Virus record (IMG/VR): IMGVR_UViG_2537562191_000021
Location: 1-23,605 of that record
From: a virus
Taxonomy: Duplodnaviria; Heunggongvirae; Uroviricota; Caudoviricetes
Length of the DNA stretch: 23,605 nucleotides
Direction: 5' to 3' (one strand)
Shown: positions 1 through 23,605 of the stretch, in pieces
How positions within the stretch are numbered: the stretch's first letter is position 1
How the letters are laid out: every line of letters starts with the position of its first letter
Program-made: the position numbers and the translations under genes
The notes under the pieces: generated by a model
The model's input: only the letters and a program-made list of their open reading frames with translations
Told to the model about the DNA's origin: nothing
Databases searched by the model: none

Positions 1-53
1 ATGAAAATAATGCAAATAATAACAATGAGATAAAAGAATCTGTCAGGAGATCA

Positions 54-1046
54 TTGCGCGAAAAAATGGCGAAAATGATCCCCGAAGAAGATAAAAGCGC
101 CCCAAAAATTGAGGGATCTTCAGCAATGATCCCTGGCGGTGCTGTGCAACGTGCCACATTGCCCACTACGAATGTGGCTCGCGACATGATGAAGAACGGC
201 GCAGAAGAACACCTGCGGTTAGCAATTCAAATGGCGCAAGAGCGCGCACTTCAGTATCAAAGCATTGTTGATCAGGAGGCCGAACGTCTACAGGCGGAAA
301 TAGACGCCTTGGGCGATAAAGAGCCAGAAGGAATGCACCCTGGGCAGCGCCTTCTCGGTCTAATCAGTGACGCGGCCTACTACATGAATGATTTTATCAG
401 TAGGTTGGCAGCTATATATCAGTCCGAACAAAAGCTGCGACAGGGGGATGAAAAGCTTCGTCAGAGCGCTCGCCAGCAAGCATTCAAAGAGGCTGAGGCC
501 AGAGAAAAACTCGAATTAGCACGCCTACAGGCCGAACAGCGTGGCAAAGAGATTGAATATCGCATTGGCGCTGACGCACGCGCTGCCAGAGTTATCGCCG
601 CCGCTATACGTATGCGTGAGCGCGAGGAACTGGATGATATCGGTGTTGCTGAATACATCGAGCGCCAGGGGGTCAGCGTCCCGGCTATCCTCGCGGCGCG
701 CGCGGCGAAAGCTATCACTCTTCTCGAACCACCTGTTTCTGACGTCAATGATGTTGATGATGAACAGCTGGACAAAGAGGCAAGGGAGTTTGCAACGCTT
801 CAGGCTAACCATCCGCAATGGCTGGCAGAGCGCCGGGCGGATGTGGCAACCATTGTTGAAGAATTGGGGTGCGGAGATTACGACCGCAATGGCGAGCGTA
901 AAGCTGGAGAATTCGAGGCCAACGACGAAGAGCTGGATATTGACCCTTCGGCAACGGCTGAAATTTACGGTGATTATGATGCATCTGATGCAGGGTATGA
1001 CGCCGGAGATGATGATATCGCGATAGAACCGCCGGAGGATGATTAA
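54..1046 (+). CDS. Putative terminase small / DNA-recognition subunit (PacA-like position), probably 5'-partial
   Basis: Reading frame is open from nt 3 to 1046; there is no well-spaced SD for TTG54 or ATG66, so the gene probably begins upstream of the window. Coiled-coil-like centre and strongly acidic C-terminus. Stop overlaps the start of the terminase large subunit gene (TAATG at 1044-1048). Function is inferred from position only. Confidence 0.35.
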   Translation: MREKMAKMIPEEDKSAPKIEGSSAMIPGGAVQRATLPTTNVARDMMKNGAEEHLRLAIQMAQERALQYQSIVDQEAERLQAEIDALGDKEPEGMHPGQRLLGLISDAAYYMNDFISRLAAIYQSEQKLRQGDEKLRQSARQQAFKEAEAREKLELARLQAEQRGKEIEYRIGADARAARVIAAAIRMREREELDDIGVAEYIERQGVSVPAILAARAAKAITLLEPPVSDVNDVDDEQLDKEAREFATLQANHPQWLAERRADVATIVEELGCGDYDRNGERKAGEFEANDEELDIDPSATAEIYGDYDASDAGYDAGDDDIAIEPPEDD

Positions 1047-2554
1047 TGGCTGGCGGGCGCAAGATTAAATGCGTCACCAGCGATCCACGCTGGCGCGATA
1101 TGGTAATCAAATACCGCTACAACTTTACCCAGGCTGTTGTCGATATTTTTGGGATGTTCCCCTCCCACCAGCAGCAGCAGATCATTCAGTCAGTGCAGGA
1201 AACGGGGAGTAGGACGACCGTCACGTCCGGACACGGAACGGGGAAGTCGTCCCTTACCGCGATGTTGCTGTTGATTTTTATGATCCTGTTCCCCGATGCC
1301 CGTGTCATCATTGTTGCTAACAAGATAGGCCAGGTAAAAACAGGCGTATTCAAATACGTTAAACAGTATTGGGCGAATGCAGTTAAGCGTCATGGGTGGT
1401 TGCAGACCTATTTTGTCCTCTCTGACACCATGTTTTATGAGCGCTCCCGTAAGGGGATTTGGGAAGTTCTCTGCAAAGGTTATCGACTCGGCAACGAAGA
1501 AGCGCTGGCGGGGGAACACGCGGCACATTTGCTTCTAATTCTGGACGAAGCATCTGGTATATCTGATAAGGCGATCGGCGTAATGACCGGTGCTCTTACT
1601 GAAGAAGATAACCGGATGTTGATGCTATCCCAGCCAACAAGGCCAAGTGGTTATTTCTACGATTCGCACCATTCTCAAGCAAAAACCCCAGACAACCCGA
1701 AAGGGATCTGGACAGCAATTGTTCTTAACTCGGAAGAATCACCGTTCGTCACACCACAATTCATCAAGCAGAAGCTTCTGGAATATGGCGGGCGCGATTC
1801 TATTGAGTACATGGTCAAGGTGCTTGGTCAGTTCCCACGAGAAATTAACGGCTATTTGCTTGGTCGTGATGAATGCGATCGCGCTGCTCGCCGCAAGGTG
1901 TTGTTGGAGAAAAACTGGGGATGGGTGGCAACGGCTGACGTTGGTAATGGGCGAGATAAGTCGGTCCTCAACATCTGCAAAGTATCTGGTCACAGGGATA
2001 AGCGGCGCGTTGTTAACTTTAAGGTAATGGAGATGCCTGGCACTATGGACCCATTGGCCTTTGCTGACTTCATATATAACGAATGTACGCCGGAAAAATA
2101 CCCGAATATAACAATCGCGGTTGATGCTGATGGTTTTGGTTCTGATACGTGTGCGCAGTTGGTGCGTCGTGGTGCGAACCCGGTACGTATTCGGTGGGGA
2201 AAACCCATGTTTGCGAACAAAGACAGGGAGCGATTTGTTAATCAGCGTGCCTACGCAAATATTATGGCGCGAGATGCCATAAAGTCAGGGCGTATGCGGA
2301 TAGACAGTGACCCTAAAACGGCAGAGCAAGCGTCAAAAATCCCCTTTTTACTGAATGAAGAAGGGAAAATGGCGATGATGCGCAAAGAGCACATGCGGCA
2401 AAAGCTAAACATCAAATCGCCTGACCGATGGGATACCTACTGCTTCACTATGCTGGTGGACTATGTGCCTGCTAATGAAGATATTGGTGCCGAAATGGCA
2501 ACTTTCCGAGATCAGGTTCTGGCGGATATCGAAATGCCGGATCTGGATATATAA
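1046..2554 (+). CDS. Terminase large subunit (ATPase plus nuclease)
   Basis: 502 aa. Walker A TSGHGTGKSS; Walker B LLLILDEASG; C-terminal RNase-H-like nuclease aspartates (VATADVGNG, AVDADGFG, SPDRWDT). Translationally coupled to the upstream ORF. Confidence 0.8.
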   Translation: MAGGRKIKCVTSDPRWRDMVIKYRYNFTQAVVDIFGMFPSHQQQQIIQSVQETGSRTTVTSGHGTGKSSLTAMLLLIFMILFPDARVIIVANKIGQVKTGVFKYVKQYWANAVKRHGWLQTYFVLSDTMFYERSRKGIWEVLCKGYRLGNEEALAGEHAAHLLLILDEASGISDKAIGVMTGALTEEDNRMLMLSQPTRPSGYFYDSHHSQAKTPDNPKGIWTAIVLNSEESPFVTPQFIKQKLLEYGGRDSIEYMVKVLGQFPREINGYLLGRDECDRAARRKVLLEKNWGWVATADVGNGRDKSVLNICKVSGHRDKRRVVNFKVMEMPGTMDPLAFADFIYNECTPEKYPNITIAVDADGFGSDTCAQLVRRGANPVRIRWGKPMFANKDRERFVNQRAYANIMARDAIKSGRMRIDSDPKTAEQASKIPFLLNEEGKMAMMRKEHMRQKLNIKSPDRWDTYCFTMLVDYVPANEDIGAEMATFRDQVLADIEMPDLDI

Positions 2555-2555
2555 A

Positions 2556-2572
2556 GCCCCGCGATGCGGGGC
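2556..2572. terminator. GC-rich hairpin between convergent genes, putative bidirectional terminator
   Basis: gccccgc-gat-gcggggc, a 7-bp perfect stem, between the terminase stop (2554) and the stop of the minus-strand gene (2582); a weak T-rich run follows on the plus strand. Confidence 0.4.
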
Positions 2573-2581
2573 CGGTTGTGA

Positions 2582-3619
2582 TTACCAGAGCTTCGCGGCG
2601 TACTGCGTTTGGGGGAATGTGTATCCGTAACGTTCTTCGATTGCTTTGCCGTATTTTTTACGAGCTTCATTCAGTTTAATGCCGGTCAGGTCGTCTCCAG
2701 AGGCCATCATTACGTCTAACAATTCCAGATCCATTTTATCCAGCCTTGCCATTGCTTCACGTGATGTACGTATCTTACGTTCAATGATATGGCGAATAGC
2801 CGGATCGGCATCCTCCAGCATCTTAGCGGATTTCTGCTTAAGGCTTTCATTGCGAATATCGATGTTCCTTAAGATGTACGACTTCGCAACGTAGCTTGGC
2901 TGGTGTTTTTCCAGGTCACGAACACGATATAAGTTAAAATCGCCGAGAAGGCTGCAAGGTACCGATTCGACGCCAGAATAAATTGTAATGCTCCGGCGTT
3001 CACCAACATTATTGACAACGGGGATCGTTGTCTTCGGTAGTCTTGCGAAAACCAATGCGCCATGTGCGCCAACTCTAAAGCGAGAAAGGGCATTGCTGCC
3101 TTCGATGTTTGTTGTCAGCACAACATCTGTATATGCCTCTTTACGCGCCCGGTAGATCTCGCCTTCAGGCTCAGCTTCAAAGAAGCGCTGTTCTTCTTCA
3201 AGAGCACCTACGATTTGAGAAAAAACCCTATTTTTCAGGCTTTTCTTTATGATTTTGTCGTATTTTTTTAGCAATTGTTCACGTGTAAATGTACGTGTTG
3301 TTGTAGCGCTTTGCACAACGACATGCGTGCTTTGATTGGTGTCCTCAATGATGAATGGGATCGGAGAATATACAGACTCAACAATGTTCGACGCTTTGCC
3401 GTCGGCATCGCGGCACATGTCAACGAAGGCTTTCCATTCAGCAAGACATTTTTCAGCTTCTTCTAATATGTTTTGGTCATGCGTTAATGCAACATGGCGG
3501 AATTCCTCGCCAGCATAACTGGTATCATGGAAAACAGAGTTTGCGACCACCAGCTCTTTCCACCGTTCAGCGGTTTGCAGGAACCGTTTGTACTCTTTCT
3601 CGATCGACTTCTTACTCAT
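2582..3619 (-). CDS. Hypothetical protein, 345 aa, no recognised domain; sits at the position an immunity repressor occupies in P1-type genomes
   Basis: Long ORF with no competing frame; divergent from the cre-like gene across an AT-rich 394-bp control region; the recurrent 13-bp motif lies 17-29 bp upstream of its start codon. Confidence 0.6.
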   Translation of the reverse strand: MSKKSIEKEYKRFLQTAERWKELVVANSVFHDTSYAGEEFRHVALTHDQNILEEAEKCLAEWKAFVDMCRDADGKASNIVESVYSPIPFIIEDTNQSTHVVVQSATTTRTFTREQLLKKYDKIIKKSLKNRVFSQIVGALEEEQRFFEAEPEGEIYRARKEAYTDVVLTTNIEGSNALSRFRVGAHGALVFARLPKTTIPVVNNVGERRSITIYSGVESVPCSLLGDFNLYRVRDLEKHQPSYVAKSYILRNIDIRNESLKQKSAKMLEDADPAIRHIIERKIRTSREAMARLDKMDLELLDVMMASGDDLTGIKLNEARKKYGKAIEERYGYTFPQTQYAAKLW

Positions 3620-3635
3620 TATTCCTACTCGATTT

Positions 3636-3648
3636 AGTTTTCTAACAT
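3636..3648 (+). promoter_or_regulatory. Recurrent 13-bp motif AGTTTTCTAACAT (candidate operator), copy 1
   Basis: Exact 13-mer AGTTTTCTAACAT, 17-29 bp upstream of the minus-strand start codon at 3619; the same 13-mer recurs at 22739-22751 and as reverse complement at 17604-17616. Confidence 0.4.
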
Positions 3649-3828
3649 AAAATTACTATGACAAATTTATGTCGAATAACAGAGTGAGTAAAGGATCGAA
3701 CTGTGATTTTTTGTCATCAATTTTAGAAAACCAACCGTAGAAACCACACTTCGCAAATTAAAGACCATGAAGGCAACGTGTTACTGGTCATCATCAATCT
3801 ATGATGGATTTAAAAAAATCGGCATTTT

Positions 3829-3862
3829 ATAACTTTAAATAATTGGCATTATTTAAAGTTAG
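3829..3862. other. lox-like recombination site (13-bp inverted repeats flanking an 8-bp asymmetric spacer)
   Basis: ATAACTTTAAATA / ATTGGCAT / TATTTAAAGTTAG. The right arm reverse-complements to CTAACTTTAAATA, a 12/13 match to the left arm. Arms share ATAACTT..ATA with the canonical loxP arm ATAACTTCGTATA. Lies 152 bp upstream of the Cre-family gene. Confidence 0.55.
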
Positions 3863-3870
3863 GCTATAAT
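3843..3870 (+). promoter_or_regulatory. Putative sigma70 promoter reading toward the cre-like gene, overlapping the lox-like spacer and right arm
   Basis: -35 TTGGCA (3843-3848), 16-bp spacer, -10 TATAAT (3865-3870). Confidence 0.3.
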
Positions 3871-4013
3871 CATGTGTAGATGAACAGTGTTGACATCACT
3901 GAAAATACGTGCTTCGAATCAAAGGCTTGTATTTTGAAAATTAACTTATAGCTACCCTGTCATTTTTATATTTTTCGCGTAGCGTCATCTGTATATAGAG
4001 GTCAAATAGTTTC

Positions 4014-5042
4014 ATGAGTGAATTAATTATCTCTGGCAGTTCCGGTGGTTTTCTGCGCAACATTGGCAAAGAGTACCAGGAGGCCGCAGAAAACTTTATG
4101 CGGTTCATGAATGACCAGGGGGCTTACGCGCCGAATACTTTGCGCGATCTCCGGTTAGTGTTTCACTCTTGGGCGAGATGGTGTCACGCTCGCCAGCTCG
4201 CCTGGTTCCCGATCTCACCAGAGATGGCCCGCGAGTATTTTCTTCAGCTGCATGATGCTGATCTGGCTTCGACCACCATTGATAAGCACTACGCCATGCT
4301 GAACATGCTGCTTTCGCATTGTGGCCTTCCACCACTTTCGGATGATAAAAGTGTTTCTCTGGCTATGCGGCGCATCCGGCGCGAAGCGGCAACTGAAAAA
4401 GGCGAACGAACAGGCCAGGCTATACCGCTGCGGTGGGACGATCTGAAACTGCTCGACGTCCTGCTGTCCAGGTCAGAACGGCTGGTGGACCTGCGCAACC
4501 GGGCTTTTCTCTTTGTTGCATACAATACGCTGATGCGTATGTCGGAAATATCGCGTATTCGTGTAGGAGATCTGGACCAAACAGGTGACACTGTCACGCT
4601 ACATATTTCACACACGAAGACAATAACGACCGCCGCCGGGCTTGATAAGGTGCTTTCCCGTCGCACTACCGCTGTGCTGAATGACTGGCTGGATGTTTCA
4701 GGGCTTCGCGAACATCCTGACGCAGTGCTGTTCCCGCCGATACACCGTAGCAATAAGGCCAGGCTCACGACAACGCCCCTTACTGCACCTGCAATGGAGA
4801 AAATATTCAGCGACGCCTGGGTGTTGCTGAATAAAAGAGATGCTACGCCAAACAAAGGAAGATACCGGACGTGGACCGGGCATAGTGCACGCGTCGGGGC
4901 CGCTATTGATATGGCTGAAAAGCAGGTGTCTATGGTGGAGATCATGCAGGAAGGAACCTGGAAGAAACCGGAAACACTTATGCGGTATCTTCGCCGTGGC
5001 GGCGTGTCTGTGGGGGCTAATAGCCGCCTGATGGATTTATAA
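4014..5042 (+). CDS. cre: Cre-family tyrosine site-specific recombinase
   Basis: 342 aa, alignable along its length to P1 Cre as remembered (WFP..PE, LNML..GLP.PSD, AFL..AYNTL.R..EI.RIRV.D, HSARVGAA.DMA, W...RYLR). Catalytic Arg-His-Arg-Trp-Tyr positions are conserved. SD AGAGG 8 nt upstream. Confidence 0.85.
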   Translation: MSELIISGSSGGFLRNIGKEYQEAAENFMRFMNDQGAYAPNTLRDLRLVFHSWARWCHARQLAWFPISPEMAREYFLQLHDADLASTTIDKHYAMLNMLLSHCGLPPLSDDKSVSLAMRRIRREAATEKGERTGQAIPLRWDDLKLLDVLLSRSERLVDLRNRAFLFVAYNTLMRMSEISRIRVGDLDQTGDTVTLHISHTKTITTAAGLDKVLSRRTTAVLNDWLDVSGLREHPDAVLFPPIHRSNKARLTTTPLTAPAMEKIFSDAWVLLNKRDATPNKGRYRTWTGHSARVGAAIDMAEKQVSMVEIMQEGTWKKPETLMRYLRRGGVSVGANSRLMDL

Positions 5043-5045
5043 ATT

Positions 5046-5058
5046 AAATTTCTAACAC
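5046..5058 (+). promoter_or_regulatory. Recurrent motif copy (AAATTTCTAACAC) immediately downstream of the cre-like stop
   Basis: 10/13 match to AGTTTTCTAACAT with core TTCTAACA intact; lies between the cre-like stop and the SD of the next gene. Confidence 0.3.
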
Positions 5059-5115
5059 ATCTTTTTAGATTAACGCCTTTGCTGTAAAGTACCCTCGCCT
5101 ATTTAGGAGGGTGCT

Positions 5116-5460
5116 TTGCAGAGTCAAATCACGGAATCAAGACGCTTCAAGGTGGAAGGTTACACCGTAACCTTCGCCGCTGGTGTTAAGAACAGTCATG
5201 CTGTCGTTGTGTTCGGCATCATGACCGGGCTTGAGGCCGTCCCTGTGTTTACCCTCGAAAAAAACTGGCGAAATCTGGCGGAAGCAGAAAGCTACGTCCG
5301 GAAAGTAACCATCATTGCCGCCGAAAAACTCCTGGCCCACTATCAGGAAAATTATCGCACTATGGTCGAGAAGATTAATCTCGCTTTCACTCGCCCCACT
5401 ACCGGCTTTATTGCACCGGATACTAATGCAGGTCGATATCCTGCAAGGGGGCGTCGGTGA
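5116..5460 (+). CDS. Hypothetical protein, 114 aa (TTG start)
   Basis: Strong SD AGGAGG (5105-5110) 5 nt before TTG at 5116; first gene of a tightly packed six-gene plus-strand cluster. Confidence 0.5.
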   Translation: MQSQITESRRFKVEGYTVTFAAGVKNSHAVVVFGIMTGLEAVPVFTLEKNWRNLAEAESYVRKVTIIAAEKLLAHYQENYRTMVEKINLAFTRPTTGFIAPDTNAGRYPARGRR

Positions 5461-5933
5461 AAACTTATTACCCATCTCTGAATTGTTACCCGTCTTCCTA
5501 TCCAGAATTATCCGGGAAGCTGTTAGCTCTATTAGCTAAAGCACCTACGGAATGGTTTAAGCCAGTCGTTATCAATCCACACTTCCTGGATTACGGAACT
5601 GTTCGCACTCGTAACGAACTCAAAAACCTACTGGCGCATGGATTCATTCGACACCGTGCCGGGAAAGGCTATCAGTTAGCGATTGCGCCAGAAGAGGCCG
5701 TGCGGCTATTCGCATATCGTGACAGCCAGACAAAAGCTCGGGTAATAGCTCAAATACTTCATAACGGCAGCACCTATGCCCGCCAGTTTGGCGGCGACAC
5801 GTCGCAGTTCTTGCGGGCGGTGCGATCGCTGGAGGAGCAAGGAGTTATTGAAAGTTCCTGTCTTCCTGTTCCTACCGTTCCACATATCAAACGTCGGGTT
5901 TACACCTTCACGCAGAGAGCTAAAAAACAATGA
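5457..5933 (+). CDS. Hypothetical protein, 158 aa (GTG start overlapping the upstream stop)
   Basis: Start overlaps the previous stop; its own stop overlaps the dut start (ATGA at 5930-5933). Confidence 0.5.
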   Translation: MKTYYPSLNCYPSSYPELSGKLLALLAKAPTEWFKPVVINPHFLDYGTVRTRNELKNLLAHGFIRHRAGKGYQLAIAPEEAVRLFAYRDSQTKARVIAQILHNGSTYARQFGGDTSQFLRAVRSLEEQGVIESSCLPVPTVPHIKRRVYTFTQRAKKQ

Positions 5934-6424
5934 TTTACGTAAAAGTGAAACGCCTACATCCGGCAGCAAAACTTCCAGCTTATGCCACCTCCGGATCGGC
6001 GGCGATGGATTTTGAGGCTGTTGAAATAAAACCATGCGTCGATAGCAATGGTGCAATTTCCTCAAGCTGGTGGGTGTACACCGGACTGGCTATGGAGATC
6101 CCGCCCGGCTGGTGTCTGAAACTCTATCCGCGCTCCGGATTGGGCTGCAAAAAACATACTCGCCTGGCTAACTGCGTAGGAATTATCGACTCAGATTATC
6201 GCGGTGAAATCATGGCAAAACTGATTACTGATCCCGGCGGGGAAGGCGTTTGTCTCAAGCCTGGAATGGCTGTCATGCAAGGCATTTTTGAGCGTGTTGA
6301 ACAAGTCTCACTAGTCGAGGTTGAGGAACTCAACGAAACGGAACGTGGTGCTGGTGGCTTTGGTAGCACATCGGAAGACCACTTTGAAATCAAGCGCACA
6401 CCGCTTCAGTACGCAAAGTTTTAA
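5930..6424 (+). CDS. dut: dUTP pyrophosphatase (trimeric dUTPase)
   Basis: Conserved dUTPase motifs in order: AKLP..AT.GSAAMD, PRSGLG, GIIDSDYRGE, GMAVMQGIF, ERGAGGFGSTS. Confidence 0.85.
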   Translation: MIYVKVKRLHPAAKLPAYATSGSAAMDFEAVEIKPCVDSNGAISSSWWVYTGLAMEIPPGWCLKLYPRSGLGCKKHTRLANCVGIIDSDYRGEIMAKLITDPGGEGVCLKPGMAVMQGIFERVEQVSLVEVEELNETERGAGGFGSTSEDHFEIKRTPLQYAKF

Positions 6425-6438
6425 GCAGAGGAAAGGCT

Positions 6439-7089
6439 ATGAATTACATGGCAACGAAAGAGCTTTTTAAGTTCCTTCCCAAATACAAAGCTCACAAAAA
6501 CGTTAGTGCATCGAAAATCAAAAATGTTGTTATTTTCGGAGTAACTGATGCCCCACTTTGGGGCTGCATTGAACTCGTTGAACCAAAAGGGGCAACAGTT
6601 TGTGTTGACGCAATGTTTTTACAAAAACACCGACCAAAAACTGGCGGGTATCTGATCGTTTATGAAAACGGTTATCTGTTCTATGCCCCGGAGAAACCAT
6701 TTGAGGAATGCTATGGCCTGGTTAACGACGCCTCCGAAAATGGAACCACGGTCATCATTACGGATGACAACGGCGTGATGATTAATATTACCGGGAGTGT
6801 AACTATTTCTGCTGGTGGTACCACTACCCAGCAAGAGGAAATCGACCTTGAAGCAGCCGACTTTTCTGATGCGCTAATGTGGCTGAAAGAAGGAAAAAAT
6901 GTAGCTCGACGCGAGTGGAAAGGCGAAAAGCAATTCTGCTGGTTAGTTCTCGCTGGGAGCGTCAATTTACACGACATTCAGGTTCCTTATGGTGACCATT
7001 TCGTATTGAAAGATGCACAAAATATGGACAGCGTTTGGTTGCCGTCTGTTGATGATTTACTGGCTTGTGACTGGTTTGTAGTGGAGTGA
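6439..7089 (+). CDS. Hypothetical protein, 216 aa, with a Trp-rich C-terminal domain resembling DUF2829 (from memory)
   Basis: C-terminus DFSDALMWLKEGKNVARREWKGEKQFCWLV...WLPSVDDLLACDWFVVE. SD GAGGAAAGG before ATG 6439/6448. Confidence 0.55.
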   Translation: MNYMATKELFKFLPKYKAHKNVSASKIKNVVIFGVTDAPLWGCIELVEPKGATVCVDAMFLQKHRPKTGGYLIVYENGYLFYAPEKPFEECYGLVNDASENGTTVIITDDNGVMINITGSVTISAGGTTTQQEEIDLEAADFSDALMWLKEGKNVARREWKGEKQFCWLVLAGSVNLHDIQVPYGDHFVLKDAQNMDSVWLPSVDDLLACDWFVVE

Positions 7090-7095
7090 TTTGAC

Positions 7096-7863
7096 ATGGA
7101 AAGCACCAAAACAATTCAATACCGCTTGCGTAATGGCCTGCTGGTGGCTGTTAACGCCGACATGTCACTGCCGTTTGACACGATTGAACGCACTATCATG
7201 ACGTATCTCGGCTTTAATGAAGAGCTGAATGAAGAGCATGGCGTAGCTATATGGAGTGATGCAGACAGCGGCGTTCGTCGTTACATCACCGCCAGGGGCA
7301 AAGACTACTCTCTGGAAGAACTGTTTGCCCTTGCACAGTCTTTCGAATGTGTAGCATTAGACCTGTTTAATGATCCTGCTATAGCGCAACGACTTATACG
7401 CGAGCTTGGGCTATCCGTTACACCAATTATCTTTAAAAATGGCAGCCTGACTGGCACATGGCGCGTAGAACGCATCTCAAACTACCTTCCATATAACCGA
7501 CAGTTAAATGGAGTAATCTCCGGTGTTAATCAGCCCGTAGCGTGTGAAAATGTAAACCTGGTTGTCGCTGTTTTGGCAACCGCATGTCGTGTTATCGGTT
7601 TGGCTAAACAGGCATTTATTCATTTCCCAAATGGTGCAGAGGGTAGCGCAGAGATTATCGCGTGTGATTTCGAATTTACCTGGATGCTACGCGAATATCT
7701 GGACCAAACAGTGTTCCGCGCCGAAGAACTGGATATGTATATCACGTCAACGATTCCTGATGATGTGCGTGCTGAAGCAATCGCTACAGCAAGGGCCAAA
7801 TGCCGTGCGGCGATTGCAGAGCAGGCCAAAGAAGAAGTTAAGGAAGTGGCAGATGGCGACTAA
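7096..7863 (+). CDS. Hypothetical protein, 255 aa, partner of the degenerate terminase paralog
   Basis: Stop overlaps the downstream ATG by 11 nt (ATG 7853, stop 7861-7863), the same coupled arrangement as the packaging pair at 54-2554; no detectable similarity to the 54-1046 product. Confidence 0.55.
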   Translation: MESTKTIQYRLRNGLLVAVNADMSLPFDTIERTIMTYLGFNEELNEEHGVAIWSDADSGVRRYITARGKDYSLEELFALAQSFECVALDLFNDPAIAQRLIRELGLSVTPIIFKNGSLTGTWRVERISNYLPYNRQLNGVISGVNQPVACENVNLVVAVLATACRVIGLAKQAFIHFPNGAEGSAEIIACDFEFTWMLREYLDQTVFRAEELDMYITSTIPDDVRAEAIATARAKCRAAIAEQAKEEVKEVADGD

Positions 7864-8947
7864 GAGCAATATTTATAAAGATCCGCGCTGGCTGTCGCTG
7901 GTGGAGAAATATAAAGACAATTGGGTTCTGGCAGCAAAAGAATTGTTTGATATTGATTTAAGCCACCAGCAACAACAAATTGTTGAAGCTATACAGCCCA
8001 ATAATGCAAAAGCTACTGTCACAACTCCGCATGGGATCGGACGACCGCAAGTGCTTGCTGTTATTAGTACCCTTTATACGATTATGTATCCTGATTCCCG
8101 GACAGTAATTGTTTATCCAAAATCAAATGCTTGCAAAAAAGGAATTGTTGCATATGTGTGGCAATGTTGGGAGGCATTACTGAAAAAACAACCTTTTATC
8201 ATTGAGTATTTTAAGGTCGGTGATAGCGGTCTGATGTTCAATGAATTTTGGGGAATGTGCTTTTGTAACTACCGCCTTAACTATGAAGATAGCATTGCAG
8301 GTCACTACGCCGACCATCTGTTATTCATTATTGTGGATTCCGCACATATAAGCGATCGGGCATACAGTATTGTGTGGGCAAGCATGACTAGTGGTGATTC
8401 ACGCATATTGCTCACTTCAATTCCGTCACCAGAGGAAATAGGATTTTTTTATGATTCTCATCATGGGCGTGCTTTAGCTGAAGATAATCCGAGTGGTGTC
8501 TATAAAGCCATTAAGCTGAGTGCTGAGGATTCACCATTTATTACCCAAGAATATCTTGATCATTTTGCCGAAAGGTATGGCGGGCGAAATAGTGATGACT
8601 ACCGTCGTATGATTCTTGGTGAGTTCCCTGGTATTAGGGAGGCTGTTCTTGAATCAGATATGCCGAAAACAATGCGTTTTTCAATGCCTGATGGCAGTGA
8701 ATGGACAATGCCATTACGAGTGATAGCCAAGCATCATGCACAGCACCACGCCAAAAAACATGGCGTTACAACATTAGAGTGGTTGAAATCGCACACCATT
8801 CCACTCTTCACTGCAGATCACAATGCTATCGTTGAGTGGGCAAAAACAATTCCGTGGGGGAATGTCGCTGAATACGCCCACATGCTAAAACCGCCGAAAG
8901 ACAGGCAAGAAATTAGCTGGCTGACAGCAGAAAAAATCATTGAGTGA
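7853..8947 (+). CDS. Terminase-large-subunit ATPase-domain paralog with degenerate Walker motifs and no nuclease domain (pseudo-terminase)
   Basis: 364 aa from ATG 7853 (SD AAGGAAG). Shares DPRW, HQQQQI, YFYDSHH, DNP.G, L..E.SPF.T and GEFP blocks with the 1046-2554 protein, but Walker A reads TTPHGIGRPQV (Lys to Arg, Ser to Pro) and Walker B reads LLFIIVDSAH (catalytic Glu lost). The C-terminal nuclease half is replaced by an unrelated 90-aa His-rich tail. The longer ORF from 7562 is rejected. Confidence 0.7.
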   Translation: MATKSNIYKDPRWLSLVEKYKDNWVLAAKELFDIDLSHQQQQIVEAIQPNNAKATVTTPHGIGRPQVLAVISTLYTIMYPDSRTVIVYPKSNACKKGIVAYVWQCWEALLKKQPFIIEYFKVGDSGLMFNEFWGMCFCNYRLNYEDSIAGHYADHLLFIIVDSAHISDRAYSIVWASMTSGDSRILLTSIPSPEEIGFFYDSHHGRALAEDNPSGVYKAIKLSAEDSPFITQEYLDHFAERYGGRNSDDYRRMILGEFPGIREAVLESDMPKTMRFSMPDGSEWTMPLRVIAKHHAQHHAKKHGVTTLEWLKSHTIPLFTADHNAIVEWAKTIPWGNVAEYAHMLKPPKDRQEISWLTAEKIIE

Positions 8948-8953
8948 TAGTAG

Positions 8954-8984
8954 GAAGCCCGCTTGGTTGAGCGGGCTTCTTTTC
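8954..8984 (+). terminator. Intrinsic terminator closing the plus-strand island
   Basis: gaagcccgc-ttggttga-gcgggcttc, a 9-bp stem, followed by TTTTC; lies between the convergent pseudo-terminase and doc genes. Confidence 0.5.
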
Positions 8985-9363
8985 AAATATTGGAACCATA
9001 TAGTTCACGTAGTTTTTCCGCTACTGAAGATACGGGGATTTCACCAGTTGCAGCCCCCACCGCAAGTTCCACCAGCACGGGAGAATCATATACCTGTATA
9101 CCGTTACGGCGTAGAAATAGCAGCGCACTGTTTAGCGCGGTACGCTTATTGGCATCATTGAATATATGCCCTCTCGCAGTAGCCACCAGGTAGGTTGCGG
9201 AGACTTCGAAAAGGTCGGTGATCTCTTCGTAGGCAACTCTGGCCTGAACTCTCCCGATAATGGCCTCTGCCCTACCCGGATCTGACATTCCCGGCAGGCC
9301 GCCGTAGCGGCTTATATTCGCATCATGAAGCGCAATAAGTTCTTCCGGTGATATATGCCTCAT
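8983..9363 (-). CDS. doc: Doc toxin (Fic-fold kinase, death on curing)
   Basis: 126 aa, essentially co-linear with P1 Doc as remembered; Fic motif HIFNDANKR with His at position 66. Start overlaps the phd stop. Confidence 0.9.
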
Positions 9364-9584
9364 TATCGGTTAACCAGTTCCTTGTTGGTGGAGTCCAGGG
9401 TGTCAAACAGGGATGCAAATTCAGCATCCAGCGCCGCCTTTTTGTAGGCTTCGAAAGTAGCCTTGCTGACAATTACTGCTGGTTCACGGCCTCTGCGGGT
9501 GATTTCAACCTCTTCCCCGGCTTCAACATTGTTGAGCAATTCAGAAAGGTTGCCGCGCGCGGTACGGAAGTTAATGGACTGCAT
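9363..9584 (-). CDS. phd: Phd antitoxin (prevent host death)
   Basis: 73 aa from ATG 9584 ([15 protein letters not shown]...), SD GAGGTG; sits immediately upstream of doc with overlapping stop and start. Confidence 0.9.
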
Positions 9585-9592
9585 AAACACCT

Positions 9593-9615
9593 CGTGTACT
9601 CGTTATGTGTACACA
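9593..9615 (-). promoter_or_regulatory. Palindromic operator subsites in the phd-doc promoter region
   Basis: CGTGTACTCG (9593-9602, 8/10 palindromic) and TGTGTACACA (9606-9615, perfect 10-bp palindrome), directly upstream of the phd SD; matches the GTGTAC-type palindromes of the P1 phd-doc operator as remembered. Confidence 0.45.
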
Positions 9616-9656
9616 ATCATAAACTTCACAGGCATAAAGCACCAGCACTTTGCAGC

Positions 9657-10046
9657 TTAAATGACCGGACAATCATCAAACTCCCCACTTCGGGCATCAT
9701 TGATGACATGAGTGATCACACCAAAAACAGCATTACTACCCGTGTAACCATCGTCATCTACTGGTAACGCCTCTTTCTTCCCGGTGCTTAAATCCTCCAG
9801 GTGCTGGCGCGGATACTTTCGGTATCTCTTTATGCGATATTCACCCTCCATAGCGCACACAAGCAGCGAACCATCAACTGGAGTAAGCGAAGAATCAACC
9901 ACCAGCAAAGCACCCTGCAATATTCCCTCACGGTGATGGCTGTCTGCCGCCCGCATGAAGTATGTCGCTGATGGATGCCTGATTAGTTGCTGATCAAGAG
10001 AAATTCTGCTTTCAACATAGTCCGCCGCAGGAGAAGGGAAGCCCAT
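9657..10046 (-). CDS. humD: UmuD'-like S24 peptidase-family protein (HumD-like translesion synthesis accessory)
   Basis: 129 aa; N-terminus MGFPSPAADYVE and a LexA/UmuD-like C-terminal domain including ADSH (Ser-containing catalytic motif) and a basic Lys/Arg cluster; a LexA box lies 20 bp upstream. Confidence 0.75.
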   Translation of the reverse strand: MGFPSPAADYVESRISLDQQLIRHPSATYFMRAADSHHREGILQGALLVVDSSLTPVDGSLLVCAMEGEYRIKRYRKYPRQHLEDLSTGKKEALPVDDDGYTGSNAVFGVITHVINDARSGEFDDCPVI

Positions 10047-10065
10047 AGCGTTTTCACCTCAATAA

Positions 10066-10085
10066 TACTGTTCATTTATACAGTA
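10066..10085. promoter_or_regulatory. LexA (SOS) box upstream of humD
   Basis: TACTGTTCATTTATACAGTA: CTGT-N8-ACAG with the flanking TA/TA of the E. coli SOS-box consensus. Confidence 0.7.
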
Positions 10086-10133
10086 TACATTAAAGAGACA
10101 CCTTTGGTGCAAACGCGTTATCGCCGGTCATCA

Positions 10134-10418
10134 TTAACTCCTACATTCAGGGCAAGAGTTCCCTTCCGCAAAATAGGGGAAACTGCTATCAAGCTCATCA
10201 CACCATCTGCGATGGTCGTAGCACCAAAACGCCTCCCACGGTGCACGGAAATACTTCATCCACCAGGACACTCGATCAGGTATATCTGCTGGTGGCAGCT
10301 CTTCTGGCAATAATTTGCCTGATAATTCCCTTTCCGCCCGCGCCAGCATTCCTTTTAGACTCGCATTCTCTTTTTCAAGAATCTCTATGCGCGCCTGTAA
10401 CTCAGCTTTCGTTGGCAT
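10134..10418 (-). CDS. Hypothetical coiled-coil plus Cys-cluster (putative zinc-ribbon) protein, 94 aa
   Basis: Start taken at the internal ATG 10418 (MPTKAELQARIEILEKEN...), SD GAGG; C-terminal CYDHRRWC...CPEC. The upstream extension of the ORF is rejected. Confidence 0.45.
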   Translation of the reverse strand: MPTKAELQARIEILEKENASLKGMLARAERELSGKLLPEELPPADIPDRVSWWMKYFRAPWEAFWCYDHRRWCDELDSSFPYFAEGNSCPECRS

Positions 10419-11151
10419 GGTCCGCCTCATGTTTATCAGCCACCAGCGGCAATAAAGCCTTCGCCATTTCATGAACCAACATGGCATCAATGACGCCTAG
10501 CGTATGGCCCGGCTTAATCTTTAATGCGGCCTCAAGATAGCCTCTTTCCAGAGTGGTTTTTACGCTTTTCCTGGGCGCTTGTTGGGAACTATCCGGAAAA
10601 TCCGGATGGTTCCCAGCCTCATAAGCTACCCGCAACCAGTGCATGAATGTTTCCGCAGACACACAACCGCAGTCCACATCGATTTTCCCGCGTTGCTGTT
10701 CCAGCCATTGCTCAAAATCTAACTTGTAAGCCTTACTTTCAGACTTAACTTTCTGAGACGCTATGCGAGCTGCTTCATACTGTTCACGAGTGACAACCGA
10801 TGTAAACGCACTGCGATCAAGGTCACTGATATCGCAAATAATGCCATCAATGGAATAATTCTTTGATGATTGGTAATTTTTATGGCGCGTACCAAAAAGA
10901 ACCGTAGCGCGACTACTACCTGGCATCGTAATGGATAGATGGCAAAAATCTTTTCCATCAGGCCATCCACGCCCCTTAGATAATTCCTTCACTAACAAGT
11001 CAATCAGTGTCATAGCTTTACCATCCTTGCAAGGCGCTAAAGCTATTTTGGCAAGCTCCAATACTTCATCTGCTGTGTATCCAGCACCGTGACCATACAT
11101 TTCGATACGGGAAATAATATCTGAAATACGCTCTTTAGTGATTCTTGTCAT
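10402..11151 (-). CDS. Hypothetical protein, 249 aa, whose N-terminus belongs to the ITKER / ELA(R/K)IALA family shared with two other proteins in the window
   Basis: Start at ATG 11151 (MTRITKERISD...), SD AAGGA; ATGA overlap with the upstream stop. Confidence 0.55.
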   Translation of the reverse strand: MTRITKERISDIISRIEMYGHGAGYTADEVLELAKIALAPCKDGKAMTLIDLLVKELSKGRGWPDGKDFCHLSITMPGSSRATVLFGTRHKNYQSSKNYSIDGIICDISDLDRSAFTSVVTREQYEAARIASQKVKSESKAYKLDFEQWLEQQRGKIDVDCGCVSAETFMHWLRVAYEAGNHPDFPDSSQQAPRKSVKTTLERGYLEAALKIKPGHTLGVIDAMLVHEMAKALLPLVADKHEADHANES

Positions 11152-11357
11152 AGTTTTATTTCCTTGCATGGTTCGCCTTTACGGCAAACAGCTACACGGT
11201 CATTTCTTACATTAACCACAGTCACCGTTCCGTCATCGCATTGAATAACGATGAAAGGGTGTTCATTCTCTTTTGTGCAATGTTGCTGTTCCCCTGCTGT
11301 AACAGTGAGGGGAATTAATAAAATAATAATTACTGCGAATTTACTAAATGTTGCCAT
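11148..11357 (-). CDS. Small secreted protein, 69 aa (moron-like)
   Basis: N-terminal signal-peptide-like segment MATFSKFAVIIILLIPLTVTAG, then a Cys-containing mature region; stop overlaps the next start. Confidence 0.45.
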   Translation of the reverse strand: MATFSKFAVIIILLIPLTVTAGEQQHCTKENEHPFIVIQCDDGTVTVVNVRNDRVAVCRKGEPCKEIKL

Positions 11358-11381
11358 AGCAATCTTTCTTTCTGTTTTTCA

Positions 11382-11675
11382 TTATGGTTGAATCCAGTTA
11401 TCTTCAATAGCAATGCTCAATCTTTGTAACCATTCTGCTAATTTCAGCATTGCTTCTCTTTCGCTTAAACCACGAGGAAAATCATCAAGCGATATTGTTG
11501 GCTTGAAGTTTCCCAAATTATCCATTTCAACGGTCAGATTTTGCTCCAGAACGGTATTTCTTACGCGGCTATTGTGCCGAAGCAAATATACTGAACGTGA
11601 TTTATTGGTTTTGTGGTCGAACGTATATTCGGTAAGTATCATCTGACTTCCGCCATGATTATTACCGCGCCACAT
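11382..11675 (-). CDS. Hypothetical protein, 97 aa
   Basis: ORF with SD GGAG 5 nt upstream of ATG 11675. Confidence 0.45.
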   Translation of the reverse strand: MWRGNNHGGSQMILTEYTFDHKTNKSRSVYLLRHNSRVRNTVLEQNLTVEMDNLGNFKPTISLDDFPRGLSEREAMLKLAEWLQRLSIAIEDNWIQP

Positions 11676-11698
11676 AATTACTCCGTGTTAATTGAAAT

Positions 11699-11980
11699 TT
11701 AGCTATTAATCTTCACTTTTATCGCGAACACCTTTACCGGTTTATCACCGAAGTGTGGATGTGTGATTGTTTTTATTTCATATCCGTTATACGGGACGTC
11801 AATTCTGCGACTGAAGTCGTCGCGCTTCGGATATCCCTTTGTGATAATCAGGCGGTCATATTCCCGGAACATGATTCGCTTATTCCAGTAGTCATTACAC
11901 AGGCGATACTCTTCCGTTTTCTCCCCGCGAATCATGGCATCGAAGTATTCACCTTTGACGGCAAGTTGCAGGTTAGCCAC
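11699..11980 (-). CDS. Small ASCH-like domain protein, 93 aa (GTG start)
   Basis: KGEYFDAMIRGEKTEEYRL resembles the ASCH GxKTxExR motif; GTG start with SD GAGG; overlaps the upstream stop. Confidence 0.45.
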   Translation of the reverse strand: MANLQLAVKGEYFDAMIRGEKTEEYRLCNDYWNKRIMFREYDRLIITKGYPKRDDFSRRIDVPYNGYEIKTITHPHFGDKPVKVFAIKVKINS

Positions 11981-12533
11981 GGTTAACCTCCTGCGGCGGT
12001 TCCGGTAGCGGCATCCAGTCGGTTACATTGCGACTCTGTGTTTCGAAAAATTCATCACCATTGCGGACAATATCGAAAAACTCTCCGTCTCGATATTGCG
12101 CATAAAGAACGAATGCGCCATCACATAAAATAATTACGTGCTGACCATCATCTGGCATTCGCTCACTACAGCTTATCCAACCATCCGGAGTTACCGGAGA
12201 GTTGCCATTTACATCGAAGTTTGGCTCTGCGTCCTGAACCAGGAGGATGTAACCATTCTTGGCTGTATCAAGTTCTAACGCCTCGGTGACGGTGCCGAAA
12301 TAGCGATTACCTAAATCAGCATCACAAGTGCTTACATCAATGGAAACTTCCATGCCTTCGATTAATTCTGGTAAGTTGTAAGTTTGGTTTACAGGCTCTG
12401 CTTCCAGCGATGCCAGAGCAATTCGTGCCAGTTCTTCCGCTTCTTCTGCTGGCAGTACAACGTTGCTACCCGGTCCGTATGTTTCGCGCCACTGCTTGAT
12501 TGTCAGCAGTCGCTCTTTGGTAATAGTGATCAT
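11973..12533 (-). CDS. DUF551-domain protein with ITKER-family N-terminus
   Basis: 186 aa; N-terminus MITITKERLL...ELARIALASLEAEPV; C-terminus GWISCSERMPDDGQHVIIL...DWMPLPEPP is typical of DUF551 in enterobacterial prophages. Confidence 0.6.
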   Translation of the reverse strand: MITITKERLLTIKQWRETYGPGSNVVLPAEEAEELARIALASLEAEPVNQTYNLPELIEGMEVSIDVSTCDADLGNRYFGTVTEALELDTAKNGYILLVQDAEPNFDVNGNSPVTPDGWISCSERMPDDGQHVIILCDGAFVLYAQYRDGEFFDIVRNGDEFFETQSRNVTDWMPLPEPPQEVNRG

Positions 12534-13045
12534 GCCGCGTTTCCTTCTTTCTTATTAACAATTACACCGTCATATATTTCATTAAGGTGCCCTCTCAACT
12601 CCATGCGCCTTAATGCAGATAACATGTAATCGCATTCAACCTGCTTATTTCCAGTAAATGGCTTATCGTCAGGATTACCCCAACAGCAATTACCCTTGGG
12701 CCACCCATGTACTTTCCGTACTCTTCCGTTAACAACGTGAAGTAATCCCCAGCCAGGTGGTAAATCCTCAACTGAAATAATTCCCGGCTCACTAATAAAG
12801 AATCGCCAGTCGCCCATTCCAAGAGATGGATTTTTACGAAAACGCTTTTTTCTATCTGCCAACAAGTCAGCACGAGAACACTTCGCCTCTATCAGGCATG
12901 ATGCTGAATTTCTGAATCCCATAGCATCTGGCTGTTCTCCGGTACTGGTTACAGCTATAAAGCGGTCATGAAAACAAACCTTGAACCCGTTGCGCTTAAG
13001 GAACTTATACGCAATCTGACAGAGTTCGCGGTGTGTTAACGCCAT
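12530..13045 (-). CDS. Hypothetical protein, 171 aa, with a candidate PD-(D/E)xK nuclease motif
   Basis: Start at ATG 13045 (MALTHREL...), SD AAGGAGAG inside the duplicated leader; motif QPDAMGF-x10-LIEAKCS fits PD-x(n)-ExK. The N-terminal extension to 13117 is rejected. Confidence 0.5.
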   Translation of the reverse strand: MALTHRELCQIAYKFLKRNGFKVCFHDRFIAVTSTGEQPDAMGFRNSASCLIEAKCSRADLLADRKKRFRKNPSLGMGDWRFFISEPGIISVEDLPPGWGLLHVVNGRVRKVHGWPKGNCCWGNPDDKPFTGNKQVECDYMLSALRRMELRGHLNEIYDGVIVNKKEGNAA

Positions 13046-13418
13046 ATCACTCTCCTTTAGTGCGCAAGTGGTTTTTCCAGCGGTTTTGCGCCGCGCTGGG
13101 CTTTTTGCAAAAACCACAATCCATCATCCCGTAATATTTCATCAACCCCATCCGTCGGTTGCTGAGTCTCACCCACTGCCAGACGCCAGGAGCGTTTCTA
13201 CGAACTAACAGAATCTTTGCTTTACGGTTTTTCATCGCTTTGCTCTCCTGCGTCTCTTTGCTGCTCGTCGTGCCGCTGCAATACCGGTATGGCGGCGCTT
13301 TGGTGCCGGGATGATGTTGTCAGCCATCAGGACATGTGGCTTTGCAATTAGCGCAGAAGCCCAAAAACGAGTCGGGTACGGTAACAAGCCGAAAAATGCC
13401 ACACGCATTACTCATCTC
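13041..13418. repeat. Duplicated cassette leader, copy 1 (about 378 bp: unit A 13041-13236, unit B 13237-13418)
   Basis: Near-identical to 13972-14167 (unit A, 2 mismatches) and 14341-14521 (unit B, mismatches only at its distal end); read by direct comparison of the sequence. Confidence 0.9.
13047..13235 (-). CDS. Small basic protein, 62 aa, encoded inside the duplicated leader (copy 1)
   Basis: MKNRKAKILLVRRNAPGVWQWVRLSNRRMGLMKYYG...; SD AGGAGAG 8 nt upstream; stop TGA one nt before the ATG of the downstream gene. The two copies differ by one synonymous and one Lys/Arg change. Confidence 0.4.
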   Translation of the reverse strand: MKNRKAKILLVRRNAPGVWQWVRLSNRRMGLMKYYGMMDCGFCKKPSAAQNRWKNHLRTKGE

Positions 13419-13770
13419 CCTTACCCTGAAGCATGGCAGCGCGGCAGGCGTTCCAGCCATCAACATAATCAAACGTATTGCTATCGTCTGGCTCGATTTC
13501 ATCCGGCACTACCGGCTCTGGTTGGATAGTGACGTTGGCAAAGGCAGCACGCAAACCGGCCTTAATTTCCTCTACTTCATCAGCGCCTAGCGATGAATCT
13601 GACAATGCGTGATGGAATGCGTAAGCCATGTCGTCGTTTACTGCAACCGGTTCGGCTTCCAGTGATGCCAGCGCAATTCGTGCCAGTTCCATTTGTTCGC
13701 CACGGGTAAGCCCGTTATCAAGCGGATTTTTAATGAATAATTCGATACGTTCTTTGGTAATAGTGGTCAT
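13408..13770 (-). CDS. ITKER-family protein, 120 aa
   Basis: MTTITKERIELFIKN...QMELARIALASLEAEPVAV; shares nucleotide-identical patches with 11973-12533 over the conserved N-terminal motifs. Confidence 0.55.
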   Translation of the reverse strand: MTTITKERIELFIKNPLDNGLTRGEQMELARIALASLEAEPVAVNDDMAYAFHHALSDSSLGADEVEEIKAGLRAAFANVTIQPEPVVPDEIEPDDSNTFDYVDGWNACRAAMLQGKGDE

Positions 13771-13976
13771 TTGTTAATCCTCAAAACTTTATGCCCGGGC
13801 GCAAAAGCACGTGTTTTGTCTTTACTTATTCGCCACCCGTCTTTACGGGCCTCTTTTGCACAACCAGACCATGACGTACCGATATACTCACCGAAGTCTG
13901 GCACTGGATATACACCTTCCGTACACTGGCGGCAGTCACAATAGAGATGCATGGTGTAACTTGCGGCAATAGCCAT
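13767..13976 (-). CDS. Small Cys-rich protein, 69 aa (putative zinc-binding)
   Basis: Start at ATG 13976 behind the duplicated SD; CDCRQC plus downstream Cys residues. The N-terminal extension to 14048 is rejected. Confidence 0.45.
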   Translation of the reverse strand: MAIAASYTMHLYCDCRQCTEGVYPVPDFGEYIGTSWSGCAKEARKDGWRISKDKTRAFAPGHKVLRINK

Positions 13977-13977
13977 A

Positions 13978-14166
13978 TCACTCTCCTTTAGTGCGCAAAT
14001 GGTTTCTCCAGCGGTTTTGCGCCGCGCTGGGCTTTTTGCAAAAACCACAATCCATCATCCCGTAATATTTCATCAACCCCATCCGTCGGTTGCTGAGTCT
14101 CACCCACTGCCAGACGCCAGGAGCGTTTCTACGAACTAACAGAATCTTTGCTTTACGGTTTTTCAT
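13978..14166 (-). CDS. Small basic protein, 62 aa (copy 2)
   Basis: Identical to the 13047-13235 product except Lys to Arg at one position; same stop-start coupling to the downstream gene. Confidence 0.4.
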   Translation of the reverse strand: MKNRKAKILLVRRNAPGVWQWVRLSNRRMGLMKYYGMMDCGFCKKPSAAQNRWRNHLRTKGE

Positions 14167-14339
14167 CTTACTGCGTACCCTTTCTTCCGCCTGTTCTGTG
14201 ACGCAGTAGGCTTACGCTTTGCGGCAAAAGCCACCTGACCAAATGGATGGAGTACCGCTATCTTATGGTTGCTAATAACCAGCTCCACCACACGCACAGG
14301 TCGCTGTAAAAAAAGTCGTTTTGCCTTACGGTTTTTCAT
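14163..14339 (-). CDS. Small basic protein, 58 aa, divergent paralog of the 62-aa ORF (below the ORF-track threshold)
   Basis: Hand translation: MKNRKAKRLFLQRPVRVVELVISNHKIAVLHPFGQVAFAAKRKPTASQNRRKKGYAVR; uses the unit-B SD AGGAGAG; its stop TGA overlaps the ATG of the 62-aa ORF (ATGA). Confidence 0.35.
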   Translation of the reverse strand: MKNRKAKRLFLQRPVRVVELVISNHKIAVLHPFGQVAFAAKRKPTASQNRRKKGYAVR

Positions 14340-14511
14340 CGCTTTGCTCTCCTGCGTCTCTTTGCTGCTCGTCGTGCCGCTGCAATACCGGTATGGCGGC
14401 GCTTTGGTGCCGGGATGATGTTGTCAGCCATCAGGACATGTGGCTTTGCAATTAGCGCAGAAGCCCAAAAACGAGTCGGGTACGGTAACAAGCCGATACA
14501 TGCCACACGCA

Positions 14512-14991
14512 TTACTCACCTTCTTTGATGCGAATGCCAGCGGCGCGTGGCACATTAACTTCCACGATGCGCACAGTTGGTTTGTACATCTCAATCGCTG
14601 TCAGCCAGTCAGCGCCGGTCATATGCTTTTCTGCATCGCCATTAGTCCATTGAACCGGCACGCCAATAGCTTTCATCGCAATTTCTATTTCCCCGGCAAT
14701 GGCGCTTTTCCCGCAACCAGTAAAACCAGAGACAACGACAAGAACTTCGCCTTTGGCTGGTTTTATTTCCCGCGCCTCCACCTCTGCAATTCGGCACATA
14801 GCATCGATATTTGTGTCTTCCAGGCGTTTAACTTCATCCAATAATGCCAACGCGATATCTGGCGAAAAGTGCTTCATAAAATCGTTAAGCGCATTAATTC
14901 GCTGATCGAAAGGCATTACAGGCGCTTCACCAGCAATTTTTGTTTTTTCAGCAATTTCACGAAGCTTTTGATAGTCAATTTTGTTTGTCAT
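14512..14991 (-). CDS. Hypothetical protein, 159 aa: Ead/Ea22-like N-terminus plus a short P-loop-like segment
   Basis: N-terminus MTNKIDYQKLREIAEKT; VVVSGFTGCGKS resembles a Walker A loop, but the protein is too short for a complete NTPase fold. Confidence 0.45.
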   Translation of the reverse strand: MTNKIDYQKLREIAEKTKIAGEAPVMPFDQRINALNDFMKHFSPDIALALLDEVKRLEDTNIDAMCRIAEVEAREIKPAKGEVLVVVSGFTGCGKSAIAGEIEIAMKAIGVPVQWTNGDAEKHMTGADWLTAIEMYKPTVRIVEVNVPRAAGIRIKEGE

Positions 14992-15866
14992 GCCACTACC
15001 TCTTCGAATCTCAACTCCAATTGGTCACCCCAGATTTCACATGATTCGGAACACGAACCAGTATCAAACCGCTTGGCCTGCACCATCGCCTGATACAAAT
15101 TTCTGTAGTCGCTGTCGGCATACATTCTGGCAATCCCGTCAAGCGTCAGGTGACCACGGTACATAACGTCTTTACCTGTTCTGCGATGACCATCCCTGAC
15201 GTGTTTGCCTGTAACCAGCTCATTAAAAATTCGCATCAGACCAGGTTCGTCTTTACATGCAAGCCCCAGCTTTTGCGTTGACTTTTTGATGCAAAAAACA
15301 CAGTTCCCGAGGTGCTCCGGGATTTGCAAATCAAAAGGTTGTTTTCGCCACCACCGGATAACATCCGACTTATCAAAATCTGACAGCTCGGCAAGATACC
15401 GGACGCCCGGTTTCGGTTTCAGCCTACGGGGTTCGTCCGCACGAATACCCAGCCATGTGATGTAATTCCCTCGCCCAAAATGGTCATCGCAATATTTCGT
15501 GAAAGGGGTGAGTTTTAGCCTGTCAGTACAGAACGCGCCGCCGATGTATGGCGTACCGTACTTTTTAACCATGTCCATAAACGGTTTAAGCACCGGCATT
15601 CGCGTCTGAATATCCTTTGGTTCCCATTCCGTATAACCATTTGGCTGCCCAAGTTCTGGATTTATATCGACCTGCAACACCGTTAGCGGTACATTCCAGA
15701 ACTTCACAACCTCACGAATAAAGCGATACGTCAGAGGATGTTCACAGCCGGTATCCATAAAAATGAAATGGACGCTAGCGCCAGCTTTTCGCTGTGCTTC
15801 CATCAGATGAACGAGATAAGCCGATGTTCGTCCACCTGAAAAGCTGACGACTTGATGCATACTCAC
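14988..15866 (-). CDS. PAPS-reductase-like PP-loop ATP pyrophosphatase family protein
   Basis: 292 aa; N-terminal PP-loop SFSGGRTS; C-terminal Cys pairs (NCVFC, SCSESC) suggest metal or Fe-S binding. Confidence 0.7.
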   Translation of the reverse strand: MSMHQVVSFSGGRTSAYLVHLMEAQRKAGASVHFIFMDTGCEHPLTYRFIREVVKFWNVPLTVLQVDINPELGQPNGYTEWEPKDIQTRMPVLKPFMDMVKKYGTPYIGGAFCTDRLKLTPFTKYCDDHFGRGNYITWLGIRADEPRRLKPKPGVRYLAELSDFDKSDVIRWWRKQPFDLQIPEHLGNCVFCIKKSTQKLGLACKDEPGLMRIFNELVTGKHVRDGHRRTGKDVMYRGHLTLDGIARMYADSDYRNLYQAMVQAKRFDTGSCSESCEIWGDQLELRFEEVVA

Positions 15867-15869
15867 GGT

Positions 15870-16562
15870 TTATTCCTGAACGCGCTTAAACTCGATTACC
15901 CATACCCACGGGTTAGATAGCCAGTTATCCTGCCCGTAAATACTGCGCCAGATATCACCAAAACCAACGCGATAAACGGCTTCCGGCGGCGTAATTTTGT
16001 ACATCGCCGGAGATGCGCCTTCTGCTTTAGCATCTGCCTCGCTCATATCACGCAGCCGTTCCACACGCACGTCGGTAATTTCCAGCAAAATGCGCGATGC
16101 CCAGCGCGGCATGTGAATTGATGGACACCACCCGCCATCAAATTTTTCATTCACAGTGTGAGGTTTCCAGTCGGCATCATCGGGTATCGACCACAAGCCG
16201 TAATCACCCGGCTTTTGCTCACAACTGGCCCGATAAATCCTTGCTGCGTTCTTCTCATCGCCACGACAAAGGTTGTCGTTCCAGTCCACACTGCAACCAT
16301 CCTCATTGCCTAATATCGCCCACGCCTCACGGACCCATATGCGATCACCAACGTTACCGAACGGGCATAAACCATGTTCAGGTGCATCCATAACGTGGGT
16401 ATAGACACCATTGCGTTTCTTGGTCGGTTTACGGATAACCAGGCAGTTATCGGCCCTGACATTTTTTACAGGTCGGCGAGTCTGCGTCTTCCTTCCTTCG
16501 AGGATGGCCCTGACCATCTCATCGTTAAAAATCATCCCGCGTTCTTTCATTTTTTGATCCAC
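15870..16562 (-). CDS. ASCH-domain protein, 230 aa
   Basis: N-terminal MIFNDEMVRAILEGRKTQTRRP (GxKTxTRR) and C-terminal VWVIEFKRV resemble ASCH proteins such as YqfB (remembered: ILAGRKTITIR ... YVIEFKCL). Confidence 0.5.
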   Translation of the reverse strand: MDQKMKERGMIFNDEMVRAILEGRKTQTRRPVKNVRADNCLVIRKPTKKRNGVYTHVMDAPEHGLCPFGNVGDRIWVREAWAILGNEDGCSVDWNDNLCRGDEKNAARIYRASCEQKPGDYGLWSIPDDADWKPHTVNEKFDGGWCPSIHMPRWASRILLEITDVRVERLRDMSEADAKAEGASPAMYKITPPEAVYRVGFGDIWRSIYGQDNWLSNPWVWVIEFKRVQE

Positions 16563-16566
16563 CTCA

Positions 16567-17562
16567 TCAGTTATTGAACGTGATCACTCCGCGCTCGATG
16601 GCGAAGTCGAAAAGCTGGTTAGCTGCTACGTAAAGGCGTATGCCATGTGCTTTTTCCCATGCCCGGACATCGTTTTCTGCGCTTCTGGCGCAGTCATCGC
16701 AAAGAGGAACAGCCCAGCGGTCGTGTTCGTTTAACGAGCGGGCGCGGTACATGAATGGGTGATTAACCTTGCCGCCGCAGCCTACACACGGGCGAGACAC
16801 CACAAACCGGAGATAAGCCGGGCTTTTTCCGAGTAAGGTTTTTGGACGGCGCATATATAGGAGGCCAGAATCTTCATCGACGGACAGATTGACGATCTGC
16901 TCTGCGGAAATATCCACCAGCTCGCGGGTACTATGCTCCCAGGTAATATCCGACTCTTTCAGAGTGCCGGTAGGGATTTCAGTTTTTGGCTGACAAAATG
17001 CAATGCGACCAGCTTCATCAGGCAGTTCGTCTTTAAGATTCCGGCGAATGGCCCAAAAGGTGAGTTCAACCATGCTCAGATCGCGATCTGGCGGAAGTTT
17101 TAACTCGCTGGCAGCCCAGTTCATAATCCAGTTGGCGCGATTCAGTGACAGTTGGTCTTCCAGCTTGCCGTATCCCTTCATCATGTATTCCGCATCATGC
17201 TTCCAGCACAGGCGAACGGCAGAACCGTTATAGAAATGGGTGGTTAACTGGTGGCTGCAATCGCGCTTATCATGCGCCTGGCAATCGTGAATGTTGGTGC
17301 TAACCCAGTGAACGAGAGAATCCTCACCACCTAACGCGTTAAATACGCGCTCACTTTGAAAAAAGGGTGCCAGTGACTGGTTGGTAACCAGTGAATAATT
17401 CAGGTCAACGACACCATCAGGGGTGTTTTCAGCCTGTTCACGCGGCAATGGGGATATAAGAAAACGACGTCCTGCGCCGATGTAATTGCTGGTGGGCTTA
17501 TCTACAGGAAAGACAGCCACACCAGTTTCATTTACGACATATGGGGTGATTATTGCACTCAT
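16567..17562 (-). CDS. DUF968-like protein, 331 aa, with a C-terminal Cys cluster
   Basis: C-terminus CVGCGGKVNHPFMYRARSLNEHDRWAVPLCDDCAR; DUF968 assignment is from memory of lambdoid-prophage proteins. Confidence 0.5.
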   Translation of the reverse strand: MSAIITPYVVNETGVAVFPVDKPTSNYIGAGRRFLISPLPREQAENTPDGVVDLNYSLVTNQSLAPFFQSERVFNALGGEDSLVHWVSTNIHDCQAHDKRDCSHQLTTHFYNGSAVRLCWKHDAEYMMKGYGKLEDQLSLNRANWIMNWAASELKLPPDRDLSMVELTFWAIRRNLKDELPDEAGRIAFCQPKTEIPTGTLKESDITWEHSTRELVDISAEQIVNLSVDEDSGLLYMRRPKTLLGKSPAYLRFVVSRPCVGCGGKVNHPFMYRARSLNEHDRWAVPLCDDCARSAENDVRAWEKAHGIRLYVAANQLFDFAIERGVITFNN

Positions 17563-17603
17563 AATGCATACCGACTCTGTTTTGTTCCGAGCGGTAAAAT
17601 AAT

Positions 17604-17616
17604 ATGTTAGAAAACT
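17604..17616 (-). promoter_or_regulatory. Recurrent motif copy (reverse complement AGTTTTCTAACAT), exact
   Basis: Lies in the 98-bp gap between the phosphatase gene and the DUF968 gene; a degenerate second copy (core TTCTAAC at 17627-17633) lies 10 bp away in the opposite orientation. Confidence 0.4.
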
Positions 17617-17660
17617 AAAATCAATGTTCTAACGCGTTTTTGAGTGCGTAAGTGATTTGA

Positions 17661-18353
17661 TCAGACTTTAAGCTGCCCTCCCTTCACCTGCATTAGCGTC
17701 AGATTTCCGCAAAAAACCGCGCCCGTGTCTATGTAGTGCTGATTCCAGTATGCTTTTGGTCTTCGTACCGGTGTGTGCCCAAAGATAAAGCGATCTGCGC
17801 CTGTAATTTCTCCACCAATGCCATCTATCGAATCACCGACGCGACTGCGCGACCAGACAACATCAAAAAGCGACACATCCTTACCGAACTGGTACTCTCC
17901 ACCTGGATAGTCGGCATGGGCTATAACGATAGTTTCATGCCCGATGTTCAACTCAATGATATATGGCAGACGCTTTACCAGCTCCACCAGCGCCCTGGCT
18001 AATATTTCCTGATCAGCGTCCAGCATGAAGAACCATTGTCCGCCATTCATTAGCCAGTTATTCACGTTGCCATCAGGACTTAACGCATCGATCATTAATC
18101 GCTCGTGGTTTCCCATAACCGACCGAAACCAGGGCATCTGCAATAGCTCCAGGCATTCAACATTTTCGGTGCCGCGATCGATAAGGTCGCCAACCGATAT
18201 CAGTAAATCCTGCGCCGGGTCAAAATCCACACGATGGAGTTCGGACATCAGTCTGGTGAAGCAACCATGCAGATCACCAACAACCCATATGTTTCTGTAG
18301 CCAGAACCATCAATACGGCTATATAAATTCACTTCATGCATAGCCTGTGTCAT
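17661..18353 (-). CDS. Ser/Thr protein phosphatase (lambda PPase / NinI-like metallophosphoesterase)
   Basis: 230 aa; [49 protein letters not shown] are co-linear with phage lambda Ser/Thr phosphatase as remembered. Confidence 0.85.
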
Positions 18354-18661
18354 GCGGCAACCTTCTCACGCAGCCAGATACAAACCGGACCATCTTCAGT
18401 GTCATGAATAGAGCCAACAAACCAGCCTTCACCCTCTGGTCGCTCCGGTTCCCAGGCGGCAATATCGGGACCAGCTGCGTCCAGATCAAAATCATCTTCA
18501 TCCATACTGCGAATAGTCCACTGAAGATTATTTCCCTTCATCCAGGCGTCAAATTCCTCAGTGGAAATATATTCACGGCCTGCGCAAAACTTTTCATACT
18601 CCGGATGTGTCCAGCAGCCATATTCATCACGTTCTACCGGCATTTCTTTAATTGTGCTCAC
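18350..18661 (-). CDS. Hypothetical acidic protein, 103 aa
   Basis: ORF overlapping both neighbours by 4 nt within the operon. Confidence 0.45.
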
Positions 18662-18882
18662 TCTTCATCCTCCAAGTCGGCAACGGCCTCCATCACATCA
18701 GAACCGCGAATAAACTCAAAAGCACGGCAAGCCATTTCAAACACCTGTTGTTCTTGCGGATGCGGTGACTCCCAATACTTAAAACCAGGTCGATGCTCGT
18801 AACCCATCATGGAATAAAAATCGCCAGCAAGTTCAATCGCGGCATCAACAAGTTCGCGATTTGTCATCGTCTGTTCTGTCAT
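18658..18882 (-). CDS. Hypothetical acidic protein, 74 aa
   Basis: ORF with 4-nt overlaps to both neighbours. Confidence 0.4.
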   Translation of the reverse strand: MTEQTMTNRELVDAAIELAGDFYSMMGYEHRPGFKYWESPHPQEQQVFEMACRAFEFIRGSDVMEAVADLEDEE

Positions 18883-19154
18883 TTTGTTTTCTCCTGTCTG
18901 AACATCACTATCATCAGGTCGCCTTTTGTCGCTATTCTGGCTGTTGTGCCTGGTTCAATGCGGCTAAGCTCAAATGCGTCATAGAACGCTTCTAATGCCT
19001 TCTGGCGTAGTTCCTGTTTGCGCCGTTTTTTCCACTCTTTTAGGAAAATGGAACCCAGCCATCGCCAGGTACGGGACATGATGTAAAGCCAACCGAAAAG
19101 TGCCAGACCGGTATTTAGGGCCGTATCGATTGTTATCGTGGTGTCGATATTCAC
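18879..19154 (-). CDS. Hypothetical small membrane protein, 91 aa
   Basis: Hydrophobic segment ALNTGLALFGWLYIM followed by a basic stretch; coupled overlaps. Confidence 0.4.
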   Translation of the reverse strand: MNIDTTITIDTALNTGLALFGWLYIMSRTWRWLGSIFLKEWKKRRKQELRQKALEAFYDAFELSRIEPGTTARIATKGDLMIVMFRQEKTK

Positions 19155-19399
19155 TGTGGTGGCTCCTGCTTTTCTGCCTTCAATACCATGCGAGAACCAT
19201 CATCCAGCTCCCAATTAATTTCACCGCCTTCAGCCATGACTAGATGCCAAACGAGTTGTGCGGCCTCGTTGGTTACATCACGACCGCGATCATTGCCGAC
19301 ACGACGTTTTGTTCCATCCCCTAAGTCACGCATTTTTGCCAACACGATGGTTTTTGATAGCGGTGAAAAACCAAGCTGTAGTCGTGCTGAATTGCTCAC
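19151..19399 (-). CDS. Hypothetical protein, 82 aa
   Basis: ORF in the operon with 4-nt overlaps. Confidence 0.4.
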   Translation of the reverse strand: MSNSARLQLGFSPLSKTIVLAKMRDLGDGTKRRVGNDRGRDVTNEAAQLVWHLVMAEGGEINWELDDGSRMVLKAEKQEPPQ

Positions 19400-20067
19400 T
19401 GTTTGCCTCCTTTGCGAATCCGGGCGGCTAACTCGTCACATATGTGCGTCAAAGAGAAAAGTTTGATTGATGGGTGTTCGCGCATCATCTCCAATCCCTG
19501 CGCCCGGACTTCAGCCAGGAAAGCATCAGTGGTTGGCGTTTCAGGTATCTGTCTCCTCATCCGTTCTACTGCATGATTGAACCCGAAGTCTTCCGCGAGA
19601 GATACGTCATCCATATTGTCATTGTCATCCTCAATATCCCGTGGTTCTGGAATTGCAGACTTTATTCCCGCATTCTCCGCCGCCAGCGCCGCGCGATTAC
19701 CCTCCAGCTCTGCAATGCGCTGTTTTGCGGTATCAAGTTCAATCGATAATTTTTCCAACTGCTCTTTATGCTTCTTGTATTCCTGATATGCGTGCCAGGA
19801 CTGACCTTTGCGCACACTATCAGTAATATCAGTAATCTGTTCTGGTGTTAGCGTAGTCAGTGGCTGTGCTGGGAAAATCAGCACTTTCCCGGAATCCCAA
19901 TCAAAACCAGCGTGAATTGACTGAACCTCAATTGAAGGTGTTGAACCAATGCTGCCAGGCGAATGAACAACGATCGTTACATCCATATCGCGACGATGGC
20001 TGTGGTTATTGGACAAAATACGATTCACCAACTCAGAAAATTTGGAGAATTTCATGCGGAGCCTCAA
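19396..20067 (-). CDS. Ead/Ea22-like protein
   Basis: 223 aa; central coiled coil (AKQRIAELEGNRAALAAENAG) and TDAFLAEVRAQG motif, shared with 20471-20974. Confidence 0.55.
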   Translation of the reverse strand: MRLRMKFSKFSELVNRILSNNHSHRRDMDVTIVVHSPGSIGSTPSIEVQSIHAGFDWDSGKVLIFPAQPLTTLTPEQITDITDSVRKGQSWHAYQEYKKHKEQLEKLSIELDTAKQRIAELEGNRAALAAENAGIKSAIPEPRDIEDDNDNMDDVSLAEDFGFNHAVERMRRQIPETPTTDAFLAEVRAQGLEMMREHPSIKLFSLTHICDELAARIRKGGKQ

Positions 20068-20474
20068 TATGCAAAATAGACAGTTGCCACACCGTTATAG
20101 TGATCAAACGATACGGCGTTTACTTCATAGCTGGCAGGAAGCTTCGAGCCGAGAACATATCCGGGCCACGTTTTCCATGGAATTTCTCTACTCTCACTAT
20201 CCCCATATACCGTACATCCAAGCGAACCTACAGCCTCGTCAGAACGTTTGCCGCATGTTATGAAACCTATATTTTTCTTGCTGGCCTTAATGGCGATTGG
20301 GTGAACACTGGCTGATGCATTGGCAGCACGCTGTGACTGTTGGTTTGCGATATTCGCAGAGTTCGCAGCAGCTACAGCAGCCGTGGTCGCGGCGGTAGAT
20401 GCCACAATAACTGCTGAAGCCTGCGCCTGTTGGGTAATGGTCAGCAATGCCGCCACAAAAATCATCTTCTTCAC
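20064..20474 (-). CDS. Secreted protein, 136 aa, with signal peptide
   Basis: MKKMIFVAALLTITQQAQA then an Ala/Thr-rich linker and a Cys-containing C-terminal domain. Confidence 0.5.
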   Translation of the reverse strand: MKKMIFVAALLTITQQAQASAVIVASTAATTAAVAAANSANIANQQSQRAANASASVHPIAIKASKKNIGFITCGKRSDEAVGSLGCTVYGDSESREIPWKTWPGYVLGSKLPASYEVNAVSFDHYNGVATVYFAY

Positions 20475-20974
20475 TTGTCAGCTCCTTTGCGAATCTGTTC
20501 CGCCCATTCTTCAAGGGATTTCTCCGCATATTCACCGGACAGGCCATCAATCGGGTGCGATTCATTAGCCAACTCTTCTTTCGCTGACAGAATCATGCGC
20601 GTAACGTCGAAAACTTCACGTAAAGATTTATTGATAAATCCGTGGTTGAAAGCAGCAGCAAGACGGCTTGCGGTATAGTTAATCCCCTCGTTGCGAGCCT
20701 CCGCACGAATTTCAGCCAGGAAAGCATCGGTGACTGGCATATTTCCTGTTGCCTTCATGGCCTCCAAAATAACCAGAACGCCATCTCTCCCTACCTCCTC
20801 GCAGATAACCTCGGTGTTGTCGCCAACAACATCGCAGAATGCCTGAACTGCTTTACGAGCAAGTGCATTCTCCGCCGCCAGCGCAGCACACGCTTTCTCA
20901 AGTCGGGAAATTTCCGTTACATACTCAGCGTTACGCTCTGCCAGTTGTGCGGGCGTTAAACCTTCAGACTTCAT
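20471..20974 (-). CDS. Ead/Ea22-like protein (paralog)
   Basis: 167 aa; coiled coil (LEKACAALAAENALARKA) and TDAFLAEIRAEA motif. Confidence 0.55.
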   Translation of the reverse strand: MKSEGLTPAQLAERNAEYVTEISRLEKACAALAAENALARKAVQAFCDVVGDNTEVICEEVGRDGVLVILEAMKATGNMPVTDAFLAEIRAEARNEGINYTASRLAAAFNHGFINKSLREVFDVTRMILSAKEELANESHPIDGLSGEYAEKSLEEWAEQIRKGADK

Positions 20975-21281
20975 ACACTCTCCTTTCGAAATAAACGTAC
21001 TGATTAATCATGCCCAGGGGCATTTCGAGTTTTTCCGCGATCTCACGGCGGGGAACGCCACACTGATGAAGCTGCCGCGCCAGCTCTATATCGCTCTGCC
21101 GGTATTTGGCTGACTGGTGAAAGTCACCTTTCAGAATCATGCTGATCCCAAGCTCTCGCGCTTTAGTCCTGACGGCATCACCGGTACGACCGATCAGCTT
21201 CCCAATACTCTCGACCGTCATAGTTCCGGCGCACTGGCGGAGTATCATGATTTCTGCCCTTCCCCATCCCCGCCAGCTCAC
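20964..21281 (-). CDS. Putative HTH DNA-binding protein
   Basis: Two helix-turn-helix-like segments (TVESIGKLIGRTGDAVRTKARELGI and RREIAEKLEMPLGMINQY); true start may be an internal Met. Confidence 0.45.
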   Translation of the reverse strand: MSWRGWGRAEIMILRQCAGTMTVESIGKLIGRTGDAVRTKARELGISMILKGDFHQSAKYRQSDIELARQLHQCGVPRREIAEKLEMPLGMINQYVYFERRVYEV

Positions 21282-21889
21282 GCAGAACTCCTTCTAACCA
21301 AAAGAACGCCATCTTCAGAAACAACGTTGCAGGACTTCAGGTAATTCATTGCCTCTTTCGGTAATGGATTCTTTGGATCGGCGTTTGCCAGGGATTTCGA
21401 TAACCTCATGATAAATTTGATCATTACCTTCTGGCGGAGCTTGTGCTCATGAGATAAAGAAAGGTAATAGGAAATGGTATGGGCTAAACGCTCACGAAGC
21501 TGTTCTGTGCCGTGATATACAGCAGCGATATCACGCAGTGCATTGACCAGTTCCCGGTAAATATGCGGAGCAACCTGGCATTCAATGTTGGTTGGTGACT
21601 CATAAATTACAGTCAGCCCCAGCTTTTCAGCCAGCGCGTGCTCTGCACGAGCACCAACCGATTCTTCCCATCGATTGAGCAAATAAATCGCATCAGCAGA
21701 ACGCACCATTGCCAGGCAAATATCCATGTATTCACTCTGGCAAAGGCCACCAGGTAACACCGCTGGATTCAGAACGATATGCCCTTCAGCCATCAGCTCG
21801 CTCGCTTTCGCATTAAACGCCGCACGGTTGTAATCTGGATAACCAGTCATCGGCCCCGCGATGTAAATTTTCAAAATACGTTTCACCAT
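21278..21889 (-). CDS. DUF4406-like (nucleoside 2-deoxyribosyltransferase-fold) protein with a roughly 100-aa C-terminal extension
   Basis: Start at ATG 21889 (MVKRILKIYIAGPMTGYPDYNRAAFN...ADAIYLLNRWEESVGARAEHALA); the start overlaps the stop of an upstream small ORF (TGATG). Confidence 0.5.
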   Translation of the reverse strand: MVKRILKIYIAGPMTGYPDYNRAAFNAKASELMAEGHIVLNPAVLPGGLCQSEYMDICLAMVRSADAIYLLNRWEESVGARAEHALAEKLGLTVIYESPTNIECQVAPHIYRELVNALRDIAAVYHGTEQLRERLAHTISYYLSLSHEHKLRQKVMIKFIMRLSKSLANADPKNPLPKEAMNYLKSCNVVSEDGVLLVRRSSA

Positions 21890-22044
21890 CAAAATTTCCC
21901 CAAAATCGTGACGCAAAACATAAGCACTGCGAAAAGCTCAATACCAAGCTCAAGTAGCGCCAACGCCCCGAAAAACAACACATAGAACAGGCCAATCTCA
22001 TTCACAGATGGCTGGTGGATCGCACTTAAAGCTATAAGCATCAT
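21889..22044 (-). CDS. Small hydrophobic peptide, 51 aa (single predicted transmembrane helix); first ORF of the minus-strand array
   Basis: Hand translation: MMLIALSAIHQPSVNEIGLFYVLFFGALALLELGIELFAVLMFCVTILGKF; strong SD GGAGGA immediately upstream; stop coupled to the DUF4406 start. Below the ORF-track threshold. Confidence 0.4.
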   Translation of the reverse strand: MMLIALSAIHQPSVNEIGLFYVLFFGALALLELGIELFAVLMFCVTILGKF

Positions 22045-22082
22045 GTCCTCCAAACAGTTATCAGGAATGATATTAATGTTTT

Positions 22083-22095
22083 GTGTTAGAAAATC
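22083..22095 (-). promoter_or_regulatory. Recurrent motif copy (reverse complement GATTTTCTAACAC) in the divergent control region
   Basis: Core TTCTAACA intact; lies between the minus-strand array start (22044) and the Ref-like gene start (22162). Confidence 0.35.
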
Positions 22096-22161
22096 AATTT
22101 TGAATATCTAACCATTTTGATCAATCATAGAAAAATCGCTGAAAAGTAAGAGGCAGCCATC

Positions 22162-22740
22162 ATGCAGAAACAGAGCTACTGGGAGAAACAGAGACAAAAA
22201 GCCATGCAAAGATTGGCTGACCCGGCCTGGCGAGAGGAACAAAGGGCAAAGCGCCTTCAACAAGCTCAACGCCAGCAGCAGCGAGCGAGAGAAAAAGCCG
22301 CATCGCCTGAATATCGGCAAAAGAGAATTGAAAAAGCAAAGCAATATGACCAGCGGAGAAAAGAGAAAGCTGTATCCGCTCCGTCCAAAAAAACACGCAC
22401 GTCACGCGGCCTGAAGGGCAGATCACTCACAGCCGATGAACGCCGGATACAGACCGCTATCGGTACTCTCCCCTGCATTGCCTGCCATATTCACGGGCAA
22501 CATAGCCCAGTGGTATCCCTGCACCATATCTTCGGGAGAACGGCAGAGAACGCGCATAAATATGTCCTCCCTTTGTGTAAATGGCACCACCAGTACGCAG
22601 CGCCAGCCGAGGTCCGAGAACAATATCCCTGGCTGGTCCCTGTTCATGCTGATGGAAAAATAGGCGGAAAAGCAGATTTCATACGGCACAATGCCGATGA
22701 AATGGCGTTGTATCAGATGGCAATTGAATTGATAAATTAG
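22162..22740 (+). CDS. HNH-type endonuclease with a lysine/arginine-rich disordered N-terminus (Ref-like, RecA-dependent nuclease family candidate)
   Basis: 192 aa; the first roughly 80 aa are K/R/Q/E-rich and low-complexity; C-terminal core has CIACHIHGQH...SLHHIFGRTAEN...LPLCKWHH (Cys/His metal ligands with an HNH-like His-Asn-His pattern). Architecture matches P1 Ref as remembered. Confidence 0.5.
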   Translation: MQKQSYWEKQRQKAMQRLADPAWREEQRAKRLQQAQRQQQRAREKAASPEYRQKRIEKAKQYDQRRKEKAVSAPSKKTRTSRGLKGRSLTADERRIQTAIGTLPCIACHIHGQHSPVVSLHHIFGRTAENAHKYVLPLCKWHHQYAAPAEVREQYPWLVPVHADGKIGGKADFIRHNADEMALYQMAIELIN

Positions 22741-22751
22741 TTTTCTAACAT
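22739..22751 (+). promoter_or_regulatory. Recurrent motif copy (AGTTTTCTAACAT), exact, abutting the Ref-like stop codon
   Basis: Exact 13-mer starting 2 nt inside the stop codon of 22162-22740. Confidence 0.4.
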
Positions 22752-22985
22752 TTTAAGTTGAATTGGAAATTTCTCCGATGTACATTCACTACCGATTGGC
22801 ACACCGGTCAACTTTTTGAGACAAACTGTTTAGTTTTTCGTATTATTGCCGCCGCCATACCTATGGCGGTGCAATATAGGTGGCTGAAAAGCCCCCGTTG
22901 ACTCACGGTGTTCCAGCCTTTATTGCGCCGCCACCAGACCGTGGAACAGTCGATGGCGGCTCCGAAAGCAAGGAGTCACTACACT

Positions 22986-23075
22986 ATGAACAACTACAGT
23001 CTTTTCCCATCACTCGTCGTCCACCACTCACGCGATAATCTGCATTCTTTACTCGCGCTGGGGGTGTCAAAATGA
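22986..23075 (+). CDS. Possible 29-aa leader ORF coupled to the downstream small gene
   Basis: MNNYSLFPSLVVHHSRDNLHSLLALGVSK; AAGGAG lies 10 nt upstream of the ATG; its stop overlaps the next ATG (ATGA). Speculative. Confidence 0.2.
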   Translation: MNNYSLFPSLVVHHSRDNLHSLLALGVSK

Positions 23076-23239
23076 CTGTTCGCTACCTCAACTTTCAAAT
23101 CAAGAACATTACTGGCGGTTGCTATGACTGGTTTGTCACTCTCGGAAAAGAAGTGATCACCGGGAAGCTGGATGAAGTGAAAGCTAAAGCAATGGCCTAC
23201 GCCTGCAAGCAAGCCCGGAAAAAATCCGCCAAAGCATAA
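23072..23239 (+). CDS. Small hypothetical protein, 55 aa
   Basis: MTVRYLNFQIKNITGGCYDWFVTLGKEVITGKLDEVKAKAMAYACKQARKKSAKA; plus-strand intrinsic terminator about 100 bp downstream. Preferred over the overlapping minus-strand ORF 22994-23212. Confidence 0.35.
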   Translation: MTVRYLNFQIKNITGGCYDWFVTLGKEVITGKLDEVKAKAMAYACKQARKKSAKA

Positions 23240-23343
23240 AATACTGACTGTTGCGCCCTGGCATTATCGTGGGGTATATTTCTACGGCACCTTAGAAAAA
23301 CGGGTGCCGGGATTGGAACCCCGGATAATGTCAAAGGCGACAC

Positions 23344-23367
23344 AGACGCCGAAAGCGTCTTTTTTTG
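23344..23367 (+). terminator. Rho-independent terminator
   Basis: agacgc-cgaaa-gcgtct, a perfect 6-bp stem with 5-nt loop, followed by TTTTTT. Confidence 0.6.
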
Positions 23368-23551
23368 TGTCATGCCATCGCACAGCCATACGTAGCGTTT
23401 AGCTCAGAGATCAATGGTAGTGCTGGCTGGGCTGCCGAAAGGCAGGCCGGTTCCCTTTGACGCCGGTAGTTCCAACCCAGTCAGTGCTACCGCCATTGAG
23501 ATTGGAACCTCACGCGGTAGCTCCTTAACTTAGTCAAAGGAGGCTGCCAAT

Positions 23552-23605
23552 ATGGCTACTATCCCCACCCCAACTCATTCTGAATTTATCTGGCGTTTCT
23601 ATTCC
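23552..23605 (+). CDS. 5' end of an unidentified gene running off the window
   Basis: SD AAAGGAGG 8 nt upstream of ATG 23552; MATIPTPTHSEFIWRFYS... stays open to the window end. Confidence 0.4.
   Translation, partial: MATIPTPTHSEFIWRFYS

Follow-up and report, generated by a model that had tools for sequence, protein, structure and literature searches.

The Dre/rox system is routinely used beside Cre/loxP in mice, zebrafish, worms and bacteria and is a standard genome-engineering tool. It was reportedly described by Sauer and McDermott in 2004, who are said to have shown its distinct specificity by experiment. The site, rox, has a 4-bp asymmetric spacer flanked by a pair of 14-bp inverted repeats and is the substrate of the Dre recombinase of phage D6, which recombines rox and does not cross-react with Cre/loxP (PMC4777119 and PMC12331466, both crediting Sauer and McDermott 2004); cross-recombination between the two systems is absent (PMC4777119). 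The rox 32-mer has been used in heterologous hosts, and its sufficiency without accessory sites or host factors is known from such use (PMC4777119, PMC12331466). In mutants of rox, altering the four central bases alone had a mild effect on compatibility, and changes that included the first base of each arm abolished recombination with wild-type rox; the authors inferred that the crossover region of rox is nearer in length to that of loxP and reaches into the arms (PMC4777119). Other Cre-type tools are described, in PMC3082901, PMC3553980 and PMC4957104, as tyrosine recombinases with short inverted-repeat sites adjoining their genes on phages and plasmids. The site sequences of VCre/VloxP, SCre/SloxP, Vika/vox, Nigri/nox and Panto/pox differ from the one analysed here and their proteins are more distant, while recombinases of Pantoea plasmids gave weak DNA matches covering 3–16% of the query.

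The rox site and the dre gene in the window

A repeat finder applied to the window (the whole stretch of 23,605 nucleotides that was analysed) identified a perfect 14-4-14 palindrome at 3830–3861, TAACTTTAAATAAT-TGGC-ATTATTTAAAGTTA, lying in the local sequence ...TTTTA TAACTTTAAATAAT TGGC ATTATTTAAAGTTA GGCTATAAT.... No other perfect inverted repeat with arms of 14 nt (gap 0–8) occurs in the window, and 40 dinucleotide-preserving shuffles contained none; the repeat is far beyond chance expectation. A search of the whole window for further copies of the arm with up to two mismatches found none. The palindrome is the exact reverse complement of rox, TAACTTTAAATAAT-GCCA-ATTATTTAAAGTTA, and corresponds exactly, with every base identical, to the rox site annotated as misc_recomb at 4909–4940 of AY753669. 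When the segment 3500–5200 was compared with phage records by megablast, Escherichia phage D6 was the sole match, and the D6 features beneath it were c1, the 'region of crossover (rox) site for Dre recombinase' and dre. Over the 401 columns of the c1–dre intergenic alignment the window and D6 are 99% identical, and the eight substitutions between them all fall outside rox. In the complete D6 genome record the ends of the linear sequence lie halfway through rox, where the annotation reads 'right half of rox site (lox in P1)'.

The open reading frame downstream of the palindrome was compared with D6 Dre and with P1 Cre. Identity to D6 Dre extends to 340 of the 341 aligned residues, the difference being I251L; the last residue is L in the window and S in D6 (S342L), giving a total of 340/342. 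The frame carries a Pfam Phage_integrase domain (PF00589, 5.3e-17), and all its best matches of known structure are to Cre, native or engineered (E about 6e-69), with Dre residues 22–341 aligned to Cre 21–340, the N-terminal DNA-binding domain included; the copy of the PDB that was searched contained no Dre structure. With P1 Cre the frame shares 41% identity across 322 residues (E 4e-77). All six catalytic residues (R175, K202, H290, R293, W316 and Y325) are present, in the numbering of PMC4777119 except for K202, which was placed by way of the Cre alignment, where it aligns with Cre K201. Judged by its sequence, the window Dre is an intact Cre-type tyrosine recombinase, and the I251L/S342L allele is presumably active.

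The surroundings of the module are those of D6 as well. The gene order pacA (cut at the start of the window)–pacB–c1 (minus strand)–rox–dre–orf2–orf3–dut is that of the D6 immC record, so that the same genes flank the module in both, pacA, pacB and c1 on one side and orf2, orf3 and dut on the other. Compared with Dre/rox of phage D6 (AY753669, MF356679), the window has an identical 32-bp site, the recombinase just described and the same 152-nt spacing between site and gene, and differs by I251L, S342L and the eight intergenic substitutions outside rox. A single place in the D6 genome accounts for 47% of the window; coverage is no greater because the downstream accessory genes are mosaic. The best match to the whole window is the E. 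coli plasmid pE2863-2 (96% coverage, 99.9% identity), followed by many non-mobilizable E. coli and Salmonella plasmids of ~90–95 kb. Annotation adds further P1-type features, namely doc/phd, the Ref nuclease and an Icd-like gene, and the window thus contains the gene set of a P1-type phage-plasmid (pacase subunits, a C1-type repressor, doc/phd, ref and a c4/icd immunity region).

Two further regions of the window were characterised alongside the module. Rfam matches above the gathering score were obtained for isrK at 23287–23365 (62.7 bits) and for C4 antisense RNA at 23410–23497 (77.1 bits). These RNAs, and the ash-like and Icd-like genes in the pE2863-2 counterpart, indicate an immunity region of the P1 immI type. 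A segment of ~1.3 kb (12431–13748) is missing from pE2863-2, which has ~147 bp in its place. This segment starts in the 3' end of a DUF551 ORF (11973–12533, minus strand) and contains small minus-strand ORFs that lack a Pfam match, as part of a mosaic accessory region.

We consider it virtually certain that 3830–3861 is rox and that ORF 4014–5042 is Dre, together forming the recombination module of a D6-like, P1-type phage-plasmid of E. coli, and nothing in the analysis speaks against this identification. The Dre/rox pair is already known, and its appearance in the window is a rediscovery of a characterised system. The earlier note, which had been written without knowledge of the source of the DNA, was right to describe a diverged Cre homolog here and to place the site 152 bp upstream of the recombinase gene, there being 152 nt between the end of the right arm at 3861 and the ATG at 4014.

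Features of the recombination module and its surroundings (coordinates are positions in the window)
Feature	Coordinates	Strand	Description
pacA (cut)	1-1046		part of the P1-type order pac-c1-site-recombinase
pacB	1046-2554		part of the P1-type order pac-c1-site-recombinase
c1 repressor gene	2582..3619	-	divergent from dre; D6 and plasmid annotation
rox site, 32 bp	3830..3861	+	perfect arms; identical to annotated D6 rox; arms exact in at least 27 related loci
rox left arm	3830-3843	+	TAACTTTAAATAAT, 14 nt
rox asymmetric centre	3844-3847	+	TGGC as read on the dre strand; usually printed in the other orientation, as GCCA
rox right arm	3848-3861	+	ATTATTTAAAGTTA, 14 nt, 100% complementary to the left arm
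Candidate sigma-70 promoter toward dre	3843..3870	+	TTGGCA-16-TATAAT, 11/12 match
Candidate -35, TTGGCA	3843-3848	+	last left-arm base, 4-bp centre and first right-arm base
Candidate -10, TATAAT	3865-3870	+	3 nt beyond rox; right arm fills the 16-nt spacer
TTGACA hexamer	3890..3895	+	unchanged in every lineage with Dre of at least 89% identity; changed in L015
Conserved dre-leader block	3944..3984	+	ACTTATAGCTACCCTGTCATTTTTATATTTTTCGCGTAGCG; ~40 nt, conserved even in L015
12-mer TTTCGCGTAGCG	3973-3984	+	exact match to P1 162-173, in the lox-to-cra leader
Shine-Dalgarno-like AGAGG	3997..4001	+	12 nt before the dre ATG; conserved in relatives with at least 89% identity
dre, Cre-type tyrosine recombinase, 342 aa	4014..5042	+	identity to D6 Dre, Pfam, Cre structures, catalytic residues

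Conservation of rox among related loci

Plasmid relatives were chosen so as to span the range of identities, and 22 IMG/VR loci were added from a scan for the arm pattern with a free 4-bp centre; each locus was oriented on its recombinase gene before comparison. The rox arms are exact, and in the same position and orientation, in at least 27 related loci, which bears out the expectation of the earlier note that homologous elements should keep the inverted repeat here. Where the Dre homologs are 89–100% identical, the offset from rox to the start codon is 152–153 nt and TGGC lies on the gene strand, and at locus L015, where the Dre homolog is 70% identical, the arms are still exact. In multiple alignments rox stands out as an island, with a left flank that cannot be aligned between lineages beside a 32-mer that is almost invariant. 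The base immediately 5' of the left arm is A in D6-type sequences and C in six other lineages, and this variation supports a conserved unit of 32 bp rather than 34 bp.

Altered centres accompany exact arms at three loci (read on the recombinase strand): TAGT in L007 (512–543, CP059289), TAGC in L015 (3706–3737) and GGGG in L021 (12405–12436). All other loci read TGGC. These centre variants could act as natural heterotypic sites that block Dre-mediated fusion of co-resident D6-like plasmids.

Two loci depart from the pattern in the arms themselves. A single left-arm substitution, TAACTTTAGATAAT, is present in L003 (NZ_CP069886.1) next to a Dre homolog of 99.1% identity, constituting a natural asymmetric arm variant. 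The Salmonella plasmid NZ_MK356557.1 (L004) carries, within ~500–1716, an indel in the left arm, TAACTTCCAAATAAT, next to a broken and unannotated recombinase frame; with both the arm indel and the broken frame it was rejected as a variant site and is read as a decayed module or as the product of sequencing errors. When species-representative genomes were scanned for the rox-arm pattern, one match only was recovered, at 6381–6412 of L009, from the chromosome of an uncultured Clostridia MAG (OZ007016.1). Around a TAAT centre, this palindrome continues outward into an A-run on one side and a T-run on the other; the ORFs flanking it are convergent, and no Dre homolog was found within 8 kb. It was rejected as a rox site, being most likely a coincidental AT-rich hairpin of a bidirectional terminator.

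The rox–dre interval compared with P1 lox–cre

Cre of P1 belongs to the same protein family as Dre and has the same catalytic residues, and its site is likewise a simple one that shares arm bases with rox and is located between c1 and the recombinase gene. The sites differ in architecture, 13-8-13 in loxP versus 14-4-14 in rox, and at three central arm positions. The likeness extends into the leader: the leader of the D6-type locus is collinear in alignment with the lox-to-cra leader of P1, with TTTCGCGTAGCG and the ribosome-binding context common to both, and on this collinear alignment the dre start codon falls at the place of the P1 cra start. A structured RNA in the conserved dre leader was rejected, since the consensus fold has an energy of -3.6 kcal/mol and its covariation term is unfavourable; the region also had no Rfam match.

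By contrast, the two intervals differ in what they contain. In P1 (L032) the gap between lox and cre (18–435) is 418 nt long and includes the cra ORF, Dam sites and three promoters, which the P1 record places at 104–129 (P3cre), 283–312 (P2cre) and 400–424 (P1cre), all of them outside lox. The gap between rox and dre (window 3862–4013) has 152 nt, with no cra, no GATC and none of the P1 cre promoters, and the promoter-like match of the D6-type locus overlaps the recombination site, as the P1 promoters do not.

Owing to the homology of Dre to Cre, the reaction can be expected to follow the same steps, and the mutational data of PMC4777119 are consistent with this. By analogy with Cre, one Dre monomer would bind each 14-bp arm and two rox sites would be synapsed in a Dre tetramer, in which cleavage by Tyr325 would yield 3'-phosphotyrosyl intermediates and strands would be exchanged pairwise via a Holliday junction. 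Exchange would take place within and next to the TGGC centre, whose asymmetry would set the direction of the site, and neither accessory sites nor host factors should be required. The module would most likely serve to circularise terminally redundant DNA after injection and, again as proposed by analogy with P1 lox–cre, most likely to resolve plasmid dimers and so to ensure faithful segregation of the low-copy prophage; the literature searched yielded no direct D6 data for either role. A search of the window and of D6 pacA for a P1-type pac site, defined by clustered TGATCR Dam hexamers and relevant to the spacing of pac and rox that cyclisation would need, found no such cluster.

A candidate promoter overlapping rox

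The promoter hexamers that the earlier note had seen overlapping the site, TTGGCA-16-TATAAT, were confirmed. On both strands of the 23.6-kb window this is the sole match of at least 11/12, a quality that shuffles of the 394-nt intergenic region attain in 1.8% of cases; the default threshold of 9/12, by comparison, is uninformative at 31% G+C, being reached by 85% of shuffles. Of the 27 related loci that show this position, 26 have TATAAT at an unchanged offset (the exception, L008, reads CATGAT), and L015, at 70% protein identity, keeps the -10 although the surrounding sequence has changed. Because the rox centre is asymmetric, the -35 is present on the dre strand only. A promoter on the minus strand running from rox toward c1 (ATGCCA, 14-nt spacer, TAAAAT) was considered and rejected, its flank not being conserved. 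The literature searched yielded no paper on a promoter within rox (the original 2004 description of Dre/rox possibly discusses one) and nothing relevant on autoregulation of the cre promoter.

Dre bound to rox would cover the -35 and the spacer of this candidate promoter, and could plausibly repress its own transcription; exclusion of RNA polymerase by rox-bound Dre would be expected because the right arm occupies the promoter spacer. Further downstream, the TTGACA hexamer may represent the -35 of a second dre promoter. The -10 candidates that follow it are weak (TTCGAA or TCGAAT), and the promoter scan called nothing there.

A separate 17-nt motif, TTTAGTTTTCTAACATA, occurs in three exact copies, at 3633–3649 (+), 17602–17619 (-) and 22736–22751 (+), and in degenerate copies at 3720–3732 (-), 5046–5058 (+) and 22083–22095 (-). 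The region immediately upstream of c1 has a copy at either end, the two being inverted, and a weak copy directly follows the dre stop codon, ahead of orf2. The TCTAA core of the motif bears a loose resemblance to the P1 C1 operator, which makes the copies candidates for operator sites of the C1 repressor in D6-type elements. Since they overlap neither rox nor its promoter, their arrangement suggests that dre is not under direct immunity control.

Readings of the palindrome other than as a known rox site were weighed against these data. The earlier note had taken it for a loxP-like element of 34 bp with 13-8-13 architecture at 3829–3862, by implication a new lox variant whose specificity would not yet have been described. 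As the note has it, the left arm in its written form shares ATAACTT and ATA with loxP and departs from it in the centre, at three positions; the recombinase is just 41% identical to Cre, and the functional crossover region of rox may have roughly the length of the 8-bp loxP spacer (PMC4777119). Given those mutational data, an 8-bp spacer is not an unreasonable functional view; the accepted description is nevertheless 14-4-14, and two inverted arms around an asymmetric core, the architecture of a simple site, are what the window contains. In the 34-bp frame the outermost pair, A3829 and G3862, is a mismatch at an unconserved position, which leaves the 13-bp arms 12/13 complementary, and the 8-bp 'spacer', ATTGGCAT, includes two base pairs of the palindrome at either end, so that only four of its bases are asymmetric. 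The site therefore has neither the perfect 13-bp arms nor the fully asymmetric 8-bp spacer of the loxP type. The proposal is correct at its core, with a strong inverted repeat at this place, a lox-type site paired with a diverged Cre-family recombinase, and a distinct specificity of the kind reported for D6 Dre (PMC4777119, PMC12331466). A novel specificity, however, is refuted by the identity of the 32-bp core to the published and annotated rox (AY753669, 4909–4940) and of the protein to Dre, and the chance that this is a new lox variant is next to nil. It is also very improbable that the palindrome is mainly a transcription signal, as an operator or promoter of dre or a terminator or operator of c1, with recombination secondary or lost at this locus. 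The overlapping 11/12 promoter match with its conserved -10 would fit such a role, as would the resemblance of the Clostridia MAG sequence, with its identical arms, to a bidirectional terminator, but Dre is intact with all catalytic residues and both arms are fully conserved, well past the needs of a -35 hexamer. Moreover, a T-run after the hairpin is absent in the window, and the motif proposed as a C1-type operator differs in sequence and is located elsewhere.

With the palindrome identified as rox, we consider it possible, though rather doubtful, that the site also serves as operator for the main promoter of dre, with Dre repressing its own synthesis in a manner unlike that of P1 lox–cre. 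Several features of the sequence point in this direction: the candidate -35 lies in the rox centre and forms on the dre strand only, the right arm makes up the promoter spacer, the -10 follows 3 nt past the site and is kept down to 70% protein identity, and the match has no equal of its quality in 23.6 kb. In P1, in addition, the annotated cre promoters lie outside lox, and the P1 Dam sites have no counterpart in the D6-type gap. Set against this, the unchanged TTGACA and the conserved leader block suggest additional promoters or controls for dre, and the centre variants TAGT, TAGC and GGGG each weaken the -35 of the overlapping candidate promoter, yet persist. Conservation beside rox could merely reflect the short evolutionary distance among most of the loci, and promoter-like matches are common in a region of 31% G+C.

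As the recognition of a real heterospecific lox-type module from sequence alone, the result has little discovery value. The overlap of rox with a promoter match, and the autoregulation that it makes plausible, form the sole part for which no documentation was found, and their scope is modest. For users of the system, native rox together with the following 9 nt is predicted to form a near-consensus match to an E. coli promoter, and bacterial constructs that retain the native rox flank could show unwanted transcription or Dre-dependent repression; the natural rox sites with altered centres, beside Dre homologs of 70–99% identity, are ready-made candidates for heterotypic sites. If rox is indeed the operator of dre, occupancy of rox by Dre would set the level of Dre, and the centre would be doubly constrained, by strand exchange and by the strength of the -35. 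Variants of the centre would then shift both the recombinational compatibility of the plasmids and the expression of dre.

Follow-up and report, generated by a model that had tools for sequence, protein, structure and literature searches.

Organization of the locus

The window analysed here, a stretch of 23,605 nucleotides from the virus record IMGVR_UViG_2537562191_000021, carries a terminase gene pair and, further downstream, a second gene related to the large terminase subunit, which we call pTerL. The features that bear on this gene are as follows.

54-1046, + strand: PacA, the terminase small or pac-recognition subunit, with a phrog_1711 terminase match; its N-terminus is cut by the window edge
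1046-2554, + strand: bona fide PacB (TerL), 502 aa, with GHGTGKS, LDEASG, SQPT and the nuclease half intact
3843-3870, + strand: sigma-70-like promoter, TTGGCA-16-TATAAT, upstream of cre and matching 11 of 12 consensus positions
7096-7863, + strand: isaA homologue, 255 aa, the operon neighbour upstream of pTerL
7840-7863, + strand: Shine-Dalgarno sequence AAGGAAG (7840-7846), then the 11 nt (7853-7863) shared by the end of isaA and the start of pTerL
7853-8947, + strand: pTerL, the dead PacB paralogue, 364 aa, consisting of an ATPase-like domain and a tail domain
7853-8632, + strand: ATPase-like domain of pTerL (aa 1-260), a homologue of the TerL N-terminal domain and the allele-variable segment
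8952-8985, unstranded: intrinsic terminator hairpin with a 13-bp GC-rich stem and a U tract, in the gap between pTerL and doc, which are convergent

About 5.3 kb separate pTerL from the pacA-pacB pair upstream of it (pacB ends at 2554), and pTerL is not beside a small-subunit gene. The window PacB is 56% identical to that of P1, and on plasmid pE2863-2, which is 100% identical, PacA is annotated as 'DNA pacase A subunit' and RefSeq annotates the same two coding sequences for the isaA homologue and pTerL. The start codon of pTerL is the ATG at 7853, preceded by AAGGAAG; a longer ORF beginning at a TTG (7562) was rejected as a wrong start, since its additional 5' part lies over isaA in another reading frame and a good Shine-Dalgarno sequence precedes the ATG at 7853, and a 438-aa 'terminase' annotation from a MAG (P0001) was rejected likewise.

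Between 4014 and 8947 all genes run in one direction, separated by short gaps or overlapping, and pTerL is the last gene of this string, which includes a Tad2-like anti-Thoeris gene. The promoter at 3843-3870 is likely to be the start of the cre-to-pTerL string, and we infer that pTerL belongs to the corresponding operon. The hairpin at 8952-8985, with a fold energy of -22.7 kcal/mol (z -4.5) and agreement from a terminator scan, marks the operon end. No match to the P1 C1 operator consensus was found in the window within 3 mismatches, the consensus being that of P1 and the element being of the D6 type.

pTerL is a non-catalytic paralogue of PacB

Three segments of the pTerL product are central to its comparison with PacB.

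8024-8050, + strand: degenerate P-loop TPHGIGRPQ (aa 58-66), with R64 in place of the Walker A Lys and P65 in place of the Ser
8318-8338, + strand: degenerate Walker B LLFIIVD (aa 156-162), with V161 in place of the Asp and D162 in place of the catalytic Glu
8633-8944, + strand: non-nuclease tail (aa 261-364), a small phage domain in its own right that matches the C-terminus of phrog_17928

The sequence-only reading of this DNA had recognized in pTerL a homologue of the ATPase half of terminase in which the Walker A Lys and Ser are replaced and the Walker B Glu is lost, and each of these observations is borne out. By BLASTP, pTerL is 38% identical over 258 aa to residues 10-264 of the window PacB (E 4e-58), and it has in common with the P1-family PacB proteins the blocks DPRW, QQ, FYDSHH, NP.G, YGGR.S and G.FP. 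Peripheral surfaces are retained, identity peaking at residues 1-60 and 190-260 and being lowest in the catalytic core; the homology runs out at GEFP (residue 259; 259-265 across comparisons), and residues 261-364 are without BLASTP similarity to the PacB C-terminus, the nuclease domain being absent. Structure prediction supports the same relationship: the AF2 model (pLDDT 69, with residues 1-190 good) matches the solved TerL ATPase domains of P74-26, D6E and T4 gp17, and Foldseek ranks TerL ATPase domains highest among PDB entries and TerLs highest in BFVD.

The alignment places SGHGTGKSS of PacB opposite T58-PHGIGRPQ-66 and LLLILDE opposite the degenerate Walker B, where the Asp is lost to V161 in addition to the Glu, and SQPT of motif III has become SIPS. 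No other reading frame or start codon, for which we looked, restores the Walker residues. The losses extend to the relatives of pTerL, in which the Walker A Lys position is occupied by R, Q, H, E, M, C, T or I (K in none of 13 dead relatives), whereas the Lys is kept, within GTGKS or GIGKT, in all 14 full-length relatives; similarly, the Walker B Asp position is V, T, A, M, I, P or L and the Glu position D, E, N, H or Q across the dead family, and full-length relatives all have DE. These comparisons show that pTerL is a non-catalytic, nuclease-less paralogue of the phage's own PacB.

Over nearly its whole length pTerL belongs to phrog_5902 (E 2e-165, residues 4-363 aligned to positions 2-358 of a 359-position profile), a PHROG without assigned function; PacB, too, scores against this profile with its N-terminal 364 residues. 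Searches of Pfam, NCBIfam and PADLOC gave no matches for pTerL, its tail or IsaA (PADLOC-DB at E up to 0.1), and the PHROGs that they do match are of unknown function.

The tail domain is about 95 aa long, with a conserved core of MPDGS.W.VP..VIA...PLF...DWA.NNMNW.DV...GW.NGEK. In Cronobacter phage JK004 a relative makes up an ORF of its own that follows dnaB, and in Xanthomonas phage CP2 one forms the C-terminus of ORF36; stand-alone copies sit in strings of small phage ORFs, and no solved structural relative was found. It is missing from members of the dead family of 252-268 aa, and many members are without it. The earlier description of an unrelated His-rich tail in place of the nuclease domain thus stands with respect to the tail being unrelated, but not to the His-rich run, which is not conserved in the tail-domain relatives.

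A family of dead paralogues in P1-family phage-plasmids

A word-indexed protein search returned 8 clusters, and an exhaustive search of representatives revealed a wider family of dead paralogues. Phylogenetic analysis groups 11 diverged dead sequences (52-76% identical for the E. coli alleles and 35-40% for the others) with 100/100 bootstrap support and separates them from 14 full-length TerLs, in every one of which GKS or GKT, DE and SQPT are intact. One further dead, ATPase-only protein (P0044) falls outside this clade, monophyly of all dead sequences being recovered in only 6/100 replicates; it may represent an independent loss, and we do not count it in the family.

In every context that could be read, the dead paralogue resides in a P1-family phage-plasmid, with a C1_P7 repressor or cre, and the element's own pacA and pacB are also seen in the window and in three relatives (L013, L019 and L036). 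In PLSDB a full-length dead copy is present in 163 of 790 matching records, or about one-fifth, the matching records being mostly P1-family phage-plasmids, and all 13 dead-copy records of a sampled listing have a second, PacB-type match. The window allele itself occurs in 36 of 5426 complete E. coli genomes and is plasmid-borne each time.

The dN/dS ratio of pTerL against close relatives (96-99% identical) is 0.06-0.18, from which we conclude that the gene is functional; the family is kept under purifying selection. The dead copies of D6-type and P1-type elements are closer to each other (49-52% identity) than to either PacB (33-38%), and the duplication of PacB is therefore old. Taken with the phylogeny, these data show that accessory genes of this kind in P1-family phage-plasmids, pTerL among them, form a monophyletic family of long standing. 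A decayed second terminase or prophage, named beforehand as a competing origin, was looked for and is contradicted by the monophyly of the family, the purifying selection and the lack of remnants nearby.

The dead copies occupy variable accessory slots. In P1-type elements the paralogue follows closely on ssb, a gene with a C1-repressed promoter, and is next to the dar/ddr anti-restriction genes on the opposite strand. Comparison of reference P1 with a paralogue-bearing P1-type element reveals a clean cassette swap, with neither a remnant nor pseudogene fragments; isaB of P1, considered as a possible remnant of pTerL, is unrelated.

Exchange of alleles is also evident among closely related elements. 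The ATPase part of pTerL is only 61% identical at the nucleotide level to its counterparts in plasmids CP088573.1 and L025, whereas the adjoining tail is 97% identical, and the paralogue proteins of CP088573.1 and the window are 64% identical even though these two elements have PacA, PacB and C1 proteins that are 100% identical, Cre proteins that are 99% identical and IsaA proteins that are 97.6% identical. Because the ATPase part is thus swapped as an allele on an identical PacA/PacB/C1 background, these comparisons suggest, although they do not prove, that the target of pTerL lies outside its own packaging pair.

The upstream isaA gene

The product of 7096-7863 is 48% identical to P1 IsaA. 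It is unrelated to PacA, as had been noted from the sequence (hhalign probability 0.1%), and its fold matches are weak, being PD-(D/E)xK-like or dsRBD-like with Z of at most 6.9. The proposal that pTerL has its own coupled partner gene is not sustained, nor is a constant co-occurrence of the two, each being found without the other. The isaA gene is present without a dead paralogue in D6, reference P1 and phage-plasmids of Klebsiella, Raoultella and Enterobacter, and dead paralogues are present without IsaA in L009, L010 and L016; related paralogues follow a Ref-like nuclease gene, a radical-SAM gene or small ORFs, and that of L013 follows an 880-bp stretch with no called genes. Nonetheless, a loose linkage exists, since isaA and a dead paralogue are adjacent at two distinct genome positions, in the P1-type and in the D6-type elements of E. 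coli. That the two genes overlap where isaA ends and pTerL begins reflects only the usual tight packing of phage operons.

Relationship to known systems

TerL is treated as a single-copy, essential and catalytically invariant hallmark of the tailed phages, and it is a main molecular pattern for bacterial immune sensors. Our searches of the literature for a pseudo-terminase, terminase paralogue, terminase decoy or isaA found no description of pTerL. The dead paralogues form an undescribed family that is conserved and diversifying rapidly, and whose role is probably one of binding rather than of cutting or pumping; conserved dead copies beside a working enzyme imply that the terminase fold has also been put to a non-enzymatic use, for which a weapon against or brake on packaging, or a counter to terminase sensing, are candidates.

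PacB of P1 and D6 shares with pTerL a homologous N-terminal ASCE ATPase domain (33-38% identity) of the same predicted fold and is encoded by the same elements, but pTerL lacks the Walker A Lys and Ser, the Walker B Asp and Glu, SQPT and the nuclease and portal-docking half, is encoded away from pacA, is accessory rather than universal and belongs to a separate clade. As far as analogy goes, the closest described counterpart is T4 vs.8, an ATPase-only homologue of the T4 terminase ATPase domain that is toxic with EcAvs2 (PMC13601566). Like pTerL it is a stand-alone, nuclease-less TerL-ATPase-like protein kept in addition to a real TerL and encoded apart from the packaging genes, among early or accessory ones, but it keeps Walker A (GGRQSGKS) and Walker B (IIDEP), of which pTerL has neither. 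It has no detectable sequence similarity to the alignment of the dead-paralogue family (hhalign probability 0.5%) and is therefore of independent origin, from a different TerL lineage. The small phage proteins Ksap1 and Ksap2, which activate KpAvs2 (PMC11564622, PMC13601566), are likewise lineage-restricted accessory proteins that resemble the TerL ATPase domain in secondary structure or weakly in fold; they are far smaller (74 aa for Ksap1) and without terminase sequence homology, whereas pTerL is unmistakably a PacB paralogue. The purpose of such TerL-like accessory proteins, T4 vs.8 and Ksap1/2 among them, is a question raised by papers of 2024-2026 on which the role of the dead paralogues would bear.

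The resemblance of pTerL to satellite interference proteins is conceptual only, lying in the conflict between mobile elements. SaPI Ppi, PICI Rpp and the TerS variants of satellites are small, non-enzymatic proteins that bind a terminase subunit of the helper phage and block or redirect its packaging. These are encoded by satellites and target or mimic the small subunit, whereas pTerL is a large-subunit mimic, with putative binding activity, from a complete phage-plasmid itself equipped with a terminase.

Possible roles of pTerL

With its active-site residues replaced, pTerL should be incapable of ATP hydrolysis and DNA cutting, and would therefore act through binding. A regulatory, decoy or interference role, as suggested from the sequence alone, is plausible. 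Of the ATPase fold it appears to retain the Q motif, the helical arm at the N-terminus and the C-terminal subdomain, whereas the catalytic core has decayed and nothing is left of the portal-docking and nuclease half. In lambda and P22, TerS is bound by the N-terminus of TerL and the portal is docked by its C-terminus. Without a C-terminal half pTerL is probably unable to join the portal-bound motor ring, and a step prior to assembly is therefore its only plausible target. We tentatively propose, as the leading reading although not one that we would call probable, that pTerL is a binder that interferes with terminase assembly and is used in conflict between P1-family phages. It would compete in assembly by binding PacA or monomeric PacB, in complexes able neither to cleave pac nor to translocate DNA, and would block or skew packaging by related P1-family phages in the same cell instead of being a constant component of the packaging machinery of its own element. 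A use in conflict is proposed because divergent alleles occur on identical PacA/PacB backgrounds and in variable accessory slots; however, if the element's own PacA or PacB were the partner, alleles should co-vary with them, which they do not. The P1-type copy, placed after the C1-repressed ssb promoter, should be silent in a lysogen, which fits prophage exclusion poorly, and a packaging blocker should also endanger the element that encodes it, the sparing of self being unaccounted for.

The anti-defence neighbours of pTerL, namely the Tad2-like gene and, in P1-type elements, dar/ddr, favour instead a role against host immunity, in which pTerL would counter the terminase-sensing systems Avs1-3 and Upx, either as a mimic with an erased ATP site that occupies the sensors and leaves them untriggered, or by capping monomeric PacB and so hiding it from them. 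We regard this, the main rival reading, as somewhat unlikely, although several observations agree with it. The gene ends a string containing an anti-Thoeris gene, relatives of this string include a DNA methyltransferase, and the P1-type copy lies beside dar/ddr and downstream of a C1-controlled early promoter. EcAvs2 and Upx sense the terminase ATPase domain alone, and Avs2 and Avs3 touch the terminase-bound ATP and active site (PMC13601566), the very features lost in pTerL; the sensors apparently aim at monomeric forms of their targets (PMC13581612), and the swapping of alleles on identical PacAB is what an arms race against a partner from outside would produce. Against this, a mimic of an activating ligand should trigger the sensor, as the TerL-like vs.8, Ksap1 and Ksap2 do, and loss of the ATP site more probably ends binding by Avs2 and Avs3 than creates an antagonist; the family is also limited to P1-family elements, PADLOC gave no matches and the literature searches found no such decoys. 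The broader proposition that the whole family antagonizes terminase sensing, with divergent alleles tracking different host sensors, is in our judgement unlikely. Were an immune antagonist the correct reading, it would be the first 'PAMP-mimic antagonist' in phage-bacterium immunity, and would suggest a function for the TerL-like vs.8 and Ksap proteins.

Three further explanations deserve consideration. It is improbable, to about the same degree as the family-wide proposition above, that the fold has been re-used for a job outside packaging and immunity, such as that of a DNA- or protein-binding adaptor acting with the tail or IsaA in replication or recombination. The positions of the tail domain after dnaB in JK004 and on a DUF1351 protein beside Erf, exonuclease and SSB in CP2, the location of P1-type copies after ssb, the coupling of one dead relative to a Ref-like RecA-dependent nuclease and the PD-(D/E)xK-like or dsRBD-like fold matches of IsaA would suit such a role, but most members have no tail, IsaA is not a constant neighbour and its fold matches are weak, and there is no hint of a new active site in the sequence. 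A regulator of the element's own packaging, titrating PacA as a safety catch or timer against cutting of pac in lysogeny or too early, appears doubtful enough that we give it still less weight. The P1 pac site is inside pacA, pacA and pacB are annotated as late genes, earlier expression of the paralogue is expected from the ssb operon (P1-type) or from the cre string with its strong sigma-70-like promoter (D6-type), and the paralogue is found only in plasmid-living elements with their own PacAB; yet only about one-fifth of matching plasmid records have it, D6 and reference P1 manage without it, divergent alleles on identical PacA/PacB indicate no co-evolution with the supposed partner, and the dead copies share about 50% identity, against only 21% for PacA of the D6-type element and of P1. 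That pTerL is merely a functionless, decaying remnant of a second terminase gene is very improbable indeed: catalytic residues and the nuclease domain have been lost and many relatives lack the gene, but its ORF is intact in many plasmids, its dN/dS is low, the family is deep and monophyletic with its non-catalytic motifs conserved, and the cassette boundaries are clean and free of pseudogene fragments.

Whatever its role, the gene poses a risk for annotation, since some records (MH422554 and MAG entries) label it 'terminase large subunit', by which pipelines that assign packaging type or phylogeny may be misled.

Gene context of the paralogue

The window derives from a D6-like phage-plasmid of the P1 family. 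Positions 7000-9000 are 100% identical in the E. coli plasmid pE2863-2 (NZ_AP018804.1), and 96-99% identical in many non-mobilizable E. coli and Salmonella plasmids of 87-96 kb.

Features of the window
54-1046, + strand: pacA, small (pac-recognition) subunit, N-terminus cut by the window edge
1046-2554, + strand: pacB, terminase large subunit
2582-3619, minus strand: P7-type c1 repressor
3843-3870: near-consensus sigma-70-like promoter upstream of the cre-to-paralogue string
4014-5042, co-directional with the paralogue: cre-like recombinase
Between the cre-like gene and dut: two small ORFs
5930-6424: dut
6439-7089: Tad2-like/DUF2829 gene
7096-7863, + strand: isaA homologue, directly before the paralogue
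7853-8947, + strand: dead PacB paralogue (364 aa)
8952-8985: strong predicted terminator between the convergent paralogue and doc genes (13-bp GC stem and U tract, -22.7 kcal/mol, z -4.5)
After the terminator: doc/phd genes, convergent to the paralogue

The genes from cre to the paralogue are co-directional, separated by short gaps or overlapping, and the hairpin probably terminates this + strand operon. The paralogue start overlaps the isaA stop by 11 nt, and a good ribosome-binding site (AAGGAAG) lies 6 nt upstream of its ATG. In P1-type elements the isaA-paralogue pair lies after ssb, which has a C1 operator in its promoters, while the late promoter LPpac drives pacA and pacB, with the pac site inside pacA. 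This layout suggests that P1-type and D6-type paralogues share expression earlier than that of the real terminase.

An inactivated terminase ATPase domain

The sequence-only reading, which described the 7853-8947 product as a homologue of the ATPase half of PacB without its nuclease domain, is borne out. The paralogue is 38% identical to residues 10-264 of the window's PacB (E 4e-58), a resemblance far beyond chance. The stretches most identical to PacB are residues 1-60, an N-terminal arm that includes the Q motif, and residues 190-260, the C-terminal subdomain of the ATPase fold; the catalytic core is the least so. The AlphaFold2 model (mean pLDDT 69, with high values for residues 1-190) best matches the ATPase domains of the P74-26, D6E, T4 and Sf6 terminases in the PDB, and its matches in a viral structure library are terminase large subunits. 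The proposed loss of catalytic residues also stands, in register: Walker A changes from SGHGTGKSS in PacB to TPHGIGRPQ, with Lys/Ser replaced by R64/P65, and Walker B from LLLILDE to LLFIIVD, with Asp and the catalytic Glu replaced by V161/D162; the coupling motif SQPT has become SIPS. No nuclease domain was found in the paralogue, similarity to PacB stopping at the GEFP block. The paralogue lacks four of the five hallmarks that define a terminase large subunit and should not be annotated as one, although some records (P0001 among them) do so.

Residues 261-364 (window 8633-8944) form a distinct domain of ~95 aa, which also occurs in loci L006 (5001-5297) and L007 (about 3920-4300) and in proteins P0067, P0112, P0132 and P0140. 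In Cronobacter phage JK004 it forms a stand-alone ORF directly downstream of a DnaB-like helicase gene; Xanthomonas phage CP2 has it at the C-terminal end of a DUF1351 protein (511 aa) encoded beside Erf, an exonuclease and SSB; and in metagenomic phages it is a small stand-alone ORF amid early-type genes. Two stand-alone forms bear a Cys-rich, CxxC-type N-terminal extension. The conserved core reads MPDGS.W.VP..VIA...PLF...DWA.NNMNW.DV...GW.NGEK; the His-rich run by which the tail had been characterized is present in the window, but is restricted to the E. coli lineage. Searches with this unnamed domain gave neither a function nor a solved structure. Since most members of the dead family, and also the D6-type allele P0007 (266 aa, 76% identical), have no tail, the core function must lie in the dead ATPase-like domain.

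A family of dead paralogues

An exhaustive HMMER search, of the kind the sequence-only reading had proposed, covered 1.8 billion representative proteins and yielded further ATPase-only proteins of 252-268 aa at 35-40% identity, and in the same range a 444-aa dead relative with a different C-terminus. In all of these the Lys of Walker A, the Asp-Glu of Walker B and SQPT are missing; all full-length relatives (490-570 aa, plus one 360-aa sequence) keep GTGKS/GIGKT, DE and SQPT. The Walker A Lys position is occupied by R/Q/H/E/M/C/T/I and the Walker B Asp position by V/T/A/M/I/P/L in the dead family, free variation of the kind expected where constraint is absent. Dead and live proteins share the blocks DPRW...Y..NW, QQ, G.G, LAG, FYDSHH, SP.V, YGGR.S..Y and G.FP. 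Neighbour-joining on the ATPase domain places eleven dead sequences in one clade (100/100 bootstraps), apart from all true PacB-type terminases. A further protein, P0044 (268 aa), is not counted among the eleven; its Walker residues are gone (GAFDSTRS / VVSKAAE), it falls outside the clade, and it may represent an independent inactivation event.

Between them, D6-type and P1-type dead copies share 49-52% identity, against only 33-38% with either PacB, and the PacBs of the two types share 56-60%; duplication and inactivation are thus older than the divergence between the D6 and P1 lineages. The divergence of PacA, which recognises pac, far exceeds that of its motor partner: D6-type elements and P1 have only 21% identity in PacA (window 54-1046 / L036 1650-3014 versus L037 730-1923), against 56% in PacB.

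Selection and allele exchange

Decay of a second terminase was the alternative raised by the sequence-only reading. Against five plasmids with a 96-99% identical gene, all with an intact ORF, dN/dS for the whole gene is 0.06-0.18, with similar values for the ATPase part and the tail alone. Full-length dead copies occur in 163 of 790 PLSDB records matching the protein, and among the matches listed all 13 records with such a copy have a second, PacB-type match. The window's allele is present in 36 of 5426 complete E. coli genomes, on a plasmid every time, and every readable context of distant relatives is a P1-family phage-plasmid, marked by P7-type C1 or cre; one (L013) has its own pacA and pacB a few kb from the dead paralogue. 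These data indicate that the paralogue is maintained by selection and speak so strongly against a decayed terminase that we regard it as excluded for practical purposes.

The ATPase-like domain is also exchanged. Plasmid CP088573.1 (L018/L036) matches the window with 100% identity in the PacA, PacB and C1 proteins, 99% in Cre and 97.6% in IsaA, but with only 64% in the paralogue protein. Its ATPase part (7853-8632) has about 61% nucleotide identity (dS about 1.4) and its tail 97%; another plasmid (L025) shows the same break, there with a divergent isaA (~70% identical). A divergent ATPase part on an identical pac background implies that the domain was replaced, within sharp boundaries, by recombination with a divergent allele. 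With at least five alleles circulating in E. coli elements, this suggests that the domain recognises something beyond the PacA/PacB pair of its own element, and that diversity is advantageous.

The upstream gene isaA

The 7096-7863 product is a homologue of P1 IsaA (48% identity; phrog_2326 match), which is non-essential in P1 and of unknown function (PMC10695390). Its region is a known variable region of P1-like plasmids (PMC9603915, PMC6906374). As the sequence-only reading held, no relationship to PacA was detected, and the predicted fold gave only weak, uninformative matches. The idea that it is the paralogue's own coupled partner is not supported. isaA occurs without a dead paralogue in phage D6, where pdcA comes next, in reference P1, where its downstream neighbours are IS1 and the unrelated isaB, and in Raoultella, Enterobacter and Klebsiella phage-plasmids, where it closes the cre string. 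Other dead paralogues lie behind small ORFs, a radical-SAM gene, or a gene for a Ref-like RecA-dependent nuclease, which one distant copy overlaps by 4 bp. Another distant copy has a different C-terminal extension of ~180 aa, with a LysM-domain gene next downstream; these two copies come from L010 (7336-8792) and L016 (8001-9335). Different modules are thus combined with the dead ATPase domain.

Between reference P1 (L005 5533-7245) and the P1-like MH422554 (L003 6003-7121), homology breaks exactly at the isaA stop and resumes at hxr, with no remnant, so the dead paralogue and IS1+isaB are alternative cassettes of one slot. The D6-type slot holds pdcA in D6 and an arsenic-resistance operon in a Raoultella element. 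Because the isaA-paralogue pair adjoins at two genome positions, after ssb (P1-type) and after the Tad2-like gene (D6-type), there is some linkage, but the two are not a dedicated two-subunit system. The original interpretation thus survives in its dead paralogue, now extended to a family, and not in its dedicated partner.

Possible functions

Without Walker residues or a nuclease half, the paralogue could only bind. In the lambda and P22 terminases the large subunit uses its N-terminus to bind the small subunit and its C-terminus to dock on the portal. Given these docking roles and the retained N-terminal arm and ATPase C-terminal subdomain, we tentatively favour a competitor that would bind PacA or monomeric PacB in dead-end complexes. 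Its target would be related P1-family phages rather than its own packaging, a direction favoured by allele swapping and by the accessory status of the gene; a self-directed safety catch on pac cleavage seems improbable. Re-use of the scaffold for an unrelated job is somewhat less doubtful, though still unlikely.

The main rival, which we consider possible but rather unlikely, is an anti-defence protein directed against terminase sensors. The paralogue shares its gene string with a Tad2-like anti-Thoeris gene, and in P1-type elements it adjoins the dar/ddr genes. EcAvs2 and Upx recognise the terminase ATPase domain by itself, and Avs2 and Avs3 contact terminase-bound ATP and the active site (PMC13601566), exactly the features erased in the paralogue. 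A mimic of an activating ligand would, however, be expected to activate, as vs.8, Ksap1 and Ksap2 do. T4 vs.8, an ATPase-only homologue of the T4 terminase that is of unknown function and toxic with EcAvs2 (PMC13601566), is the nearest described analogue as a stand-alone terminase-ATPase-like protein; unlike the paralogue it keeps its Walker motifs, and the two have no detectable sequence relationship. We found no description in the literature of a dead terminase paralogue, in P1-family elements or elsewhere, and place this family among the barely known stand-alone terminase-ATPase-like accessory proteins.

Other observations

In the 216-aa product of 6439-7089, the Tad2-like (anti-Thoeris, DUF2829) domain is confined to residues 141-215; the N-terminal extension (~140 aa) has no family match, and the phage D6 version is 146 aa. 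At the counterpart of 14988-17562 (minus strand), the identical plasmid carries, amid many small hypothetical ORFs, a gene of the PAPS-reductase family and, two genes away, a DUF968 (pdcB-like) gene; this region may be a DNA-modification or accessory module.

Follow-up and report, generated by a model that had tools for sequence, protein, structure and literature searches.

The locus examined here raises the question of why one operon holds almost the same segment of DNA twice, each time ahead of a different gene, and whether that segment is the constant leader of a cassette system, as a first-pass annotation had proposed. The window, by which we mean the whole 23,605-nt stretch that was analyzed (IMG/VR record IMGVR_UViG_2537562191_000021), places the segment on a D6/P1-like phage-plasmid, inside an accessory operon of the minus strand that is long and densely packed, and all genes and repeat elements described below lie on that strand. 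The duplication itself was confirmed: copy 1 (13041–13422) and copy 2 (13972–14526) share 97–99% identity, far above chance, with 2 differences in 196 nt between 13041–13236 and 13972–14167 and 6 differences in 207 nt between 13216–13422 and 14320–14526. Relative to copy 1, copy 2 contains the previously noted 173-nt insert encoding a divergent 58-aa paralog (14339–14163), flanked by a 21-nt direct repeat, GATGAAAAACCGTAA(A/G)GCAAA, which reads GATGAAAAACCGTAAAGCAAA at 14147–14167, the start of ORF62-2, and GATGAAAAACCGTAAGGCAAA at 14320–14340, the start of ORF58b. The homology begins about 10–15 nt within the 3′ end of the upstream gene, in agreement with the earlier remark that it starts inside the last codons; this gene is a 120-aa acidic one with a DUF551-protein-like N-terminus for copy 1 (13408–13770, ending ...QGKGDE*) and an Ead/Ea22-like 159-aa one for copy 2 (14512–14991, ending ...IKEGE*). 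On the other side, a 62-aa ORF stops 1 nt before the ATG of a 171-aa gene in copy 1 (12530–13045; phrog_631/9263) and of a Cys-rich 69-aa gene in copy 2 (13767–13976; phrog_926), again as first described. The label of the 171-aa product as PD-(D/E)xK-like found no backing from Pfam, NCBIfam, or PDB sequence matches, and its only likeness was a weak PHROG match to a "DNA repair protein" family. Neither these two cargo genes nor the small ORFs of the repeat matched Pfam, NCBIfam, or the PADLOC defense models. In the neighborhood, the only PADLOC match was that of a PAPS-reductase-like gene to SspD/DndC.

The 5′ half of each copy, which had been taken for a leader, is itself a gene that the first reading had missed, designated ORF58a and encoding MRVA(F/C)(F/I)GLL...RRRRAKR. 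Its first version, ORF58a-1 (13232–13408; 58 aa, pI 12.0, phrog_13831, RefSeq WP_001261533-type), has an Arg-rich C-terminus, and ORF58a-2 (14336–14512; 58 aa) is a different allele (MRVACIG...); both alleles circulate separately among other phages. ORF58a is joined to the upstream gene by TAATG and to the next ORF by ATGA, and it is accompanied in each copy by one or two genes of a second family (58–62 aa), here named MKNRKAK. Copy 1 carries ORF62-1 (13047–13235; subtype A, 62 aa, pI 11.3, phrog_1380, RefSeq WP_000797279.1), and copy 2 carries ORF62-2 (13978–14166; subtype A) together with ORF58b of the insert (14163–14339; subtype B, 58 aa, pI 12.0, phrog_1380), which has ATGA overlaps with its neighbors. 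ORF62-2 is distinguished from ORF62-1 by K54R and by a synonymous change in one His codon. The phrog_1380 profile (62 positions) aligned with ORF62 over residues 1–62 (E=1e-40) and with ORF58b over residues 1–58 (E=6.5e-23), and the phrog_13831 profile (58 positions) aligned with ORF58a over residues 1–58 (E=2.7e-39). Both small families are already known to PHROG and RefSeq, in the latter as hypothetical proteins, and PGAP annotates both genes; a full-text literature search for the peptide MKNRKAK returned zero papers. Across the MKNRKAK proteins, the motifs NRKA(K/R)xL, (R/K)(I/V)SN(R/H)(R/K), and SAAQNRWKNH are invariant, the middle is variable, and SAAQNRWKNH is retained even in distant members with other tails and other downstream genes. 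Divergent family members adjoin other hypothetical phage genes, and in P0094, a fused form, there is an additional C-terminal domain without a Pfam match. A scan of genome contigs for the family gave pattern matches, none of which was confirmed by tblastn, probably for want of sensitivity with a 62-aa query.

Comparison among homologs indicates that the small genes making up each repeat copy genuinely encode proteins, which upholds the earlier, tentative view of the small ORF as coding. When 109 distinct DNA sequences of the MKNRKAK ORF were compared, variation was concentrated at third codon positions, and pN/pS in the annotated frame, which the protein-based alignment favors, was 0.16 at the N-terminus, 0.29 at the C-terminus, and 0.68 in the middle, against values of about 1 in the other frames. 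Frameshifts or stops in the homologous ORFs had been named as what would count against coding; an ORF of 58–64 aa was intact in 183 of 188 unique contexts. In ORF58a, 61 distinct DNA versions gave a third-position diversity of 10.6 versus 5.5 and 5.3 at the other positions, and the indels were in-frame only. The supplements of the EHEC Sakai ribosome-profiling paper gave no hit for these ORFs. An N-terminally extended cargo isoform, starting at a GTG 72 nt upstream and in frame with both cargo genes (as in 933W L0068), was considered and ruled out, since substitutions in the stretch from the GTG to the cargo favor the ORF62 frame; the 24-codon open stretch ahead of the cargo genes is not unusual by chance.

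Comparison with related plasmids accounts for the presence of two copies. The window was 99.95% identical to pE2863-2 over 17500–13749 and 99.8% identical over 12430–10400, and the ~1.3-kb patch in between (12430–13749), absent from pE2863-2, matched pCFSAN004176P_03-type relatives and brings copy 1, with 99.7% identity to pCFSAN004176P_03 over 13995–12150. Copy 1 alone is 100% identical to pCFSAN004176P_03 and copy 2 is 99.95% identical to pE2863-2. The end-points of the exchange that built the window fall at 13995–13749 and 12430–12150, within shared genes, namely the Cys-rich gene, in or near which the left crossover zone lies, and the DUF551 gene. In one relative, the block stood upstream of the Cys-rich gene and in the other downstream of it; the two copies were united by homologous exchange between these two mosaic relatives, and the block is doubled because two related phage-plasmids recombined. 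Given the matches to pE2863-2 and pCFSAN004176P_03, we rejected a tandem duplication in situ in favor of this exchange. A tolerant tblastn scan found a second case of two separate arrays in an O111:H8 prophage (L266), in which the first array copy begins MATNNRKAK directly behind the generic junction described next.

The junction that precedes the 171-aa gene (13041–13058) and the Cys-rich gene (13972–13989) is the same 18-nt sequence, AAAGGAGAGTGAtATGGC, which comprises K-G-E codons, a Shine–Dalgarno (SD) sequence, a stop, 1 nt, and the ATG. It also occurs where the small ORF is absent: in roughly half of the unique contexts, the gene that AAAGGAGAGTGAnATGGC connects directly to these cargo genes is an Ea22-like or DUF551-like one, ending ...IKGE* or ...GKGE* at AAAGGAGAGTGAtATGGC. 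A survey of AAAGGAGAGTGAnATG yielded 180 unique contexts, combining 40 distinct upstream sequence contexts, made up of MKNRKAK ORFs and a range of Ea22-like and DUF551-like C-termini, with 24 distinct downstream gene starts. A single joint, ...AAAGGAGAGTGAnATGGC..., is common to many unrelated upstream and downstream genes, coding K-G-E at the end of the upstream protein, supplying the SD, and setting stop and start 1 nt apart. At such joints, the small-ORF block is an optional module. The joint may also offer recombination a stretch of homology for the reshuffling of genes, from which the appearance of a constant leader ahead of variable cargo would arise. In many loci, mosaic breaks fall at the junction; in the window, the crossovers lie outside it, and the argument for a recombinogenic role of the junction is consequently drawn from its combinatorial distribution only. 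We consider it probable that the locus reflects ordinary mosaic phage evolution through a common stop/start junction, rather than a new cassette system, and that its small genes are real.

The first-pass annotation had instead regarded the small ORFs as a cis-acting coupling device that hands terminating ribosomes to the following gene, the module being a portable expression leader for variable cargo. Several observations are in keeping with it: stop and start lie 1 nt apart or overlap as ATGA at every joint, at least ten unrelated genes directly follow the same small ORF with an identical junction, and the middle of the protein, as noted above, is weakly constrained. In addition, two database MKNRKAK members carry a compensated double frameshift that scrambles the middle and keeps both ends and the reading frame, a pattern that selection on read-through, and not on the protein, could produce. 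Coupling, however, is not a property of the small ORF in particular. Overlapping or abutting stops and starts are the rule for nearly every gene pair along the whole minus-strand operon, where the gaps are −4, −1, or +1 nt and most pairs overlap by 4 nt, and this generality argues against a dependence of the cargo on the small ORF. Moreover, each cargo gene is preceded, 6 nt before its ATG, by a strong SD of its own (AAGGAG), the 171-aa and Cys-rich genes have no small ORF ahead of them in roughly half of the unique contexts, the identical junction then following Ea22-like genes, and the amino acid motifs are under purifying selection, also in the distant members with other tails. The geometry of the joints is directly visible in the operon; their effects on translation we infer. 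On balance a coupling device is unlikely, and the original interpretation is partly supported: constant leader and variable cargo survives as a description, given the at least ten unrelated followers, and fails as a dedicated cassette mechanism.

With mosaic exchange through the common junction as the preferred reading, the role of the proteins was considered separately. All small proteins of the block have a pI of 11–12, and the MKNRKAK protein was modeled by AlphaFold as α-β3-α with moderate confidence (pLDDT 78, pTM 0.50). Comparison of this predicted model with known folds gave no match, a PDB sequence-profile search gave nothing at E≤10, and a profile search of 1.84 billion representatives recovered 47 proteins only, all of them small phage ORFs of the same family. 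Most likely, the small proteins act in trans as nucleic-acid-binding accessory proteins made early from the operon, the binding being suggested by charge alone. Their constant N- and C-terminal motifs, fast-evolving middle, and strongly basic character would also suit two bolder proposals, in which the block would be either a dedicated portable module, whose basic proteins bind operon mRNA or DNA at the conserved junction and boost the expression or exchange of the following gene, or a diversifying family of anti-host or anti-defense nucleic-acid binders. If either were true, a new small-protein fold and function would be common in E. coli prophages and phage-plasmids; we regard this pair of proposals as quite unlikely.

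The distribution of the block bears on whether it might spread by itself. It was present in 603 of 5426 complete E. coli genomes (~11%), carried by lambdoid/Stx prophages (e.g., 933W and VT2-Sakai) and P1/D6-like phage-plasmids, and in the former, the same kind of block lies in the exo–xis ("ea") region, directly after Ead/Ea22-like genes. A self-spreading mini-cassette that drives its insertion where genes meet, perhaps by an action of its basic proteins on DNA, would account for the occurrence of the block at numerous joints and in both lineages of phage, and it would agree with its optional presence at a fixed type of joint and with the gene-insertion event described in 933W, which splits ea22 and starts at the position of the block (PMC8614690). 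The block nevertheless contains no recombinase, nuclease, or attC-like structure, its boundaries coincide with ordinary junction homology, and homologous exchange in the shared genes on either side accounts fully for the arrangement in the window, which makes such an element very unlikely.

The remaining alternatives are highly improbable. In one, the small ORF would be a HicA-like or dsRBD-like toxin and the downstream gene its antitoxin or partner, as its size and predicted α-β-β-β-α topology and the SNH motif of subtypes B and G might suggest; yet hhalign gave a probability of 0.2% against E. coli HicA, the HicA-like match in BFVD had a probability of 0.14 and a TM of 0.2, the His is missing from most subtypes, and the downstream partners are mutually unrelated, so that a HicA/dsRBD identity was rejected for want of sequence-profile or structural similarity. 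In the other, equally doubtful, the repeat would be a conserved regulatory RNA or DNA site with incidental ORFs, as might be read from its 92–100% DNA conservation across many phages and from the 933W annotation, which left most of the block without a gene, but the codon-position pattern, the frame-specific pN/pS, and the in-frame indels of ORF58a speak against it, as do the lack of an Rfam match, of excess folding energy, and of promoter or terminator signals. A structured RNA or sRNA was rejected since the Rfam 15 covariance models gave no match over 12900–14700 at E≤5 or in gathering mode and the folding z-score of the element was +0.68. No minus-strand promoter-like site was detected in 11000–17800, and neither copy contains a terminator-like site on either strand; the two plus-strand terminator-like sites between the copies, at 13712 and 13836, and the total count (6 versus 7.6 expected) do not exceed chance.

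The locus stands close to several known arrangements. Passages of PMC2327257 that cite Clark et al. 2001 describe module exchange in lambdoid phages through short conserved flanking sequences, in the framework of the Susskind–Botstein modular theory, with boundary "linker" sequences at lambdoid joints treated by Clark et al. 2001 on HK620. The present junction resembles these linkers in being a short stop–SD–start sequence common to unrelated neighbors in many combinations, and in its occurrence in temperate phages of enterobacteria equipped with recombination functions; it differs in lying in an exo–xis-type accessory operon and in P1/D6-like phage-plasmids, and in fixing the last three residues upstream (K-G-E) and the first two downstream (M-A). 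A limited literature search found no prior description of this K-G-E/stop/ATG-GC junction. The small early genes adjoining ea22 offer another parallel, as a downstream set that varies in number and kind and is suspected of acting on transcription or nucleic acids, whereas the ORF58a and MKNRKAK proteins showed no sequence or fold similarity to them in our searches and are far more strongly basic. Translationally coupled operons (ATGA/TAATG, termination–reinitiation) have the same stop/start geometry at every joint, with the difference that coupling here belongs to the whole operon and not to the small ORF. Integron gene cassettes likewise place a variable gene behind a constant sequence and form arrays, but here there is no adjacent integrase, no recombinase domain was found in the neighboring genes, no attC-like folded site is present, and the joints are ordinary coding and SD sequence. 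None of this indicates a novel type of genetic system.

For the phages concerned, the interval from an ea22-like gene to its downstream neighbor is, on the comparative evidence, protein-coding. Since several records show no gene there, run the cargo ORF into it, or lack ORF58b, the annotation should be amended accordingly. The K-G-E/stop/ATG-GC junction would provide a clean, countable example of accessory-gene shuffling between lambdoid phages and P1-like plasmids, and the P1/D6-like phage-plasmids with the block often carry resistance genes. Belonging to a very basic, uncharacterized family without a known fold, the small proteins would be sensible subjects for a modest functional study.

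The window derives from a D6/P1-like phage-plasmid; positions 1-11000 and 16000-23605 are 95-99% identical to phage D6, with pacA/pacB, c1, a tyrosine recombinase, phd/doc and humD on one side and a Ref-like endonuclease, icd and a C4 antisense RNA on the other. Rfam matches to isrK (62.7 bits, 23287-23365) and C4 antisense RNA (77.1 bits, 23410-23497) fall in 23287-23497 of the plus strand, which is the immunity (immI-type) region of the P1/D6-like phage. The repeats sit in a minus-strand operon that spans about 21.9 kb to 10.4 kb and comprises about 25 genes, most adjacent pairs overlapping by 4 nt; its gene set is that of a lambdoid exo-xis/'ea' region (Ead/Ea22-like, DUF551, ASCH and PAPS-reductase-like genes). 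The PAPS-reductase-like gene (292 aa; 14988-15866, minus strand), just upstream of the Ea22-like gene, matched SspD in PADLOC (E=1.8e-13) and, weakly, DndC/BrxP, and may have a DNA-modification or defence-related role within this accessory operon. Elsewhere in the operon, a 41-nt direct repeat (83% identical) occupies 19497-19537 and 20698-20738.

The two direct repeats reported in the first-pass annotation were recovered on the minus strand as a 196-nt pair with 2 differences (13041-13236 and 13972-14167) and a 207-nt pair with 6 differences (13216-13422 and 14320-14526), the second copy being split by a 173-nt insert whose edges form the 21-nt repeat GATGAAAAACCGTAA(A/G)GCAAA. Every ORF listed there was likewise found on the minus strand: two 62-aa MKNRKAK ORFs (ORF62; 13235-13047 and 14166-13978), K54R and one synonymous change apart; their 58-aa paralogue inside the insert (ORF58b; 14339-14163); and the two cargo genes, of 171 aa and of 69 aa (Cys-rich, hereafter Cys69), each with its ATG 1 nt past an ORF62 stop, as had been described. 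The repeat had been read as a leader, but a further, overlooked ORF makes up the 5' half in both copies (ORF58a; 13408-13232 and 14512-14336, minus strand), encoding 58 aa with a pI of 12 and the tail ...KRRHTGIAAARRAAKRRRRAKR. ORF58a overlaps both neighbours, sharing TAATG with the stop of the gene before it and ATGA with the start of the one after.

MKNRKAK loci gathered from IMG/VR with four family queries fell into 188 unique contexts, encoding 90 distinct proteins of 58-64 aa in seven subtypes (ORF62 is subtype A and ORF58b subtype B). Disrupted reading frames affected only five of the 188 (four truncated, one read-through). When 109 distinct DNA versions were aligned by codon, third-position variation coincided exactly with the conserved MKNRKAKxL, SN, G and K..SAAQNRWKNH motifs. 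The annotated frame gave a pN/pS of 0.16 at the N-terminus and 0.29 at the C-terminus, values that are robust because the terminal regions align gap-free, 0.68 in the variable middle, where an alignment built on protein is biased toward this frame, and 0.55 overall. Four of the other five frames gave about 1, and the antisense frame gave 0.67, as expected because it shares third positions with the annotated one. When 1.84 billion representative proteins were searched with a profile, the wider family amounted to only 47 proteins; its distant members retain NRKA(K/R)xL, (R/K)(I/V)SN(R/H)(R/K) and SAAQNRWKNH despite different C-terminal tails and neighbours, so conservation of the C-terminal motif serves the protein itself and goes beyond ribosome binding for the next gene. 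For ORF58a, 61 distinct DNA versions showed a third-position diversity of 10.6 versus 5.5 and 5.3, exclusively in-frame indels (7, 5 and 1 codons) and ATG or GTG starts. RNA folding of the repeat revealed no excess folding energy (z=+0.68), and an Rfam search of the repeat region gave no match at E<=5; the repeat is neither an integron-like system nor a known RNA. Neither minus-strand promoter-like sites at 11000-17800 nor terminator-like sites within either copy were found. The coding patterns, in combination with these empty non-coding searches, indicate that the putative leader represents two or three real genes, and the coding status that had been proposed for the small ORFs is now well supported by frame-specific pN/pS and third-position excess. 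Deletion or frameshift fusions of the MKNRKAK ORF with downstream genes were also observed (P0068, P0080, P0091, P0095 and phrog_9263), the partners being a protein like ORF69 of the window (11357-11148), the 171-aa gene, the Cys-rich gene and a DUF551-type protein, and in P0054 and P0060 the middle part has a double frameshift that is compensated.

The repeat unit is present in 79 phage records, among them 933W, VT2-Sakai, Stx2-86 and RCS47, and in 603 of 5426 complete E. coli genomes (413 chromosomal places and 299 on plasmids). ORF58a and ORF62 are both hypothetical proteins in PGAP (WP_001261533.1 and WP_000797279.1) and are listed with unknown function in PHROGs (phrog_13831 and phrog_1380). 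In 933W the unit fills a largely unannotated stretch from L0069 (ea22-like) to L0068, the latter being the Cys-rich gene, which is stretched 24 codons upstream into ORF62 in that record. PGAP omits ORF58b from pE2863-2 (L427 3165-3335) and, in several genomes (L264, L265 and L266 among the inconsistent records), labels the 171-aa gene 'frameshifted' and a 120-aa gene 'partial'. On plasmid p13P477T-4 (L263), the small-ORF block has a hicA/hicB toxin-antitoxin pair (4117-4761) about 0.8 kb away, a proximity taken as coincidental.

MKNRKAK arrays contain one to three ATGA-joined ORFs, in the arrangements A, B-A, C, D, E, C-D, G-D, B-D, A-D, B-C, B-A-D and G-E, and are followed by at least 10 unrelated genes (171 aa, Cys-rich 69-71 aa, DUF4014-like 72 aa, 73, 87, 121, 150/216, 104, 63 and 140/230 aa), mostly across an identical junction, AAAGGAGAGTGAtATGGC. 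As a description, the earlier proposal of a constant leader with variable cargo therefore stands; the same junction, however, also joins Ea22-like genes to the same cargo. In a cargo-centred sample, with loci fetched by the 171-aa and Cys-rich proteins themselves, the 171-aa gene had a small ORF ahead of it in about 18 unique contexts and an Ea22-like gene ending ...AGIRIKGE* in about 29, with the junction unchanged, and for the Cys-rich gene the split was roughly 22 versus 24; because loci were selected through the small ORF or one of these two cargo genes, such proportions are indicative and not population estimates. Across all loci, the junction motif (<=2 mismatches) occurred in 180 unique contexts. 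On its upstream side were 40 distinct sequence contexts (MKNRKAK ORFs together with various Ea22-like and DUF551-like C-termini) and on its downstream side 24 distinct gene starts, many of them M-A; a small ORF can also stand directly behind it, as MATNNRKAK.... The junction encodes an upstream K-G-E and stop, leaves 1 nt between stop and start, and provides AAGGAG 6 nt ahead of the following ATG. At AAAGGAGAGTGAnATGGC (13041-13058, 13972-13989 and many loci), unrelated operon proteins end ...(I/T/G)KGE* and many next genes start M-A because the junction belongs to both coding sequences. Being common to small ORFs, Ea22-like and DUF551-like genes, the junction is thus a generic joint of this operon type rather than a property of the small ORF, and the small-ORF block is an optional module at such joints. 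The suggested cassette system over-read what is probably ordinary mosaicism, mediated by such junctions, within a phage accessory operon whose genes are tightly coupled. This behaviour matches the 'short conserved flanking sequences' that a passage of PMC2327257, citing Clark et al. 2001, gives as a route to lambdoid mosaicism; the same paper reports that Red recombination tolerates diverged homology.

The double arrangement is rare (2 of 157 unique contexts, the window and an O111:H8 prophage). Positions 17500-13749 and 12430-10400 best match plasmid pE2863-2 (99.95% and 99.8%), and 13995-12150 best matches pCFSAN004176P_03 (99.7%). The gene order is Ea22-like/58a/58b/62/Cys69/DUF551 in pE2863-2 and Ea22-like/Cys69/120-aa gene/58a/62/171 aa/DUF551 in the other lineage. 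Two homologous crossovers suffice to produce the window's arrangement, each in sequence that the two lineages share: one in the Cys69 region (13995-13749) and one in the 5' part of the DUF551 gene (12430-12150), where the 44-nt repeat D3 lies. This direct repeat (89% identical; 12391-12434 and 13646-13689), within the recombinant patch's right-hand crossover zone, encodes ...ELARIALASLEAEP..., an N-terminal segment common to the 120-aa and 186-aa DUF551-type proteins. The ORF58a alleles MRVAFFG and MRVACIG each circulate separately, and the 173-nt insert is common elsewhere (B-A arrays in 37 unique contexts). Its edges correspond to the 21 nt conserved at the beginning of the paralogues, a pattern that fits unequal exchange between paralogue starts.

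The block is not a known defence system by PADLOC comparison, nor a recognisable toxin-antitoxin pair by profile comparison with HicA, and a full-text literature search with the peptide MKNRKAK found no published mention of the small proteins. From charge and genomic context, our working inference is that they are nucleic-acid-binding accessory proteins made early from the operon, and the constant termini and variable middle of the MKNRKAK proteins may reflect changing targets. The residual interest lies in an uncharacterised, very basic small-protein family without a known fold, together with a neat generic gene joint.

Follow-up and report, generated by a model that had tools for sequence, protein, structure and literature searches.

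Putative C1 repressor operators of the D6 type at operon junctions of a P1-family plasmid prophage

Introduction

In a 23,605-nt stretch of viral DNA (the whole of it is called the window here), the 13-mer AGTTTTCTAACAT recurs in gaps between genes, which raises the question of what reads it and to what effect. A sequence-only reading had taken it for an operator set of the element's immunity repressor and had named the product of the gene at 2582-3619 as a candidate repressor. Here we report that this first interpretation is supported, and that the motif is, as judged by sequence comparison, very probably the core of the D6-type C1 repressor operator, a putative binding site of about 19 bp.

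Results

The window was placed by megablast as a D6-like P1-family plasmid prophage. Positions 1-6238 are 98.6% identical to the D6 immC record AY753669, while the match to the D6 genome covers 47% of the window length at 94.7% identity. The E. coli plasmid pE2863-2 (NZ_AP018804) is closer still, at 99.9% identity. Gene names were transferred from the D6 and pE2863-2 annotations. A partial pacA precedes pacB (1046-2554), followed by the master repressor gene c1 on the minus strand (2582..3619, 345 aa, annotated as c1 in AY753669 and MF356679) and, from the D6 annotation, by rox (3830-3861) and dre (4014-5042), so that c1, as in P1, has pacB on one side and the lox/rox-recombinase module on the other. 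The orf117-orf116-dut-...-isaA operon runs rightward 3' of dre, and phd/doc and humD are found between this operon and a long leftward gene array including ppp (17661-18353) and a pdcB-like gene (16567-17562). The ATG of orf88 is at 22041, divergent from the RecA-dependent endonuclease gene ref (22162..22740, plus strand; D6 orf87, also annotated in pE2863-2), and immI starts 3' of ref. An isrK-like sRNA (23287-23365, RF01394, 62.7 bits) and a C4 antisense RNA (23410-23497, RF01695, 77.1 bits) were detected with Rfam on the plus strand, both above the gathering score. These RNAs form the start of the immI antirepressor control region, 3' of the operator at 22734, and the C4 RNA is followed by icd and then ant in the annotations of D6 and pE2863-2.

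The product of the 2582-3619 gene is 100% identical to D6 C1 and shows 21% identity to P1 C1 over 240 aa (BLASTP, E 2e-8). Through the cluster of the window protein, it was assigned to PF27008 (Phage_P7_repressor_C1), a small family, of which a set of 1.8 billion proteins contains 83 clusters at the 50% identity level; no match was obtained against a local Pfam copy and PDB sequences. The gene suggested earlier as the source of the repressor thus encodes a C1 homologue. Compared with P1 C1, the D6-type protein has an additional helical region, about 100 aa long, at its C-terminal end. With tblastn, 149 plasmid records containing a C1 homologue were found, 131 of which encode a protein at least 60% identical to the query.

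Exact copies of AGTTTTCTAACAT are present at 3636-3648 (+), 17604-17616 (-) and 22739-22751 (+), the positions first reported. Such an exact triplet is far beyond chance, as had been claimed: the shuffle mean was 0.01 and none of the 100 shuffles reached three copies. The two copies with 10/13 matches, AAATTTCTAACAC at 5046-5058 (+) and GATTTTCTAACAC at 22083-22095 (-), and the 9/13 copy AATGTTCTAACGC at 17623-17635 (+) were likewise confirmed, so that every copy on the earlier list stood, but the list had missed two weak copies at 3720-3732 and 22097-22115. When checked against the gene coordinates, the noted copies were all located in short intergenic gaps as described, namely upstream of c1, just past the dre stop, between ppp and the pdcB-like gene, between orf88 and ref, and at the 3' end of ref, where the copy overlaps the final 2 nt of the stop codon. 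On the c1 side, the 13-mer lies 16 nt and the 19-mer 11 nt upstream of the c1 ATG. When up to 3 mismatches were allowed, 9 copies of the 13-mer were found in the window versus 7.1 expected from shuffles, a count that alone is not above chance. Since this mismatch-tolerant count is itself not significant, the degenerate copies needed independent support, and they were validated solely by their extended flanks (27-28 bits with a 19-bp matrix) and by conservation.

Alignment of the core occurrences in the complete D6 genome showed that conservation spans about 19 bp with the consensus AAATTAGTTTTCTAACAYA, and the 13-mer is the core of this site. The asymmetry remarked on in the sequence-only reading holds for the whole site, as the consensus lacks dyad symmetry over the ~19 bp. 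The 19-bp matrix gave 17 matches of at least 12 bits in the D6 genome versus 1.5 in Markov shuffles. Of the 17, 16 fall in intergenic DNA, which makes up only 10.2% of D6. Because the matrix seeds were picked by eye, the bare core TTTCTAACA was also counted as an unbiased check. It occurs 12 times in D6, with 11 of the 12 occurrences in intergenic DNA (binomial p 1.4e-10), so the intergenic enrichment on which the earlier proposal had been made to depend was found across the complete element. The plasmid pE2863-2 carries the same site set as D6.

For cross-validation, a matrix was trained exclusively on ten D6 sites, none of which lies in the part of D6 homologous to the window. The five top-ranking window sites were 5041-5059 (+), 22082-22100 (-), 17603-17621 (-), 22734-22752 (+) and 3631-3649 (+), with scores of 23.5-27.8 bits compared with a mean best score of 11.4 in shuffles, where matches of at least 15 bits appeared 0.08 times per shuffle. 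Ranks 6 and 7 were weak partners of strong sites at an offset of exactly +15. No flanking repeat structure common to the D6 sites was found beyond ~19 bp. In alignments of D6-type sequences with a Shigella plasmid whose C1 is 70% identical to that of the window, the operator blocks are conserved islands in diverged spacers.

The strong operator candidate adjoining c1, GATTTAGTTTTCTAACATA at 3631..3649 (+), scored 26.9 bits (23.5 bits cross-validated). It is antiparallel to c1 and we propose it as the autoregulatory site of this gene. Its core is kept in the Shigella plasmid, where the flanks have diverged, and relatives with 44-51% identical C1 carry TTTTCTAACA in the same orientation 19-24 nt upstream of c1. 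A weak candidate for a second site in the c1 region, with the core GGTTTTCTAAAAT, is located at 3719..3737 (-; 13-mer 3720-3732, 11/13 matches, 5.6-7.3 bits). It adjoins a conserved TGACA -35-like box on the c1 strand, and TTTAGAAAACC and TTTTTTGTCA in this region are kept between D6 and the Shigella relative; its function as a second c1-region operator is uncertain.

The strong candidate overlapping the dre stop codon (5041..5059, +, 27.7-27.8 bits) lies 56 nt upstream of the rightward orf117-orf116-dut-...-isaA operon and parallel to it, and is a conserved block in the three-way alignment of the window, D6 and Shigella. The respective clade-specific motif is also present at the recombinase stop in Leclercia, Citrobacter and Pantoea and in the metagenomic contigs L014 and L015; the TTTTCTAACA copy closest to this position in contig L013 is found after the gene downstream of the recombinase and not at the recombinase stop.

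The gap between ppp and the pdcB-like gene contains a bivalent operator candidate at 17603..17636, whose divergent halves overlap by 4 bp. The strong half is at 17603-17621 (-, 28.3 bits) and the weak half at 17618-17636 (+, 8.0 bits), offset by exactly 15, and identical geometry was observed in D6 and Shigella. A second bivalent candidate occupies the divergent orf88/ref gap at 22082..22115, at distances of 40 nt to the start codon of orf88 and 46 nt to that of ref (22162), with a strong half at 22082-22100 (-, 27.9 bits) and a weak half at 22097-22115 (+, 6.3-8.9 bits), again at an offset of 15. Both halves of this pair are strong in the Shigella relative (24.8 and 25.8 bits). The last strong candidate overlaps the ref stop codon (22734..22752, +, 27.0 bits; 24.3 bits cross-validated), heads the orf86-orf85-isrK-c4-icd-ant (immI) unit in parallel orientation and is a conserved block against Shigella. 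The three weak sites (3719-3737, 17618-17636 and 22097-22115) score below the shuffle maxima, and all their support comes from geometry and conservation.

Within 45 bp, every pair of matches on opposite strands has the plus site starting exactly 15 bp after the minus site. The paired sites are divergent and share 4 bp at their A/T-rich 5' ends to form a 34-bp unit, with the TCTAAC cores about 22 bp apart. Pairs with this fixed offset were seen at hrdC, ppp/pdcB, ref/orf88 and lpa among D6, pE2863-2, the window and the Shigella relative, and the +15 offset was counted at four distinct loci in three genomes. The P1 operator Oban (Obanab = Op72a/b) is similar in that two asymmetric C1 sites are inverted and overlap in a quasi-palindrome at one promoter. 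However, the halves of Oban (68667-68683, +; 68678-68694, -) are convergent, with a 6-bp overlap between their 3' ends, while the D6-type pairs are divergent.

The P1 operator consensus ATTGCTCTAATAAATTT given in the sequence-only reading proved correct according to PMC8546580 and the P1 record. The claim of a core in common with P1 stood as well, except that the shared part is not just CTAA but the longer TCTAA; only TCTAA is common to the D6 operator AAATTAGTTTTCTAACAYA and the P1/P7 operator. The genes next to the copies had been said to mirror the P1 C1 regulon, and the D6-type sites were indeed found at the same junctions as the C1 operators annotated in the RefSeq P1 record. A D6 site lies 76 nt upstream of lpa and parallel to it, as does P1 Olpa at 70 nt. 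Upstream and downstream of repL, the D6 sites 22465-22483 and 21260-21278 correspond to OrepL and Orlf, respectively, and the bivalent D6 pair at 64114-64147 upstream of hrdC-dcm-dmt corresponds to Odmt. The window pair at 22082-22115 upstream of ref takes the position of Oref (P1 1962-1978) and the site at 22734-22752 that of Omat (2628-2645), which likewise overlaps the 3' end of P1 ref (2077-2637), so that ref is flanked by operator candidates on both sides as in P1. Several D6 sites at pmgR/pmgS/pmgM correspond to OpmgRa/b, OpmgT and Oppp, and the D6-type site adjoining c1 to the P1 operators upstream of c1. Judged by positions only, the D6 sites at the c1, lpa, repL, ref, dmt operon and immI junctions match P1. 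The P1 operators without a D6 counterpart belong to genes absent from D6 (ssb, ban), while D6 has sites of its own in the ppp/pdcB gap, at the stop of dre and ahead of orf52. The polarity of the site relative to the neighbouring gene departs from P1 at c1, at ref and downstream of repL.

No P1 core was found in the window and no D6 core in P1. D6 does contain four P1-type cores, every one of them within coding sequence. Given this mismatch of consensus and the absence or coding location of the cores, the D6-type operators form, on sequence grounds, a specificity class distinct from P1/P7 immunity, and D6 would not be of P1/P7 immunity.

Allelic C1 classes in related plasmids were collected by tblastn with the window C1. 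The Shigella plasmid (C1 70% identical) and three metagenomic contigs (44-51%) have the motif TTTCTAACA. It is replaced by aGATTCTAAGGcTTTT with the core TTCTAAGG in Leclercia and Citrobacter plasmids (27-29%; 49% mutually), by ACAnAATTCTAAA with the core ATTCTAAA in a Pantoea plasmid (28%), and by ATTGCTCTAATAAATTT with the core GCTCTAAT in P1 (about 20-21%). The Shigella plasmid and the three contigs all retain TTTCTAACA upstream of c1 and of lpa as well as at or near the recombinase stop, and the Shigella plasmid additionally has it at ppp/pdcB and ref. No D6-type sites were found in the Leclercia and Citrobacter plasmids, whose own motif is located at the recombinase stop, upstream of c1, rdgC and ref, at the 3' end of a pmgS-like gene and after pro; by position against the annotation, 8 of the 9 Citrobacter copies are intergenic. 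The core counts per genome form a diagonal table, and repressor clade and motif appear to change together around the common TCTAA core. Since P1 and D6 share E. coli as host, the specificity of the motif is phage-encoded, and a host factor cannot account for different motifs at the same junctions. A one-base specificity switch after TCTAA (T/C/G/A by clade) was considered and rejected: within the D6 clade, TCTAAT is found in the lpa operators and TCTAAA in the weak c1 site, so the flanks must contribute to specificity. Clade co-variation alone cannot separate C1 from other proteins that diverge with the genome.

It is on this point that another element-encoded regulator diverging in parallel, either an unrecognised early regulator or Lpa, could be thought to bind the sites in place of C1. 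The co-variation tracks whole-genome divergence, as it would for any lineage-specific DNA-binding protein; the Lpa proteins of D6 and P1 share only 31% identity, and D6 has hardly any late-promoter boxes of the P1 type (AAGTGACT; 1 match). However, the genes next to the sites are those of the P1 C1 regulon (c1, lpa, repL, the dmt operon, ref and immI) and not the late set, and no site is present upstream of lydA, R/S, sit, prt/pro, the sheath gene or pacA. The synteny is with annotated C1 operators and not with late promoters, the distance of 11 nt between one site and the c1 ATG is in keeping with autoregulation, and the TCTAA core, common with the experimentally defined P1 C1 operator, points to a homologous protein. 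We consider binding by another such regulator quite unlikely. Its late-promoter form was set aside because of the gene set by the sites and not by direct promoter contrast; the P1 late-promoter box AAGTGACT plus a -10 had 1 match in D6 and 0 in the window.

Promoter scans bear on whether the motif could be part of a conserved early promoter read by host RNA polymerase, with a TTG... -35 and TAACAT as a -10-like element. A stringent sigma-70 scan detected no promoter overlapping any site. With a relaxed scan (8/12), which allows only weak inference, matches overlapped three of the five strong sites. One of them, TTGATT-17-TATTTT (17596-17624, -), is a conserved candidate promoter around 17603-17621, with the strong pdcB half within its spacer; another, TTGAAT-16-TAACAT (22724-22751), lies over the immI site, and weak promoter-like matches overlap the orf88/ref pair in both directions. 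The same scan gave a candidate c1 promoter, TTTACT-17-TAAATT (3664-3692), just upstream of the c1 operator. The sites are often closely preceded by TTG, and A2 and T6 of the -10 hexamer are present in TAACAT. Against a promoter element, the distance from TTG to the core is variable (13, 15 or 23 nt), and many sites, among them the Shigella orthologue of the one at 22739, have TAACAG or TAACAC in place of TAACAT. Sites also occur antiparallel to the sole adjacent gene and at gene 3' ends, P1 and D6 have different motifs at the same junctions although the host polymerase is the same, and fixed divergent pairing is typical of protein-binding sites. A promoter element read by the host is thus very improbable.

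A chance repeat, or a remnant of a small dispersed repeat or mobile element without regulatory role, agrees with the 3-mismatch count of 9 against 7.1 in shuffles, but chance origin is effectively refuted by three exact copies versus 0.01 expected, an intergenic bias of p about 1e-10 and the cross-validation, and sites kept at orthologous junctions down to 44% C1 identity with diverged flanks, sharing no flanking repeat beyond ~19 bp, leave a remnant next to no probability.

Discussion

We infer that C1 is the binder of these sites and that its binding represses the adjacent promoters. By analogy with P1, C1 would bind asymmetric sites of ~19 bp heading early, replication, accessory and immunity operons. 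The predicted targets in the window are c1, the orf117-dut-isaA operon, ref and the orf86-isrK-c4-icd-ant immI unit, and the leftward array may be controlled at two points, one where it begins, in the orf88/ref gap, and one ahead of the pdcB-like gene. Outside the window, sites upstream of lpa, repL and hrdC-dcm-dmt and in the pmgR/S region would be targets as well. Each single asymmetric site would bind one C1 and each 34-bp pair two; for single sites this presumes a C1 monomer per site, as in P1. In the lysogen, C1 occupancy would hold these promoters off, and derepression would occur via the immI antirepressor, itself restrained by the C4 RNA.

The closest known system is the set of P1/P7 operators (Oref, Omat, Ossb, Oc4, OrepL, Orlf, Odmt, Oban, O26, Oppp, OpmgR, OpmgT, Olpa and Oc1; formerly Op2...Op99). 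Common to both are a homologous repressor (PF27008), asymmetric sites of 17-19 bp, some of them bivalent, the TCTAA core, and about 17-22 sites at operon heads around a plasmid prophage of ~90 kb. The lambdoid CI/Cro operators (OL, OR) are dyad-symmetric, dimer-bound and clustered at two loci. D6-type sites resemble them as master-repressor operators that include an autoregulatory site adjoining the repressor gene, but differ in being asymmetric and scattered genome-wide.

The accessory proteins of P1 immunity also differ. A tblastn search of D6 and pE2863-2 with P1 Lxc and Coi gave E values of at least 0.9, i.e. no homologue, and no Ant1 homologue was found in the D6-type element. Lxc was also undetected in a D6-like plasmid (PMC6799933). 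The paired sites are probably bound jointly by two C1 molecules. As a tentative extension, somewhat less likely to be right than wrong, the D6 clade may have its own operator class together with a cooperative binding mode, in which divergent pairs at the fixed 15-bp offset, possibly via the extra C-terminal helical domain, replace the missing Lxc co-repressor. The operators in this scheme are GCTCTAAT-AAATTT in P1, AGTTTTCTAACAY in D6, GATTCTAAGGCTTT in Citrobacter/Leclercia and ACAnAATTCTAAA in Pantoea.

No operator features are annotated in the GenBank/RefSeq D6 records, and the D6-type operator sequence, site map and pair geometry were not found in the searchable literature, although earlier publication is possible. 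A P1-type C1/operator system is of a textbook kind, and a P1 specialist would expect this feature without surprise. The D6-type sites define the putative immunity specificity of the D6 lineage, whose plasmid prophages occur commonly in E. coli and Salmonella, and provide a regulon map of about 17 sites, with 5-6 transcription units in the window, from which it can be predicted which of the accessory genes are silent in the lysogen. They also add a comparative repressor-operator series for the PF27008 repressor family.

In the same immC region, Dre/rox relates to Cre/lox in a similar manner, the D6 lineage again keeping the P1 architecture with diverged protein-DNA specificity. Dre/rox is an experimentally established recombinase and target, whereas the pairing of D6 C1 with its operators is deduced here. 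The latter may be of practical use as a repressor/operator pair orthogonal to P1 C1, like Dre/rox versus Cre/lox. At the other end of the window, immI (C4 RNA, icd and antirepressor) follows 3' of one operator as in P1, with a distance from the operator to c4 of ~660 nt in the window versus ~190 nt in P1.

Antirepressor control loci

Two RNA families were recognized by Rfam above the gathering score near the right end of the window, both on the plus strand. An isrK-like Hfq-binding sRNA (23287-23365) lies directly 5' of a C4 antisense RNA (23410-23497), and a terminator-like hairpin (23344-23360) was located between the two. This stretch with the isrK-like sRNA and the C4 RNA is the beginning of the antirepressor control region immI. 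In D6-like elements there are two loci of the icd-antirepressor (immI-like) kind. In the D6 genome sequence (L003/L004) they lie at 20693-21331 and 74022-75996, and the right end of the window reaches into such a locus. Each of the two D6 loci is preceded on its 5' side by one C1-type site, a predicted operator of the C1 repressor (D6 21260-21278 and 75978-75996, respectively), and the antirepressor types differ, one being Roi-like and the other Rha/KilA-like.

Promoter-like match at rox

In the gap between the repressor gene c1 and the recombinase gene dre, the top-scoring sigma-70-like promoter match was TTGGCA-16-TATAAT (11/12, plus strand, 3843-3870), which is directed toward dre. The recombination site rox (3830-3861) contains or overlaps this match, and no overlap of the match with any C1-type site was found.

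Comparison with D6 and related elements

The window is mosaic with respect to phage D6, being 47% covered at 94.7% identity. Between dre and ppp (about 5500-17000) the window carries an array of accessory genes unlike that of D6, exemplified in the nearly identical E. coli plasmid pE2863-2 by a gene of the PAPS-reductase family and one with an ASCH domain. Despite this mosaic array, the junctions bearing predicted operators are identical in the window and D6. Among the metagenomic contigs encoding a C1 44-51% identical to that of the window (L013, L014 and L015), genes for a Tad2-like domain (PF11195) were located close to dut and lpa, and in L014 the dUTPase is fused to this domain. In the 23.6-kb window, 18 copies of the Chi sequence GCTGGTGG were counted (for example at 1165-1172, 6066-6073 and 22011-22018) versus 0.53 expected, and Chi-containing k-mers are also the top repeated words in the related plasmids of Shigella, Leclercia, Citrobacter and Pantoea.
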